Shown here piece by piece: positions 1 to 64,000 of a stretch of 64,000 bases of DNA. The stretch comes from Sulfurimonas sp. (GTDB lineage: Bacteria > Campylobacterota > Campylobacteria > Campylobacterales > Sulfurimonadaceae). Position 1 is the first letter of the stretch. Each line of letters begins with the position of its first letter. The stretch is taken from the NCBI RefSeq assembly GCF_029027585.1, contig NZ_CP093397.1:1103405-1167404 (forward strand), written 5' to 3'. The notes beneath the pieces are model-generated. The model saw only the letters and a program-made list of their open reading frames with translations, ran no database searches and was not told the origin of the DNA. The position numbers and the translations under genes were made by a program.

Positions 1-764
1 CTTTACAAAAAAACACTTTTTATGGAAAAGAAAAAAAGTCACTAGCTTATATTATCGGCATTATGAATATGATACTCCATGGTGTTGAAGCTCCAAACAT
101 CATACATACAAATACTTTAGCCGAAAATTTATCAGACATACAAGAAAAAGACCGTTATGATGTTGTTTTAGCAAATCCACCTTTTGGCGGAAAAGAAAGA
201 GCAGAAGTTCAGCAAAACTTTCCCATAAAAACGGGAGAAACTGCATCTCTATTTTTACAGCATTTCATCAAAATACTTCGAGCGGGAGGCAAGGCAGGTG
301 TAGTTATAAAAAATACTTTTTTAAGTAACACAGACAATGCATCTATAGCCTTAAGAAAAGAGCTTTTAACATCTTGTAATTTGCATACAGTTTTAGACTT
401 ACCCGCAGGTACTTTTACAGGTGCAGGTGTTAAAACGGTCGTTCTCTTTTTTGATAAAGGTCTTAGCACAAAAAAAGTTTGGTTTTACTCTCTTAACCTT
501 GATAGAAACCTAGGAAAAACAAACCCTCTAAATGCAAAAGATTTAGCAGAGTTTGTAGAGTTACAAAAAACGAAAGCTGATAGTGAAAACTCTTGGACTT
601 TAAAACTAAAAGATATAGATAAAACTACTTATGATTTGAGTGCTAAAAATCCAAATACTCCAGAAGAAGCACCTCTAAGAAAACCAAAAGAGATTTTAAA
701 AGCTATGGCGGAGTTAGATAAAGAGAGTGAAAATATTCTTAAAACTATTAAAGGCTTAGTGTGA
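1..764 (+). CDS. hsdM: Type I R-M DNA methyltransferase subunit HsdM, C-terminal part (5' end lies outside the window)
   Basis: The frame is open from the window edge (LQKNTFYGKEKKSLAYIIGIMNMILHGV...). It carries the N6-adenine methyltransferase motif IV, LANPPFGG. The stop is TGA at 762-764. Confidence 0.9.
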   Translation, partial: LQKNTFYGKEKKSLAYIIGIMNMILHGVEAPNIIHTNTLAENLSDIQEKDRYDVVLANPPFGGKERAEVQQNFPIKTGETASLFLQHFIKILRAGGKAGVVIKNTFLSNTDNASIALRKELLTSCNLHTVLDLPAGTFTGAGVKTVVLFFDKGLSTKKVWFYSLNLDRNLGKTNPLNAKDLAEFVELQKTKADSENSWTLKLKDIDKTTYDLSAKNPNTPEEAPLRKPKEILKAMAELDKESENILKTIKGLV

Positions 765-1604
765 AAAATAAAGTCCAAATATTTGAAACAAAAAATGTTA
801 GGAGCCATTGGGATGAGAGTCAAGAAAAATGGTTTTTTTTCTCTTATTGATATAGTAGCTATTTTAACTGAACAAGAAAATCATTTAACGGCAAGAAAGT
901 ATTGGAATAAGCTAAAAGAGCGTTTAAAAAATGAAGGAAATGAAACGGTGACAAATTGTCACCAGTTGAAAATGTTAGCTAAAGATGGAAAGATGCGTCT
1001 TACTGATGTCGCAAATACAGAAGAACTTTTAAGAATCATTCAATCTATTCCATCAAAAAAAGCTGAACCATTTAAGATGTGGTTAGCCAAAGTTGGAAGC
1101 GAAAGAATAGATGAGATAGAAGACCCTGAGTTAGCTTTTGATAGAGCGATGAAAAGCTACTTAGATAAAGGCTACTCAAAAGAGTGGGTAAACCAAAGAC
1201 TAAAGAGTATAGAAGTTAGAAAAGAGCTAACTGATGAGTGGGAACAAAGAGGGGTAAAAGAGGGTTTAGAGTTTGGCATACTAACAAATGAGCTTACTCG
1301 TGCTTGGACTGGAAAAAGCGTTAAAGAATACAAGGCTTTTAAAGGTTTAAAAAAAGAGAACCTAAGAGATAACATGTCTAACTTAGAGTTAGTTTTAAAT
1401 ATGTTAGCAGAAGCTTCAACAACAGAGATTTCAAAGGTACAAAAACCACAAGGCTTAGAACAAAACAAAAAAGTAGCAAAAAAAGGTGGCAATGCTGCCA
1501 AATCAGCAAGACTAGAGATAGAAAAAGAAACAGGCGAGGCTATTGTAAATGCTAGTAATTCTAAAAAACTTTTAAGTAAAAAAGAAACTAAGAATGATAA
1601 ATAA
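761..1604 (+). pseudogene. DinD/Bro-N family protein, paralog 1, frame broken at a T8 run (833-840)
   Basis: GTG 761 overlaps the hsdM stop (GTGA). It opens a frame reading VKNKVQIFETKNVRSHWDESQEKWFF, which aligns with the N-terminus of the paralog at 2790 (LVIFQSKEIRRIWEDDEWFY). That frame stops at 848-850. The rest of the protein (SLIDIVAILTEQ... to 1604) is in the +1 frame, which is the 783..1604 ORF in the track. Removing one T gives a 280-aa protein, the same length as paralog 2. The C-terminal half resembles E. coli DinD as I recall it. Confidence 0.7.
833..840 (+). repeat. T8 homopolymer at the frameshift point of dinD-like paralog 1
   Basis: Counted directly: ggtttttttt followed by ctc. 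Confidence 0.9.
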
Positions 1605-2793
1605 GGGTAGTGCTTTGAGAGAGGGGTGGGAAATTCGGAGGCTTGGCGATGTATATGATGTAAGAGATGGAACGCACGATTCTCCTAGATACATAGAAGA
1701 AGGTTATCCTTTAATTACATCAAAAAATCTAAAACAGGACACTTTAAATTATAATAAAGTTAAATATATTTCACATATTGATTATGTAAATATCAACAAA
1801 AGAAGTAAAGTTGATGTAGGTGATATTTTATTTGCTATGATTGGGACAATTGGTAATCCTATTGTCATTAAAAATGAACCTGATTTTGCCATAAAAAATG
1901 TAGCTCTCTTTAAAGTTTCCGATAATCAAAATAGTCATTTTTTAAAATATTTTTTAGACTCTGAGCAAGTAATAAAGAAAATGCTTAGAGATGCGAAAGG
2001 AACAACCCAAAAATTTGTGGGACTAGGATATCTAAGAAATTTTGAGATTGTACTCCCTCCTCTCCAAGAACAAGAAAAAATAGTAGCTATTTTAGATGAG
2101 GCTTTTTTGGCGATAGCTAAGGCAAAAGAAAATGCAGAGTTAAACTTACAAAACGCAAAAGAGCTTTTTGAATCTTATTTGCAAGGTGTTTTTGAGAATA
2201 AAGGTGAGGGGTGGGAAGAGAAAACTTTAGGTGAATTAGCTAATGTAAAAAGTGGAGGAACTCCATCTCGTTCAAAAAAAGAATATTGGGAAGGAAATAT
2301 AGCCTGGTATTCATCTGGCGAATTAAATGAACTATTTACAGTAAAACCTAAAAGATATATAAATAATTTAGCTATTAAAAATTCAACTGCTAAACTATTT
2401 CCACAAGGCTCATTACTGATAGGAATGTATGATACAGCTGCATTAAAAATGTCAATAATTGATAGAGATGCAACATTTAATCAAGCAATTGCAGGAGTAC
2501 ACCCAAATAAAGATATAGACTTAATATTTATTTTAAATTCTATTAACTCTATTAAACCAGAAATTTTAAGTCTTAGAAGAGGTGTTCGTCAAAAAAACCT
2601 AAATTTAACAAAAATAAAAAATATTCCAATTTTCCTACCAATAATCAAAACCCAACAAAAAATAGTAAAAAAACTAAACACCCTCCAAGAACAAACAAAA
2701 AAACTAGAATCCATCTACACCAAAAAACTACAAGACCTAGAAGAATTAAAAAAATCCATCTTGCAAAAAGCCTTTAATGGAGAACTAACATGA
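1594..2793 (+). CDS. hsdS: Type I R-M specificity subunit HsdS (two target-recognition domains)
   Basis: Two variable halves are separated by conserved helical spacers: LPPLQEQEKIVAILDEAF...AKELFESYLQGVF, and FLPIIKTQQKIVKKLNTLQEQTKKLESIYTKKLQDLEELKKSILQKAF. The N-terminus has the typical WEIRRLGDV. It lies between hsdM and hsdR. Confidence 0.9.
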   Translation: MINKGSALREGWEIRRLGDVYDVRDGTHDSPRYIEEGYPLITSKNLKQDTLNYNKVKYISHIDYVNINKRSKVDVGDILFAMIGTIGNPIVIKNEPDFAIKNVALFKVSDNQNSHFLKYFLDSEQVIKKMLRDAKGTTQKFVGLGYLRNFEIVLPPLQEQEKIVAILDEAFLAIAKAKENAELNLQNAKELFESYLQGVFENKGEGWEEKTLGELANVKSGGTPSRSKKEYWEGNIAWYSSGELNELFTVKPKRYINNLAIKNSTAKLFPQGSLLIGMYDTAALKMSIIDRDATFNQAIAGVHPNKDIDLIFILNSINSIKPEILSLRRGVRQKNLNLTKIKNIPIFLPIIKTQQKIVKKLNTLQEQTKKLESIYTKKLQDLEELKKSILQKAFNGELT

Positions 2794-3632
2794 ATAAAAA
2801 CGACAAATTAGTAATATTTCAAAGTAAAGAGATTAGAAGAATTTGGGAAGATGATGAGTGGTTTTACTCTGTAGTTGATATCATTGAAGTTCTTACAGAT
2901 AGCCCTACTCCTAGGCAATACTGGGGGAAAGTTAAAGATAGAGAATTTACTAAACTTCAGTTGTCCCCAATTTGGGTACAACTGAAACTTCTAGCAAAAG
3001 ATGGCAAAAACTATAAAACAGATTGTGCCAACACAAAAGGCATCCTTAGAGTTATCCAGTCCCTACCATCAAAAAAAGCTGAACCTTTTAAGCAGTGGTT
3101 AGCACAAGTTGGACATGAACGCATCCAAGAGATAGAAAACCCTGAACTAGCACAAGAGCGTATGAAAATTCTTTATGAGCAAAAAGGTTATCCAAAAGAC
3201 TGGATAGACAAACGACTTCGTGGAATTGCTATTCGTCAAAATCTTACAGATGAGTGGAAAGAGAGAGGTATAAAAGAGCATAAAGATTTTGCGATTTTAA
3301 CAGCTGAAATCTCAAAAGCCACTTTTGGCATGACTCCAAGCGAATACAAAACTCATAAAAACTTACCTGAAAAATCAAATGCAAATCTTCGTGATCACAT
3401 GGATGATTTAGAACTTATATTTTCTATGTTAGGCGAAAGAGTAACTACTGAAATTTCTAAAGAGGAAAAACCAGATACTTTAGAAAAAAGTAAAAAAGTA
3501 GCCTCTCGTGGTGGAGCAGTCGCTGGAAATGCAAGAGCTGAAACTGAAAAAGAGTTAGGCAGAAAAGTAAGTACAAAAAAGAACTATCTACCAAAAACAA
3601 ATCTTTTTAAAATAGGTAATGATGATGAATGA
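2790..3632 (+). CDS. DinD/Bro-N family protein, paralog 2 (intact, 280 aa)
   Basis: Its ATGA overlaps the hsdS stop. It is about half identical by eye to the 761-1604 product (LAKDGKxxxTDxANT...SKKAEPFKxWLAxVGxERIxEIExPELA...LTDEWxxRG...NLRDxMxxLEL). Confidence 0.8.
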   Translation: MNKNDKLVIFQSKEIRRIWEDDEWFYSVVDIIEVLTDSPTPRQYWGKVKDREFTKLQLSPIWVQLKLLAKDGKNYKTDCANTKGILRVIQSLPSKKAEPFKQWLAQVGHERIQEIENPELAQERMKILYEQKGYPKDWIDKRLRGIAIRQNLTDEWKERGIKEHKDFAILTAEISKATFGMTPSEYKTHKNLPEKSNANLRDHMDDLELIFSMLGERVTTEISKEEKPDTLEKSKKVASRGGAVAGNARAETEKELGRKVSTKKNYLPKTNLFKIGNDDE

Positions 3633-5931
3633 AGCCCAAACAAGAGCTGAACTTATAGACCCTAAACTTAAAGCGTGTGGTTGGGGAGTTGTAGAAGATT
3701 CTAAGATTCTTCGTGAAGAGAATGTTTGTCGCATTACTGATGGTCGCATCCAAGTGGGTGGAGGTAGAACTAAGGCACTTATCGCTGATTATATTTTAGT
3801 TTACAAGGGTGTTAAACTTGCTGTTGTTGAAGCAAAAAGAAGTGAGTTAGAAGTTGGCGAGGGTGTTGCACAAGCAAAACTTTACGCACAAAAACTTTCA
3901 CTTGAAACTACTTACTCCACTAATGGTAAAGAGATTTATAGCATCTGCATGAAAACAGGTAAAGAGAGTTTAGTTTCAAGTTACTTAACACCTGATGAAC
4001 TTTGGGAGAAGACTTACTCAGACCAAAACCTTTGGCGAGAGAAATTCGCATCTATCCCTTTTGAAAACAAAAGTGGAACATGGCAACCTAGATACTACCA
4101 AGAAATAGCAGTTAAAAATGCTCTTGAAGCAATCGCGCAAAACAAAAACCGCATACTTTTAACACTTGCAACAGGGACAGGTAAAACAGCCATAGCCTTT
4201 CAAATAGCATGGAAACTTTTTCACACAAGGTGGAACCTAAAAAGAGATGCAAAGAGAAGACCTCGCATACTTTTTTTAGCAGATAGAAATATATTAGCAG
4301 ACCAAGCCTTTAACTCTTTTTCAGCATTTAGTGAAGATGCGATGGTTCGTATAAAACCTAAAGAGATAAAAAAGAGTGGTAAAATCCCAACAAATGGAAG
4401 TATCTTTTTTACTATCTTTCAGTCGTTTATGAGTGGTGAAAAAGATGAGCCTTATTTTGGGCAATATCCAAAAGACTATTTTGATTTTATTATCATCGAT
4501 GAGTGTCACAGAGGTGGAGCAAATGATGAAGGAAATTGGCGTAGCATCTTAGAGTATTTTGCACCTGCTGTTCAACTAGGGCTTACAGCAACTCCAAAAC
4601 GCAAAGATAATGTAGATACTTATGATTACTTTGGTAAACCTGTATATATCTACTCTTTAAAAGATGGCATAAATGATGGTTTTTTAACGCCCTTTAAAGT
4701 AAAACGAATCAAAACAACTCTTGATGATTACTTATATACCAATGATGACAATATTATAGAAGGTGAAATAGAAGAAGGGAAACTTTACAAAGAGGAAGAT
4801 TTCAACAAGATTATAGAGATAAAACAAAGAGAAGAAAAAAGAGTTAAAATCTTTATGGACGCGGCAAATGAAAATGACAAAACTATCATCTTTTGTGCCA
4901 CTCAAGAACACGCAGCCGCTGTCCGTGACTTAGTAAACCAATATAAAAAAACAAGTAAAGACCCTCAGTATTGTGTTAGAGTTACTGCCAATGATGGCGA
5001 AATAGGCGAACAATTTTTACGAGAGTTTCAAGATAATGAAAAACTAATTCCTACCATATTAACAACATCTCAAAAACTATCAACAGGTGTAGATGCTAGA
5101 AACATTCGTAATATTGTTCTTATGCGTCCAGTAAAACAAATCATAGAGTTTAAACAGATAATTGGTCGTGGAACTAGGCTGTTTGATGGCAAAGAGTTTT
5201 TTACGATTTATGATTTTGTAGATGCGTATCAAAGGTTCTCAGACCCAGAGTGGGATGGAGAACCTTTAGAGCCAGAGCCAATCACTTCGCCAAATGAGCC
5301 AAAAACTCCAAGTGAGCCAAAAGAGCCAAATCCAAAACCTAAAAAAATCAAAGTAAAACTAAGCGATGGAAAAGAGAGAGAGATACAGCATATGCTCTCT
5401 ACCTCTTTTTGGGGTGCTGATGGAAAGCCAATCTCTAGTGAAGAATTTTTACAAAATCTTTTTGGAGAGTTACCAAAGTTTTTTAAAAATGAAGAAGAAC
5501 TAAGAACTATTTGGAGTAAGCCATTAACTAGAAAAGTGCTTTTAGAAAAACTAAATGAAGCAGGTTTCGGAGCAGATGAGTTAAACACTCTTAAAAAGCT
5601 TATAGATGCCCATAACAGTGATATTTTTGATGTCTTAAAGTATGTGTTTGATAGTGATATAAAACCGATTTCAAGACAAGATAGAGTAAACAAAGCTAAA
5701 AAAAGTATATTTGCTCTTCTTAATAAAGAACAAGCTGAATTTATAGAATTTGTTTTATCAAAGTATATCCAAAGTGGTGTAGAAGAACTTTCACAAGATA
5801 AACTTCCCATTTTACTAGAAAGTAAATACCAATCACTAGAAGATGCAAAAGCTATTTTAGGAGATGTTGCAAATATAAGCTCATTATTTATAGAATTTCA
5901 ACAGCATCTATATAAACAAAGAATAGCGTAA
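3619..5931 (+). CDS. hsdR: Type I restriction endonuclease subunit HsdR
   Basis: N-terminal NEAQTRAELIDPKL and a PD-(D/E)xK-like ADYILVYKGVKLAVVEAKR. Helicase motif I LATGTGKT and motif II IIIDECHRG. TATP, TTSQKLSTGVDA and QIIGRGTR are also present. A PK-rich linker leads to a C-terminal helical domain. Confidence 0.92.
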   Translation: MMMNEAQTRAELIDPKLKACGWGVVEDSKILREENVCRITDGRIQVGGGRTKALIADYILVYKGVKLAVVEAKRSELEVGEGVAQAKLYAQKLSLETTYSTNGKEIYSICMKTGKESLVSSYLTPDELWEKTYSDQNLWREKFASIPFENKSGTWQPRYYQEIAVKNALEAIAQNKNRILLTLATGTGKTAIAFQIAWKLFHTRWNLKRDAKRRPRILFLADRNILADQAFNSFSAFSEDAMVRIKPKEIKKSGKIPTNGSIFFTIFQSFMSGEKDEPYFGQYPKDYFDFIIIDECHRGGANDEGNWRSILEYFAPAVQLGLTATPKRKDNVDTYDYFGKPVYIYSLKDGINDGFLTPFKVKRIKTTLDDYLYTNDDNIIEGEIEEGKLYKEEDFNKIIEIKQREEKRVKIFMDAANENDKTIIFCATQEHAAAVRDLVNQYKKTSKDPQYCVRVTANDGEIGEQFLREFQDNEKLIPTILTTSQKLSTGVDARNIRNIVLMRPVKQIIEFKQIIGRGTRLFDGKEFFTIYDFVDAYQRFSDPEWDGEPLEPEPITSPNEPKTPSEPKEPNPKPKKIKVKLSDGKEREIQHMLSTSFWGADGKPISSEEFLQNLFGELPKFFKNEEELRTIWSKPLTRKVLLEKLNEAGFGADELNTLKKLIDAHNSDIFDVLKYVFDSDIKPISRQDRVNKAKKSIFALLNKEQAEFIEFVLSKYIQSGVEELSQDKLPILLESKYQSLEDAKAILGDVANISSLFIEFQQHLYKQRIA

Positions 5932-5935
5932 AATA

Positions 5936-5944
5936 TGATATAAT
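5936..5944 (+). promoter_or_regulatory. Extended -10 promoter element (TGATATAAT) upstream of the toxin-antitoxin pair
   Basis: Exact TGnTATAAT, 30 nt upstream of ATG 5974. AAAGGA lies at a suitable ribosome-binding distance. Confidence 0.4.
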
Positions 5945-5973
5945 AACCGTACATCAACCGTAAAGGATAGATT

Positions 5974-6267
5974 ATGCAAACAGCACAAGTAGATATTGGA
6001 TTTAGCAAAGATTCTCGTTTTGACACTAAAATAAACTCTGGGTTAAAAGAGATGCTAAAGATAGCTTCAACGCTAGAAGGAATGGACTTATCAGCTTTTA
6101 TCATCTCAGCTGCTACTCAAAAAGCAAGAGAAGTTATACAACAATCTGAATCACTATCGTTAAACAATAATGGGTATAAAAAATTTATGAACATAATTAA
6201 TCATCCTCCAAAAGCTACTAAAGAGTTGAATAACTTAATGAAGCTAGATGATTTAAATGAGCGATAA
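5974..6267 (+). CDS. DUF1778 (TacA-like, RHH) antitoxin
   Basis: 97 aa. The pattern ...DSRFDTKINSGLKEMLKIASTLEGMDLSAFIISAATQKAREVIQ...HPPKATKEL matches the DUF1778 layout. It overlaps the downstream GNAT gene by 11 nt. Confidence 0.8.
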   Translation: MQTAQVDIGFSKDSRFDTKINSGLKEMLKIASTLEGMDLSAFIISAATQKAREVIQQSESLSLNNNGYKKFMNIINHPPKATKELNNLMKLDDLNER

Positions 6268-6781
6268 TGTAATAATCGAAAGATTTGATTTTGCTAAAAC
6301 CTACAATGGGTTAAGACAATTTGATTGTAACCACGATCTCATAAATAGATTTGTAAAAAAATCTATGAAAAAACAAGTTGAAAATGACTATTCAGCTGCT
6401 TATATTTTACTTGATTTAAATAACCAAGAAAGATTTATCGGTTTTTATACAATAACAACTTTTAGCATTCAAAAATCTACTTTTGAGATACCTCTAAAAT
6501 CTTCACCAAGTTCGGTACCTGTTTTTAGGATAATAATGCTTGGAGTAGATAAAAAATATGCGAACAGAGGTTATGGTTCTAAACTCTTAAAGCATTGTTT
6601 TAAGCTCGTTTTAAGAGCTTCTGAGGAAGTCGGAGCTAAAGGACTTTACTTAGATGCTGAAGATAAAAAACATGAATGGTATAAAAAACTTGGCTTTGAA
6701 GCTATAAACTCACCTGATAAAGATACAAATATAATGCCTATGTTTATATCCACTGATACCATCAGAGATGCTTTATGTTAA
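6257..6781 (+). CDS. GNAT-family acetyltransferase toxin (TacT-like)
   Basis: 174 aa. It has an acetyl-CoA binding R-G-Y-G-S-K-L-L motif and the classic pairing with a DUF1778 gene. Confidence 0.8.
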   Translation: MSDNVIIERFDFAKTYNGLRQFDCNHDLINRFVKKSMKKQVENDYSAAYILLDLNNQERFIGFYTITTFSIQKSTFEIPLKSSPSSVPVFRIIMLGVDKKYANRGYGSKLLKHCFKLVLRASEEVGAKGLYLDAEDKKHEWYKKLGFEAINSPDKDTNIMPMFISTDTIRDALC

Positions 6782-7911
6782 TGATTAAAAATAAATTCAA
6801 TCTAAAAAAGAGAATAAAAGATGATTTGTATAAAAAAGAAAAAAATAATATTGTAAAAAATATTTATGATTTATATACCATGGGTATTAAGATATTCGTC
6901 CCTTTCTTAATCGTTTTTTTTGGCTTATTAGACTATTGGACTTTTACAAAGATTTTTAACTTTAACCACACTGCATTTTTAGATGTATATATATTTTCAA
7001 TCAGCTTATCAAACGCAAGTTTAATTATTGTAATTTTATTACTTCCTGTAATAATTCTTCTTTTAATATATGTTATAGCTATCATTGGTGCTTCTCCTGT
7101 ATTTTTTATAACAAAAGTAAAAGATAAACAGCTTAATGAACCATTTCTTTTTTTTATATTTATGAGTATTCTATTATTATCAAGTCTTGGAATATTACAT
7201 ATAGAACTATTAAAATCTAATATATTGTTTTATTGTATGTCAGCAGTAGCTCCAATCTTTATAGCCTACCTTTTTGTTACTCTTTATGATCTATATTTTA
7301 ATAACAGTAATAAAATTTTTATTATTCTTTCTCTTTCTCTTCTTTGTGGTTTTGGGGGTTTAATGCTATATTATGGACACTCAAATATTCAAGAGTATAT
7401 TTTATATTTATTACTTATCATAATGATACCAACTATACACAGCTATATATTTGCTGAATTCTTTTTAATCAAAAGTTTAAAAAAAGTTTCAATAAAAGAC
7501 ACTAGACCAATTGTTTTTTTCATTGCAGTATTTTTCTTTATTAGTGTACTTTCATTCACTTTACTACATAACTCAAATACTGATATATGGAATAATTCAA
7601 TAAATGATCAAAATTCAACTACAAATTTATTCTTAAATAAGAAATTTTTATCAAAGATTAGTCCTTATGATGATATTTTACTTTCTAAAACTAAAGAAAT
7701 TAATGAAATTAAAATAACTAAAGAAACAAAATACTTACCGATATCAAGCAATATGAAGCTTTATTTTGTTTTTCAAAAAGACAAAAATAATACCAAAGTA
7801 TTTGCTATAGAAAAAAAATATTATAAAGATAAATATATATTTAATATATTAGATTCTGGTTGTATTAACTGCCCTAAAAATATATCAAAACCAAACAAGA
7901 ATACAAATTGA
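6775..7911 (+). CDS. Polytopic membrane protein of unknown function (about 7 TM plus a roughly 120-aa C-terminal soluble domain)
   Basis: There are seven or so long hydrophobic segments, then a polar tail containing CINCPKN. Its stop overlaps the TTG start of the ABC ATPase (TTGA). No family was recognised. Confidence 0.6.
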   Translation: MLMIKNKFNLKKRIKDDLYKKEKNNIVKNIYDLYTMGIKIFVPFLIVFFGLLDYWTFTKIFNFNHTAFLDVYIFSISLSNASLIIVILLLPVIILLLIYVIAIIGASPVFFITKVKDKQLNEPFLFFIFMSILLLSSLGILHIELLKSNILFYCMSAVAPIFIAYLFVTLYDLYFNNSNKIFIILSLSLLCGFGGLMLYYGHSNIQEYILYLLLIIMIPTIHSYIFAEFFLIKSLKKVSIKDTRPIVFFIAVFFFISVLSFTLLHNSNTDIWNNSINDQNSTTNLFLNKKFLSKISPYDDILLSKTKEINEIKITKETKYLPISSNMKLYFVFQKDKNNTKVFAIEKKYYKDKYIFNILDSGCINCPKNISKPNKNTN

Positions 7912-8633
7912 TTAGTCTCGACTCTCTAAGTGTCAAATATGACAATAAAACTATACTTACAAATATATCTTTAAATATTGAGAGTCATCTAAGTATTCTT
8001 GGGGCAAATGGTTCTGGAAAAAGTACCTTGGCTAAAGCACTTTGTAATCTCATAAAGTATGAGGGTAGTGTGAGTATAGATGCCAAAAATATCAAGGAGT
8101 ATTCTTTAAAAGAGAGAGCAAAACTTATCTCATATATTCCAGCAAAACTTGAAGTTTATGATGCTTATATTAGTGTTGAAGAGTTTGTACTCCTTAGTCG
8201 TTTTGCACATAAAGAAAACTTTTTTGACTACTCAGATAAAGATAAAACAATCACAAAAGAAACTTTAAAATTTTTAAATATTTCACATCTTAAAAACCAC
8301 ACTATAAACTCTCTTAGCTCAGGAGAATCACAACTTGTTTTAATCGCTTGTGCCTTAACTCAACAAAGTAAGATTATCATCTTTGATGAACCAACTGCAA
8401 ATTTAGACCCTAAAAACTCTAAGATTATCGCTCAACATATCAAAGGTTTAAAAGATTATCATCAAGTTATTCTTATCACGCATGATTTGCATCTAGCCTC
8501 ATTTATAGACTCAGATACTTTATTTATCAAAGATTCAAAAGCCATGTACTATAAAAAAGATTTTTTCAATCAAGAAAATTTAAAAGAACTTTATGAGGTT
8601 GACTTTAATGACTTGGCGGTTAGTTATGAGTAG
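7908..8633 (+). CDS. ABC transporter ATP-binding protein (FecE/BtuD-type)
   Basis: Walker A GANGSGKST, signature LSSGESQL, Walker B IIIFDEPTANLD and an H-loop ITHD. The conserved N-terminus requires the TTG start. Confidence 0.9.
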   Translation: MISLDSLSVKYDNKTILTNISLNIESHLSILGANGSGKSTLAKALCNLIKYEGSVSIDAKNIKEYSLKERAKLISYIPAKLEVYDAYISVEEFVLLSRFAHKENFFDYSDKDKTITKETLKFLNISHLKNHTINSLSSGESQLVLIACALTQQSKIIIFDEPTANLDPKNSKIIAQHIKGLKDYHQVILITHDLHLASFIDSDTLFIKDSKAMYYKKDFFNQENLKELYEVDFNDLAVSYE

Positions 8634-9594
8634 ATATCTTCTTTGGTTTTTTCTTTTGCTTATTCTTATAATATCTCCTTTTTTAGGTGCATTTAATTTA
8701 AAGGTTAGTGAAGTTTTTATAAATGGTACCTTAGATAATTCCATATTTTTCGATCTTAGAATTCCTAGAGTTTTATTTGCTTTTTTTGCAGGAGTCATCT
8801 TAGCTTTAAGTGGTTTGCTATTTCAAACACTTTTTAGAAATGCTCTTATGACTCCTTATACTTTAGGCATCTCGAGTGGTGCTGTTTTGGGTGCTGGAAT
8901 CGCTATAAAACTAGGTCTTGGAAGTTTAGCTTTTGGCATCGCCGCTATTAGCATCTTTGGTTTTTTAGGTGCCATGTTTACTATACTTTTACTTATCACT
9001 CTTGCAAAGTATTTGCAAAACTCTCACTATGAATCACTCTTACTTTTAGGCATCGCTCTTTCACTTTTTTACACTTCTGCTTTGATGATTTTGTTTTACC
9101 TTGGAAACACTATGCAAAACGATATGTTACTTCGTTTTACTATGGGCTCACTTAGTGTTATTGGTTGGACATACCCTATCACCATTGGTATTATTTCACT
9201 TATACTTTTTTTCGTTATTTATCTTTTTCGTTATGAGCTTCAACTTCTTAGCATCTCTGATGAAAGTGCAAAACTCCGTGGAGTAAATACAAAAAAAATC
9301 ACATTTATTTTACTTATCATCTCTTCTTTTGCCATCGGAACACTTGTAAGCATTAGTGGACCTATCGGTTTTGTAGGCTTAATTATCCCTCATATTGTCA
9401 CAAAACTATACCCTGTACCTGTAAACAAACGCATAGTTAAAACAGCTTTATTTGGTGGCTTTTTTCTTGTTTTTTGTGACACAATTACACGAGCCTTACA
9501 AACTCAAAGTGAACTTCCTATTGGCATCGTGACAGCTCTTATTGGCGGTCCGTTTTTCATATATCTTATTATAAACAAAAGTAAGAGCATCTAG
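8626..9594 (+). CDS. FecCD/BtuC-family ABC permease
   Basis: About 9-10 TM. It ends with the FecCD-type ELPIGIVTALIGGPFFIYLI. ATG 8626 is preferred over 8593 because it overlaps the ATPase stop by 8 nt. Confidence 0.9.
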   Translation: MSRYLLWFFLLLILIISPFLGAFNLKVSEVFINGTLDNSIFFDLRIPRVLFAFFAGVILALSGLLFQTLFRNALMTPYTLGISSGAVLGAGIAIKLGLGSLAFGIAAISIFGFLGAMFTILLLITLAKYLQNSHYESLLLLGIALSLFYTSALMILFYLGNTMQNDMLLRFTMGSLSVIGWTYPITIGIISLILFFVIYLFRYELQLLSISDESAKLRGVNTKKITFILLIISSFAIGTLVSISGPIGFVGLIIPHIVTKLYPVPVNKRIVKTALFGGFFLVFCDTITRALQTQSELPIGIVTALIGGPFFIYLIINKSKSI

Positions 9595-9597
9595 CGT

Positions 9598-10392
9598 ATG
9601 GGTGTAAAGAGTAAAATCAGCCTAGATGCCATAAACAAACTTTTTGAATCTTATGGCTTTGTTAAACTTACTCCAACAAGTTCAGGCATCATCGACACTA
9701 CTTACATACTTCATACCAAAAATGACTCCTATATTTTAAAAAAGTACGAAAGAGATATCTTACAAAAAATAACTCTAGATGCTAAACTACTAAAAACTTT
9801 AAAAGCATCTGGATTAAATGTTCCGCTAATGCTTGATAAAAAAGATGCGTGGTATCTATATGAAATGTTAAAAGGAGATGAACCAAAAAATATAAAAGCC
9901 TATCATCTTCAAGAACTTGCAAGATTTTTAGCCAAGACGCATCTAGTGAGTTGGAAAAATAGTTGTGAAGTAGAAGATACTTTTAAAAATGAAATAAAAG
10001 AAGCTTTAAACTATGCAAAAAATAACTATTTCTTTTACTATAAAAAGTTTGAGTTTTTAAAAGATTTTACTCCTAAAAATGATGGCATAATTCATGGAGA
10101 TATTTTTAAAGACAATACTGTTTTTGATGGGGGGAAAATCGGAGTTTTTGATTTTATAGATTCTTCGTGTGGCTCTTTTGTATTTGACACGGCAGTTGGG
10201 CTTGTCGGTTTTGGGATAAAACAAGATAATAACTACGCTATAAATATATTTTTAAAAACATATAATCAACGAGCAATTAAAAAAATAGATAGAAATATAC
10301 TCATAAAAAATATGAAAAATGCCTCTCATTTTTTCGCTCTAAAGAGAGTTTATGAATACAAAAACACTAACAAAGCAAAAGAGTTGTTATGA
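9598..10392 (+). CDS. Protein-kinase-fold (APH / homoserine kinase type II-like) small-molecule kinase
   Basis: Catalytic/Mg loop IIHGDIFKDNTVFDGGKIGVFDFIDS (HGDxxxxN...DF). 264 aa. It sits between the ABC importer and the Thr-P decarboxylase gene. Confidence 0.75.
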   Translation: MGVKSKISLDAINKLFESYGFVKLTPTSSGIIDTTYILHTKNDSYILKKYERDILQKITLDAKLLKTLKASGLNVPLMLDKKDAWYLYEMLKGDEPKNIKAYHLQELARFLAKTHLVSWKNSCEVEDTFKNEIKEALNYAKNNYFFYYKKFEFLKDFTPKNDGIIHGDIFKDNTVFDGGKIGVFDFIDSSCGSFVFDTAVGLVGFGIKQDNNYAINIFLKTYNQRAIKKIDRNILIKNMKNASHFFALKRVYEYKNTNKAKELL

Positions 10393-11384
10393 TGAAACAT
10401 GGTGCTAACATATATAAATATGCTAATAAACTAAAGTGTAAAGCAGATGAGATAATAGACTTTTCTTCAAACATAAATCTTTATACTAAAAAAATAAACC
10501 TAACACTAACTGATAACATGGTAGTTAAATATGCTAACACCTCTTACCCACATCTAAGAAGTACAATCACTCAAAAATACAAAATAAAAAAGAATCAAAT
10601 CGCTCTTTATAATGGTGCTACAACTGCTATACATTCTCTTTTTCAATCCCTAGATGCAAAGAGAATTTACCTCTATGCTCCGCTATATGGTGAGTATGAA
10701 AAAGCACTTAGTAAAAGGGCAAAAGTTATAAAAATAAACCGCTCTAAAAACCTCTATAAAAAACCAAAAAAAGGCTCTGTTGTAGTGTTTGTAAATCCAT
10801 CAACTCCAGATGCGATTTACTATGATTTGAGTAAGCTTTTTGCCCTTTGGAAGAGGCAAAAATGTACTATTATTTTAGATGAATCATTTTTAGAGTTCCA
10901 AAACCTTCATTCTTTGAGAAATCAAATAGATAATTACAAAAAACTATATATAATCCAATCATTTTCTAAGTTTTATGCTTGTGCTGGAGTAAGAATAGGT
11001 GCTATTTTTTCACAAAAACGAAATATTGAACAACTAAAAATTCCTATTTGGAATATTTCATCTTTTGACTCTGAGTTTTTGACTTTAAGGCTTATGGATA
11101 AGAAGTTTGGGCGTAAATCTAAAAAGCTTCATAAAAAGCAAAAAAAAGAACTTTTTGACATTTTAAAAAACTCAAAACTTTTTGATAAAATCTACAAAAG
11201 TGATACAAATTTTATACTGGTAAAATCAAAAAAATCAAAAGAGATATTTAAGCATCTACTCCGTCATAAAATACTTATACGACCTTGTGAAAGTTTTGAT
11301 TTTTTAACAAGTGAGCATCTACGCTTCGCAGTTAAAACCACTAACGCTCACAACAAACTAACAGAGGCTTTTAAGAGTTTTTAG
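10389..11384 (+). CDS. cobD: Class I/II aminotransferase-fold enzyme, probable L-threonine-O-3-phosphate decarboxylase
   Basis: PLP-lysine context QSFSKFYACAGVRIGAIF. Its size (331 aa) and cobalamin gene context fit. Histidinol-phosphate aminotransferase cannot be excluded from sequence alone. Confidence 0.7.
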   Translation: MMKHGANIYKYANKLKCKADEIIDFSSNINLYTKKINLTLTDNMVVKYANTSYPHLRSTITQKYKIKKNQIALYNGATTAIHSLFQSLDAKRIYLYAPLYGEYEKALSKRAKVIKINRSKNLYKKPKKGSVVVFVNPSTPDAIYYDLSKLFALWKRQKCTIILDESFLEFQNLHSLRNQIDNYKKLYIIQSFSKFYACAGVRIGAIFSQKRNIEQLKIPIWNISSFDSEFLTLRLMDKKFGRKSKKLHKKQKKELFDILKNSKLFDKIYKSDTNFILVKSKKSKEIFKHLLRHKILIRPCESFDFLTSEHLRFAVKTTNAHNKLTEAFKSF

Positions 11385-11390
11385 GTTTTG

Positions 11391-12350
11391 TTATTTATCT
11401 CCATAGTTTAAATCCGAACGCCATTTTGGATGATGGAAGTGCAGTCTTTGGTCACACGATGCAGATACTACTGATTTGTATAGTGTTATAGTTCCTATCT
11501 TTTGCCACGCTTTGTTAGTACCTGTCATTTTGTTTGCTACAAAAATATTGAAAACTAATTTTTCATTTTTTTGGATTTTCAACTCATCGCGGAAATCTTT
11601 AGCATCTACTCTTTTATCATCCGCTGCTTCTAACTTCATCCATTTTGGAGTAACGATATTTTTACTCCATTTCTCTCCGAGTTGAGATATTTCATATAGT
11701 TGTCTGATGCCAGGATTAGTATCTGCTTCTTTAAAAGCTTGAGATACTTTCACAGCATAAAGCAAATTTTTGACTATACTAAAGTTTATGCTTATGTCAG
11801 GTTCATTACTCATAACTACATCTTTATAATGTTTAGCATCTGTACCTCCTAAATCATCTATAAGAAAAAAGTTTGCACTGTTCTCACTATTTACCTCATT
11901 TGCATCTATCGAAGCAAATAGTTTTCCAGCAAATCCAAACGCTCTATTGCTCCCTCTGAGAGTATCTGAGGTTGCAGTAGATGCTCTTGCAATAATGAGA
12001 GCCTTACTGCTCTTTTTAAAATAACCGCTGTATATGTTTTCTTCCTCTATTTCCCAGATGCCTCTAAAGCAGATGCCATTTGGATGAGCCAGTTTTTCAA
12101 AAGCGGGTAAAATATCTGCATGCTCATTCAGCGTTCTATGTGCATCTTGAAGGATCATGTCTTCTTTAAATGTAAAGAGTTTAAAATATGAAACACTTCT
12201 CTGAGGCAGTTTTGCTAAAGGGTCAGACTCCACTTGTTTCCAAACCTCTGAAAAACTACTCCTATTATCCGACTTTTCTTTATTTACTTTTATTTTAGTT
12301 GTACATGCTGAGAGTGTAAATAGCAAGGCTATGAGAAGTAGCAGTTTCAT
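11391..12350 (-). CDS. Lipoprotein of unknown function
   Basis: An internal ATG at 12350 is preceded by AGGAG. It gives MKLLLLIALLFTLSAC with a lipobox (LSAC). A weak catalase-like HPNGICFRGIW stretch is not enough to assign a family. Confidence 0.6.
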   Translation of the reverse strand: MKLLLLIALLFTLSACTTKIKVNKEKSDNRSSFSEVWKQVESDPLAKLPQRSVSYFKLFTFKEDMILQDAHRTLNEHADILPAFEKLAHPNGICFRGIWEIEEENIYSGYFKKSSKALIIARASTATSDTLRGSNRAFGFAGKLFASIDANEVNSENSANFFLIDDLGGTDAKHYKDVVMSNEPDISINFSIVKNLLYAVKVSQAFKEADTNPGIRQLYEISQLGEKWSKNIVTPKWMKLEAADDKRVDAKDFRDELKIQKNEKLVFNIFVANKMTGTNKAWQKIGTITLYKSVVSASCDQRLHFHHPKWRSDLNYGDK

Positions 12351-12552
12351 TTTTGACTCCTTTTTATTATTATAGACTAATGAGATGAATATTACTGCAA
12401 TTATCGGAAAGAGGACTCTAACGCTCATAACAAATAAAATAATACACGGTAAAGAATGTTTTTACTTTTCATGGCATTTTGTAATATATCTTCAAGTTTA
12501 CTCAAAAAAAGATATAATTTAACAAAATAGTCACTGTTCTTAAAGGAATAAA

Positions 12553-13956
12553 TTGAAAGAATTAAATGAAATAAAAAATGATATTGAAGAATTATATGAT
12601 ATAGACACGCTAATACTAGATGCAACATTTATAAGTAATAACAACAATATGCAATCCAAACTAATCAACAATGCAGATGAAACTTTTACATATAAACTGA
12701 AAAATAAAAAGTATGATTTTCATTTAAAAGAGCCTATTTTTATTGAGAAGATTTGTTTAAAGTCTTCAGATAATAACTTGAAAAATATAGTTTTAGAAAT
12801 AACAGACTACTTTACAGGGGAAAAGATTAAAAAACCTATAGAAAACTATAAACAATATAAACATATTGCAGTTAATATCAATAGAGTCATCTCTTCTTTT
12901 ACTATTAAACCTCCTTTCAGGATCTTAAGAATAAACTTACAATCTATCACTATACATGGATACAATTTTACAGAACTATCATCAATTTCCACACTGTTTA
13001 AAGAAAGTAAAGAAGTAAAAAAAGAACTTGAAGAATTTTACAAAAGTAAAATAAATTTTATTGAAACTGAAAATCTTAACTTAGATGCTAAAAAAGAAAA
13101 AACAGAACAAAATTTAGAAGTTATTGGAAATGACATCACTGAAAAAAAATCTATCATCTCTGACTTAACCAGTCAATTAATTGAACTTAAATCTTCAATA
13201 AAATCAGATACAGAGTCTTCAGAATCTTTAAAAATAATTGTAAAGGAGCTAAAAACTCAAGAAAGCAGTATAAATAAAAATTTAACAGATATAAAAAATA
13301 GTATAGAACAAAGGGAAGAAGAATCTTCTTCTTTAAATAAAAAAATATCTAATGAAAAGGATATATTAAAAGAGAACCAAAATAACAACAATCTATTTGC
13401 TTATGAGCTTAGTGAATTTTTAAAAGAAGGTAGCAACAATATTAAATTATATACTATTATTTCGATGATACCAATGCTTCTAATAGTATTTTTAACATAC
13501 ATATTATTAAAAGGTACTGTTGATTTAACTACTATTTATACAATAAAAAAAGATATGGATATAGCAACTGTATTTTGGAGTAGATTACCATTTGTGCTAG
13601 TTATTACATCTATTATATTCGTATGTTATGAAATAACAAAAATATTTTTTATAAAAATAATGGAAATACATCATCAAAAGTTAAACTTTTCTAAAATAGG
13701 TATTATCGCTAAAGATATTTCAAGTACTTCTTTTGATGGTTTAAATTTAGATGATAATGAAAAATCTGAATTACATACGAAACTAAAGATGCAACTGCTA
13801 AGAGAATATTTGTCGAGCGAGTTTCACATTGAGCACGATTACAATATCAACAAATCATTATGGACTCGATTTATTGACTGGAGAAAACAAAAAGATGAAA
13901 AAAAAATTGATGATGAGCAAGTAGAAATAAATAATCAAGAAATTATACAAAACTAA
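12553..13956 (+). CDS. Coiled-coil protein with a C-terminal 2-TM module, unknown function
   Basis: TTG start with AAGGA upstream. It has a roughly 150-aa N-terminal domain, then about 150 aa of heptad-like E/K/S/N-rich sequence. Two hydrophobic helices follow (IISMIPMLLIVFLTYILL and LPFVLVITSIIFVCYEI), then a charged tail. Confidence 0.55.
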   Translation: MKELNEIKNDIEELYDIDTLILDATFISNNNNMQSKLINNADETFTYKLKNKKYDFHLKEPIFIEKICLKSSDNNLKNIVLEITDYFTGEKIKKPIENYKQYKHIAVNINRVISSFTIKPPFRILRINLQSITIHGYNFTELSSISTLFKESKEVKKELEEFYKSKINFIETENLNLDAKKEKTEQNLEVIGNDITEKKSIISDLTSQLIELKSSIKSDTESSESLKIIVKELKTQESSINKNLTDIKNSIEQREEESSSLNKKISNEKDILKENQNNNNLFAYELSEFLKEGSNNIKLYTIISMIPMLLIVFLTYILLKGTVDLTTIYTIKKDMDIATVFWSRLPFVLVITSIIFVCYEITKIFFIKIMEIHHQKLNFSKIGIIAKDISSTSFDGLNLDDNEKSELHTKLKMQLLREYLSSEFHIEHDYNINKSLWTRFIDWRKQKDEKKIDDEQVEINNQEIIQN

Positions 13957-14006
13957 CCCAAGATATTTTAAAACAGTTTGAACTAATAAGACAAGGGAAG
14001 TGAAGA

Positions 14007-14993
14007 ATGACCAACTCAAACATACTAATATACCAAAGTGAAGATGGACAGACAAAGATTCAAACTCGTTTAGAGGATGAAACTGTTTGGCTTACTCAAT
14101 CTCAACTTTGTGAACTATTTCAAAAGTCAAAGTCTACTGTTAGTGAACATATAAAAAAAATATTTGAAGATGAAGAACTCCTAGAAAATCAAGTTGTTCG
14201 GAATCTCCGAACAACTGCATCTGATGGTAAAAATTACAATACAAATTTTTATAATCTAGACTTGATAATTTCAGTTGGATATAGAGTTCGTTCTCCACAA
14301 GGTACTAAGTTTCGTCAGTGGGCTACCACTAGACTAAAAGAGTACATAGTAAAAGGTTTTACTATGAATGATGAACTTCTAAAAGAGGCAGGTGGTGGGA
14401 CTTACTTTGAAGAACTACTCTCTCGCATTAGAGATATACGAAGTAGTGAGAAGATATTTTGGAGAAAAGTTCTTGATATCTACTCAACAAGCATAGACTA
14501 TGATGCAAAAGATGAAGCATCTATACTATTTTTTCAAACTATTCAAAATAAAATGCACTGGGCTGCACATGGCAATACAGCTGCTGAGATACTTTACCAA
14601 AGAGCAGACAGCTCAAAAGAAAATATGGGTCTTTTATCTTTTAAAGGTGATAAACCTCTAAAAAAAGAAATAGAGACAGCAAAAAATTATTTAAATGAAA
14701 ATGAGTTAAACATACTTAACCGCATGGTTACAGCTTACTTAGAGGTTGCAGAGATACAAGCAATGAACCAAATACCAATGTATATGAAAGATTGGTTGGA
14801 GAGAATTGATGACTTTTTGAAAATGACTGGAAAAGATATACTAACTCACGCAGGAACTATCAGCCATAACCAAGCTATGAAAAAAGCAACTATAGAATAT
14901 GAAAAGTATAAAGAACAAACTAAGAATTCCCTTTCAAATATAGAAAAAGACTTCATTAAAACTATTGACACAACTTCTAAAAAGTTAAAATAA
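14007..14993 (+). CDS. RhuM-family (virulence protein RhuM-like) DNA-binding protein
   Basis: IYQSEDGQTKIQTRLEDETVWLTQSQLCELFQKSKSTVSEHIKKIF...DGKNYNTNFYNLDLIISVGYRVRSPQGTKFRQWATTRLKEYIVKGF is the RhuM signature as I recall it. Its stop TAA (14991-14993) abuts the cobQ ATG. Confidence 0.8.
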   Translation: MTNSNILIYQSEDGQTKIQTRLEDETVWLTQSQLCELFQKSKSTVSEHIKKIFEDEELLENQVVRNLRTTASDGKNYNTNFYNLDLIISVGYRVRSPQGTKFRQWATTRLKEYIVKGFTMNDELLKEAGGGTYFEELLSRIRDIRSSEKIFWRKVLDIYSTSIDYDAKDEASILFFQTIQNKMHWAAHGNTAAEILYQRADSSKENMGLLSFKGDKPLKKEIETAKNYLNENELNILNRMVTAYLEVAEIQAMNQIPMYMKDWLERIDDFLKMTGKDILTHAGTISHNQAMKKATIEYEKYKEQTKNSLSNIEKDFIKTIDTTSKKLK

Positions 14994-16379
14994 ATGAACT
15001 CTCTAAGTATATTCGGCACAAGTAGTGATGCTGGGAAATCAACTCTTAGCTTTGCTATAACATATCTTTTTCACAACAGAGGAGTTAGTGTCGCTCCCTT
15101 TAAGGCTCAAAATGTTTCTAACAACTCACAAGTTTGTGATAGCGGGGGAGAGATAGCAATCCCTCAGTATTTTGCAGCCGAATCCATAGGACTTAAAACC
15201 TCAACTGATATGAATCCAGTTCTTTTAAAGTCAGGTGGAAAATCAAAAGCTCATATAATTGTAAATGGGAAAAGTGTTGGCAATAAAGATGTTTGGTCTT
15301 ACTACCGAGATATAAAAACTCTACAACCTCATGTCAAAAAAGCTTTTAAAAATTTACAAAAAAAGTATGAGTGCATAGTTGCTGAAGGAGCTGGTAGTCC
15401 AGTTGAATTAAACCTCATGGATAAAGACCTCTCAAATATTTATATAGCTGAAGAATTTAAAACAAAAATTATCTTAGTTGCAGATATTCAAAGAGGTGGA
15501 GTTTTTGCATCTATATATGGAGTTTATAATCTTTTGCCAAAAAAACTTAGAAAAAATGTCATCGGCGTAATTGTAAACAAGTTTCAAGGCGACATGAGCC
15601 TTTTTGATGAAGGTGTAAAAATCATAGAAAAAAGATTTAAAATTCCTGTTTTTGGAGTTGTGCCATTTAAACCTTTTAACCTTGGTTTTGAAGATAGCGA
15701 GTCAATCATGAACTATGTTCAAGACACAAAAAAATCCATCATAAAAGTTGGTGTTATAAGACTTCCTCATATTAGTAATTTTACAGATTTTGAGCCTTTA
15801 GTTTTAGACGAAGAGATAGAACTCTCTTTTATCTCATCTGTTAGTGAGGTTTCATCTTGTGACATGCTTGTTTTACCAGGAAGTAAGAGAGTTGTTGATG
15901 ATTTACTTTGGCTTATCAACAATGGTTTTGAAAAGATTTTAAAAAACAAAAAACAAAAAGTAGTAGCTATCTGTGGCGGTTATGAAATGATGTTTAAAAA
16001 GATTTTAGACCCCAATCAAATAGAATCATCTGAAAAAAAGGTTGATGGGCTTGGTCGTTTAAAAGGTAGAGTAACTTTTAAAAAGAAAAAAATTGTAAAA
16101 AAAGGAAGCTATCAGTTATTTGATTGCAAGGTTGATGGATATGAGATTCACAATGGGGTTACAAAAAAACTTTTTAAAAGTAAAAAAAATCTTTATGCTA
16201 CTTTTGTTCATGGACTTTTTGACTCTGATGAAATACGAGCTAAATTTTTTAAAGAGATAAACCAAAACTATAAAGGTTATAATTTTAAAAAACAAAAACA
16301 AAAAGCCATAAAAGAGTTTGCATCTCATATAAATAAATATGTAGATATAGATGCTATTTTAAATAAGTTATATGATTAA
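14994..16379 (+). CDS. cobQ: Cobyric acid synthase
   Basis: N-terminal P-loop GTSSDAGKS, EGAGSPVE, and a glutamine amidotransferase half with ICGGYEM. Confidence 0.9.
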   Translation: MNSLSIFGTSSDAGKSTLSFAITYLFHNRGVSVAPFKAQNVSNNSQVCDSGGEIAIPQYFAAESIGLKTSTDMNPVLLKSGGKSKAHIIVNGKSVGNKDVWSYYRDIKTLQPHVKKAFKNLQKKYECIVAEGAGSPVELNLMDKDLSNIYIAEEFKTKIILVADIQRGGVFASIYGVYNLLPKKLRKNVIGVIVNKFQGDMSLFDEGVKIIEKRFKIPVFGVVPFKPFNLGFEDSESIMNYVQDTKKSIIKVGVIRLPHISNFTDFEPLVLDEEIELSFISSVSEVSSCDMLVLPGSKRVVDDLLWLINNGFEKILKNKKQKVVAICGGYEMMFKKILDPNQIESSEKKVDGLGRLKGRVTFKKKKIVKKGSYQLFDCKVDGYEIHNGVTKKLFKSKKNLYATFVHGLFDSDEIRAKFFKEINQNYKGYNFKKQKQKAIKEFASHINKYVDIDAILNKLYD

Positions 16380-17223
16380 TATTTTTATAGCTTTTCTTGC
16401 TTACCTAATTGATAAACGCTTTGGAGAATTTCGTTTTATAAAACATCCCGTCATAATTATTGGCTCTATTATTAGTTTTTTTGAACATAAATTTTACAAA
16501 GACAGCATACTTAGAGGTTTATTACTTGTTTTATTTGTTATTTGTTGCGTTAGTTTTGTATCCATAAGTATTAGCACATTTTTAAATAACTTGAACATAG
16601 TTCTAAATATTGGATTTACATCTATTTTAGCATCTATGTTTATAGCACATAAAATGTTACATGATTCAGTCCTAGAAATCTTAGTTAGTACAAACAAAAA
16701 GAAAAGCATTTCTATGTTAGTTAGTAGAGATACACAAAATATGAGCGAAAGTGATATATATAAAGCATCTATTGAAACTTACGCTGAAAATTTAAGTGAT
16801 GGAGTTATAGCACCTCTTTTTTATCTACTTCTTTTTGGTTTAGATGGGATTGTCATTTATAAAGCAATAAATACCATGGACTCCATGGTTGGGTATAGAA
16901 ATGAAAAATATGAAAAGTATGGGAAAGTAGCAGCACTTTTAGATGATATTGCCAACTATATTCCTTCAAGACTTACTGCTATTTTAATTATGATAGTGGC
17001 TAAAAAGAAAAATATTTTTGCCTTTTATGAAGATGGAAAAAAACATGACTCACCAAATGCTGGTCACCCTATAACGGCTATGGCTCTTATGCTTGGAGTA
17101 AAACTAGGCGGAGATACTTACTACTTTTCTAAGTTAAAGAAAAAAGCATATTTTGGTGAAGGAAGAAAAAATATAACAAAAAGTGATGTTAAAAGAGCAT
17201 TGTCCTTGCTTTATGCTGATTAA
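16372..17223 (+). CDS. cbiB: Adenosylcobinamide-phosphate synthase
   Basis: IDKRFGEF..HPVIIIGSIISFFE, SDGVIAPLFY, MDSMVGY and SPNAGHP motifs. It overlaps cobQ by 8 nt. Confidence 0.85.
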   Translation: MINIFIAFLAYLIDKRFGEFRFIKHPVIIIGSIISFFEHKFYKDSILRGLLLVLFVICCVSFVSISISTFLNNLNIVLNIGFTSILASMFIAHKMLHDSVLEILVSTNKKKSISMLVSRDTQNMSESDIYKASIETYAENLSDGVIAPLFYLLLFGLDGIVIYKAINTMDSMVGYRNEKYEKYGKVAALLDDIANYIPSRLTAILIMIVAKKKNIFAFYEDGKKHDSPNAGHPITAMALMLGVKLGGDTYYFSKLKKKAYFGEGRKNITKSDVKRALSLLYAD

Positions 17224-17249
17224 AATTTTATATCAAGGTGCTATAATTA

Positions 17250-17495
17250 GTGAAGATAGTGCAAACTCTTCAAAAATTTGCTTCTTACCCGAGTTTTTCT
17301 AAAATGCAAGCACCTTACAAAGAAGTACATAACAAGATTAAAAGAGCTGTTGCATGTGTTAAAAATGGAACATGCGCACAACAGTCTCAAAATATTATGA
17401 CCTTTTTTAACACTGCTGAGAAAGCCTCTTCTGAAGTTATTTCAACATTAAGTAAATTAATTCGAGAAGAAAAAGATATTCGTCATAAAAATTAG
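17250..17495 (+). CDS. Small hypothetical protein (start uncertain; GTG 17250 or ATG 17313)
   Basis: An open frame only. No family was recognised. Confidence 0.25.
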   Translation: MKIVQTLQKFASYPSFSKMQAPYKEVHNKIKRAVACVKNGTCAQQSQNIMTFFNTAEKASSEVISTLSKLIREEKDIRHKN

Positions 17496-17511
17496 GTTTG
17501 TGTCATATTTG

Positions 17512-17520
17512 TGATATAAT
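17512..17520 (+). promoter_or_regulatory. Extended -10 promoter element (TGATATAAT) for the MCP gene
   Basis: Exact TGnTATAAT, 30 nt upstream of ATG 17551, with AGGAA in between. Confidence 0.4.
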
Positions 17521-17550
17521 TTTAAATTAAATTATTAATAGGAATTTTAA

Positions 17551-19140
17551 ATGTTTACGACAGTAAAGACTAAAGTAATTGCATCGGTTGTATCATTAAG
17601 CATAGTGGGTCTGGTTAGCATTACCTACTATCTCTCAACTACTCTACAACAACTTTCAGAAGAAACAACTCAAAAATCACTTAAAATGCTTAGTGAATCA
17701 ATCTTTCAAACTATGACAGGTAGTATGATGATGGGTGATACTGCTATTGTTGAAGATGCTTTTAAAGCGGCTAGAAAAATAGAAGGTATTGAGAGTTTAA
17801 ATATTGCAAAATCTAAAGCCATTATAGAAGTTTACTCTCCAAATGAGTCTTTTACAACAGATGCTTTAATCATAGAAGCTATAAACTCAAAAAAATCCAA
17901 GATTATAGAAACAAACAAAAATGGCATTCATACTATCAGAATGATTCGTCCAATGTTAGCAGAAGCTAAATGTTTATCTTGTCACTACAATGTAAAAGAG
18001 GGTTATGTTTTAGGTGCGATGGACTTAGTAATATCTCTAAATCAAAATGATGAAGAGATAGAATCTACGCAAATGACACTTCTTATAGCCCTTATAATAG
18101 GTGCATTTTTCTTTGCTATGGGTGCGAGTATATTTTTTACAAAAGAAATTTTCACTCCTCTTTTAAACCTTAAAAATCGTATTTCCGAGCTTGTTGGTGG
18201 CGATAAAGATTTAACGAAAAGATTAACATACCATAATGGAAATGAGTTTGGAGATGCAGCCAAAGAAGTAAACAACTTTATTGAGATGATTCAAGGAACT
18301 ATAAATGAAGTAAAATCTTTGGGTGAACAAAACTCATCTATCGCATCTGAGATTGAACAATCAAGCCATGTTATACGAGAAAGCACTGCTCAAGAAAGAG
18401 AGATAGTTGCAAGAACAAATGATAGAAGTTTAGTTATCCAAACTCTTTTAGAAGATAATATGGAAGATTCAAGAGAAACTCAAAAAAATATTCAAAATGC
18501 AAATGATGAGTTAGGTAATGCAAGAAATTCTCTTAATCAACTAAGTACGGAAGTAAACTCTTTTGTAGAAATAGAAAATGAGCTAACAAGTGAACTTCTT
18601 AGTTTGAAAAATGACGCCGATAGTGTTAAAGATGTTTTAACTGTTATAAAAGATATAGCAGAACAAACTAACCTTCTTGCATTAAATGCTGCCATAGAAG
18701 CTGCCCGTGCAGGTGAGCATGGACGAGGTTTTGCTGTTGTTGCTGATGAAGTTAGAAAACTAGCTGAAAGAACACAAAAAAGTCTAACAGAAATAGATAC
18801 AAGTGTTAGTATTATTGTTCAGTCTATAAATGATGTAAGTGACAAAATGCATGAAAATGCGAAGAATATCGAGAGTCTTATAAATATATCAAATGAAGTA
18901 GATCATAAAATCACTGTTACTTCAGATGCTATCCTCAGCTCAACAACAGTTGCTAACAAATCTGCAAAAGATACCATTGAAATATCTTCAAATATTAAAA
19001 CTATAATCGAAGATATTGGTAAAATAGATATTATTTCTACTGCGAATAACACAAGCATCGTAAGTATTGAGAGTGACTTAGTAAGACTTGTTGGTATTGC
19101 TAACTCATTACAATCAACTATCGATGAGTTTAAAAGCTAA
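17551..19140 (+). CDS. Methyl-accepting chemotaxis protein with a periplasmic c-type-heme (CxxCH) sensor domain
   Basis: The periplasmic region between the two TM helices contains CLSCH (DUF3365/Tll0287-like layout). A HAMP domain follows, then the highly conserved signalling hairpin [38 protein letters not shown]. Confidence 0.9.
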
Positions 19141-21929
19141 GACCTTCTTGGTTTTTTAAAAGTCTTACGGGTATAGTTTTTCTTAAAGCATGACTGACAA
19201 ATAGAGTATTTTGAATTTGTTGGCAATGCCTTTTGACACAATCTACATCTTTGCACAAAATGACTTTGTTGCAGAGAATTTTCTATGTAAGAGTTTAAAA
19301 CATATCTTGCTTTTCGTGCTTTTTGCTCATCTAAAAAATAATCATCAAACCGATAACTAAGCCAAAGATAAAGAGAAATCTCTTTTACCATATCTTCTGC
19401 TCGTAAAAGTTCATCAGTTGTTGTAGCAAACTCTCCACTCAAAGATGGCATAACATAAACAACAGGTAATTTTTTCTCTAATGCTAAAATATACCTTTCA
19501 AAAGATGCCACGATATATGGAGATTTTAAAGTTAGTGGCGCACACGAAAGATGATATTTAGTTGCAATATCCAAATCAAAACTATCAACTATTTTAGCCA
19601 CTTCAAGCATATCATCTAAGTTTGAAGCGTGAAAAGGACCATTAAACTCCATATTTTCAACGAAAAATTTTAAAATTTCATAGAGAGAATTCTCTTCTAA
19701 AATACTACAAACAAGTTGTATATGCCCCAAGTTCGCCATAACTTTAAAAGGTATAGAAATCTCTTTTGCTTCTTTAAAAAAGTTTTTCTTAACTACACGC
19801 AGAGCATCTGTGTTTAATGCCCCTACAAAACCCTCTTCATTTAAACCATAACGACCAGCACGACCAGAGATTTGTAAGACCTCACTCACTAAAAGGTTTC
19901 TTTGACTTACTCCATCAAACTTCTCAGCTTTTGAAAAAAGAATAGTTTTTATAGGTAGATTCATTCCCATTGCTATGGCATCTGTGGCTATTAAAATCTG
20001 AGTTTCTTTTTCCCTAAAGCGTCTAGCTTCTTCTCGTCTAACTTCAGGGGAAAGATTGCCATAAACAACACTAACACTAAAATCTTTTGAGAACTCTTGT
20101 TTTAATCTTAAAACATCTTTTCTACTAAAAGCAATTATTGCTGTTGCTTCTTCTACATCTCTGTGATTTGTAGCAATGTCTAAAAGAGTTAAAGGATTTT
20201 TTCTATCAAACTCTACTATCTTTAACTCTTCTCCAAGGTACTCAGCTAAAGCGATAATAGCTTCTTTAACATTAGCAGAACCTGTCATTATTAGCTCTTT
20301 TGCAGGTGCACCTATGATAGCGTTTGCCCATGCCCAACCTCTATCGCGGTCATCAATCATCTGAACTTCATCTATAACACAAACATCAACATCAACATCA
20401 AAGTTTAGCATCTCGATGGTTGAGCTTATATGAGTTGCGTCCTCATTTAAAAGCTGTTCTTCTCCTGTAATTAGTGAGGCTTCTATATTGTCTGCCTTTA
20501 AGCCTTCGTAACCTTCAAGTGCTAAAAGTCTTAGGGGTGCTAAATAGTATCCTGTATCTGCATCTTTTAATTTTTTCATAGCCTCATAAGTTTTACCACT
20601 ATTTGTAGGTCCGATATGAAGAGTGAGCTTTCTTCTCATCTCTCTTGCGATGGGAAACAAGTTTTTAAAATCACGAATTGTTCTAGCTAAAAGTGCTTGA
20701 GTCTGTTTTTTAATGATTTCATCATGCGTACTTCTTATAAAAGCTCTTGTAGTTTTTTTTATGATTTTAGGAGTTAGGTTTAAAGTTTCTCCCAATCTCT
20801 CAAGTAAAAAAGGATAGATTTTTTGGTGCAGTTGTTCTGTATTTAGGTGCAAGAGTGTTGCGTAGTTTTCACACTCTTGGAGCATCTGCGATAAAGCAAA
20901 TAAAAAATCTTTTTCTTGGTGCTTACTAGCTTCTTCAACAACACAAGTAAAATCAAGTTTATTTTCTTGCCATATATCTTTTAATATAGAGTCTAACTCG
21001 ATGTGAACTTCTAAAATATAATTATGTTTTTTATTAGAAAATGGAAGCGAATAGCAATGTTGTATGCTTATTAAAACTTCTTCATCATGCAACTCTAACT
21101 GAAGTATATCTAAGTGAGTTCCTATAATAGAATCCAAGATAGACTCTTTTAAAAATGCAAATTTTGTTTTTGTTTTTGGTGGTGAAGAGCGAAGAGAAGA
21201 CACTATCTCTTTTTGTGTTAAGTATAGATGCTTAGAAGGTAGATTTTTTATAAAAGTGTTTATGCTTTGTTGTTTTGTATTTAAAACTTTTTGTTTATCT
21301 TGCTCAATCTTAGCGATGATAATTTCATCATCTGTTTCTTGAATATATTGGTCATCATAAGGTTTTGTACTAAGAGTGAGAATCTTATGAAAACTTTGCT
21401 CATAAACAACGAAATGAAGAGATGCATTAAACTCAAATCTATCATCTATGTTAAAAAATCCATCAAGAACCTTTTGAAGTCCTAAGCGTTTTTGCTCAAA
21501 CCTTATGTGATTAAGTTTTGCCTCCATTTTAACAATGGTTATTTTTTTACTTCTCATCTCACTAAAAGCATCTCTTAAAAGAACTGCTTCATCGGTATTA
21601 GCATCTAGATCTTGTAAAAAAAGTTCTATTTTATCAGTTCTCTCAAGGTTTACAAGCTTTGGTTTATCTGATTTGTAAAACTGTCCATCATTTGCAAAAA
21701 AGTTTAAAATCTCCGCTCGAAAACTGTTATCAGCTTCGCTCCACAACATTCTTGCAGTTTTAAGCATTACTTCATTGTTATGTTCAATATCATAGATACC
21801 AAGAGCTGAGAACAGTTCACTTAGCGTTTGAGAACTAACACGCGTAATCCCAACATCAAAAGGATCATCATCAAAATACTGTCTTATCTTTTGATTTATT
21901 TTAGAACTTTTTTTATTTTTTTTAGCCAT
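19137..21929 (-). CDS. SUV3-like superfamily 2 helicase with a roughly 430-aa N-terminal extension and a C-terminal zinc ribbon
   Basis: GPTNSGKTY (motif I), VIDEVQM (motif II), [12 protein letters not shown] and [10 protein letters not shown] (motif VI). The C-terminus has CRLCQ...CQSC. Confidence 0.8.
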
Positions 21930-21987
21930 ATGAAATTGTACCTAAAATATAAATAAGTTTTTTTTAATATACAATTCATTATAATAA

Positions 21988-24900
21988 TTGATGTTTAATT
22001 TTAATGACTATACAATAAAAGAAAAACTTATAATTGTTTTTATTGTTTTTAAAGTACTTCCTCTTACTATACTCTCTGCCCTGGGCATTTATAGCTTTAT
22101 GGAAATAGACAAACTTCTTAAAAAAAGCTCCATTAAAATAGTCAAACAAAGTAAAAATTCTATTAAAAATACTACAAATATTGTCATCTCCGATAGTATG
22201 ATTGCTCTTAATAAAAAATCTCAATCAAACCTAGAAGAAAAAACAAAAAATATTGCCGCAAATGTGGCAAGTTTTTTATATCAAAGAGATGCTGATATTT
22301 TACTTTTATCAAGTTTAACTATAAATCAAAGAAATTTACAAAATTTTTACAATCAAAAAAAAGCAAGCGTTTATATAGCGAGTGACTATATTTATGATGA
22401 AATAAATCATAAATGGATTTCATCTAAAAATATCTCATTAAAAACTACAAAAATTTATACTAACAAAAAATTTAAAAATTTTAATACTATAAAAAAACAA
22501 AAAGTAAAAACGAAACTCATACCTTTATATAAAGAAATTTCTTTTTATAAAGCAAATGGAAAAGAAATATATAAAATCTCAACACTAAGTAAAGAACTTA
22601 AAAACATAAGTAAAAAGAACAATACTTATCTACATGCAGAAGATTATTTTAAAAAAGCAAAAAAGCTTAAAAAAGGTGAAATATATATTTCAAAAGTTAT
22701 AGGGGAGTATATTGCTTCTCCAGTTATAGGGAATTTTACAAGAGAAAAAGCAAAAAAAGCTGGTATAAAATTTGAGCCTACAAAATACGGTTACGCGGGG
22801 AAAGAAAATCCACTTGGTAAAAAATTTAATGGAATCATTCGATTTGTTACTCCTGTTTATAAAAACTCGAACTTACAAGGTTACTTAACTTTAGCCATTG
22901 ACCATCATCATATTATGAACTTTACTGATTTTGTAGATCCATTATCTTCTAACTCTTTAGATATTTCAGATGCTAGTAGTGGAAACTATGCCTATATGTG
23001 GGACAATGACTTTTTATCTATCTCTCACCCAAGGGATTACTTCATCATGGGCTATAATGCTAAAACTGGTGAAGTAGTTCCTCCATGGATAGATGAAAAT
23101 TTAGCAAAAAAATTTAAACAAAACAAAGAAAAAGATTTAAATAAATTTTTAAAAACTCAACCCATCTTTTTTGAGCAATCTTTAGATAAAAAACCAAATA
23201 AAGAGCAGATAAGAATAGGACAAATTGGTATTGATTGTAAATATATAAACTTTGCTCCCATCTGTAAAGGTTGGAAGGAAGTAACAAAAGATGGAGCACA
23301 TGGATCTTTTTTAAACTACTGGAGTAATATATGGAAACTTTCAGCAGTAGCTCCAATACCATACTACACGGGACGATTTAAAAATTCAAAAAAAGGTTTT
23401 GGTCTTATAACTATGGGAGCAAATACTAATGAGTTTCATAAGGCTGCAATAAAAACGAAAGAACACCTTGCCTCAGTTTTAGAAAAAGAATATGCAAACA
23501 TACAAGAGAGTATAGAATCTACTTCAGATAAAATATATAAATCAATAACAAATCAAATAAGACTTATGTCTTTCATCACTGTTATCTTAATCTTTGTCGT
23601 CATCTATGTAGCAATTCTTATCTCAAATAACATCTCAAGAAGAGTAAATAAAATCATCATTGGTACGCAAAGACTTAAAAATAAAAACTTTGATTATCAA
23701 ATCAAATGTGGCTCAAATGATGAGTTAGGCGAACTATGTAACTCTTTTAATAGCATGGCATCTTTTATAAAAAAACTAAATCAAGGTTTAGAAGAAAAGC
23801 TTTTTAAAGATGACCTTACAGGTTTATCAAGTAGGTTATCTCTATATAAAGATATAAAAGAGAATGAAGTTAACTCGTTACTCTTGTTTGACATAAATTC
23901 ATTTAAAAATATTAATGATTACTACGGGACACAAGCAGGAAACTTTATCTTAAAAAGATTTGCAAAGGTACTTAAAGAGTTTGCATCTCTACATGATATG
24001 TCGCCATACAGAATCGGCTCTGATGAGTTTATACTTTTAAGTAATGCCAAGCTGTCAGATAAGCAAATCGACAGTATTGTTGTAAACCTAAGTCATCTTA
24101 TAGCATCTACAGAATTTAAAAGTGATAAGCATAGTTTAAATACTACGATATCTTTTACTTGTGGGGCTTCTGATGATGAAAAAAATCTTATAGAGTATGC
24201 TGATTTGGCTCTAAATGAAGCCAAAAACAAAAAATACCTCTATATGATTTATAATGAAAAAAATCCAAATATGAATAAACATACTGAGTATATCTTATGG
24301 AAACAAAAAATAATTTATGCGGTTGAAAATGACAATATAGTTCCATATTTTCAACCAATCATAGATGTAAAAAATCCACAAAACAAAAAATACGAATGTC
24401 TAATCAGAATGATTGATAACGGCAATGTTATCTCTCCCTATATGTTTTTAAATATAGCAAAAGAGAGCAGACTATACTCAAAACTAACAGAGATTATGAT
24501 TAAAAAAACATTTGAAATTTTTCACCACTCAGATGCGGTTTTTTCTGTAAACATTTCTATTGACGATATTCAAAATAACCAAACAGTTGAGTTTATACAA
24601 GAGCAACTAGAACGGTATGATGTTGGAGATAGACTGATATTTGAGATTTTAGAATCAGAAGAAATAAGTAACTTTGATCTTGTACTTCCTTTTATTAAAA
24701 AAATGAAAGCAAAAGGTGTTCGTTTTGCTATAGATGATTTTGGTTCAGGTTACTCAAACTTTTCGTATATGTTACAAATGAAACCAGATTTACTTAAAAT
24801 TGATGGCTCTTTGATTAAAAATATTACCGAAAATTCAGATGAATACTATGTGGTAGATGCCATAGTTAAATTTGCTAAATCTTTAGATATAAAACTTGTA

Positions 24901-25005
24901 GCAGAGTTTGTTTCAACAAAAGAGATTTTAGATACTTTAGATGATTTTGACATTGACTATATGCAAGGTTACTATTTTAGTGAACCAAGAGAGAGTATTG
25001 ACTAA
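21988..25005 (+). CDS. Membrane sensor protein: large periplasmic domain, HAMP, degenerate GGDEF (GSDEF), EAL (ECL)
   Basis: Two TM helices flank about 500 aa. GGDEF position reads RIGSDEF. EAL-domain residues are present: ECLIRM, FEILESE, DDFGSGYSN, KIDGSLIK, EFVSTKE and QGYYFSEP. Confidence 0.85.
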   Translation: MMFNFNDYTIKEKLIIVFIVFKVLPLTILSALGIYSFMEIDKLLKKSSIKIVKQSKNSIKNTTNIVISDSMIALNKKSQSNLEEKTKNIAANVASFLYQRDADILLLSSLTINQRNLQNFYNQKKASVYIASDYIYDEINHKWISSKNISLKTTKIYTNKKFKNFNTIKKQKVKTKLIPLYKEISFYKANGKEIYKISTLSKELKNISKKNNTYLHAEDYFKKAKKLKKGEIYISKVIGEYIASPVIGNFTREKAKKAGIKFEPTKYGYAGKENPLGKKFNGIIRFVTPVYKNSNLQGYLTLAIDHHHIMNFTDFVDPLSSNSLDISDASSGNYAYMWDNDFLSISHPRDYFIMGYNAKTGEVVPPWIDENLAKKFKQNKEKDLNKFLKTQPIFFEQSLDKKPNKEQIRIGQIGIDCKYINFAPICKGWKEVTKDGAHGSFLNYWSNIWKLSAVAPIPYYTGRFKNSKKGFGLITMGANTNEFHKAAIKTKEHLASVLEKEYANIQESIESTSDKIYKSITNQIRLMSFITVILIFVVIYVAILISNNISRRVNKIIIGTQRLKNKNFDYQIKCGSNDELGELCNSFNSMASFIKKLNQGLEEKLFKDDLTGLSSRLSLYKDIKENEVNSLLLFDINSFKNINDYYGTQAGNFILKRFAKVLKEFASLHDMSPYRIGSDEFILLSNAKLSDKQIDSIVVNLSHLIASTEFKSDKHSLNTTISFTCGASDDEKNLIEYADLALNEAKNKKYLYMIYNEKNPNMNKHTEYILWKQKIIYAVENDNIVPYFQPIIDVKNPQNKKYECLIRMIDNGNVISPYMFLNIAKESRLYSKLTEIMIKKTFEIFHHSDAVFSVNISIDDIQNNQTVEFIQEQLERYDVGDRLIFEILESEEISNFDLVLPFIKKMKAKGVRFAIDDFGSGYSNFSYMLQMKPDLLKIDGSLIKNITENSDEYYVVDAIVKFAKSLDIKLVAEFVSTKEILDTLDDFDIDYMQGYYFSEPRESID

Positions 25006-25312
25006 GCATCTAGATGATTTTTTGTTGTGTCTTGAAGAAGGGCGATACTATGACGCTCATGAAGCACTAGAAATCATTTGGTTTCCTAGACGCTTTGAAG
25101 ATGACAATGAGATGAGGCTTTTAAAAGGTTTCATAAACGCATCTGTTTCTTTAGAATTAAAAAAAAGAGGCAAAAAAGAGGCAAGTCAAAAAGTATGGAA
25201 AACTTACTTAAAATATAAACCTTTGATTTATAAAATCGACTCCCCTCATCTAAAAAAATACTACAAAATCACTCAATATCTCGATAAATTTTGCTATAAT
25301 TCCATTTATTAA
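24998..25312 (+). CDS. DUF309-like small protein (start uncertain: TTG 24998 or ATG 24941)
   Basis: GRYYDAHEALEIIW resembles the DUF309 core F-E-x-H-E-x-L-E-x-x-W. Confidence 0.55.
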   Translation: MTKHLDDFLLCLEEGRYYDAHEALEIIWFPRRFEDDNEMRLLKGFINASVSLELKKRGKKEASQKVWKTYLKYKPLIYKIDSPHLKKYYKITQYLDKFCYNSIY

Positions 25313-25327
25313 ATATTAGGAAAAAAC

Positions 25328-26146
25328 ATGGAAATATCAAAATACACAGATATGATTATCATATATGTTAGTCAATATGGACTCAAAATAATTGCTGCTA
25401 TATTAATTTTTCTTATAGGAAGATGGGCTGTTAAAAAGCTAACATCTTTGAGTAAAAAGTTAATGCAAAAAGCTCAAATTGATCAAACACTCATAGAGTT
25501 TAGCGAGAGTTTAATCTACTTTGTCCTGTTACTTGTTGTTGTTCTAGCATCTCTAAATACGCTAGGCGTAAATACTACATCATTTATCGCTGTTTTTGGT
25601 GCAGCTGGTTTAGCTATTGGTTTAGCACTTCAAGGCTCTTTAGCCAATATTGGAGCTGCTGTTCTTATCATCATCTTTCGTCCTTTTAAGGTTGGTGATT
25701 ATGTTGAAGCAGGAGGGGCTACTGGTGTAGTTGAAGATGTAAATCTATTTTCAACTATAATCGCACCACTGGATAATCGTACTATTATAGTTCCAAACTC
25801 GTCTATAATTGCTGGCAATATTATCAACTACTCTAACAAAAAACAAAGAAGAGTTGACCATGTATTTGGCATCGGATATGATGATGACTTAAAACTTGCA
25901 AAAGACACCTTGATGCAAGTTATGATTGATGATACAAGAGTTTTAAGCGAACCAGCTCCTTTTGTAGCTGTTAGTGAACTTGGCGATAGTAGCGTAAACT
26001 TTGTATTTCGTGCATGGGTTAATACAGAAGATTATTGGGATGTATATTTTGAAATGCTTGAAAAAGTTAAGCTTACTTTTGATGAAAAAGGAATCTCAAT
26101 TCCCTATCCTCAGATGGATGTTCACACAAATAAAATAGAAGGTTAA
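25328..26146 (+). CDS. Small-conductance mechanosensitive channel (MscS family)
   Basis: Three N-terminal TM helices. The pore helix reads GAAGLAIGLALQGSLANIGAAVLIIIFRPFKVGDYV, followed by a beta domain. Confidence 0.9.
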   Translation: MEISKYTDMIIIYVSQYGLKIIAAILIFLIGRWAVKKLTSLSKKLMQKAQIDQTLIEFSESLIYFVLLLVVVLASLNTLGVNTTSFIAVFGAAGLAIGLALQGSLANIGAAVLIIIFRPFKVGDYVEAGGATGVVEDVNLFSTIIAPLDNRTIIVPNSSIIAGNIINYSNKKQRRVDHVFGIGYDDDLKLAKDTLMQVMIDDTRVLSEPAPFVAVSELGDSSVNFVFRAWVNTEDYWDVYFEMLEKVKLTFDEKGISIPYPQMDVHTNKIEG

Positions 26147-26148
26147 AT

Positions 26149-27015
26149 TTGAAAAAGATAGTTTTAAGTCTGTTAATTATTAATTCGTTAATAATGGCAA
26201 ATCAACTACAAGATGATATAAGTGCTGCAAAAGCCGAGGCTAAAGAAGCAAACGATAAAGTAAAAGAACTTGAGGCAAAACTTCCACCAAATGAAAAACT
26301 TATAACTCGTACTGAGTTAGGTTTTATAAAAACAGATGGAAATACAAAAACAAAAACTTTTGCTCTTGAAGTTAAAGCTAAAAAAGGTTGGGATAAGCAT
26401 CTCCTTAGCATTTTATTTGATGGTCAATATGCAGAAGATAATAATATAGAAAGCAAAAATAAGTTCTTTGCTGAATTAGAGTATGGCTACTCTTTTACAG
26501 ATAGACTATCTGTCACTTATCTTATTGGTTATAAACAAGATAAATTTTCTGGTTTTGATTATCAAGCCTATACAGGACCTGGTATAAAATATCTCGCTAT
26601 CAAAACAGATGCTCATAACCTTAACTTAGAGGGAAGTATCCTTTACTCTGAAGATGATGTAGAAGATACAAACTATGACGCAAGTGGAAATGTCCTATCT
26701 TATCCAAATGCAAGTGCTACTCCTACGGCTAGCACAAAAGCTGGCATGATAAATAGGTATGGCGCGTATAGAGCAAAAGGTGTTTATACTTGGCAAATAC
26801 TAACTAACCTAAAGTTTGAGCAAGAATTAACTTACAGAGCAGAGTTTAAAGACTCTAGTGTTTACTTCGCTTACTCAAAAACAGCATTTTCTAGTAAAAT
26901 CTCAGATATGTTTTCTGCTGGTATAAGCTATAAAGCTGACTATGTAAACTCTCCACCAACAGGAAAGAAAAATACTGACACAACCTTTACGGCTAACTTG
27001 ATTATAGATTATTAA
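26149..27015 (+). CDS. DUF481 (YdiY-like) outer-membrane beta-barrel protein
   Basis: Signal peptide, TELGFIKTDGNTKTKTF, alternating beta-strand pattern and an aromatic C-terminus. Confidence 0.7.
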   Translation: MKKIVLSLLIINSLIMANQLQDDISAAKAEAKEANDKVKELEAKLPPNEKLITRTELGFIKTDGNTKTKTFALEVKAKKGWDKHLLSILFDGQYAEDNNIESKNKFFAELEYGYSFTDRLSVTYLIGYKQDKFSGFDYQAYTGPGIKYLAIKTDAHNLNLEGSILYSEDDVEDTNYDASGNVLSYPNASATPTASTKAGMINRYGAYRAKGVYTWQILTNLKFEQELTYRAEFKDSSVYFAYSKTAFSSKISDMFSAGISYKADYVNSPPTGKKNTDTTFTANLIIDY

Positions 27016-28118
27016 TAAATAATTTTATTTTTCCTAGAAAAAAGGTAAAGAAACATAGATGCCAAAAGTGCGATGAAACTTGCACTTAAAAAAAGATATG
27101 TTGGGTATAGTTCGTAAATATACCCAGCATATAATGCTCCTACAAAACCACCCAGACCATAAGTTATTCCTGAAAAAAACTGTTGTGCTAAGGATTTATG
27201 TTTGTACAAATGATACAAATAGCTAATAGCAGCGGAATGAAAAAGTGCAAAACTAAGAGCGTGCAAAGTTTGAGATAAAAATAAGATGGTTAGATTTTGC
27301 GGAAATAAAAAAAGTAAGAACCATCTTATAGAAGTTACAAAAGTTGTGATTTGTAAAATCAAAAGTAGATTTCCTCGTAAAAATCTAGCTTGAGAAAAAA
27401 GCATTATTATCTCAGCTCCAACTCCAAAGCTCCAAAGATAGATAGTCATATCTAAACTAACTCCATAGTCAGTTTCATAAATCGTAAAAAAGTTATAAAA
27501 TGCACCAAAACTCACTTGCATAAGAGTAAGTCCTATCCATAATTTATAATCTTTTATTAAGTTTATATCGTTTTTTATTTCTTTCTTTTTTTGCTTCGTA
27601 GCAACTGTATTTTTACCAATTACAAAAGCAACAGTAGCAGTTAAAAAAGTTAAAATTAAAAGATAGTTTAAAGCCACCGCAGCACTACTTAAAAACTTAA
27701 CTAAAACAAGGGCAACAAGCACAAAACCAACTGAACCAAAAAGACGAATCTTTCCATATCTCTCTTTGCCAATAGTACTCAAAGAGATAACTTCTATAAA
27801 GGGAAGAACTATACTCAAACCGATACCAAGCCCAATATTTGAAAAAAGAATTTTATAAAAATTATCAAGAGAAAAATAAAAAGAGATGCTACTAAAAAAC
27901 ATAAAGCCAAGAGCGATTTTAAAGGTTCTAAAATCAAGCTTCAAGCCTCTTGTAAAAAAGAAAGGAAGTACAAATCTAACAAGAGGTCCAGCCGCAAAAA
28001 TGATGCCTATCTCACTAGCAGAGTAGCCACTAAGGGATAATATTTTTGGTAAAAATATAATATACACACCAATAATTGCAAAATAAAAAAAATAAAATAT
28101 AGATAAAAGTATAGACAT
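27012..28118 (-). CDS. MFS transporter
   Basis: About 12 TM, 368 aa, with LacY/HcaT-like organisation. Confidence 0.75.
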   Translation of the reverse strand: MSILLSIFYFFYFAIIGVYIIFLPKILSLSGYSASEIGIIFAAGPLVRFVLPFFFTRGLKLDFRTFKIALGFMFFSSISFYFSLDNFYKILFSNIGLGIGLSIVLPFIEVISLSTIGKERYGKIRLFGSVGFVLVALVLVKFLSSAAVALNYLLILTFLTATVAFVIGKNTVATKQKKKEIKNDINLIKDYKLWIGLTLMQVSFGAFYNFFTIYETDYGVSLDMTIYLWSFGVGAEIIMLFSQARFLRGNLLLILQITTFVTSIRWFLLFLFPQNLTILFLSQTLHALSFALFHSAAISYLYHLYKHKSLAQQFFSGITYGLGGFVGALYAGYIYELYPTYLFLSASFIALLASMFLYLFSRKNKIIY

Positions 28119-28161
28119 GTCGCATTATACCAATTTATGAGATAAACTTATCAATTTTATA

Positions 28162-28170
28162 TGCTATACT
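28162..28170 (+). promoter_or_regulatory. Extended -10-like element (TGCTATACT)
   Basis: TGnTATACT, 30 nt upstream of the first duplicated ATG (28200). Confidence 0.35.
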
Positions 28171-28181
28171 TATCATTATAG

Positions 28182-28263
28182 AATTTTAGGGAGACATTCA
28201 TGTTAAAAGAAATGCGAGAAATAATTTTAGGGAGACATTCATGTTAAAAGAAATGCGAGAAAA
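28182..28263 (+). repeat. Perfect 41-bp tandem duplication covering the SD and first 7 codons of the PAS gene
   Basis: Copy 1 (28182-28222) and copy 2 (28223-28263) are identical over 40 nt: aattttagggagacattcatgttaaaagaaatgcgagaaa. Copy 1 creates a 15-codon uORF at 28200-28247 ([15 protein letters not shown]) whose stop overlaps the real ATG at 28241. Confidence 0.95.
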
Positions 28264-28726
28264 TGATTTTATCGTTTCTAAAACTGACCTCAAGGGTCAT
28301 ATAACTTATACAAATCAAATCTTTATGGAAATGGCAGAATATACAGAGGTTGAACTTTTAGGGAAACCTCATAATATTATCCGCCACCCCGATATGCCAA
28401 AGGCTGTTTTTAAGTACTTATGGGACACAATAGTAACAAAACAAGAAGTCTTTGCTTTCGTAATAAACCAAACTAAAAATGGTAATGGCTATTGGGTTTA
28501 TGCAAATATTACCCCATCTCTAGATGCTAATGGAAAACTTATTGGTTACTACTCTGTTAGAAGAAAACCTAATCCTAAAGCTCTTGAGATTATCATCCCA
28601 CTATATAAAACAATGCTTGAGGTTGAAAAAAGTAATGGCGTAAATGCCTCATTTAAAGTTTTAACAGATATATTGGCAGAAAAAGGAGTTGATTATGATG
28701 AACTTATCCTATCTATTCAGGAATAA
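28241..28726 (+). CDS. Stand-alone PAS-domain protein (CetB/Aer2-like)
   Basis: [53 protein letters not shown] is an Aer-type PAS core. 161 aa. Confidence 0.85.
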
Positions 28727-30137
28727 CGGAACTATTTTACTATTTATTGCACTTATTGGTATTGCTATTTATAGTCTTGTTGGTGGAGATTTTACCTTAG
28801 CTGGAATTATTTTTGCCGTTTTAGTTGCTTCTATTTTAGTTCCTGTAAAAAAAGCAAGTTCTGCTGATGAAACTCTTCTAGATGCTATGCGTAGAGTTCT
28901 TCAAAATATGGGAGAGGGTAATCTTGAAGACCGCATCACAAACATTCCAAATAACAACTCCTCTCTTTCTGCTCGTGCTTGGGCTATTAACAATACACTA
29001 GACCAACTAGAAGCATTTATGCGAGATACTGTGGCTACCATAAATGCTTCTTCAGTTGGAAAAACTTATAGACGAACTCACGCAAGTGGCTTGCATGGAA
29101 CTTTTCATACAACCGCTACAAACTTAAATGGAACTATATCTTCTATTGCATCTAGTTATGAAACAAGAATCAGAGGAGAATTAGGCAGCAAGCTTGCAAA
29201 GTTAGGTGGCGGGATAGGTGCTGGTTTACAAATTATACAAAAAGATATAATTGGTTCACAAGAAGAGTCTGTAGAGATAGCAAAAATTTCACAGCAAACA
29301 GCTCAAAAATCTGAAAATAGTTTAAATAGCGTTGTAACACTTGGCAAAAAACTAAATATTTTAGTTGATTCCATAGCATCTTCACATGAAGGTATCATCT
29401 CTCTTGAACAAAGATCAAGTGAAATCTCTGATGTCGTAAATCTTATCAAAGATATAGCAGACCAAACAAATCTCTTGGCACTAAATGCTGCCATAGAAGC
29501 AGCTCGTGCGGGTGAGCATGGTAGAGGTTTTGCAGTTGTTGCAGATGAAGTTAGAAAATTAGCAGAACGCACACAAAAAGCAACAAATGAGATAGAAATA
29601 AATATCTCAACTCTTCAGCAAGAAACAAACGATATGCGAGTAAATTCTGATAATATTTCTGAGATTGCTCAAAATTCTAGTGAGGTTATTGTTAAATTTG
29701 AAGAAACATTTAAAGAGTTAAACTCTCTTGCTACAAAGGCATCTGGTGCGGCTATTCATATACAAAATAGAATGTTTGCAACTCTAGTTAAAGTTGACCA
29801 TATTCTATTTAAATCAGATGCTTACTCCTCTGTTTTAAACTCTGAAACTGATAAAGTTTTTATTGATCACAAATCATGTCGTATGGGTAAATGGTACTTA
29901 GGTATTGGTCAAGAGCATTTTGGACATACTAAAGCCTTTAGAGATATGGATATTCCGCATGCAAAAGTTCATGATTCTATTCTTAAAGTTCTACCTTTTG
30001 TGAAAGAAAAAACAACTTTAAAATATGATAATCCAAAGAAAATTCATGATACTTTCTCTGTGATGGAAGAAGCATCTGGAGAGTTATTTATTAAACTAGA
30101 TGAGATGTTAAAAGAGTATAACAGAAGCAGCAAATAA
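28695..30137 (+). CDS. Methyl-accepting chemotaxis protein with an N-terminal TM hairpin and a C-terminal CZB zinc-binding domain
   Basis: AAGGAG lies 6 nt upstream of ATG 28695. The signalling hairpin is [38 protein letters not shown]. The C-terminal [10 protein letters not shown]...HAKVHD matches the CZB H-x3-C...H-x2-H pattern. Confidence 0.9.
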
Positions 30138-30233
30138 TATTTACTTAGTATTTACTTAAACTGCATATACTTTTACATCTCAATTGTGTTTTTCCCTTTC
30201 ACGAGAGAGAATAAAAACTCCTATAAATTTTAA

Positions 30234-30267
30234 ATAGACTAAGTCACTTCCCTTTTACTTAGTCTAT
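30234..30267. other. Perfect 11-bp inverted repeat with a 12-nt loop, between the MCP gene and the radical SAM gene
   Basis: atagactaagt / acttagtctat. It has no clear T-run afterwards, so it could be a terminator or an operator. Confidence 0.4.
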
Positions 30268-30284
30268 TATGTTAAACTCCATTT

Positions 30285-31784
30285 ATGAAAATCATTTTAA
30301 GCACTTTAAATTCAAGATTTACACATACTTCCATCGCTCTTAGATACTTATACGCAAATTTAGAAGAACTACAAGGGGATGCTAAAATATTAGAGTTTAG
30401 TATCAACGATGCCCTTCAATCAATAGCCGAAAAACTTCTTTTTAATTCTCCCGATATTATTGGCATCGGTGTTTATATTTGGAATGCTAAAGAGATTTTT
30501 GAACTCATACATATTTTAAAAAAAATCTCTCCAAAAACTACCATTATTTTAGGTGGTCCTGAGGTTACTCATGAGCCATTTCGAGTAAATTTTGATATGG
30601 CAGACTATATCATTCAAGGTGAAGGCGATATAGCCTTTTATGAGTTGTGTAAAAATATACAAAACAATACTCTCCCTACAAACAAAATCATAAAAATAAA
30701 TCTGCCTTCATTAAAAAATATCAATTTACCCTACAAATACTATACAGATTCAGATATAAAAAACCGTTATGTCTATGTTGAAGTTTCCAGAGGTTGTCCT
30801 TTTTCTTGTGAGTTTTGCCTCTCTTCAATGGACGAGAGAGTTCGAGCCTTTGACTTAGATGAAGTTTTAAATGAGTTTGAAATACTTTGGAGCAGAGGTG
30901 CTAGAAACTTCAAGTTTATAGATAGAACATTTAATCTAAACATAAAAACAGCTAACAAGATTTTAGACTTCTTTTTAGCTAAAGAGCCACCATATTTTGC
31001 TCACTTTGAAGTTATACCTGACCATTTTCCATCATCTATAAAAGATAAAATAAAACGATTCGAAGATGGAGCCTTGCAGCTTGAGATTGGCATCCAAACG
31101 CTAAACCCACAAATCGCAAACAATATTTCAAGAGAATTAAAACTCGATAAAATCAAAGAAAATATAAGTTTTTTAGAGACTGAAACAAACGCTCACATGC
31201 ATCTAGACTTAATAGTTGGTCTTCCAGATGAGAGTTTAGAGAGTTTTGGAGCGAATCTTGATGAGTTGGTAAGGCTTAGTAGTTGTGAGATTCAAATCGG
31301 CATCTTAAAAAAACTCTCAGGTACAGAAATAAATCGCCATGACATAGAGTTTGAGATGGTTTATAGCGATATACCTCCTTATGATATTTTAAAAAATTCA
31401 AGACTTAGTTTTAATGACATTCAAATTATGAAAAGATTTTCAAGGTTTTGGGATTTAACTTATAATAGTGGTAATTTTAAAAAAAGTGTAAAACTACTTT
31501 GGCAAGAGCAAAGCGTGTATGAAAACTTTTATGATTTTTGTATATGGATGTATATACAAACTGATTCGACTTACAAAATCTCACTTCAAAGATTGGGTGA
31601 ACTTTTGTTTAAATATTTAGTAGATGCTAAAGGCTTAAACCAAGAGAATGTGGCACAAGAGATGCTCGAAGATATGATGAAGCTAAAAGGAAGAGCAATC
31701 CCAAGCTACTTAAAGCCTTTTTCGCAAGAGTTTAATGTAAAAGCAAAAATGGGAAGTGCTGGTTTTAACAAGAGACAACTTTAG
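30285..31784 (+). CDS. B12-binding-domain radical SAM protein (DUF4080-type C-terminus)
   Basis: An N-terminal Rossmann-like B12-binding region, then the radical SAM cluster CPFSCEFC. Confidence 0.8.
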   Translation: MKIILSTLNSRFTHTSIALRYLYANLEELQGDAKILEFSINDALQSIAEKLLFNSPDIIGIGVYIWNAKEIFELIHILKKISPKTTIILGGPEVTHEPFRVNFDMADYIIQGEGDIAFYELCKNIQNNTLPTNKIIKINLPSLKNINLPYKYYTDSDIKNRYVYVEVSRGCPFSCEFCLSSMDERVRAFDLDEVLNEFEILWSRGARNFKFIDRTFNLNIKTANKILDFFLAKEPPYFAHFEVIPDHFPSSIKDKIKRFEDGALQLEIGIQTLNPQIANNISRELKLDKIKENISFLETETNAHMHLDLIVGLPDESLESFGANLDELVRLSSCEIQIGILKKLSGTEINRHDIEFEMVYSDIPPYDILKNSRLSFNDIQIMKRFSRFWDLTYNSGNFKKSVKLLWQEQSVYENFYDFCIWMYIQTDSTYKISLQRLGELLFKYLVDAKGLNQENVAQEMLEDMMKLKGRAIPSYLKPFSQEFNVKAKMGSAGFNKRQL

Positions 31785-31797
31785 ATATAATTGTCTT

Positions 31798-32442
31798 ATG
31801 AGTATCTTAAAAGTTTTTATATTTTTATCACTAATGTTTGTATCTGTATCATTTGCAGACAAGCCCTATGTAGAGAAATCTCTCTTAAATAAAATAGGTA
31901 AAAAATATAAGGTATTTGCTAAAAAAAGGTTCTTTTATCTTCAAAAAACTCTGGATTCTGTTAAAGGTAAAAGTGAACTTGCCAAGCTAAATGCTGTAAA
32001 TAAATTTTACAATGAAGTTAGATATGCATCTGATATAAAAGTTTATAGAAAAAAAGATTATTGGGCTACTCCTTGGGAGTTTTTGGGTAAGGATATGGGT
32101 GACTGTGAAGATTATGTCATTAGTAAATATTTTGCACTTAGATATTTAGGCGTAGACTCTAAAAAGCTTTTTTTTACTTATGTTCGTTCTAGTAAGTTTA
32201 AACAGGCTCACATGGTTTTAACATACTTTAAAACCCCAAGAAGTGAGCCTCTTATTTTAGACAACAACAACCAAAAGATTTTCCCTGCTTCTAAGAGAAA
32301 AGATTTAACTCCTATTTATAACTTCAATGGAGAGAGTCTTTACAAAGCTAGTAAAACGGGAAAAGGTAAAAAAGTAAAAAGTAAAAAAGCCCATAAAAAA
32401 TGGGATCAACTAAAACTCAACATGAAAAGGAAAAAAATCTAA
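31798..32442 (+). CDS. Periplasmic transglutaminase-like cysteine protease (BTLCP, LapG-like)
   Basis: ATG 31798 gives a signal peptide (MSILKVFIFLSLMFVSVSFA). Catalytic context is GDCEDYVISKYFALRYLG, with AHMVL and ILDNN. Confidence 0.8.
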   Translation: MSILKVFIFLSLMFVSVSFADKPYVEKSLLNKIGKKYKVFAKKRFFYLQKTLDSVKGKSELAKLNAVNKFYNEVRYASDIKVYRKKDYWATPWEFLGKDMGDCEDYVISKYFALRYLGVDSKKLFFTYVRSSKFKQAHMVLTYFKTPRSEPLILDNNNQKIFPASKRKDLTPIYNFNGESLYKASKTGKGKKVKSKKAHKKWDQLKLNMKRKKI

Positions 32443-32443
32443 T

Positions 32444-33724
32444 TTAAAATGTATAAGTTATAGATGCTTTATAATAATCATAATCTTGATTCTTACTTTT
32501 ATCTGTATTAGCTCTAATAGCTTCATATAACAAACTTACACTTAAATTATTAATATACTTTATATCATGACCATAGATAACATATAGTACATCTTCACTA
32601 TTTTCTAAAGCTTCATTACGAGAATTAAATATCACATAATGAACACTAAACTTTCCATAACTAGAGTCATGAGATAGTCCTGTTTTTATTGCTTGCACAC
32701 CTGAAACATTATAAGTTGTAACAATAGCCTCTTGTGAGAAAACATACTCAGGATATCCACCCCATTTACCATGTATAGTAGGAAGACTATCTTTCAAATC
32801 AGTACTATGATATGCTAGTATTAATTTTGTATCGTATATATCTATCGCTGACATAAAACCATACACACTATAATCAACTTTTTCTTCTTTTATTCCACTA
32901 GCCCATTGGTTATACTTAGATGCAGAATGTACTTGCCAATATTGTACACCTAATGTCAAACCAAATTTACCAATTTTAGTATCGTACATTCCTTCTAGGT
33001 AATATATATCCACCAAATCATGTGCTTTGTAATACCATGCTTCTAAAACTGTATCAGTGATGCCGTAGTAAATAACAGAAGCTAAACTCACTCCTTTATT
33101 ATATTGCTCAACACCGTTTTTTGAAGATGTGATACCTGCTGCTTGAGTCATGGATACAAATGTTGTAATATCTCCATAAGAATCCCAACCAGACATTTTT
33201 GATACATGACCAATAGTTATCTTAGTATCACTAATATCACTATTGGTAAACATATAAGCTTCATAAAGATTTGGGATGATACTGCCATCATCCCCATCTA
33301 TAAAAGGTGTAGCTAAATATTGACGACCTACTTTAAGAGTAGAATTTTTATTTTTATACTCTAAATATGCTTGACCAAGTATTGTATAACTACTATCCCC
33401 ATACAATAAGCTCGTATTTGTAAGTTTTTTGGGTTCTGTACTAAAAGGCTCATCACTTCCTGTAGCTTTATTTGTTGTATAAGCCATGGCTCCAAGACTA
33501 AATCCATAAAGAGGTGCTGTCTTTAAACCAAAACTTCCACCAATAGCTGAACCTTCAGCATCTTCACCCTCTTCATTAGAGTTTTTTACAACATACTTAT
33601 AGCGAATTTCCCCCTCAACTTTAGCATTTTTAAAAGCACTTTGTAAACTATCTTCTGCCATAGAAGCTGTAAAAGTACAAGACACTATTATCAGCATTGC
33701 AAAAAATAATTTAATAAATTTCAT
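32444..33724 (-). CDS. OprD-family-like outer-membrane porin
   Basis: Signal peptide, KVGRQYLATPFIDGDDGSIIPNLYEAY, and a C-terminal ...ITYTF. Confidence 0.65.
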   Translation of the reverse strand: MKFIKLFFAMLIIVSCTFTASMAEDSLQSAFKNAKVEGEIRYKYVVKNSNEEGEDAEGSAIGGSFGLKTAPLYGFSLGAMAYTTNKATGSDEPFSTEPKKLTNTSLLYGDSSYTILGQAYLEYKNKNSTLKVGRQYLATPFIDGDDGSIIPNLYEAYMFTNSDISDTKITIGHVSKMSGWDSYGDITTFVSMTQAAGITSSKNGVEQYNKGVSLASVIYYGITDTVLEAWYYKAHDLVDIYYLEGMYDTKIGKFGLTLGVQYWQVHSASKYNQWASGIKEEKVDYSVYGFMSAIDIYDTKLILAYHSTDLKDSLPTIHGKWGGYPEYVFSQEAIVTTYNVSGVQAIKTGLSHDSSYGKFSVHYVIFNSRNEALENSEDVLYVIYGHDIKYINNLSVSLLYEAIRANTDKSKNQDYDYYKASITYTF

Positions 33725-33803
33725 TTATTGTTTCTTTTAAACTCTTTAAGAACATAATTATCTATAGCCCCGCTATGTATGAATACAACTGACTCTTTTT
33801 GAA

Positions 33804-35000
33804 TCACTTTATACTCTTTTGAAAAATAACTTTAGTACTGTATGGTTTCCATGAATCAAGTGGACGGAATCTATGGATAGTACCTTTTATCTTTGAAGAA
33901 TTTACATCCACTTTTAAATAGTTGTACTCTTCAAACCTGTCTTTTGTACCCCAGTAAAGTTCTTTTTCTTTTGATGGATTTTTAGCAAGTTCCATTTTTT
34001 GTGGTGCACCACTTCCACCAATAACCTGATAGTTGATTCCATCTACAACATAATGCTCAGTGGTATGAACATGGCTACTAAAAACAAATATACTTAAGTC
34101 CTTAGAATATTGTTTTAAAATTTTATGTGGACTTTGCTCTTTTGGTAATGGATTATGACCAATCTTATTAAAAGATGGCTTATGGTATGTGACAAAAACA
34201 TGCTCTATATTATCTCTTTTTGCCTCTTCTAATTTATCTTTTAAATATTTCATTTGTGTACTGAAATCTGGATGTTTACTTCCCCATCTTTCCTTACCAT
34301 TTACATAACCACCGCTATCTAAAAATATAAAACTGTTATTATCATAAATAAAACTATAGATACGGTTCTCAACACTAAAACCAAACTCTTCTAACCACGG
34401 GAATGTTGACCTAAATCCAGTAATTTTCTCTTCACTGCCCCAAACTTCATGGTTACCTATAACAGGAAATAACTTCGACTCATCAGGTAGTCTCATTAAA
34501 AGTTCATCATTGAAAAGTTGATAGTATGGATTGGAATTTAAATGTTCACCTTGAAAAGAAAAAAGTTGAATATCACCACCATGGATAATAAAAGAAGATT
34601 TTTCTCTTCTCATAGTAGAAATAATCTGATTATTAACCCATTTTCTACCTGAATCACGCATCATTATCTGACTTTTTTTACTTTTCTTATCTACAAATAT
34701 AAGTGCTTTTACCCAACCACTTTCATATTTCATGAGAATACTATATGTTTGCATGTCTATCTTTACCTGAATAAGCTCCAAGCCTAAATCATCAAAATTT
34801 AATTCAATATCTTTCTTATCACAGTTATATCGTTTTTGAATTATCTCTATAATTTGTGGTGTTTGCTCCTTCCCACCCGTTAAGTATGGTTCAGTTCTCG
34901 TATCTCCCATGACTATAAATGAAAACTCTTTAGCTTCAAGAGAGAGAACTAGATGACCAGCTAACATAAAAACCATAATATAATTAATCAAGACATTCAT
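33804..35000 (-). CDS. Exported calcineurin-like metallophosphoesterase
   Basis: N-terminal signal/anchor. Motifs are MGDTR, HGGD, GNHE and SSHVH. Confidence 0.8.
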   Translation of the reverse strand: MNVLINYIMVFMLAGHLVLSLEAKEFSFIVMGDTRTEPYLTGGKEQTPQIIEIIQKRYNCDKKDIELNFDDLGLELIQVKIDMQTYSILMKYESGWVKALIFVDKKSKKSQIMMRDSGRKWVNNQIISTMRREKSSFIIHGGDIQLFSFQGEHLNSNPYYQLFNDELLMRLPDESKLFPVIGNHEVWGSEEKITGFRSTFPWLEEFGFSVENRIYSFIYDNNSFIFLDSGGYVNGKERWGSKHPDFSTQMKYLKDKLEEAKRDNIEHVFVTYHKPSFNKIGHNPLPKEQSPHKILKQYSKDLSIFVFSSHVHTTEHYVVDGINYQVIGGSGAPQKMELAKNPSKEKELYWGTKDRFEEYNYLKVDVNSSKIKGTIHRFRPLDSWKPYSTKVIFQKSIK

Positions 35001-35947
35001 AATGCCCCCAATAAAAGTGGAATTGTAAGAATGCTAAATATAGTAGTAATAAATACAAGTTTAGAAGCCAATTCAGCGTCACATCCATATCTTTTTGCTA
35101 AAACTACACTTAACATCGCTGATGGCATAGCAGATTCTATCATTACTACTTCTAGTTGTGAACTACTTAAGTCTAAACTAAAAGAGGCTATCCAGACTAA
35201 AAGTGGGCTAACTAATAATTTTAGTAAAACCACTACAATAGCCAAGGATATAATAGAACGAAGACTATTAAACTGAAGTATCACACCAACCGTTAAGGCT
35301 ACAAAAAAGGTATTTGCTTTACTTATTAGAGATATAGCATCAAAAATCTCTTTAATAATTGGGATTTGAGTTGGTAAATTTAATAATGAGTATGCTAATC
35401 CTGCGATAATAGATAAAAATATTGGTGATATTAAAAATATGCTTATAATTTGCAATGGTGTCTGCTTTTGGGATGTGTTTGTTCCAAAATATACAGCTAC
35501 CATTGTACCTATAGTAAAAAACCCTATTCCGACACCAAGTTCCGAAATCAATACCGCTTCGGAAAGAGCTTTTACATTTGATGGAAAAACTTCTCCAATA
35601 ACGGCATAACCAAGTAAAGCGGAACTTCCAAAAGCTGATACAATCATCAGAGTTCCTAATTTCTCATTGCTTATATTTAGTCTTATTCCAATAAACCAAG
35701 CCATCAGCAAAACCAATATCTCACTCAACAACACAAAGAGTATAGCTAGTGCATATTCCCATTCTAGTGCCTTAGAGTGGGACATTACAGAAAATATGAC
35801 CGCTGGAAGTGTTATATGTGTAACAATTTTAGAAAAAAGCATGCCATCTTCTTTTTTCAATACACCGCTAAAACGAAACAATACAACAATACAGATAAGC
35901 ATAACCAATACGGAAATTGATGAAAAAGTTTCTAAGTATTTATCCAT
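34997..35947 (-). CDS. AEC (auxin efflux carrier) family transporter
   Basis: About 10 TM, 316 aa. It has the AEC-like N-terminus (...FSKIVTHITLPAVIF...) and two homologous halves. Confidence 0.75.
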   Translation of the reverse strand: MDKYLETFSSISVLVMLICIVVLFRFSGVLKKEDGMLFSKIVTHITLPAVIFSVMSHSKALEWEYALAILFVLLSEILVLLMAWFIGIRLNISNEKLGTLMIVSAFGSSALLGYAVIGEVFPSNVKALSEAVLISELGVGIGFFTIGTMVAVYFGTNTSQKQTPLQIISIFLISPIFLSIIAGLAYSLLNLPTQIPIIKEIFDAISLISKANTFFVALTVGVILQFNSLRSIISLAIVVVLLKLLVSPLLVWIASFSLDLSSSQLEVVMIESAMPSAMLSVVLAKRYGCDAELASKLVFITTIFSILTIPLLLGAL

Positions 35948-36554
35948 GATTTGTATTCCTTAAATTGGTTTTTGTGAAACTAATAATATAATCTTTAAAA
36001 TAAAAAAAATCGCCTATCTCGTTTGTGACAGTTTTTGGATTAATGTAAAGTCCATCTCCCATAGCTTTAAGTAAAGACTCTTTAGATGTCCACATTTTGT
36101 AAAAGTAATTATCTCTATCTTTTTTTGTCAAAGTATTAAACTTCGAGAGTTGTATTGTATTCATAAACTCCGCGGCTATACTCTTAGATACTATAGATGG
36201 TTCCATAAACTCTATATCTACTCCTACTGTAGCATTTGTAGATAATGCGACAGCTATTAAATTTTTAGAATAAGAGATACTAAAATCAACTTTCGAATGT
36301 TTAAACTTTGGTCTTTTCTTATTAGTGTAAATAAAAGAAAAATCTTTTAAACCATATTTCTTTGCGCAATGCTCAAAAAGAAAAGTTCTTGCTAAGTATC
36401 TCTTAATCTTGTCTATGTCTTGTTTATACTTTTGTATCTTGTCTAGCTGTTCGTTAGGAATTATAGAAGTGTCAACCATAGAACTATTTTGCTCTATGGC
36501 AAAGACAAATATTTCATAATTTTCATCACTATAAACTTTTTCTAAAGCATTCAT
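35940..36554 (-). CDS. Sfp-type 4'-phosphopantetheinyl transferase
   Basis: VGVDIE and WTSKESLLKAMG motifs. 204 aa. It lies directly downstream of the carrier-protein-containing enzyme. Confidence 0.8.
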   Translation of the reverse strand: MNALEKVYSDENYEIFVFAIEQNSSMVDTSIIPNEQLDKIQKYKQDIDKIKRYLARTFLFEHCAKKYGLKDFSFIYTNKKRPKFKHSKVDFSISYSKNLIAVALSTNATVGVDIEFMEPSIVSKSIAAEFMNTIQLSKFNTLTKKDRDNYFYKMWTSKESLLKAMGDGLYINPKTVTNEIGDFFYFKDYIISFTKTNLRNTNHG

Positions 36555-36559
36555 AGCTA

Positions 36560-39553
36560 TTAAATATTTAGTGCTTTGTTGAAAGTTTTATCAAAAGCAT
36601 TACCCAGTAACTCTTCATAATTATCATCAAAGTGTACATCATACTTTTTAAGTTCACTCTGTGCTAATGAAGTATCAAAGTGCATAAGTTCTTCACTTGC
36701 ATCATCTTGAAAATATAGTCTTAATGGAAAGAGTGGACTTGTCTCTTTTAGAGGAACTATAACCCTCGTTTTCCATTCATCAAAAGGAATAATTTCTATT
36801 TTTTTATTTGTAATTGAGCCAAGTAAACTGACATACTCTTTAAGTGAAATCTCATTTTGATTTGAAAGATTTAACATCATTTTATTAGATTCGCCTAAAC
36901 TCACACTAACTATTGCCTTTGCTAGTTGATTTACAGGAACCGCTTCAAATACAAAACCTAAATCAGGGGCTAAACCTGTATCTACATAAGCTCTCATCAT
37001 CAAAAGTGCAAAGTTACTATTTAGTGGGCTTGAAACACCTGTTTTTGTATTTAAAAAGATATTACCAGGTCTTAAAATTAGTCCACTCATTCCTCTATCA
37101 AAAGCTTGTTTTAATAAGCGTTCAGAAACCCACTTAGTTAGAGCATATCCACCAAAAAAATCTGCTGGGGTTTCACTCACTTTTGTCTCATATCCAACTC
37201 CATCAGCATTACTTTGACTTATTGCACTCTCTGTTGAAATATAAGAAATTTTCTTTTCTTTGCCATTCATAGCAATCTTTATAAACTCGATAGTACTTAG
37301 ACTATTAGAAGTTTTTAATTTAGAGTATCCATACATGTGGTTTACAGCCGCTGCGCAGTGAATAATATGTGTAGCATTATTTACTATAAATGCATAATCA
37401 TCTTCATTAATTCCTAGTTTTTCTTTAGAAATATCACCAGATATTGTATGAATTCTATCACTAAATTTTAAGGCGTCTTCTAGTTTTAATTTTTCTAATG
37501 CATGTAATTGTTGCTTATGTAGAGAAATATTTTCATGACTTCTTAGTAAACAATATATGTCAGCAGAAGTTTTTTCTAACAATTCCAAGAGCACATGCGC
37601 ACCTAAGTAACCCATAGAACCGGTAAGTAATATCACATCTTTAGACGCCTTGGAAGTATCACTCCAATTTGGAAATATACTCTTATCAAGTATGGAATCT
37701 CTCTTTGCGTTTACAAACTCATCATTGTGGTCAAACTGACCACCATGCTCATCGATAGATGTTGCTAAACCTTCAATTGTTGGCATCTCAAAAAAGGTAT
37801 TAAGGGAAAATGGTTTGTTTATCTTACTTCTAATTCCAGCATAAACAGTTGCTAGTAAAATAGATGAACCACCAAGTTCAAAAAAGTTATCCTTTATTCC
37901 AAATTCTGTTCGTCCTAAACACTCTGACCATACGCCATAGATAATTTTTTGTGTTTGAGTTTGAGGTTGGACTATATTATCACAAGCTATTTCTTTAAAA
38001 ACTGGGTCTGGAAGATTTTTTCTATCAATTTTACCGCGTTGTGTAACTGGTAATTTATCTAAAAGCACTATCTCTGTTGGAACTGAATACGCTGGCATCT
38101 TAGATTTAAGATAAAGCATATACTCAGATAAAAAGAAGTTGTCTTTTTGATTTTTTTCTAGCTGTATATAAGCAACAAGTATTTTTTCACTCTTATATTT
38201 AACCATCTTAATAGCGGCATTAGCAACACTTTCATGAGAAACTAGTACATTTTCTATACCGTCAAGTTCTAAACGAAATCCACGAAATTTAATCTGTCTA
38301 TCTGCACGACCTGAAAACTTCAAACTACCATCATCATCAAAATGAACTAAGTCACCTGTACGATAAAGCATATCTGTAGGATTACTAGTAAATGGATTAA
38401 CTATAAAATGCTCTGCTGTTTTTTCTGGCAAATTCAAATAACCTCTAGCTAACCTATGTCCACCTATATATAGTTCACCTGTTTCTTTTGGAGCAACTGG
38501 TTTTTGCTCATTATCTAGCACATATAAAACAGTATCTGCAAGAGCCTTTCCTACAGGTAGAGGGGAATGCTCATCTTCAAGCTCTCTTACAATATGAAAA
38601 GTTGCAAGTATCCCAGCCTCTGTTGGTCCATAACCATTGATAAATGCATCTGGACGACCATCATCATTATTTAAAACTTTATATACAGTTTTTGGATTTA
38701 CAACATCTCCGCCAGAAAGTAGATATTTTACTTTTTTAAACATTCCAGCTCTAAAAGCTACAAGTTGATCAAAAAGAGCAGATGTAACCCACATAACAGT
38801 AATATCATGATGATCTAAAAAGTTAGCATACTCTTCAGGATTTATAATTACTTCATAGTCTATACAAACAAGTGTTGCTGAGTTAAGCAGTGCTGTCCAT
38901 ATCTCAAAAGAAGCCGCATCAAAAGCGATACTACTAGATGATAAAACATTATCACTAGACTCCATAGTAAGATAATGAGGACTTCTAATCAGCCCTGTTA
39001 TGCCCATATGAGGCATTAACACACCTTTTGGTTTACCAGTTGAACCTGATGTAAAAAATACACACGCTATATTATGTCCACCAATATGAAGATGTTTTCT
39101 CTCATCCGAATAACTATCAATATTTTCAACTTCTCTAATACTAATAGAGTTAGGAAAATCAAAATTTTTACTATATTTATCATCTATAATCATTAGTTTT
39201 GGATTTACATCTTCAATAATCATCTTATGTCTAGTTGATGGTTCTTTTGTATCTATAGGAACATAAGTACCACCACACTTTAAGATGGCTAAAATAGAGA
39301 TAATAAAGTCAATTCCTCTATCATAAACCACACAAACCATATCTCCACTCTCTATATTGTGAACTTGATTCAAATATTTTGCATAACGGTTTGAAAGTAG
39401 GTCTAATTCTCTATATGTAATTGAGTTTTCATTGTGAACTACAGCAAGATTATCTGGTGCTAAATGTGCAGCTTTTGCAAATAGCCATGAAAGTTCTTGA
39501 GGATCATTAAGTGTAAGGTCAGCGTGTTTTATATCTAACATTATTTTCTCCAA
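36560..39553 (-). CDS. NRPS-like single-module enzyme: adenylation, thiolation, thioester reductase (A-T-R)
   Basis: A3 FFTSGSTGKPKGV, A5 NGYGPTE, A7 YRTGDL, A8 GRADRQIKFRGFRLEL and A10 GKIDRK. The carrier motif is FFELGGSS. The reductase has LLTGSMGYLGAHV (Rossmann) and GGYALTKWVSE (YxxxK). No condensation domain is present. Confidence 0.9.
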   Translation of the reverse strand: MEKIMLDIKHADLTLNDPQELSWLFAKAAHLAPDNLAVVHNENSITYRELDLLSNRYAKYLNQVHNIESGDMVCVVYDRGIDFIISILAILKCGGTYVPIDTKEPSTRHKMIIEDVNPKLMIIDDKYSKNFDFPNSISIREVENIDSYSDERKHLHIGGHNIACVFFTSGSTGKPKGVLMPHMGITGLIRSPHYLTMESSDNVLSSSSIAFDAASFEIWTALLNSATLVCIDYEVIINPEEYANFLDHHDITVMWVTSALFDQLVAFRAGMFKKVKYLLSGGDVVNPKTVYKVLNNDDGRPDAFINGYGPTEAGILATFHIVRELEDEHSPLPVGKALADTVLYVLDNEQKPVAPKETGELYIGGHRLARGYLNLPEKTAEHFIVNPFTSNPTDMLYRTGDLVHFDDDGSLKFSGRADRQIKFRGFRLELDGIENVLVSHESVANAAIKMVKYKSEKILVAYIQLEKNQKDNFFLSEYMLYLKSKMPAYSVPTEIVLLDKLPVTQRGKIDRKNLPDPVFKEIACDNIVQPQTQTQKIIYGVWSECLGRTEFGIKDNFFELGGSSILLATVYAGIRSKINKPFSLNTFFEMPTIEGLATSIDEHGGQFDHNDEFVNAKRDSILDKSIFPNWSDTSKASKDVILLTGSMGYLGAHVLLELLEKTSADIYCLLRSHENISLHKQQLHALEKLKLEDALKFSDRIHTISGDISKEKLGINEDDYAFIVNNATHIIHCAAAVNHMYGYSKLKTSNSLSTIEFIKIAMNGKEKKISYISTESAISQSNADGVGYETKVSETPADFFGGYALTKWVSERLLKQAFDRGMSGLILRPGNIFLNTKTGVSSPLNSNFALLMMRAYVDTGLAPDLGFVFEAVPVNQLAKAIVSVSLGESNKMMLNLSNQNEISLKEYVSLLGSITNKKIEIIPFDEWKTRVIVPLKETSPLFPLRLYFQDDASEELMHFDTSLAQSELKKYDVHFDDNYEELLGNAFDKTFNKALNI

Positions 39554-39599
39554 TTTTAAATTATTTTTAGTATCTATATCTTAAGTAACAATTATACTA

Positions 39600-40787
39600 T
39601 TATCCTCCAAATGGATTAAGGTGTAACATTCCAAATGTTTGCAGTAGTGTAATTAAAAAAGTAATGCTAAATGCTATTAAAAATATAGATGCTATTAATA
39701 TAGCAAATTTTGATCTAATCTTTCTAAAATAAATAACTGTTGGTAGTATCCCAAAAAGAAGCACAATACCAATACCTCCAACAATACTTAAAGCCTTTAA
39801 AAAGATATCTGCAAAGAAATATGCAACTATTAAAGGAGGTATAAAAGCTACTACAAAGACAAGCCATTTATTATAAATATTTAAACTATTTTCAAGTATA
39901 TCTTTAGAAAAATCTTTTAAACTCATGCCTATAGATACATAAGAAGTTGCTACAGCAATTATTGCAAATAGTGTCCCCATAATTAAAAAAAGGTCTGATT
40001 TTAAAATTTTAGACATTTCAAGGGTAATAGGCATACCTGTTAATCTAGCTTCATTTAGACTTATATGCCCAAATTCAGGAACAACCCCTACTGCTACTAC
40101 TAACCATATTGTATTCATAACAAAACCAATCAGAAGTCCTATGGCTATAGGTTTGTATATATCACCACTCCATTTAGCATCTCTACATATAGTTGGGATA
40201 ATAGGATGAAAAACAAATGCTGCAATTATCATAGGTACAGCTCTTGGTAAATACTCCCAATTTACATGAGAAAATCTATTGGCATCTATTCCTGAACTTC
40301 CTATATAAATCAATACCAAAAAAGCCATCCACAATAAAAGCATAAGAATGGTATTGTATTTTTTTATAATAGACATACTTGACATTGCTATATAAGTAAA
40401 AACTGCGAAAATAACCAAAAGTACCAAAGGTTCAAAAACTGCATCTATCTTAAAAACCATAAGAACAATTTTTGAAGAACCAACTAAATAACTTATGAGT
40501 AATCCATAAAAAATGATAAGATTTGCTATAGAAGCTATCCATTTTCCAGCTACTCCAAAATGTTCCTGATAGAGACTTGGAAAATTAAAAGTATCATCTT
40601 TCTTTTTATTTACCTCTTTTGCTAAAACAATACCTGAAAAAAACATACTTATAGAAAAAAATGCCATCATTAGCATAGATGGCCAAAAGCCAGAGATACC
40701 TGCATTAATTGGCATTGCTAATATACCAGCACCTATCATGTTACCAGCTACTAAAAAAGATAACATAAAAGTATGTTTAATGGTCAT
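39600..40787 (-). CDS. HAAAP-family (hydroxy/aromatic amino acid, Mtr/TyrP/TnaB/SdaC-like) permease
   Basis: N-terminal LVAGNMIGAGILAMPI, about 11 TM, 395 aa. Confidence 0.75.
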   Translation of the reverse strand: MTIKHTFMLSFLVAGNMIGAGILAMPINAGISGFWPSMLMMAFFSISMFFSGIVLAKEVNKKKDDTFNFPSLYQEHFGVAGKWIASIANLIIFYGLLISYLVGSSKIVLMVFKIDAVFEPLVLLVIFAVFTYIAMSSMSIIKKYNTILMLLLWMAFLVLIYIGSSGIDANRFSHVNWEYLPRAVPMIIAAFVFHPIIPTICRDAKWSGDIYKPIAIGLLIGFVMNTIWLVVAVGVVPEFGHISLNEARLTGMPITLEMSKILKSDLFLIMGTLFAIIAVATSYVSIGMSLKDFSKDILENSLNIYNKWLVFVVAFIPPLIVAYFFADIFLKALSIVGGIGIVLLFGILPTVIYFRKIRSKFAILIASIFLIAFSITFLITLLQTFGMLHLNPFGG

Positions 40788-42523
40788 TTAGTTGTTTTCT
40801 TTCGTGGTTTTTCATATCCAGTAGGACCATTTTTCCACTCTGATTTTTTATACCACTCTTTAGGATAACCAACTTCTTGAGCCATTTTGTTAGATTCATT
40901 CACATATCCATCACTATATTTTGCAACTAAATACCAAGCTAAACTCCACCACTCATCTACAACTTTATTTGCTTGAGTATTAGAGTACTCACTAAGTAGT
41001 TTTTTAGTCTTTTGTGGATTTTGTTTATATAGTGCTAAAGCTTTTTTATCCATAATTTTTATGCTTTGTAGCTGTGTATATTCTAACTCATTTTGTTTTT
41101 GTTTTATATCTTCTATGATATAGCTATATTTAAGTCCTGCCCAATTAGCTACAAAATTAAATGCCCACCATGCACTTTTTTGATCAAACTTATTACTAAG
41201 ACCAGTATAGTAACTTTTTGGAATTGAATCTATTCCTACATAAAATGGCGTAATTACTGTACTCATTGGTTGATCTGGTCCAAACCATACAATACCACCG
41301 ATAGGGTCTGGTAACCAACTTCTAGCTTGAAGTACAAAACTATAACCGCTTCTGTATATTGAAAGTGGTCTCTCCCAAGCACCTTTGAGTTTGGCACTTG
41401 GATTCCCAGTATCATTTCCAGCATCCATCGAACCTGGATATCTATAAGGATTACCAAAAGGTCCCGCGGTTATGCCTTTTGATTGGTCAAACTCAGTTCC
41501 CTGATAATAATCACGATACAAATTTATTACATCTCTAACATCTAGTTTTTTATCTGGCTTAATTGAAAATGGATACTGAGAAGTAAAACCATCTTTTGCC
41601 CAAGGACTTAGCTTCATAGATGGAGCCAACTTATCTTGAACTCTCCAAACTCTTCTAAGTGAATAGTAAGGATGACTATATTCTCCCTCACTAACTGTTC
41701 TCAACCAATCAAGTTTCCCATCTTTAGGGTTCCACCAACCATACTTTTTTGCTATTTTATGAAGGTTTTTTGAGTACAACATATCTGGAGAGTTTGTATC
41801 TATTTCTCTAATTCTAAACTCATTTGCAGCTACAAAGATTTCTCCATCTGGAACTCTTTTAGCTACCCAAAGACCACCTTTGCCCTCTGGACTTGGTGCC
41901 ATTTCTATGACCCAACCTTCATTTTTATCAGCTACGGGGAGAGTCTCTCCTGTTCCATAATAACCATAAGTCTCTATCAATTCACCTATGAGAGCGATGG
42001 CATCTCTAGCTGTTTTTGTTCTCTCAAGTGCCACACGACTAAGTTCAGAACTGTAAAAAAGAAGTTTACCTGGCTTTGGTTCAGCTGTAATTTTTGCACC
42101 ATTTGTAGCCTCTCCAAACATCAGTTGATGTTCGTTCATAATTCCATAGTTACCTTCAAAGTAAGCATAAGTATGCTTAACTTGTGGAATAAATCCTAAA
42201 GGAATACTTTGAGGTTTAGTTTTATCTTTATATACCTCTCCTCTATCTTCACCAACATATCGCTGAAGTACATTAGCATTAAACTCCGCTCTATTTCCTA
42301 AAGAAGAAGCATCGTAATAAACTGCTCTGAGTGAACCAGCTTTATGATCTTTTGCAGGTACTAAGACAAGCCTATTATCAAACATCTCACTGTCATCTGA
42401 ATGAGCTACAAATACTGAACCATCTTTAGAAGCACCTTTTGTGATAATCATCGTAGTACATGCAAGTGACGATGACATAACAACGAAACTTACAATAACT
42501 AATGCTTTAAATATACTTTTCAT
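40784..42523 (-). CDS. Secreted peptidase family C69 dipeptidase
   Basis: Signal peptide, then the N-terminal nucleophile context A-CTTMIITKGASKDGSVFVAHSDD, typical of C69 (Ntn-type Cys). Confidence 0.85.
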   Translation of the reverse strand: MKSIFKALVIVSFVVMSSSLACTTMIITKGASKDGSVFVAHSDDSEMFDNRLVLVPAKDHKAGSLRAVYYDASSLGNRAEFNANVLQRYVGEDRGEVYKDKTKPQSIPLGFIPQVKHTYAYFEGNYGIMNEHQLMFGEATNGAKITAEPKPGKLLFYSSELSRVALERTKTARDAIALIGELIETYGYYGTGETLPVADKNEGWVIEMAPSPEGKGGLWVAKRVPDGEIFVAANEFRIREIDTNSPDMLYSKNLHKIAKKYGWWNPKDGKLDWLRTVSEGEYSHPYYSLRRVWRVQDKLAPSMKLSPWAKDGFTSQYPFSIKPDKKLDVRDVINLYRDYYQGTEFDQSKGITAGPFGNPYRYPGSMDAGNDTGNPSAKLKGAWERPLSIYRSGYSFVLQARSWLPDPIGGIVWFGPDQPMSTVITPFYVGIDSIPKSYYTGLSNKFDQKSAWWAFNFVANWAGLKYSYIIEDIKQKQNELEYTQLQSIKIMDKKALALYKQNPQKTKKLLSEYSNTQANKVVDEWWSLAWYLVAKYSDGYVNESNKMAQEVGYPKEWYKKSEWKNGPTGYEKPRKKTTK

Positions 42524-42761
42524 ATTGACTCCTTCGTATTTTTTATTACTTGTTTTTACTTATATAATCTATTATAACAAAATAGCGTTTGATTTGTGTT
42601 TGATGAAACTTAAACGGAGGTATCTACTTAAAACTCAAATTTAAAGTATCAAATATATAAAGAAAGGTACTAAATCGATGAAAAGGTTTATATTTTTTTT
42701 AAGAAACGCTATAATGGTAATATAATCTATACTAACATGATTTCTAGATGAAGGGGAGTGA

Positions 42762-42836
42762 ATGCTCAAACAATTTTTTAAAAAAATTAACTTTAAAATT
42801 CGAGCCTGCATAGTTTGCAACTCCAATAAGACATAA
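42762..42836 (+). promoter_or_regulatory. 24-codon upstream ORF (MLKQFFKKINFKIRACIVCNSNKT) preceding the lapD-like gene
   Basis: The strongest SD in the intergenic region (AAGGGGAG) lies 5 nt before ATG 42762. The stop TAA (42834-42836) is 3 nt before ATG 42840 and in the same frame. Confidence 0.3.
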
Positions 42837-42839
42837 AAT

Positions 42840-44771
42840 ATGACCCTCTTTAAACAAATAGCTATACTGCTTTCTATATTTTTACTCATAGTTTTAACAA
42901 CTGTTTTAACACTAAACTTTCAAAGTGCTAATGAATCTGCACAAGATAGACTATATGAAGATGCTAAAAACACAGCAACCTCTCTAAGCCTTTCTCTTGG
43001 TAGTGCAAATGGAGATATTTCCATGATGTCAACTATGATAAATGCGAACTTTGACAGCGGTAACTATCGTTACATTTCTCTTGTTGATGTTGATAATACC
43101 TTAATTTATGATAGAAGTATTGAGAGTGATTTATCTAATATTCCAAATTGGTTTTTAAATATTGTAAACATAGATGCACCAGTTGCATCTGCCAATGTTT
43201 CTGCTGGGTGGAGTCAAGTTGGAATGTTAAATGTACAAAGTGATGAAACTTATGCGTACAAACAACTATATACTATTTTAAAAAGTCTTATCATCTCTTT
43301 TAGTATTATTGCTTTTGTTGGATTAGTGATACTAAACTTACTTTTAGCTGCTATCTTAAAACCTTTATCAGAGGTTCAAAAACAAGCAGAAGCAGTTATA
43401 CGAAATGAGTTTATTATACAAACCACTATTCCTTACACAAAAGAGTTTAAAGATGTTGTTCTAGGAATGAATAACATGGTATCAAAAGTAAAAGCTATGT
43501 TTGACAAAGGAAACGAAGAGTTAAAACGCCAAAAAGAACTTGAATATATAGACAAAACAACAAAACTTAGAAATCGTAAATACTTTATAGATAAACTTCC
43601 AGAATACCTTAAAATAGATGCCTCTTCTCGTGGTGGTATAAATATTATGATAGCATTTAATGGGGTCATTCAAGCAAATGAGCAGATAGGTCATAGAGAT
43701 GTTGATAAACTTTTTATTGATATATCAGATATATTTAGCGCTCATGCAGACAACTACAAAAACTCCATAGTTGCGAGAATGAATGGTACGGAGTTTTCTA
43801 TCTTACTTCCAGATTGTGCATCTATTGATGCGATAGATATAGCAGAAAATATATCAGGAGTAACAAAAGAACTTGTTAAGTCTTTAGAGTTGAATAAAGA
43901 TGATGTCTATCTTGCCTTGGGTCTTTATGAGTATAACTATAAGGAAAACATAGGACAACTTCTTTCTCACTCTGACAATGCACTAGCACAAGCGAAGTTT
44001 AAAGATTCCAAAATCCATCTACAAAAAGCTGAAGATGCGGTAGAAGTTATGGGTAAAGAAGCTTGGAGAAAAATCATAAACGAAGCCATACAAAACAATT
44101 GTTTCAACTTTGTATCTTGGAAGGCAGTAAACGCTAAGACTAAACAAACAGACCATAATGCTCTAAGTTTAATCCTTAACATAGATAAAGATACTACTTA
44201 TTATTATGGGCAGTTTATGGCGCCAGCAAATCAAGCAGGATTAGGTAATAAAATCTATAAAAACATCTTAAACAAGATGTTTAAAACTCCAGATGCAAGG
44301 TTAAGAGGGACAACTTGCTCTCTTAGGCTTCCGTTTGATTATTTAGAGTTAAATGATACTTATGAAGATATGAGTAGACTTTTTGAAATATTTGCTAAAA
44401 CTCTTGGATTTAAACTTATCATTGAAATGCCAGATAAACTAGTTAGACGAAATAATAAAGAGATTAAACGCTACAAAGCTCTTTTTGAAAAATATGATAT
44501 AGAAATGGGAATTTTTGAGTTCATTGGCGAGAGTGTTGATTATCAATATCTTCAAGATTTAAGACCAGTTTATATAAAAGGTGAACCAGGTTATTTTTTA
44601 AGTCAAAGTGACCAATCTTTATCTGCTTTTAGACTTATTACCGATACTGTTGGAATCTCTTTGATTGCAACAGGAGTCATGGATATGGATACTTTAAAAC
44701 GACTTCAAGAAAAAGATATTCACATCATTCAAGGTAAAGCTACCGAGATGATAGATATGAAAAAGGTTTAA
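42840..44771 (+). CDS. LapD-like inner-membrane c-di-GMP receptor (LapD/MoxY N-terminal domain, HAMP, degenerate GGDEF, degenerate EAL)
   Basis: MTLFKQIAILL...DAKNTATSLSLSL...NFDSGNYRYISL...PNWF...GW parallels P. fluorescens LapD as I recall it. GGDEF position reads NGTEF, and no EAL triplet is present. Confidence 0.75.
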   Translation: MTLFKQIAILLSIFLLIVLTTVLTLNFQSANESAQDRLYEDAKNTATSLSLSLGSANGDISMMSTMINANFDSGNYRYISLVDVDNTLIYDRSIESDLSNIPNWFLNIVNIDAPVASANVSAGWSQVGMLNVQSDETYAYKQLYTILKSLIISFSIIAFVGLVILNLLLAAILKPLSEVQKQAEAVIRNEFIIQTTIPYTKEFKDVVLGMNNMVSKVKAMFDKGNEELKRQKELEYIDKTTKLRNRKYFIDKLPEYLKIDASSRGGINIMIAFNGVIQANEQIGHRDVDKLFIDISDIFSAHADNYKNSIVARMNGTEFSILLPDCASIDAIDIAENISGVTKELVKSLELNKDDVYLALGLYEYNYKENIGQLLSHSDNALAQAKFKDSKIHLQKAEDAVEVMGKEAWRKIINEAIQNNCFNFVSWKAVNAKTKQTDHNALSLILNIDKDTTYYYGQFMAPANQAGLGNKIYKNILNKMFKTPDARLRGTTCSLRLPFDYLELNDTYEDMSRLFEIFAKTLGFKLIIEMPDKLVRRNNKEIKRYKALFEKYDIEMGIFEFIGESVDYQYLQDLRPVYIKGEPGYFLSQSDQSLSAFRLITDTVGISLIATGVMDMDTLKRLQEKDIHIIQGKATEMIDMKKV

Positions 44772-44795
44772 ACTCTTCGTGAGTTTAAACCTTTT
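44761..44795. terminator. Perfect 15-bp stem / 5-nt loop hairpin, likely bidirectional terminator
   Basis: aaaaggtttaaactc ttcgt gagtttaaacctttt. A/T runs lie on both arms. It sits between convergent genes and includes the lapD-like stop codon. Confidence 0.7.
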
Positions 44796-44841
44796 GTCAT
44801 AGCTTCATTTATCTCTTTTTTATACGCAGGGTTTAATCTTG

Positions 44842-45228
44842 CTAGAGAGCGGTCAAAGTTAAGATGACATCTTTATTGGTGTTTGGATGCCTACATATTG
44901 TAAACAAAATATCCATATAAATATCAAAATCTGGATGCGCTCTTTCTCCAATTTTTTCATGAACTATGCCATGATGTTTTATGACTAACTCAAGAGCATT
45001 TTTAAGTTCACTTGTTGTCGATTTTTTATTTTTAATGACACTTCTTAAATACTCTAAGCTTGTGTTTTGAGTTTCATTTGACACTATTGGAGAATCGGGG
45101 GAAGAGTCATTTTTTTGTTGAGATACTTGTTTCTTTTTTTTAGTTGATGGCAAAAATAGTAAAAATATCAAAACAGCCAAGATTACTATCAAACCCATAA
45201 CTGATTTTATAAGTAATGTTATTTCCAC
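44842..45228 (-). CDS. Membrane-anchored hypothetical protein
   Basis: GTG start, one N-terminal TM helix and a K-rich linker. No family was recognised. Confidence 0.4.
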   Translation of the reverse strand: MEITLLIKSVMGLIVILAVLIFLLFLPSTKKKKQVSQQKNDSSPDSPIVSNETQNTSLEYLRSVIKNKKSTTSELKNALELVIKHHGIVHEKIGERAHPDFDIYMDILFTICRHPNTNKDVILTLTAL

Positions 45229-45303
45229 AACTTTTACCTTTTGCTATATAATTTCTTAGTATTATATCGGTAAAAACTAGGTTTGTCTTTAAAATAAAAA
45301 AGT

Positions 45304-45468
45304 TTAGTTACTTCTTTTTTGTTCTTGAGCTTTTTTATCATCTTCGTAACTACCTGTGCTAAAAACATACTCACTACTTTTTAAAGTACAACCTTTCATT
45401 CCAGGGACACAAGGTTTTTTAACTAGTTTACATTCACCTTTATAATCATGCTGACAAGTCCAACCCAT
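45304..45468 (-). CDS. Small Cys-rich protein, 54 aa (below the ORF-track cutoff)
   Basis: Hand translation gives MGWTCQHDYKGECKLVKKPCVPGMKGCTLKSSEYVFSTGSYEDDKKAQEQKRSN. AAGGA lies about 10 nt upstream of the ATG. Confidence 0.4.
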   Translation of the reverse strand: MGWTCQHDYKGECKLVKKPCVPGMKGCTLKSSEYVFSTGSYEDDKKAQEQKRSN

Positions 45469-45534
45469 TAAAAAATTCCTTAAGCTACAAAATCTACATA
45501 ACTTATTGTATCATTTTTGGCTACAATTGCATTA

Positions 45535-45840
45535 ATGAAAAAAATAAAGCTTATAAATATTTTGCTATTGTTAATACTATGCTTTTCAATCTCTCATGGT
45601 TTTATCATAAAAAACGAGCAACACTCTGACGCTTTAGAGTATGTTAGTGAGTTTTCTCATGATGTACATGATGAGCTAAATAAGAGTTGTGACTTTCACT
45701 GTGAGTTTCATACTTCCTACATCTTAACAGATATATTTTTTCTAAAAACTAACCATACTCCTACTCTAAAAGTGTCATCTATCACTAAACTTTACTTCTA
45801 TCATCCAAGTGAGAGCTTTCTAAAACCTCCTATTTGCTAA
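45535..45840 (+). CDS. Small exported His/Cys-containing protein upstream of the efflux operon
   Basis: ATG 45535 gives a signal-like MKKIKLINILLLLILCFSISHG. The mature part contains HSDALEYVSEFSHDVHDELNKSCDFHCEFH. Confidence 0.45.
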   Translation: MKKIKLINILLLLILCFSISHGFIIKNEQHSDALEYVSEFSHDVHDELNKSCDFHCEFHTSYILTDIFFLKTNHTPTLKVSSITKLYFYHPSESFLKPPIC

Positions 45841-45880
45841 CCTAAATTTTAACAATCAAATAAAATAATTTAGGATAACA

Positions 45881-47047
45881 ATGATAAAGATATTATCAAC
45901 CATTATTCTTTTAAACCTATCACTATTTGGACAAAATTTTGATGCGTTCTTAAAAGAGGCTATAAAAAATTCTACTTACTTAAAATCTTCGGATTTAAGT
46001 ATTTCTCAGGCGAAACAACAAGGCGATATTTTAACAAGATATGAAAACCCATCTCTTGAGTTAGAGTATTCAAACTTTTCACCACAAGGTGGAGATGCAG
46101 ATAGCGGTTATAGACTTAGTTATACACAGCCCTTAAGACTTTGGGGTGTTGGCAATGATAAAATAAAACTCTCAGATGCCATAATCAAAAGTGCAAACAT
46201 GCAAAAAACTCTCAATTTAGCAGAGTTTACTCGCACAACTTCTTTACTTTATAGCATCTATGCACACGATAAAAAGTATCTTTTACTTTCAAATGAACAA
46301 CTCAACATTGCTAAACGCATCTATGAAATTTCAAAAGAGCGCTACAAAGCAGGAACGATTTCTAGAGGAGAGCTCCTTCAATCAAGTATAGACTATAAGA
46401 TGATAGAGATAAAAATTCAAGAAGCTAAATTAAAAGCAAATGAAAGCTATTTTTCTTTACTAGAATATACAAAAAGTACAAAAGAGGTTGAGATAGATTT
46501 TACTCATAGTTTTTCAAAAATACAAATGAAAAATATCAACAATCCTGAGTTACTCTATCTCAAAAAACAAAAAAACAAATCTCTTGCAAACGCAAAAGTA
46601 AACTCTAACAAATTAGAGTTTATAAATATTGTTGGCGAGTATGAAAAAGAACCAGAGCAAAATATATTTAGACTAGGAGCATCTATACCTCTTGTTATTT
46701 TTAATACAAAATCTCAAGAAAAACGCATAGCAAAACTGCAGTCTGACAAGTTTGACCTTCAAGCACAAAACAAAAGTCAAAGACTAAAAATAGAGCTAAG
46801 TAAACTCACAAAAAAAGAGAACTTACTTCTTTTGTTAAAGACACAAAATCAAAACACTTTAAAGCTTCAACTTGAAGTCTTAAAAATGTTTGAACAGGGA
46901 TATAAAATAGCAAATGTAAATTTATTAGAACTTCAATATATACAAAATAAGCTTATCAAAACGAAAGAAAATCTTATTAATATTGAGAGTTCTTTAAACG
47001 AAAATGCCATTTGGCATAACTATATCACAGGGGTATATAATGACTAA
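45881..47047 (+). CDS. TolC/CzcC-family outer-membrane efflux protein
   Basis: Signal peptide, two OEP-type repeats, 388 aa. It overlaps the adaptor gene by 8 nt. Confidence 0.85.
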   Translation: MIKILSTIILLNLSLFGQNFDAFLKEAIKNSTYLKSSDLSISQAKQQGDILTRYENPSLELEYSNFSPQGGDADSGYRLSYTQPLRLWGVGNDKIKLSDAIIKSANMQKTLNLAEFTRTTSLLYSIYAHDKKYLLLSNEQLNIAKRIYEISKERYKAGTISRGELLQSSIDYKMIEIKIQEAKLKANESYFSLLEYTKSTKEVEIDFTHSFSKIQMKNINNPELLYLKKQKNKSLANAKVNSNKLEFINIVGEYEKEPEQNIFRLGASIPLVIFNTKSQEKRIAKLQSDKFDLQAQNKSQRLKIELSKLTKKENLLLLLKTQNQNTLKLQLEVLKMFEQGYKIANVNLLELQYIQNKLIKTKENLINIESSLNENAIWHNYITGVYND

Positions 47048-48207
47048 AATATTTTTACTTACGGCACTTCTTTACTTCAACTTATTTTCTAGTGAAATAC
47101 CACTTGAACATGTAGAATTAAGAGCGTTTTCAAAATCTGTTGAACTTAATGGACAAATCATTCAGCTTTCAAATGCTTCTCAAGCTGTAATGAGTCAAGT
47201 TGGCGGTCATTTGGAACGCTACTTTGTAAAAGCTGGACAAAGTGTAAAAAAAGGACAAAAAATAGTTCTTATAGAGTCGATTTTGATATCAAAAATGACA
47301 GCAGAGTTTATATCTTTAAAAAAGCAACTAGATTCTCAAGAAAAAAACTACAATGCAACAAAAAGTTTATATGAAAAAGGTATGACTTCTTTAGTAAAGA
47401 TGAATGCCCAAAGTATAAAAAAAGATGAGCTTTTAGCAAAACTTACAGCACTAAAATCTCAGCTTCAAACATTGGACATAAACATAAATAAGATAGATAA
47501 AGCAAGCCCAAACTTTATCCTTTATGCACATAGCGATGGTGTTGTGGCATCTATCCTTCAACCGCTTCACTCAAGTGTAAAAGAAGATACTCCTATAATC
47601 TCTTTAGTAAAACAAAGAGCGTTTTATTTTAAATCTTACCTACCTCTAAAGTACGCTAGTAAAGTAAAAATTTCTCAAAAGGTAGTTATTCATAATAATG
47701 ATAAAAAAAATCATCTCTCATATAACACAAATACTACCAAAAGTAGATGAAAAAACTCAACGCATTGTTCTTTTGTCAAGCATAGATGCTACCAATGAAA
47801 AACTATATATAAATGCTTACGCAGATGCTACTGTGTACTTTAGTAATACAAAAAAACATACGGCTGTTAAAACATCTGCTTTATCTTTTTACAATAACGA
47901 GTGGGTTGTTTTTACTCCTAAAAAGAATGATGAGCACAATAAGCATGAAGAGAAAAAAGAACATGATGAGCATGGCGAACATGAAGAACATGGAGATGAA
48001 GAAGAAAAAGAACACAAAGAAGCTGAACATGATGAGCATGAAGATGAAGAACTAGAGTATGAAGTCAGAGTTGTAAAAATAATAACTCAAGACGAAAAAT
48101 ATACAGCTATTGAAGGTTTAAAAGCAGATGAAGAATATGTAAGTGCTAAAAGCTACTTCGTAAAATCTTTACTACTAAAATCTTCTCTTGGCGGACATGG
48201 GCATTAG
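47040..48207 (+). pseudogene. RND efflux periplasmic adaptor (CzcB/CusB-like) split by a frameshift at an A8 run
   Basis: The N-terminal part (lipoyl/hairpin region) runs to the stop at 47750. The C-terminal part (IISHITQILPKVDEKTQRIVLL..., beta-barrel/MPD) is in the +1 frame from 47698. Removing one A from 47703-47710 gives one protein of about 388 aa. Confidence 0.85.
47703..47710 (+). repeat. A8 homopolymer at the adaptor frameshift point
   Basis: Counted directly: gat-aaaaaaaa-tcatc. Confidence 0.9.
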
Positions 48208-48216
48208 GGAGATAGT

Positions 48217-51200
48217 ATGTTAAATAAACTCATAGATACCTCTTTAAAGTACAGGTTTTTAGTGCTTACTTTTTTCTTAGCTATTAGTGCTTTTGGTTAC
48301 AAAGCTTATGTTGAAATACCCATAGATGCTTTTCCAGATATCACACCAAAACAGGTTGTTATCTACACAGAAAGTCCTGGGAATTCAGCCCAAGACATAG
48401 AAAAACTCATAACCTATCCCATAGAATCAGCCCTCTCTGGTATGGCTGGTGTAAAGATGATAATGTCAAACTCATTTTTTGGACTATCTTATGTATCTGT
48501 ATTTTTTCAAGATGATATGGACATATATTTTTTAAGACAACTTGTAAATGAACGACTAGGAAGTGTAGATATTCCTGCTGGGTGGGGTTCACCTCAACTT
48601 GGACCAAACACGACGGGATTAGGTCAGGTTTTTTGGTATCGTTTAAATGATGAAACAAAAGAATATACTCTAAGCCAACTGCGTGAGATGCAAGACTATG
48701 TAGTTACTCCTCTTTTAAAAAGTGTAACTGGCGTTGAAGAAGTTATAGGCTGGGGCGGAGATGAAAAACAATACAATGTTCTTGTAGATACTAAAAAACT
48801 TCAAAACATTGGCGTGACTTATGCAGACATCATAGATGCCTTGCGTAGTGCAAATCAGGCAGCAGGTGGTCAATACTTAGAATTTAATTCTGAACAGTAT
48901 CTTATTCGTGGCACTGGACTTTATAAAACACTAGATGATATTAGAAATACCGTTATAAAATCAAGTAATGGTCACGCAGTTACAATCAGCGATATTGCAG
49001 ATGTACAAACAGGTTCTGCTCCTCGTTTTGGTGCTATTAGCATCGATGGTAAAGAAGCAGTTATCGGTATGGTTCTTCAAAGAACGGCTACAAACGCTGC
49101 TAAAGTTGTTGAGCAAATAAAGAAAAAACTTTCAACCATAAACTCAACACTCCCAGAGGGAGTAAGTATTCAGAGTGTTTATGATAGAACTGAGATAACA
49201 CGAAAAGCTGTTGATACAATGACATCTGCTCTTTTAACTGGTGTTGTTTTAGTAGCGTTTGTTTTGTTTGTGTTTTTGTTTGAGCTTCGTTCGGCTTTTA
49301 TCGTTATAGTATCTTTACCTATATCTTTGCTTATTGCCTTTTTGCTTATGGATTATTATAGTCTATCTGCTAATTTAATGAGTCTTAGTGGTTTAGCTAT
49401 CGCGGTGGGAATGATAGTCGATGGCACAATAGTTATAGTAGAAAATACTTTTAGAAAGCTCCACGATATGCCAGATGCTAATAAAATGGAAGTTATAGCA
49501 ACATCGGCAAAAGAGGTAGCAACTCCTGTTACTTTCGCTGTTTTAATCATCATAGCTGTTTTCATTCCTCTACTTTCACTAGATGGACTTGCTGGAAAAC
49601 TTTACTCTCCAATGGCACTTAACATTGTTTTTGTAATGCTTGGTTCACTTTTAGTAGCACTTGTTTTAGTTCCTGTTTTAGCATTTATGTTACTTCGTCC
49701 TAGTAAATCTAACTCTACTGTTTTAATGCAAATAATCAAAAAAGCATATACACCTCTTTTAGTTTACTCTATCGCTCACGCAAAGATGCTTCTAACAAGT
49801 GTTAGTATCGTGTTTGTTAGTTTGGCAATTGTACTCTCTTTTGTAGGTCGTGAATTTATGCCAGAGTTAAATGAAGAGTCAATCATGTATAGAGTTATAG
49901 CAATTCCTGGAACTGCTCTTTCTCAATCTGTTCAAAATGCATCTGAGATTGAAAAACATATACTCTCAAACTATCCAAATGAAGTAAGTTCTGTTTTATC
50001 TATGATTGGAAGAAGCGAAAAAGGTGAAACTGCTCAGGCTAACTATATGGAAGTCTTACTTACACTCAAAGATGATATAGAAGATTTACCTGCTTTAACA
50101 GATAGGATGAATGAAGATTTAGAACATACATTTGAGCATATCGTCTTTGTTCCAACTCAACCAATCGCTATGAGAATAGAAGAACTTTTGGAGGGTGTAA
50201 AAGCAGAACTTGCCATAAAAATATATGGAGATAATCAAAAAACTCTAGATGCTATATCAAAATCAATCATCAACACCATCGCTGAGGTTGAAGGACTACA
50301 ACGCGCAGAAGTTGAAACTCAACTAGGACAAGCACAAATCAAAATAGAGCCTAATTATTTGGCACTTGCTCGTTATGGCATAAAAGTTGATGAAGTTATG
50401 CAAGTTATTAACAATGGCATCGGAGAGGAACAAGTTACTCAAAAGATAGAAGGTATCAGAAGATTTCCAATAGTTGCGAAAATCAAAGATGCAAAAAAAG
50501 ATATAGCTTCTCTTAAAAACTTAAATATTCGCTCAAGTAATGGAAATTTAGTTTCACTTGATCAAATCTGTACAATAACAATCGAACATGGTGCTTCGTT
50601 CATAAAGCGTGAAAATTTAAGTCGTTATATGGTTTTGTCTATGGAAGTTGAAGGTCGTGATATTGCTTCATTTGTAGAAGAGGCAAACAAACTTATAGAA
50701 AAAAATGTAAACATTCCATCTGGTTATTACATAGGTTGGGCAGGTGATTTTAAAAATATGCAAGAAGCAACACAAAAGCTTAAAATCATCATACCAATAA
50801 CTATATTTTTGGTTATTTTACTTTTATTTACCGCATTTAACTCCATCTCAAAAGCTTTGCTTATTCTTATAAATGTACCGTTTGGTTTTATAGGGGGGAT
50901 TATCGCTTTAGTTGCAAGTGGCATCTACTTGTCAGTATCTGCAATCATAGGCTTTTTAGCCATCTTTGCCATAGCTATTTTAAACGGTATAGTCTTAGTC
51001 AGCTTTATTGATGAACTACGGCTTAAGTTTCCAAATGTAGATCTAAAAATTTTACTAAAAGATGCTGCTTTACTTAGACTTAGACCAGTACTTATGACGG
51101 CATTTACAACTTTGTTTGGAATTCTTCCACTTCTTTATGCCAGCGGTGTAGGAAGTGAAATACAATACCCTTTATCCATTGTTATAACAGGTGGGATTAT

Positions 51201-51297
51201 AAGTTCAACAATTTTAACATTACTTATATTACCTTCAACATATCTGCTTTTTTACAAAAAAGAGCATACAACTAACACTACTAATCAAAAGGATTAA
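48217..51297 (+). CDS. Heavy-metal-efflux RND pump (CzcA/CusA family)
   Basis: 1026 aa with 12-TM RND topology. The TM4 motif is AIAVGMIVDGTIVIVEN. The N-terminus is typical of the family. Confidence 0.92.
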   Translation: MLNKLIDTSLKYRFLVLTFFLAISAFGYKAYVEIPIDAFPDITPKQVVIYTESPGNSAQDIEKLITYPIESALSGMAGVKMIMSNSFFGLSYVSVFFQDDMDIYFLRQLVNERLGSVDIPAGWGSPQLGPNTTGLGQVFWYRLNDETKEYTLSQLREMQDYVVTPLLKSVTGVEEVIGWGGDEKQYNVLVDTKKLQNIGVTYADIIDALRSANQAAGGQYLEFNSEQYLIRGTGLYKTLDDIRNTVIKSSNGHAVTISDIADVQTGSAPRFGAISIDGKEAVIGMVLQRTATNAAKVVEQIKKKLSTINSTLPEGVSIQSVYDRTEITRKAVDTMTSALLTGVVLVAFVLFVFLFELRSAFIVIVSLPISLLIAFLLMDYYSLSANLMSLSGLAIAVGMIVDGTIVIVENTFRKLHDMPDANKMEVIATSAKEVATPVTFAVLIIIAVFIPLLSLDGLAGKLYSPMALNIVFVMLGSLLVALVLVPVLAFMLLRPSKSNSTVLMQIIKKAYTPLLVYSIAHAKMLLTSVSIVFVSLAIVLSFVGREFMPELNEESIMYRVIAIPGTALSQSVQNASEIEKHILSNYPNEVSSVLSMIGRSEKGETAQANYMEVLLTLKDDIEDLPALTDRMNEDLEHTFEHIVFVPTQPIAMRIEELLEGVKAELAIKIYGDNQKTLDAISKSIINTIAEVEGLQRAEVETQLGQAQIKIEPNYLALARYGIKVDEVMQVINNGIGEEQVTQKIEGIRRFPIVAKIKDAKKDIASLKNLNIRSSNGNLVSLDQICTITIEHGASFIKRENLSRYMVLSMEVEGRDIASFVEEANKLIEKNVNIPSGYYIGWAGDFKNMQEATQKLKIIIPITIFLVILLLFTAFNSISKALLILINVPFGFIGGIIALVASGIYLSVSAIIGFLAIFAIAILNGIVLVSFIDELRLKFPNVDLKILLKDAALLRLRPVLMTAFTTLFGILPLLYASGVGSEIQYPLSIVITGGIISSTILTLLILPSTYLLFYKKEHTTNTTNQKD

Positions 51298-51299
51298 TC

Positions 51300-51620
51300 A
51301 TGAAATATTTACCATTACTACTAGCTCCAATCTTTGCGTTTGCTTCTCAAGCTATGACACCAATGGAGCATAGCTCTGTTCACGGATATAACAAGAACCC
51401 GAGTCTTAAAATTAAAACTGAGCAAAAAAAGAAAAAACTTAGTAATATCAAAGACAAAGAAGCTCGTAAAATAGTTAAAGAAGAAACTACGCAAGAGGTA
51501 GAGAAGATTAAACTCACACATTCAGGTGATTTTCTTATTTATAAGGCTACAACTAAAGATTACAGAGTTCAAGTAAATGCCTTAGACGGTACTGTAATGA
51601 AAAAAGAGTCCAAACAATAG
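51300..51620 (+). CDS. Small exported PepSY-like protein
   Basis: Signal peptide. The C-terminal IYKATTKDYRVQVNALDGTVMK resembles a PepSY fold signature. Confidence 0.5.
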   Translation: MKYLPLLLAPIFAFASQAMTPMEHSSVHGYNKNPSLKIKTEQKKKKLSNIKDKEARKIVKEETTQEVEKIKLTHSGDFLIYKATTKDYRVQVNALDGTVMKKESKQ

Positions 51621-51630
51621 CACCAAATAC

Positions 51631-51654
51631 ATGCCCATACTTTTGTATGGGCAT
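51631..51654. terminator. Perfect 10-bp stem / 4-nt loop hairpin between convergent genes
   Basis: atgcccatac tttt gtatgggcat. Confidence 0.65.
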
Positions 51655-51675
51655 CAATCCTCGTAACCACCAAAT

Positions 51676-54192
51676 CTACTTCGTTATATTTCGCATCATA
51701 TGCTTTTTAGTCCGACTTGTAGCAACAGCTTCAAAAGGATTCTCTGGCCAGTAGTGTCTTTTGTACTTACCTCTTACTTCTTTTCTAACCTCAGCGTACG
51801 AGTTCTTCCAAAAGCTTTTTAAATCGTAAGTTATCTGCATAGGAGTCATTGCTGGGGTTAGTAGATGCACTTGTAAAGGTAGAGTGTTAGCCAGCACTTT
51901 TGGTGTTTCGTGAAGCCCAAAAACTTCTTGTATTTTTACTCTCATAGATGGTTTTTCATAGTCTGCATAATCTATGTGTATATTTGAGCCACTTGGTACT
52001 TTAACACTTAGTGGTGCCATAGTGTCTAAAAACTGTTGCTTGTCCCATGCTAGAAGAGATAAGAGCATATTATAAACATCTAAAGCTTCTAGTGCTTTTA
52101 TGCTTGTAACCCCTGATAAATAAGGTTCTAACCAAGCATCTAGTGTATTAAGTAGAGTCTTGTCACTAAAGTCTATAAAGTCCTGATGATGATTTAAAAA
52201 GTTTACTCTATCTTTTAACCTTGTAGCTTTTTTACTCCAAGTCAAAATCCCTAAGCCCTCTTTTTTAACAAGCGCTAAAAGTAGTTTTTTAAAGTTTAAA
52301 TTTTTAGTAGATTGAACTGGTTTTGAGCTAAGTTGCAGTTTTAAAAAGTAAGTATTTTCTCTGATGTCAAACTTCTTAAGCTCTTTGTTGTAGGTTATAG
52401 AATCTTTGTTTACAATGAATAAAGAAAAATACTCTTGAATCTCCGCCATTGTAATACTAAGAGCTAGGTTTATAACAGAGTCTTTATCATGTGCATGAAG
52501 ATTTGCTACCACTAAAAACTCTTGGTTAAACAAAGAATCTTCTTCGTGAAGTATCGCACCTTTTGCATTACTCATAATATATTTCTTGTCGTTTTTTCCT
52601 CTTTGTCGAGCGAGTCTATCGGGGTAAGCAAAAAGAAGTAGTACACTAAGCATCTCTACATTAAATGAACTATTTTTCTTTGGCACTTTTTTTATACTTT
52701 TTAATTTTTTATAAAAGAAATCAGCTGAAGTCATTACCTCTTTAACTCTAAACCTATTTATATAGATGCTATCAAAATCTTTTTGGATTAGATGCATAAA
52801 CCTTGAAGCTATATCGCTATCTTTGCTTGAATTTTTAAATATATCTTTTTCACCTAAAAGAGATGCTAAGAGGCAGGCTTCATAGGCAAAACCTAGGCTA
52901 GTGGCTTTTAAAATCATATAAGCAAATCTTGGATGCAGACCTAAACTAAGCGCATCTTTTCCAAAGGATGTGATTTTAAATGAGTTATCAAGCATGGCAA
53001 GTTCTTGTAAAACTTCTTTAGATTTTTTTATGATATTTAGGCTTGGAATATCTAAAAATTTTAACTCATCAAAATCCTCGATACCCCACAGAGCCAAATC
53101 TAAAATAAGTGAAGATAAATCTGCTCGTAGTATTTCAGGTTTTGTTGATTGTTGTAGTATTTTTGACTCATGCCAAAGCCTGTAACATACCCCACTAGAG
53201 AGTCTGCCAGCTCGACCAGCTCTTTGAATGGATGAATCTTTAGAGATAAAGGTTAAATCTAAATGATTCATGGCATTTGAATAGTTGTATCGTGACTGCT
53301 TTTCTAAACCAGAATCTATGACTACTTTTACACCTTCAATGGTTAGCGATGTTTGAGCGATATTTGTACTTAAGATGATTTTTCTCTTTGTTGATTTACT
53401 TATTGCTGTGTCTTGTTCTTTTTTTGGTAGTGAAGAGTAGAGCGGTAATACTAAAATATCTTTAGATGCTGAGGAGTTTAAAAGAGAATTTTGTAAGTTT
53501 TTTATCTCTTTAACCCCTGCTAAAAAGACTAAAATATCTCCATCATTCTCTTTTATGGCTTTTAGCGTAGTGTTTAAAAGTAAAGAGTTCAAAGACCTTG
53601 CATCTGGTTGTTTTGTCTTGATGTCTAAGTATATATTTTGAACTTCATACATTTTTCCTTTTGAAGTGATTACTGGAACTTTGCCTAGTAAAGATGAGAT
53701 TTCATTTGAGTTAAGCGTGGCAGACATTATGAGTATTTTTAAATCATCACGCAGAAGTTCTTGAACTTGCAAAGATAGTGCTAGTGATAAGTCGGTATGA
53801 ATACTTCGCTCATGAAACTCATCAAAGATAATCATAGCAACATTATCTAGAGTTTGATTACTTTGGAGTTTACGAACCAAAATAGCTTCTGTAACAACTA
53901 AAATTTTTGTTTGTTTGGTATAGCAACTATCCATTTTAACCTGATAACCAACACACTGTCCCAGTTTTTCTCCAAGAAGTTTTGCCATTTGAGTAGCAAC
54001 CATACGAGCAGCAACACGACGAGGTTCTAGCATGATTATTATTTTATCTCCAAGCCAAGTCTCATCAAGTAAGGAGATAGGCACAACTGTACTTTTCCCT
54101 GCCCCAGGAGGAGCTTGTAAAACAAGAGTAGAGTTAGCCTTTAGTGAGTTTTTTATATCATGCAAAACTTCATATATTGGTAGATTATTCAT
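51676..54192 (-). CDS. hrpB: ATP-dependent DEAH-box helicase HrpB
   Basis: APPGAGKST, DEFHERS, SATL, TNIAQTSLTIEGV and QRAGRAGR. It has the long HrpB-type C-terminal domain ending RHYWPENP. Confidence 0.9.
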   Translation of the reverse strand: MNNLPIYEVLHDIKNSLKANSTLVLQAPPGAGKSTVVPISLLDETWLGDKIIIMLEPRRVAARMVATQMAKLLGEKLGQCVGYQVKMDSCYTKQTKILVVTEAILVRKLQSNQTLDNVAMIIFDEFHERSIHTDLSLALSLQVQELLRDDLKILIMSATLNSNEISSLLGKVPVITSKGKMYEVQNIYLDIKTKQPDARSLNSLLLNTTLKAIKENDGDILVFLAGVKEIKNLQNSLLNSSASKDILVLPLYSSLPKKEQDTAISKSTKRKIILSTNIAQTSLTIEGVKVVIDSGLEKQSRYNYSNAMNHLDLTFISKDSSIQRAGRAGRLSSGVCYRLWHESKILQQSTKPEILRADLSSLILDLALWGIEDFDELKFLDIPSLNIIKKSKEVLQELAMLDNSFKITSFGKDALSLGLHPRFAYMILKATSLGFAYEACLLASLLGEKDIFKNSSKDSDIASRFMHLIQKDFDSIYINRFRVKEVMTSADFFYKKLKSIKKVPKKNSSFNVEMLSVLLLFAYPDRLARQRGKNDKKYIMSNAKGAILHEEDSLFNQEFLVVANLHAHDKDSVINLALSITMAEIQEYFSLFIVNKDSITYNKELKKFDIRENTYFLKLQLSSKPVQSTKNLNFKKLLLALVKKEGLGILTWSKKATRLKDRVNFLNHHQDFIDFSDKTLLNTLDAWLEPYLSGVTSIKALEALDVYNMLLSLLAWDKQQFLDTMAPLSVKVPSGSNIHIDYADYEKPSMRVKIQEVFGLHETPKVLANTLPLQVHLLTPAMTPMQITYDLKSFWKNSYAEVRKEVRGKYKRHYWPENPFEAVATSRTKKHMMRNITK

Positions 54193-54242
54193 ATAAGGTA
54201 TTATACTTTATATATAATACAATTCACTTCATTAGAGACTAA

Positions 54243-54400
54243 TATGAAAGAGATACACAAACCGAAACTTATGAAGATGGTGAAACATTTGTAACAAAAC
54301 ATTATTGCAATGCTAAAGATGCTTATGTTAAAGCTAGATCATTTTGTAGGAGACAACTAAAAACAAAGTACGATACTCCAAAGATAAAATCTCATTTTTA
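54243..54400 (+). pseudogene. Decayed duplicate of the 5' end of the MORN-MFS gene at 61053
   Basis: 54274-54333 matches 61114-61173 at 54 of 60 positions, with a constant offset of 6840. Flanking promoter/start sequence (54215-54250 vs 61025-61060) and downstream sequence (54342-54385 vs about 61250-61310) are also recognisably related, with deletions. No intact start codon is in frame. Confidence 0.65.
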
Positions 54401-54437
54401 GATATAATAATTTAAGTATTTAAAAAAGGTAAGTACA

Positions 54438-56465
54438 ATGATAATAGATTTGCATAAAGATGAAATAAAAACTTTATTAAATAAATTACCTGGTATGTTG
54501 TATCGATGTAAGTATAATAATGATTGGACTATGGAGTTTATTAGTGATGGATGTAAAGAGCTTACAGGATATGAAAATAAAGAATTATTATTTAGTAAAG
54601 ATATAACTTATGCGTCTATAATACATGAAGATGACGCTACTGTTCTTTATGATATTGTTACTCAGGCACTTAATGATAAAAAAGCTTTTAACTACGAGTA
54701 TAGAATCAACACAAAAAATGGTGAGTTTAAATGGGTATGGGAGCAAGGTCTTGGCATCTATGATGAAGAAGGCAATGTTTTACACATAGAAGGGTTTATA
54801 ACTGATATAACATCACAAAAAATACAAAAATATAAACTAAAGAAAGAATTATATAAAAAAAATAAAGAGCTTTTAATTAACTTATCTCTTTTAAATGAAT
54901 ATAAAAAAGCAGTTGACGAAAGTGCTATTGTTACTAAAACAAATGTAGAAGGGTTTATAACATATGTAAATGATGAGTTTTGTCGTATTTCAGGATATTC
55001 AAGAAAAGAAGTTTTAGGTAGATCTCATAATATAATAAGACATCCACAAAATCCAAATAAATTATTTAAAAATTTATGGAAAACAATCTTAGATAAACGA
55101 ATTTGGAAAGGTGTAATTAAAAATAGATCGAAAACAAATAAAACATATTATGTTAAATCAATTATTATACCTATCTTAGATTATGATGGTGAGATAAAAG
55201 AATTTATGGCAATAAGACATGATGTTACTGACTTGATACTACAAGAGAAAAAAATAAAATTTCAAACTACTGATCAAATGACACATCTTCCAAATAGACA
55301 AAAATTAATGGAAGATTTGATGCAAGATAAAAAATTTAAACTTGCTATTATAAATATAGAAAAATTTAAAGAGATTAATGAGTACTATGGTTTTGATATA
55401 GGAGATAGACTTTTAATAGAACTTTCTAGCCTTTTATCTAAGCATCTAAAACCATACAAAACAAAGCTCTATAAGCTTCCTAGTGATGAGTTTGCTATAT
55501 TAGTTGACGAGAAAACAAATAAAGATGATTTAAAAAAACTTATCTTAGTTATCTTAAAGTTAATTCTAAAGTTTAACTTTAAAATAGATGGAAATAAGTT
55601 TAATATTAGAGCTATCTCTGGTGTGTCAATGCAAAGAGATTATTTGATAAATGCAGAAATGGCGACAAACCATGCAAAAATAAGTAATAAAAAATTGGTA
55701 TTTTTTGATGAAAATTTAGATATTAAAGATCAGTTAGTAAATAATGTCAAATGGACAAATAAAATAAAACAAGCTATAAAGAAAGATAGAATAGTTGTAT
55801 TTACTCAAGCAATTGTATGTAATACTACTCATAAAATAAACAAGTATGAATGTTTAGTAAGAATGATAGATACTGATGGAACGATTATATCTCCAATGAA
55901 GTTCTTAACCATTGCTAAAAGATCAAGACTATATTCATCTATTACAAAAATAGTAATCAAAAAAGCTATTGAATATTTTAAAGATAAAGATGACCACTTT
56001 TCTATAAATTTTACATTAGAAGATATTCTCAACCCTGATACAGTAAATTATTTAGTAAAAAAAATAAACAAACATGATGGATTAGGTCATAGACTGATTA
56101 TTGAAATAGTTGAAGATGAAGGTATTGAAAACTATGAAGAAGTAAATGAATTTATAAAAAATATGAGGTTTTTAGGATGTAAAATTGCTATTGATGATTT
56201 TGGTACTGGATATTCAAATTTTTATTATTTGATGAGATTAAATGTTGATTTTATTAAAATAGACGGTTCTATTATTAAAAATATTGCCCATGATAAAAAT
56301 GCTAAAGTTGTTGCAGAATTGATTGTAGGTTTTGCTAAACGCCTTAATATCGCAACAATAGGAGAATTTGTTTACAATGAAGAAATTTTAAATATTGTAA
56401 AGAAAATGGGTTTAGATTATTCTCAAGGTTTTTTCTTAGGAAAGCCAAAACAGATAGAGCTTTAG
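54438..56465 (+). CDS. Cytoplasmic PAS-PAS-GGDEF(degenerate, PSDEF)-EAL(ECL) protein
   Basis: Two PAS cores; the second reads ...IVTKTNVEGFITYVNDEFCRISGYSRKEVLGRSHNIIRHP.... GGDEF position reads LPSDEF. EAL residues are ECLVRM, IEIVEDE, DDFGTGYSN, KIDGSIIK and QGFFLGKP. Confidence 0.9.
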   Translation: MIIDLHKDEIKTLLNKLPGMLYRCKYNNDWTMEFISDGCKELTGYENKELLFSKDITYASIIHEDDATVLYDIVTQALNDKKAFNYEYRINTKNGEFKWVWEQGLGIYDEEGNVLHIEGFITDITSQKIQKYKLKKELYKKNKELLINLSLLNEYKKAVDESAIVTKTNVEGFITYVNDEFCRISGYSRKEVLGRSHNIIRHPQNPNKLFKNLWKTILDKRIWKGVIKNRSKTNKTYYVKSIIIPILDYDGEIKEFMAIRHDVTDLILQEKKIKFQTTDQMTHLPNRQKLMEDLMQDKKFKLAIINIEKFKEINEYYGFDIGDRLLIELSSLLSKHLKPYKTKLYKLPSDEFAILVDEKTNKDDLKKLILVILKLILKFNFKIDGNKFNIRAISGVSMQRDYLINAEMATNHAKISNKKLVFFDENLDIKDQLVNNVKWTNKIKQAIKKDRIVVFTQAIVCNTTHKINKYECLVRMIDTDGTIISPMKFLTIAKRSRLYSSITKIVIKKAIEYFKDKDDHFSINFTLEDILNPDTVNYLVKKINKHDGLGHRLIIEIVEDEGIENYEEVNEFIKNMRFLGCKIAIDDFGTGYSNFYYLMRLNVDFIKIDGSIIKNIAHDKNAKVVAELIVGFAKRLNIATIGEFVYNEEILNIVKKMGLDYSQGFFLGKPKQIEL

Positions 56466-56505
56466 CTCGTAACAGATTATTTTAAAACATAACAGGAGTT
56501 TATCT

Positions 56506-58413
56506 ATGAAATACTTACTTTTACTTTTTGCTTTATCGGCTATGATTTTTGCTGATGATACTATTGTTAATGACACAAATGAACCTATGCTTTGTAGAGT
56601 ATCCTATCCAGCTGTATTTGAACAGGAAGTTATTCATGGGATTCAACAAAGAATACAAGTAGAAAAACAAGAATCATTTATGAAAATTCTTAAGCCAGGT
56701 AAAACTTTAGTAAAAAAAAGAGATGGTAATATTGTTTGCTACAATAAACTTCAAAAAATCTCTATTTACAATAAAGGTAATGTACAAAAACTAGAAGGAA
56801 AGCGACTTGAGTCATTTATAAAAAATCATGAACTCTTTGATATCGCTTCATATATAAATGAAAATAAACAGTTTATAGATGCTAAATATGGAGTATCTAA
56901 TCAATGTCAGCCTTATAAAGGTGGAAAGTATTGTAAAAGAATAAATGGTCTGGATATTTTTTATAACAAAGAAGGTAGAGTAAAAAAACTTTTTATATAT
57001 GATAGAGCATTAGTTAGTTCAAAGGGTAAGCCATCACCATTTGAAGTAAACTCTTTTTATAAGATTAAAATAGGTTCAGAGCCTTTAGGTCTATGGGTAA
57101 GTGACAAAAATAAAAAACTAATAAAATCTAAGCCAAGTTTTGAATCTGACAATGTTATTATCTGGGAAAAGCCAATCAAGGGAATAAAACAGATTGTTTT
57201 GACAGCAAAAAATGGGCATATCAATATTTATGGTAATAGGTATAATAGAAGAAATAAAAATAAAAAAGTGGTGCTTCAAGACTATCTTCAAGCCATAGAA
57301 GTTGAGTACGCATTGGATGATAAAGCTTATGCATTACATCAAAAATCTAGACCTATGCCTGAAGTAAAATTTCAATCTATGAAAAACAATTATCAGAAAC
57401 AAAACCTTCCTATAAAAGCAAAAATAACTTGGGGAAAATACCTAAATCCAAAAAATAAGATTCCGACAAATAAATTTAAAGCTTTTTACATAAATACAAA
57501 TAAGCCTAGAAAAGTTATAGCAAGTGAAATAGTACCAAAGGTTAGTGTGAACTATCCATATAGTGAGTTCCACGATATTAAATCTGAAGATTTTGGTGGC
57601 TACTGGGTTGGAAACTTTACTTATGACAAAACACAAAAAATGCATCTTAGTACTTCGCAAAGTTGGGCAAAAACACGAATAATAATTGATGGAATGGTTA
57701 TATATGAAGGTTCAAATAACTCGCAGATACCATTTACTTTTACTAAAGGAAAGCATAAAATAGAAGTAGAGTATGTAAATAACTGGCATACTACTAACTT
57801 TAAGCTAGTTATCAAAGAAAAAGAAAAAAAATATTCTAGTCGTGAATTGAAAAAAGAATTAAAAAAATATAATTTAAAAGACAGCCAAGTTTTATTCGTT
57901 GGAGCATATAAAAGTGATACTAAAAGTCAATCTACAATCTTAAAAATTGCAAAATCATCTAAGCCTATCATTCTTGTTCTAAACTCATACCACAGCATAG
58001 AGTGGATTATAAAAAACCCATACAAAGTTAAAATAAAAGCTGTAGTTTACTCTTCTCGTCATTCTGGAGTAGTTATTAAAGGTGATATATCAAAATCAAT
58101 ACCAATACTTCAGTATCAAAATACTTTAGGCTCATACAGTATGGAGAAAAAATGTATATGTGTCAATGGTGGAGCAAGTTTTCATTGTGAAGGAAGAAAT
58201 GCTTTAAATGTACTAAAGGACATAAAAAAAGTTATAGGAAAAAAGGTATTTGGTTATAGTACTAAGCATAGAGCAGATACTCTTATGGTACCAAATACTA
58301 TATTTGATACGAAAAAGAAAAAAGAACTAGAAAAAGAGATAGTGAAGAATGAGAAACTAAGAAAAGATTGTCAAAAAAAATCAAATCCTGAATTTGAAAA
58401 TATTTTTAAATAA
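56506..58413 (+). CDS. Secreted protein with a PA14-like domain
   Basis: Signal peptide. FGGYWVGNFTYDKTQKMHLSTSQSWAKTRIIIDGMVIYEG...GKHKIEVEYVN resembles the PA14 pattern. The rest was not recognised. Confidence 0.55.
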   Translation: MKYLLLLFALSAMIFADDTIVNDTNEPMLCRVSYPAVFEQEVIHGIQQRIQVEKQESFMKILKPGKTLVKKRDGNIVCYNKLQKISIYNKGNVQKLEGKRLESFIKNHELFDIASYINENKQFIDAKYGVSNQCQPYKGGKYCKRINGLDIFYNKEGRVKKLFIYDRALVSSKGKPSPFEVNSFYKIKIGSEPLGLWVSDKNKKLIKSKPSFESDNVIIWEKPIKGIKQIVLTAKNGHINIYGNRYNRRNKNKKVVLQDYLQAIEVEYALDDKAYALHQKSRPMPEVKFQSMKNNYQKQNLPIKAKITWGKYLNPKNKIPTNKFKAFYINTNKPRKVIASEIVPKVSVNYPYSEFHDIKSEDFGGYWVGNFTYDKTQKMHLSTSQSWAKTRIIIDGMVIYEGSNNSQIPFTFTKGKHKIEVEYVNNWHTTNFKLVIKEKEKKYSSRELKKELKKYNLKDSQVLFVGAYKSDTKSQSTILKIAKSSKPIILVLNSYHSIEWIIKNPYKVKIKAVVYSSRHSGVVIKGDISKSIPILQYQNTLGSYSMEKKCICVNGGASFHCEGRNALNVLKDIKKVIGKKVFGYSTKHRADTLMVPNTIFDTKKKKELEKEIVKNEKLRKDCQKKSNPEFENIFK

Positions 58414-58440
58414 TATCTTTGATTGACTTTCAAATAAATC

Positions 58441-59250
58441 CTAATATATTCTTTTTACAGAGCTAATCCACGGCTCATATCTACTTCCATATTTTACTTC
58501 TACTTTGTAGCTTGGATGGGTGTTTTGTTTTGCATTATATTTGTCTATTGGTTTGACATCTTTTAAAAGATGTTTAAACTCATAAGGCAGGTTGATTTTT
58601 TGTATGTGAAGTTGTTGAATATAGCCATATATTATTTTCTCTTTATAGCTGTTAGATATTTTCACAAGTCCTTTAACTATAATAAAATTGGCTTTGTTAG
58701 TGTACTTTTGTCTTAACGCGTCATAATCTAACCCTGCATCTATAGCAAAAAGTCTAGATGCTGATGTTTGTTCACGAGTAAGATTTCTTTTGGCATTTTT
58801 ATAAGCCCTTTGTTTGCTCTTCTCAGCACTATACAAAGCCTCTTGTTCTGCAAATACTTCTTCTGCTAATTTCAAAGATTTTTTATATGATTCACAATTA
58901 TATTCGAGAACGATAAAGACTTCTTTACTTGGTCTTTTTATATTTTTTTTGTAGATTAAATATTTATCTGTATCAAAACCCAATTCTTTTAGTTTAGTAA
59001 CATTTAGCCAATTACCAAGATGTGAAAATTTTGATTTATTTATGTTTCTATATACAAGCTTAAGAAATATACTATTGTTTTCTTTTTTCATTGAGTATGG
59101 TATTTCAAGTTCTCTTTGCGTTAGTATCGCCTCAGATGTTGTTTCTCCAGACCTGTTAAAATAGATGCCAAGAAGTACAACAATGTTAGTTAAAATCAAT
59201 AATGCAAAAGCTGCTGCAAAAAGCTTAGAAGAAGGGTTTAATATTTTCAT
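58441..59250 (-). CDS. N-terminally anchored protein, DUF4824-like
   Basis: NRSGE..L(T)QRELEIPY and ASRLFAIDAGLDYDALR match my recollection of DUF4824. The assignment is unverified. Confidence 0.45.
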   Translation of the reverse strand: MKILNPSSKLFAAAFALLILTNIVVLLGIYFNRSGETTSEAILTQRELEIPYSMKKENNSIFLKLVYRNINKSKFSHLGNWLNVTKLKELGFDTDKYLIYKKNIKRPSKEVFIVLEYNCESYKKSLKLAEEVFAEQEALYSAEKSKQRAYKNAKRNLTREQTSASRLFAIDAGLDYDALRQKYTNKANFIIVKGLVKISNSYKEKIIYGYIQQLHIQKINLPYEFKHLLKDVKPIDKYNAKQNTHPSYKVEVKYGSRYEPWISSVKRIY

Positions 59251-60323
59251 GATATTTTCTCCTGTGTATTTTTTAACAACTCATTTCTAAATTTTTTAAG
59301 TATCATAAGTATGAAAATAGCACTTATACCTATAATTAAAAAGAAGACATATTTTGGCATCCAAGCCCACCACCAGTTGTAAAATTTTGTATAAAGAAAA
59401 ATGACAAAAAAGATATTTCCCATATTTGTAACTTCTGATAAACCTTTTTTTATACCAATATAGATGGCAAAAGCACTAAAGCCAAATCCCACAACTTGGT
59501 AAAATCCTTCTATAAAATTTTCATTCATGTTTATATAACTTATGGAACCGTAATTTGATAAGATTAAAACAGGCAGAAAAAATAAAAACATGGAAAAGTA
59601 TCTGTAAACAACATCAAAGTTTGTATGTTTTGAATGGTTTATAAAAGAGAGTAAAAATAGAACTAAAGCAACTGGGAAAAAGTTTTCAGGATAATCTGAG
59701 AAATTAATCCAATAAGCTCCGCCCCAAACTCCAACTTTTACTGATAAGAAAAATGAAATAAATATGATTCCCACTCCTAAAAGTAGTCTAGCCTTTAAAG
59801 CATAAGCTAGTAAAAATGCAAATAGTGCCCATACAAAAAAAGCATTTGGTGATGGTGTGATGTTAAATATCTGACCAAGCATAGCTAGGTTTAGAGCAAA
59901 TGTAGTAAAAGTAAGTAGAGCTGATATCTTTGTATAGTAGTCTTTGTTGTGTTGTTTTGATAAGTAATATGTAGTAAAAAGTAAAATAGTTGGAGTAAAA
60001 ATAAGGATGAAAACTTGTGTACTTTCTCTAAAACTACCCCAGAACTGTAAAAATAGAAAAAATATACTAAAAGCAAGTCCAAGAGCCGCTAAAAATGAAA
60101 CTATTTTCATACCAAGACTAAGCTGTTTTTCATTTTTAGTTGTATCTATGTCAAACTCTAAAGAGTAGTTAGATAAAAGGTTTTGGTGGTATTTATCTAG
60201 CTTGTCGTTTTGCTCATTAGTAAGTTCAATTACATCTGTATCTTGTAATATTACTAATTCAGCTTGAAATGCCTTTACTTGATCTGTTCTTTGTTGGGCT
60301 GTTAAAATTGACTTTGTTTTCAT
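59247..60323 (-). CDS. Polytopic membrane protein, DUF2157-like
   Basis: A soluble N-terminal helix pair (...ELTNEQNDKLDKY...) followed by about 9 TM. It overlaps the downstream gene by 4 nt. Confidence 0.45.
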   Translation of the reverse strand: MKTKSILTAQQRTDQVKAFQAELVILQDTDVIELTNEQNDKLDKYHQNLLSNYSLEFDIDTTKNEKQLSLGMKIVSFLAALGLAFSIFFLFLQFWGSFRESTQVFILIFTPTILLFTTYYLSKQHNKDYYTKISALLTFTTFALNLAMLGQIFNITPSPNAFFVWALFAFLLAYALKARLLLGVGIIFISFFLSVKVGVWGGAYWINFSDYPENFFPVALVLFLLSFINHSKHTNFDVVYRYFSMFLFFLPVLILSNYGSISYINMNENFIEGFYQVVGFGFSAFAIYIGIKKGLSEVTNMGNIFFVIFLYTKFYNWWWAWMPKYVFFLIIGISAIFILMILKKFRNELLKNTQEKIS

Positions 60324-60416
60324 ATGTAAATAAATCCTATCTAACGAAACTAATTAGTATATGATAGCAAATATTTACTGAACTTTAAATAGTAAAATAT
60401 TATAGTAAAATAAATC

Positions 60417-60908
60417 ATGAAAAAAAATAAATCGCAAATCTATTTATTTACAGACGGAAGTGTTAATCCTCAAAGCGCAATAGGCTGTGGAGCATATTTA
60501 CTTTTAGATAAATTAGAGTTCTCTTTTGCCCAACTAGAAAAAGAAATTAAAATTAAAAAGTTTGACAATACATCCTCCACAAAATTAGAACTAGAGACAC
60601 TTTTATGGGCTTTAAATGATGTGAGTTTAAAAAAATTTAAAATAGTGATTTATACCGATTGTCAAAATATTATAGGACTCAAAGATAGAAGAGAGCGATT
60701 TGAGAGAAATAACTATATGACCAGCAAGGGTGTACTTATAAAAAATCATAAACTATATAAAGATTTTTTTAAGAACTTAGATATTTTAGATTGTGAGTTT
60801 ATCAAGGTAAAAGGTCATAAAAAGGCATCTGCAAAAAATGAGATAGATGAAATTTTTACTCTTGTGGATAGAGCCACAAGAAAGGCTCTTAGGAAAACTA
60901 TTTTATAG
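60417..60908 (+). CDS. RNase H (type 1) family protein
   Basis: The DEDD(H) pattern is present: FTDGS, KLELETLLWAL, IYTDCQ, and KGHKK...EIDEIFTLVDRATR. Confidence 0.7.
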   Translation: MKKNKSQIYLFTDGSVNPQSAIGCGAYLLLDKLEFSFAQLEKEIKIKKFDNTSSTKLELETLLWALNDVSLKKFKIVIYTDCQNIIGLKDRRERFERNNYMTSKGVLIKNHKLYKDFFKNLDILDCEFIKVKGHKKASAKNEIDEIFTLVDRATRKALRKTIL

Positions 60909-61052
60909 TTATATGCTCTCTTTAACCAATTTTTCTATTTTATATATATGTTGCACTTGCTATTTGAATTAGCGACTTAGCGTTGTGGAATTTATCTTAC
61001 AGCTGTAGTTTAGATTTAATTATATGATACAATTTCATCAATAAGGATTAGC

Positions 61053-62640
61053 ATGAAAGAAAATCAAAAAATAATCAAATATCAAAGTGGAAATATAGAA
61101 ATGGAAACCTATCAAGATGGTGAAACATTTGTAAAGAAGCATTACTATAATGCTAAAGATGCTTATGTTAAAGAGCTAAGTTATTTAAAAGATGGGATTA
61201 AAAAAGTTAAATATTTTACTGAAAAAGGTGTTTTGTCAAAGCTAAACTATTTTGTAGATGATAAACGACATGGATTAGAAACAAAATACTTTATCTCTAA
61301 AGCTGATGGCAGCATCAAAAGTACTAAATCTTATGAAAATGGGAAGTTACACGGCGAAAATATAATTTATAATGAAAAGGGTGAAATAATTAAACGAGAA
61401 ATTTTTGCTCTTGAAAACTACAAAAGGTTATCGATGGACAAAACTTCTAGCCATATTAGAAACATACTGCATGGTTTTTTCCTAACAATCGGAACTACAA
61501 TCGCAGAACCCTCTACAATCTTACCCCTAATAGTAAACTATTTTGGTGGCAGTTCTATTCTTGTTGGTTTTTTTGCAGCTCTTCTTCGTGGAGGAGCTAT
61601 TATCGTTCAGCTTTTTGCAGCATTTAAAGCACAAAGTTATACCCTCATGATGCCTTATCTTCATCGTGTTTTTATGGTTAGATTTTTAGCATGGTTTTTC
61701 ATAGGTGTGTCTATCCTTTTATTTGGGGAAGATTCACCAACCTTGACTCTTTTTTGCATCGGTTTTGGACTTTTTCTTTTCTCTTTTAGTGCAGGGTTTG
61801 GGGCTATTTACTTTAAAGATATTATAGGTAAGATTTTTTCTCATAAATTTCGTGGCAAAACCATGGCTTATAGACAATTTTTTAGCGGTGCAGGTGGGCT
61901 AATTAGCGGTGCTTTAGCTGGTTGGATTATTGCTTCGTTTGATGCACCTATGAGTTATGGTTATCTTTTTATTATTAGTTCTTTTATCATGGGACTTGGA
62001 TATCTTTCTTTTGGAACTATTGATGAGCCTGTAAAAGAAAAAGTAAGTAAAAGAGAAAAACTCATTTAAGCAGTTTTTGCACAACTCATGGACGCTTCTA
62101 AAGGGTGATAAAGATTTACAAATCCAACTAAAAACTTTTCTTTTTGCTTATGGTTATTTAATAGCTCTACCTTTTATAATCCTAGACGCTCAAACAAAAA
62201 TCGACCTAGATGGTCTAGCTATCGGGAGTCTGATAACAACTCAAATGGTAGGAGCGATGCTAAGTAACTTTTTATGGGGAAAACTTAGCTCAAATGGCTT
62301 AAATAAATTAACAGCAAACATATCTATAAGTTTACAAATCATTGCAATATTTATAGCTTTTAACGCATCTACTCTTTATGAGTATATGTTTGTCTTTTTT
62401 CTAGTTGGTGCTGCACTAGATGGAAATCGCATAGCATCTGGAAACCTTATTTTAGCCCTTGCACCTGCTGATAAAAGACCTGTATATGTTGCCTTGCAAA
62501 TAAATATCATCTCATTTGGATTGTTTTTTTCACTTGTTGGGGGAGTTATTTTACACTTTTTTAACTACACTATTCTTTATAGCACAGCAAGTGCTATGCT
62601 ATTTTCATCACTATATTTTTCTTTTAAACTAAAGGATTAG
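61053..62640 (+). pseudogene. MFS transporter with an N-terminal MORN-variant (YwqK-like) repeat domain, split by a frameshift near an A5 run
   Basis: 61053-62069 encodes the repeat domain plus 6 TM. 62077-62640 (+1 frame, open from 62047) encodes the second 6-TM half. Removing one A from 62056-62060 fuses them (...KREN SFKQFLHNSW...). Confidence 0.75.
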
Positions 62641-62648
62641 TAAAAGCT

Positions 62649-63047
62649 TTAGATGCCAAAAAAGCTTTTGATGAAGGCTCTTTCTTTTGGTGTTTCTATA
62701 AGAATTTTGACCTCTGTGTCATCATCTCTTGTGATAATAACATCGTTTCCTTCAACTCTCATATACTCTTTTGCCCACTCTTTATCAAGCTCATCTAAAC
62801 GATGAAGTATCTCAGCATTACTTGGTTTTTCTTTTTCATCAGTTAGCTTATTTAAAATAGCTAAACCACCCATTCTTTTTTCTAGTTCGTAAGGACTATA
62901 AACCTTTATGGCTTTATAAATTCTCTCTTCTTTTGCCTCTGGCATCGCTCTTTTCATAGACAAAACACCCATAATTAAAAAACCAGCCAATAAAGCAAAA
63001 ACAAAAATCTTTTTTACTAAACTCATTTCACTTTTTTCTTCACTCAT
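62649..63047 (-). CDS. Membrane-anchored hypothetical protein
   Basis: One TM helix, 132 aa. It overlaps the upstream gene by 4 nt. Confidence 0.45.
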   Translation of the reverse strand: MSEEKSEMSLVKKIFVFALLAGFLIMGVLSMKRAMPEAKEERIYKAIKVYSPYELEKRMGGLAILNKLTDEKEKPSNAEILHRLDELDKEWAKEYMRVEGNDVIITRDDDTEVKILIETPKERAFIKSFFGI

Positions 63048-63613
63048 TTACTACTCCAATTTTGTATATAATTTTTTGCTTTTTCATCTAACATTTTCAT
63101 TCTATCTTTACCTTTTGGCAATGTTTTTCTTAGATTTTTCATCTCTTTTAAAAAATCACCTATGCTATCTGGAATAAGATTTTGCAAATAAATACGAAGA
63201 TGTTTTGCCATCGCAGGTGACGCTCCTGAGGTAGATACGGCAATAGTTAAATCATCTTTTTTTATATAAGATGGGAAAATAAAATCACAATAATCAACAG
63301 AATCAACAGAATTACAAAGACAATTATACTTTTTTGATTCGCTAAAGATTTCTGCTTGAAGTGGTATATCATCAACAGCAACAATAACTATACCAAATTC
63401 TGAGATATCCCCTTCTTTATAAGCTCTTTTTTCATAATGAAGCTTATTTTTTTTAATAGCACTAGACATATCATCTGATAAGTCTAGTGCTATTATAGAG
63501 ATATCTTGTGTGAAATCTAAGAGATGATCTAACTTTTCATAAGCTATATAGCCACCACCAACGATAAGTATTTGTTGATTGTCAAGTTTGATAAAAGCAG
63601 GAAAATAAGCCAT
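63044..63613 (-). CDS. Precorrin-2 dehydrogenase / sirohydrochlorin ferrochelatase (SirC / CysG N-terminal domain-like)
   Basis: FPAFIKLDNQQILIVGGGYIAYEK (NAD-binding) and TAVSTSGASPAMAKHLR. Confidence 0.8.
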   Translation of the reverse strand: MAYFPAFIKLDNQQILIVGGGYIAYEKLDHLLDFTQDISIIALDLSDDMSSAIKKNKLHYEKRAYKEGDISEFGIVIVAVDDIPLQAEIFSESKKYNCLCNSVDSVDYCDFIFPSYIKKDDLTIAVSTSGASPAMAKHLRIYLQNLIPDSIGDFLKEMKNLRKTLPKGKDRMKMLDEKAKNYIQNWSSK

Positions 63614-63743
63614 AATTCTCTTTTAAATTTTTAACGACATAATAGCATAATTTAAAAAATTCTAAACTTGACAAACATCAACTCAGATTAATAAAAATTA
63701 GCTAAAATCCTCTTAACTAAATTTAAAAATAAAGATAATAAAT

Positions 63744-64000
63744 ATGAAAGATGAAATACTATCGAGAATACAAAAAAAGTTTCCACTTGTCCCAAAACCT
63801 TTTGAGACTATTGCAAATGAACTTGAAATGAGTGAAGCTGAAGTTTTAGCAATCTTGCAAGAAGAAAAGCATAAAGGTATAATCCGCCAAACTTCTGCTA
63901 TATTTGACACAAAAAGATTAGGCTATAAATCATCTCTTGTAGCATTTAAAATCGCAGAAGATAAAATAGATAGTGCAGTAAAAATCATAAATTCACACCC
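63744..64000 (+). CDS. Lrp/AsnC-like siroheme decarboxylase subunit (NirD/NirH/AhbA-B family), 3' end outside the window
   Basis: Hand translation gives MKDEILSRIQKKFPLVPKPFETIANELEMSEAEVLAILQEEKHKGIIRQTSAIFDTKRLGYKSSLVAFKI.... It is absent from the ORF track because no stop lies in the window. Confidence 0.7.
   Translation, partial: MKDEILSRIQKKFPLVPKPFETIANELEMSEAEVLAILQEEKHKGIIRQTSAIFDTKRLGYKSSLVAFKIAEDKIDSAVKIINSH

Follow-up and report, generated by a model that had tools for sequence, protein, structure and literature searches.

A strain-specific islet at the lapG-lapD junction in a Sulfurimonas chromosome carrying a putative amino-acid reductase module

Reductive release of an activated amino acid is used by several described bacterial systems. 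In the aureusimine dimodular NRPS AusA of Staphylococcus, a valine-activating module and a terminal reductive release are followed by cyclisation. Single-module adenylation-thiolation-reductase (A-T-R) enzymes are also described. In the case of ATRed (xind01729) from Xenorhabdus indica, the lone A-T-R gene suffices for pyrazine formation in E. coli, with the enzyme converting an alpha-amino acid to an aldehyde that dimerises to a pyrazine (PMC7586950). The pvf and ham pathways, with PvfC and HamD as their central A-T-R enzymes, use valine/leucine (PMC10194917), and their products in Pseudomonas and Burkholderia are signals, i.e. (dihydro)pyrazine N-oxides and valdiazen; besides PvfC, the defining proteins of the pvf cluster are PvfA, the diiron N-oxygenase PvfB and PvfD (PMC10194917, PMC8179380). 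GupB, from the guanipiperazine cluster of Streptomyces, behaves like ATRed and generates amino aldehydes, which condense with one another to an imine and on to a pyrazine/piperazine (PMC8179380). Here, we analyse a seven-gene block around a stand-alone A-T-R gene in a 64,000-nt stretch of a Sulfurimonas sp. chromosome (hereafter, the window). A literature search found no paper on this A-T-R family and no publication on the block, in line with the first-pass annotation, which knew of no described system with this gene set.

The lapG-lapD insertion site

The seven minus-strand genes are bordered by a convergent LapG-like gene and a divergent LapD-like gene (Table 1). They overlap by 4, 8 and 4 nt and are otherwise separated by gaps of 46, 5 and 79 nt in the open-reading-frame listing. 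That listing opens the A-T-R frame at a TTG (36560-39553), whereas the identical database protein of 993 aa starts at the ATG at 39541; with this start, the permease-to-A-T-R gap is 58 nt. Apart from this corrected start, the packing and coordinates given in the first-pass annotation agree with the listing, all seven of its family assignments were reproduced by Pfam and NCBIfam profile searches, and its view that an A-T-R amino-acid reductase stands alone here and is accompanied by a PPTase of the Sfp type is supported by the domain calls. The gene spacing suggests that the seven genes are co-transcribed. A candidate extended -10 element (TGTTATAAT) precedes the ATG of the C69 gene by 47 nt and is followed by the RBS GAAGGAG, and a terminator-like hairpin is placed 40 nt past the porin stop codon; a promoter/terminator scan of the region gave site counts at chance level, an Rfam search of the leader/promoter region returned no match, and the leader has no structure excess (z = 0.11).

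Table 1. Features of the insertion and its flanks (positions in the window)
Feature	Position	Strand	Basis
10,397-nt insertion: seven genes and 316-nt leader	32443..42839		lapG stop to lapD start
LapG-like BTLCP cysteine protease, left flank, outside system	31756..32442	+	PF06035, 59 bits
LapD-like c-di-GMP receptor (LapD_MoxY_N-GGDEF-EAL), right flank, outside system	42840..44771	+	domain search
Candidate extended -10 promoter element	42571..42579	-	read by eye; inference
Periplasmic C69-family (N-terminal-nucleophile) dipeptidase, accessory	40784..42523	-	PF03577 (Peptidase_C69), 210 bits
HAAAP/Trp_Tyr_perm amino-acid permease, core	39600..40787	-	PF03222, 172 bits
Stand-alone A-T-R amino-acid reductase, 993 aa, WP_321779479.1, core	36560..39541	-	domain calls
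A domain	~38030-39481	-	
T domain	~37760-37942	-	
R domain	~36647-37633	-	
Sfp-type 4'-phosphopantetheinyl transferase (PPTase), core	35940..36554	-	PF01648 (ACPS), 45 bits
AEC-family (Mem_trans) transporter, strain-specific accessory	34997..35947	-	PF03547, 96 bits
Exported dimetal phosphoesterase, purple-acid-phosphatase-like fold, accessory	33804..35000	-	PF00149 (Metallophos), 33 bits
OprD-like outer-membrane porin, strain-specific accessory	32444..33724	-	PF03573 (OprD), 44 bits
Terminator-like hairpin with T-run	32390..32404	-	scan; weak, region's site total equals chance expectation

In a related Sulfurimonas contig (L045), lapG (9357-10004) shares its last 4 nt with lapD (10001-11926). 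The window LapG is 82% identical to its L045 counterpart up to the stop, the window LapD is 79% identical starting at Met1, and the 22 kb of L045 contain no gene for any of the seven block proteins. The GC content of the insert is 31.9% as compared to 30.8% outside. Judging from this comparison, the block is a strain-specific islet that arrived by one insertion of ~10.4 kb exactly between lapG and lapD, and it is in this sense that it is self-contained, as first annotated.

The permease/A-T-R/PPTase core

The A-T-R protein consists of AMP-binding, PP-binding and NAD_binding_4 domains (Pfam), and Pfam and NCBIfam searches found no condensation domain in it. It scores above cutoff against TIGR01733 (373, cutoff 317) and TIGR01746 (217, cutoff 213), and all its catalytic motifs are intact. 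Across 31 orthologues, the A-domain motifs A3 (TSGSTGxPKG), A7 (YxTGD), A8 (GRxDxQxKxRGxR) and the A10 Lys are invariant, as are the T-domain GGxS serine and the R-domain TGxxGxLG motif and Y...K pair. The ten-residue specificity code, with positions read off a PheA fragment checked as identical to 1amu_A residues 234-526, is DAFWLGGILK in 30 of the 31 orthologues and agrees at eight of ten positions with DAFWLGGTFK, a documented valine code (PMC9113097). D235 and K517 are retained, arguing for a substrate that carries a carboxylate and whose alpha-amino group is free. We know of no code with Ile-Leu at positions 330 and 331, and the substrate could, therefore, be non-proteinogenic.

Orthologues of the enzyme form 31 clusters at 52-100% identity, and about 20 loci from Sulfurimonas, Chromatiaceae and Desulfobacteraceae carry one; outside this family, identity among the matches listed is at most 39% (~36% for the top-scoring one) and confined to the A domain. 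The family is thus not confined to Campylobacterota. The recurring unit has three genes only, i.e. permease, A-T-R and PPTase. A Trp_Tyr_perm permease adjoins the A-T-R gene in all orthologous loci with a readable flank, whichever of four gene orders is present and with either of two permease subtypes, which supports that permease and enzyme are functionally tied. The PPTase, which contains the GVDIE and WTSKESLLK motifs, adjoins the A-T-R gene in most loci (L007, L008, L012, L009/L010, L015, L017, L019, L023 and L028). Within Sulfurimonas, the gene is patchy, with 9 A-T-R clusters at >=72% identity versus >120 LapD clusters at >=67%. On these genomic comparisons, the three-gene module appears to have spread horizontally among sulfur-cycle bacteria.

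Based on these observations, we suggest, with moderate confidence, a model in which a strain-specific islet carries a permease/A-T-R/PPTase core that makes an amino aldehyde giving rise to a pyrazine, while the other four genes are accessory. In this model, the permease would import a small branched aliphatic alpha-amino acid, with valine as the likeliest candidate and isoleucine or leucine less likely, and the PPTase, as expected from its family, would convert the carrier domain to the holo form. The A domain would then adenylate this amino acid and load it as a thioester, and the R domain with NAD(P)H would release it as an alpha-amino aldehyde. Two aldehydes may, by analogy with ATRed, PvfC and GupB, spontaneously form a 2,5-dialkyl-dihydropyrazine or pyrazine. 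Thus, the unit would probably convert an amino acid resembling valine to a reactive amino aldehyde. The permease did not reach the cutoff of TIGR00837 (160, cutoff 350) and is, therefore, not assignable as an aromatic amino-acid transporter. Several considerations count against this model, among them the Ile-Leu pair in the code. HAAAP transporters are chiefly associated with aromatic and hydroxy amino acids, a preference with no obvious fit to the valine-like code, and an importer is an odd partner for an autotroph making its own valine. Moreover, the step from dihydropyrazine to pyrazine requires an oxidant, and oxidants are scarce in sulfidic habitats, which counts against a pyrazine product.

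We infer that the product is either an aldehyde-derived pyrazine or an alcohol. With the same core, a four-electron reduction by the R domain would yield valinol or another stable amino alcohol instead of a pyrazine, an outcome that we consider unlikely. The closest solved R domain, MxaA (4u7w, E = 1e-38), is alcohol-forming, while the aldehyde-forming AusA R domain is far more distant (E = 3e-11), and an amino alcohol would be expected to remain chemically stable where conditions are sulfidic and poor in oxygen. However, sequence similarity is not known to split two- and four-electron R domains reliably, and the bacterial stand-alone amino-acid A-T-R enzymes ATRed and GupB and, as cited in the sources, PvfC and HamD give aldehydes.

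Accessory genes and the extent of the pathway

The first-pass annotation had proposed that all seven genes form one pathway with periplasmic dipeptide cleavage, import, reductive release and export by the AEC transporter and the OprD-like porin. The one-strand arrangement with its short overlaps and its arrival in a single insertion are consistent with this proposal, and the tight PPTase/AEC and AEC/phosphoesterase overlaps argue for co-expression in this strain. In L007, both the C69 dipeptidase (85% identity, there downstream of the PPTase) and the metallophosphoesterase (73% identity) again accompany the core, in a different order from the window, and a weakly Polysacc_synt/MOP-like membrane protein upstream of the core is another, different candidate for an exporter. 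By contrast, no homologue of the AEC transporter or the porin is found in other A-T-R loci, the core in L008 and L012 has unrelated neighbours, and the Chromatiaceae and Desulfobacteraceae loci carry the permease only, with or without the PPTase. Co-conservation of the seven genes as one pathway, whose absence the first-pass annotation would have taken as a refutation, therefore fails for four of them: AEC and porin recur nowhere, and C69 and metallophosphoesterase recur in L007 only. Porins are passive, and small pyrazines have no need of an exporter. As a result, a seven-gene pathway is, in our view, distinctly improbable. Of the route first proposed, import, loading and reduction are supported; export is not.

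The individual accessory proteins fit this picture to different degrees. The C69 protein is below the NCBIfam equivalog NF033678 (192, cutoff 250) and, by eye, has a signal peptide with cleavage between MKSIFKALVIVSFVVMSSSLA and CTT (Cys-Thr-Thr); members of this family typically use such an exposed Cys as their N-terminal nucleophile. The AEC transporter, which scores 111 against TIGR00946 (cutoff 246), is possibly an exporter. The porin has a signal read by eye as ...TASMA before ED and ends in ...TYTF with a C-terminal Phe. OprD-family porins are uptake channels and, therefore, match substrate supply better than product export, and dipeptidase and porin could raise the supply of substrate from peptides. 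The metallophosphoesterase (export signal by eye, ...LVLSLEA before KE) belongs to a small family of 101 clusters; in its AlphaFold model (pLDDT 94) it resembles purple acid phosphatases as best PDB folds (E = 1e-12, TM 0.5-0.65), arguing for a generic enzyme of that kind. Its distant relatives in L042-L044 have unrelated surroundings and no A-T-R gene, and it is probably unrelated to the core function. Because both recur in L007, some link of C69 and metallophosphoesterase to the core is nevertheless conceivable.

That the A-T-R protein is a primary-metabolism reductase (Lys2-type alpha-aminoadipate reductase/carboxylic acid reductase) with no released specialised product is highly improbable, because its partial matches to TIGR03443 (377 bits) and NF041592 (carboxylic acid reductase, 140 bits) are far under the cutoffs of 1030 and 1300, its code is valine-like, the gene is missing in most Sulfurimonas and from the L045 lapG-lapD site and lies at different genomic sites in L007 and L008, and the partner permease in L012 is a decayed remnant.

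Relation to known A-T-R systems

AusA is the best NCBIfam match for the A-T part of the window enzyme (513 bits, cutoff 2500), and its dedicated PPTase AusB, like HetI, is weakly matched by the window PPTase (AusB 51, cutoff 225), both AusA and AusB scores being far below cutoff; AusA is built of two modules, includes a condensation domain and releases a dipeptide aldehyde that becomes a pyrazinone, whereas the window enzyme has no condensation domain. GupB is, like the window protein, a bacterial single-module A-T-R enzyme; however, its substrate is tyrosine instead of the valine-like residue suggested by the window code, and its partners, an F420H2-dependent reductase and two P450 enzymes, are absent from the window locus. 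PvfC and HamD have the A-T-R architecture; domain searches of block and flanks found none of the pvf/ham partner genes (PvfA, PvfB, PvfD) at the window locus, and the pvf cluster is without a permease while the window core has one. ATRed, too, is an A-T-R protein that stands alone and lacks a condensation domain. It is set apart, by description, by its substrate phenylalanine as opposed to the valine-like code, by the lack of a reported neighbouring dedicated permease or PPTase, both of which the window has, and by its host, a gammaproteobacterial insect pathogen rather than a sulfur-cycle bacterium. Next to ATRed, PvfC, HamD and GupB, the known A-T-R amino-acid reductases, the window enzyme is an uncharacterised orphan variant that has spread horizontally.

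The gene block between lapG and lapD

The first-pass annotation had listed seven minus-strand ORFs around a stand-alone adenylation-thiolation-reductase (A-T-R) enzyme. All seven recur in the ORF list with identical coordinates; three neighbouring pairs overlap, by 4, 8 and 4 nt, and the other three lie 46, 5 and 79 nt apart. Pfam together with NCBIfam returns each of the families named for them (Peptidase_C69, Trp_Tyr_perm, AMP-binding with PP-binding and NAD_binding_4, ACPS, Mem_trans, Metallophos and OprD). The 46-nt gap between the permease and A-T-R genes, although it matches the ORF list, has to be revised: because an identical database protein (P0001), from a 2.6-Mb Sulfurimonas sp. contig, has 993 aa, the A-T-R gene starts with the ATG at 39541 and the gap is 58 nt.

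The block is flanked by the genes for a LapG-like protease and a LapD-like c-di-GMP receptor. In a related Sulfurimonas metagenome contig (L045), lapG and lapD, which together span 9357-11926, share a 4-nt overlap. The two LapG proteins are 82% identical in a match that reaches the final residue, the two LapD proteins are 79% identical in a match that starts at Met1, and none of the seven block proteins is encoded within the 22 kb of L045. Because lapG-lapD is uninterrupted in L045 and the block proteins are missing there, the 10.4-kb segment between the two genes in the window is a clean insertion. It has 31.9% GC, versus 30.8% in the remaining window; a search for direct or inverted repeats at its borders came back empty, and the block encodes neither an integrase nor a transposase. 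The insertion parts lapD from lapG, and lapD must therefore use a new upstream region; the islet might change c-di-GMP-controlled adhesin release in this strain.

By eye, a candidate extended -10 element (TGTTATAAT) and a candidate ribosome-binding site (GAAGGAG) precede the dipeptidase gene. Downstream of the porin gene there is a hairpin with a T-run. Each of these is a weak indication. A scan for promoter and terminator consensus sequences gave counts equal to those in shuffled sequence and is therefore uninformative on the operon. No Rfam family matched the region and folding of the leader gave no excess structure; neither a riboswitch nor a structured leader came to light that might have pointed to a ligand.

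Elsewhere in the window, a 128-aa ORF with a weak match to YxzE-like bacteriocins (E = 4e-4, under the cutoff) sits between lapD and an efflux operon. Signalling genes are dense: besides two more GGDEF-EAL proteins and one PAS protein there are two chemoreceptors, of which one has a CZB zinc-binding domain. For two further sizeable ORFs, Pfam gives no match at E <= 0.001.

Coordinates of the insertion, its neighbours and other features of the window
Feature	Position	Strand or orientation	Remark
ORF	12553-13956		467 aa
Signalling genes	17551-19140; 21988-25005; 28241-30137; 54438-56465
LapG-like BTLCP protease	31756-32442	converges on porin gene	family profile match
Insertion	32443-42839
Metallophosphoesterase gene	33804-35000	minus
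Permease, A-T-R and PPTase genes	35940-40787	minus
A-T-R gene	36560-39541	minus
Candidate extended -10 element	42579 to 42571	minus	ahead of dipeptidase gene
LapD-like c-di-GMP receptor	42840-44771	divergent from dipeptidase gene	family profile match
YxzE-like ORF	44842-45228	minus
Efflux operon	45881-51297	plus	TolC-like, HlyD-like, AcrB-type
ORF	56506-58413		635 aa

Domains, substrate code and distribution of the A-T-R family

The A-T-R protein scores over the cutoffs for amino-acid adenylation (TIGR01733, 373 versus 317 bits) and thioester reductase (TIGR01746, 217 versus 213 bits), with 161 bits for PF07993 and 32 bits for the carrier domain PF00550. In an alignment of the orthologues, A3, A7, A8, A10 and the carrier serine are invariant; the carrier motif reads LGGSS, with G557, G558 and S560 invariant in the family, as are the nucleotide-binding motif TGSMGYLG (TGxxGxLG) and the motif YALTK with the catalytic Tyr and Lys in the reductase domain. 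A Pfam scan found no condensation domain (PF00668) in the 993-aa protein or its neighbours, and a second module is likewise absent. The predicted enzyme has all features of single-module A-T-R amino-acid reductases that can be tested on sequence. Identity with an AusA-type dimodular synthetase was rejected.

The protein is neither Lys2 nor a carboxylic acid reductase, both of which score far under their cutoffs. The match to Lys2 L-aminoadipate-semialdehyde dehydrogenase (TIGR03443) gives 377 bits versus a cutoff of 1030, and the A-T-R gene is accessory in Sulfurimonas. Carboxylic acid reductase (NF041592), with 140 bits versus 1300 in a match confined to the R-domain part of the protein, is dismissed. 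The nearest solved relative of the R domain is the alcohol-forming domain of MxaA (E = 1e-38), the aldehyde-forming domain of AusA being farther; on this likeness the reduction may use either two or four electrons.

Aligned to PheA, with residue numbers from a PheA fragment confirmed to be identical to 1amu_A residues 234-526, the substrate code reads DAFWLGGILK in all but one of the 31 orthologues, the exception having DAFWLGGIIK. The code is frozen over three phyla. It opens with D and closes with K, and since Asp235 and Lys517 are retained, the substrate is predicted to be an alpha-amino acid. Phe239 and Trp278 form the shallow pocket of valine-type domains, and an aromatic substrate, as the name of the permease family would have it, is accordingly disfavoured as the leading reading. 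We know of no code with the Ile-Leu pair at 330/331, and the substrate may therefore be a related or non-proteinogenic aliphatic one. Eight of ten positions agree with DAFWLGGTFK, a documented valine code (PMC9113097).

A protein database search returned 31 clusters of orthologues with 52-100% identity; those with a named source come from Sulfurimonas, the Chromatiaceae Thiorhodovibrio, Lamprobacter and Rhabdochromatium, Desulfobacteraceae and hydrothermal-vent MAGs, all with generic annotations. The next matches, at ~36%, cover the A domain only; the family forms a separate clade, at most ~36% identical to anything else found. The GC content of its loci runs from 27% to 67%. In Sulfurimonas itself the gene is rare, with 9 clusters at >=72% identity versus >120 LapD clusters at >=67%. 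A tblastn search against plasmids found nothing above 33% identity and therefore no plasmid-borne relative, and a contig scan with the single A-T-R protein as query gave only an irrelevant Mesonia match.

The surroundings of the A-T-R/permease pair differ among loci. In L011 (8467-22005), a locus in a 4.2-Mb genome of 56% GC, the pair lies amid PIN-domain, PDDEXK_9, DruA-like and two Transposase_31 genes, as would be expected in a defence island or on mobile DNA. In Thiorhodovibrio (L002, 1551-19486) it is surrounded by genes for two ClC channels, a Na+/H+ exchanger, a beta-carbonic anhydrase, MarC, a sucrose-phosphate-phosphatase-like protein and an amylase-family protein; these neighbours suggest a link with ion or osmotic balance, which may be coincidence.

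A conserved three-gene core and its accessory genes

We surveyed ~20 non-redundant A-T-R loci, using as queries the seven window proteins together with local permeases and PPTases (Sfp-type phosphopantetheinyl transferases). In all loci with a readable flank, a permease of the Trp_Tyr_perm family adjoins the A-T-R gene, in four arrangements.

Arrangements of the A-T-R gene and its neighbours in the window and in loci with orthologues (L002-L025)
Arrangement	Loci
permease > A-T-R > PPTase, co-directional	window, L007, L008; L020 and L025 break off within A-T-R
PPTase divergent, A-T-R and permease convergent	L009/L010, L015, L017, L019, L023
A-T-R and permease convergent, without adjacent PPTase	L002, L004, L014
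A-T-R > permease, co-directional	L011, L021

The permeases fall into two subtypes that are ~28% identical across a quarter of their length, both above the Pfam threshold. Because the adjacency survives such extensive rearrangement, there is good evidence that permease and A-T-R work together, and this coupling suggests that the enzyme acts on an imported rather than an endogenous substrate. The window permease scores 172 bits for Trp_Tyr_perm. For the HAAAP aromatic transporters (TIGR00837; TyrP, Mtr, TnaB) it stays under the cutoffs, with 160 bits versus 350, and for TyrP 82 versus 482; family membership does not indicate its substrate. In L012 (1844-2276; 39% GC), all that is left of the permease gene ahead of A-T-R are three short fragments that match query residues 4-29, 149-189 and 312-393. 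The A-T-R and PPTase genes there are intact, which suggests a module in decay or one put to a new use.

The proposal that all seven genes are co-conserved as one system is contradicted by the survey: the core of permease, A-T-R and PPTase recurs, and the other four of the seven are not conserved with it. Outside the window, the C69 dipeptidase and the phosphoesterase appear again in L007 only (85% and 73% identity, respectively), where they follow the PPTase gene, and in L008 and L012 the core lies amid unrelated neighbours. Neither the AEC carrier nor the porin recurs in the ~20 other A-T-R loci searched; conservation thus lends no support to the AEC carrier as exporter of the product. Upstream of the core in L007 (4857-7227) are genes for a 412-aa multi-pass membrane protein with a weak Polysacc_synt/MOP match (E = 6e-5, under the cutoff) and for a lipoprotein-like inosine-uridine nucleoside hydrolase; counting dipeptidase and phosphoesterase, the accessory genes of L007 encode mostly periplasmic hydrolases.

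In the window, the dipeptidase, phosphoesterase and porin have signal-peptide-like N-termini. The dipeptidase scores 210 bits for PF03577 and 192 for NF033678, under the cutoff of 250; by these scores it belongs to the family but does not qualify as an equivalog. Read by eye, its signal peptide ends ...SLA|CTT, and cleavage there would expose the Cys that is the nucleophile in this family. The porin carries a signal peptide, ends in an aromatic residue and scores 44 bits for OprD (PF03573) versus a cutoff of 25; it falls under the cutoffs of the NCBIfam Opr porin models.

The phosphoesterase family is very small: 5.8 billion proteins yield 101 clusters of it, with Desulfobacterales as the source of many. 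Three distant relatives (L042-L044) lie in unrelated contexts that differ among these places and lack an A-T-R gene. In a fold search, the confident model (pLDDT 94) proved similar to purple acid phosphatases and to phosphodiesterases of the SMPDL3A type, and the protein is predicted to have a generic periplasmic phosphoesterase fold. Together, the unrelated contexts and the fold search speak against a role as dedicated A-T-R partner. An extra beta-rich insert at residues ~60-115 stands out on the purple-acid-phosphatase-like fold.

Possible function and relation to known systems

Starting from what is established for the A-T-R enzyme, i.e. its domain set, intact motifs, fixed code, linkage to permease and PPTase, and status as an accessory gene, we suggest the following model. 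The permease would import an amino acid, the PPTase would prime the carrier domain, and the A-T-R enzyme would load the amino acid and then release it by reduction. The resulting amino aldehyde would dimerise to a dihydropyrazine or pyrazine, for which ATRed and GupB provide precedent. In the window strain, the periplasmic dipeptidase and the OprD-type channel would plausibly supply the permease. It is possible, if rather unlikely, that the core is a mobile "take up and reduce" module of sulfur oxidisers and sulfate reducers at sulfidic interfaces, with a valine-like amino acid from the environment as its substrate and a diffusible signal or inhibitor, either a dialkyl-(dihydro)pyrazine or an amino aldehyde, as its product; no NRPS-type small-molecule system would then precede it in Sulfurimonas and the Campylobacterota, and it would represent a new class of permease-dependent A-T-R pathway.

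The conserved core is real and undescribed. Our literature search turned up no paper that treats this A-T-R family or NRPS-like genes in Sulfurimonas, in agreement with the first-pass annotation, which knew of no described system with these accessory genes; the enzyme class and its chemistry are already known. We rate the family as an orphan A-T-R clade, coupled to a permease and mobile among bacteria of the sulfur cycle. Its hosts are chemolithoautotrophs and anaerobes of sulfidic habitats that are not known for NRPS chemistry. Because the core spans only ~4.8 kb, it is small enough to be tested directly by one heterologous expression.

Stand-alone A-T-R enzymes form a small class, opened up not long ago, with products that include bacterial signals and virulence regulators, and bacterial single-module members have been called rare and largely unexplored (PMC8179380). 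The pvf and ham clusters have a PvfB/HamC-type diiron N-oxygenase as well as PvfA and PvfD beside the A-T-R enzyme (PMC10194917). By contrast, Pfam places each gene of the block and of the ten nearest flanking ORFs scanned in other families and finds no N-oxygenase-type family among them, and the orthologous loci have none; the absence of N-oxygenase, PvfA and PvfD rules out that the block is a pvf/ham cluster. The kinship of the enzyme to PvfC, HamD, ATRed and GupB is judged from architecture and literature. In these systems, the pvf and ham enzymes give products derived from valine or leucine (PMC10194917), ATRed alone, in E. coli, yields a pyrazine-type dimer by way of an amino aldehyde (PMC7586950), and the same aldehyde dimerisation is seen with GupB of Streptomyces (PMC8179380).
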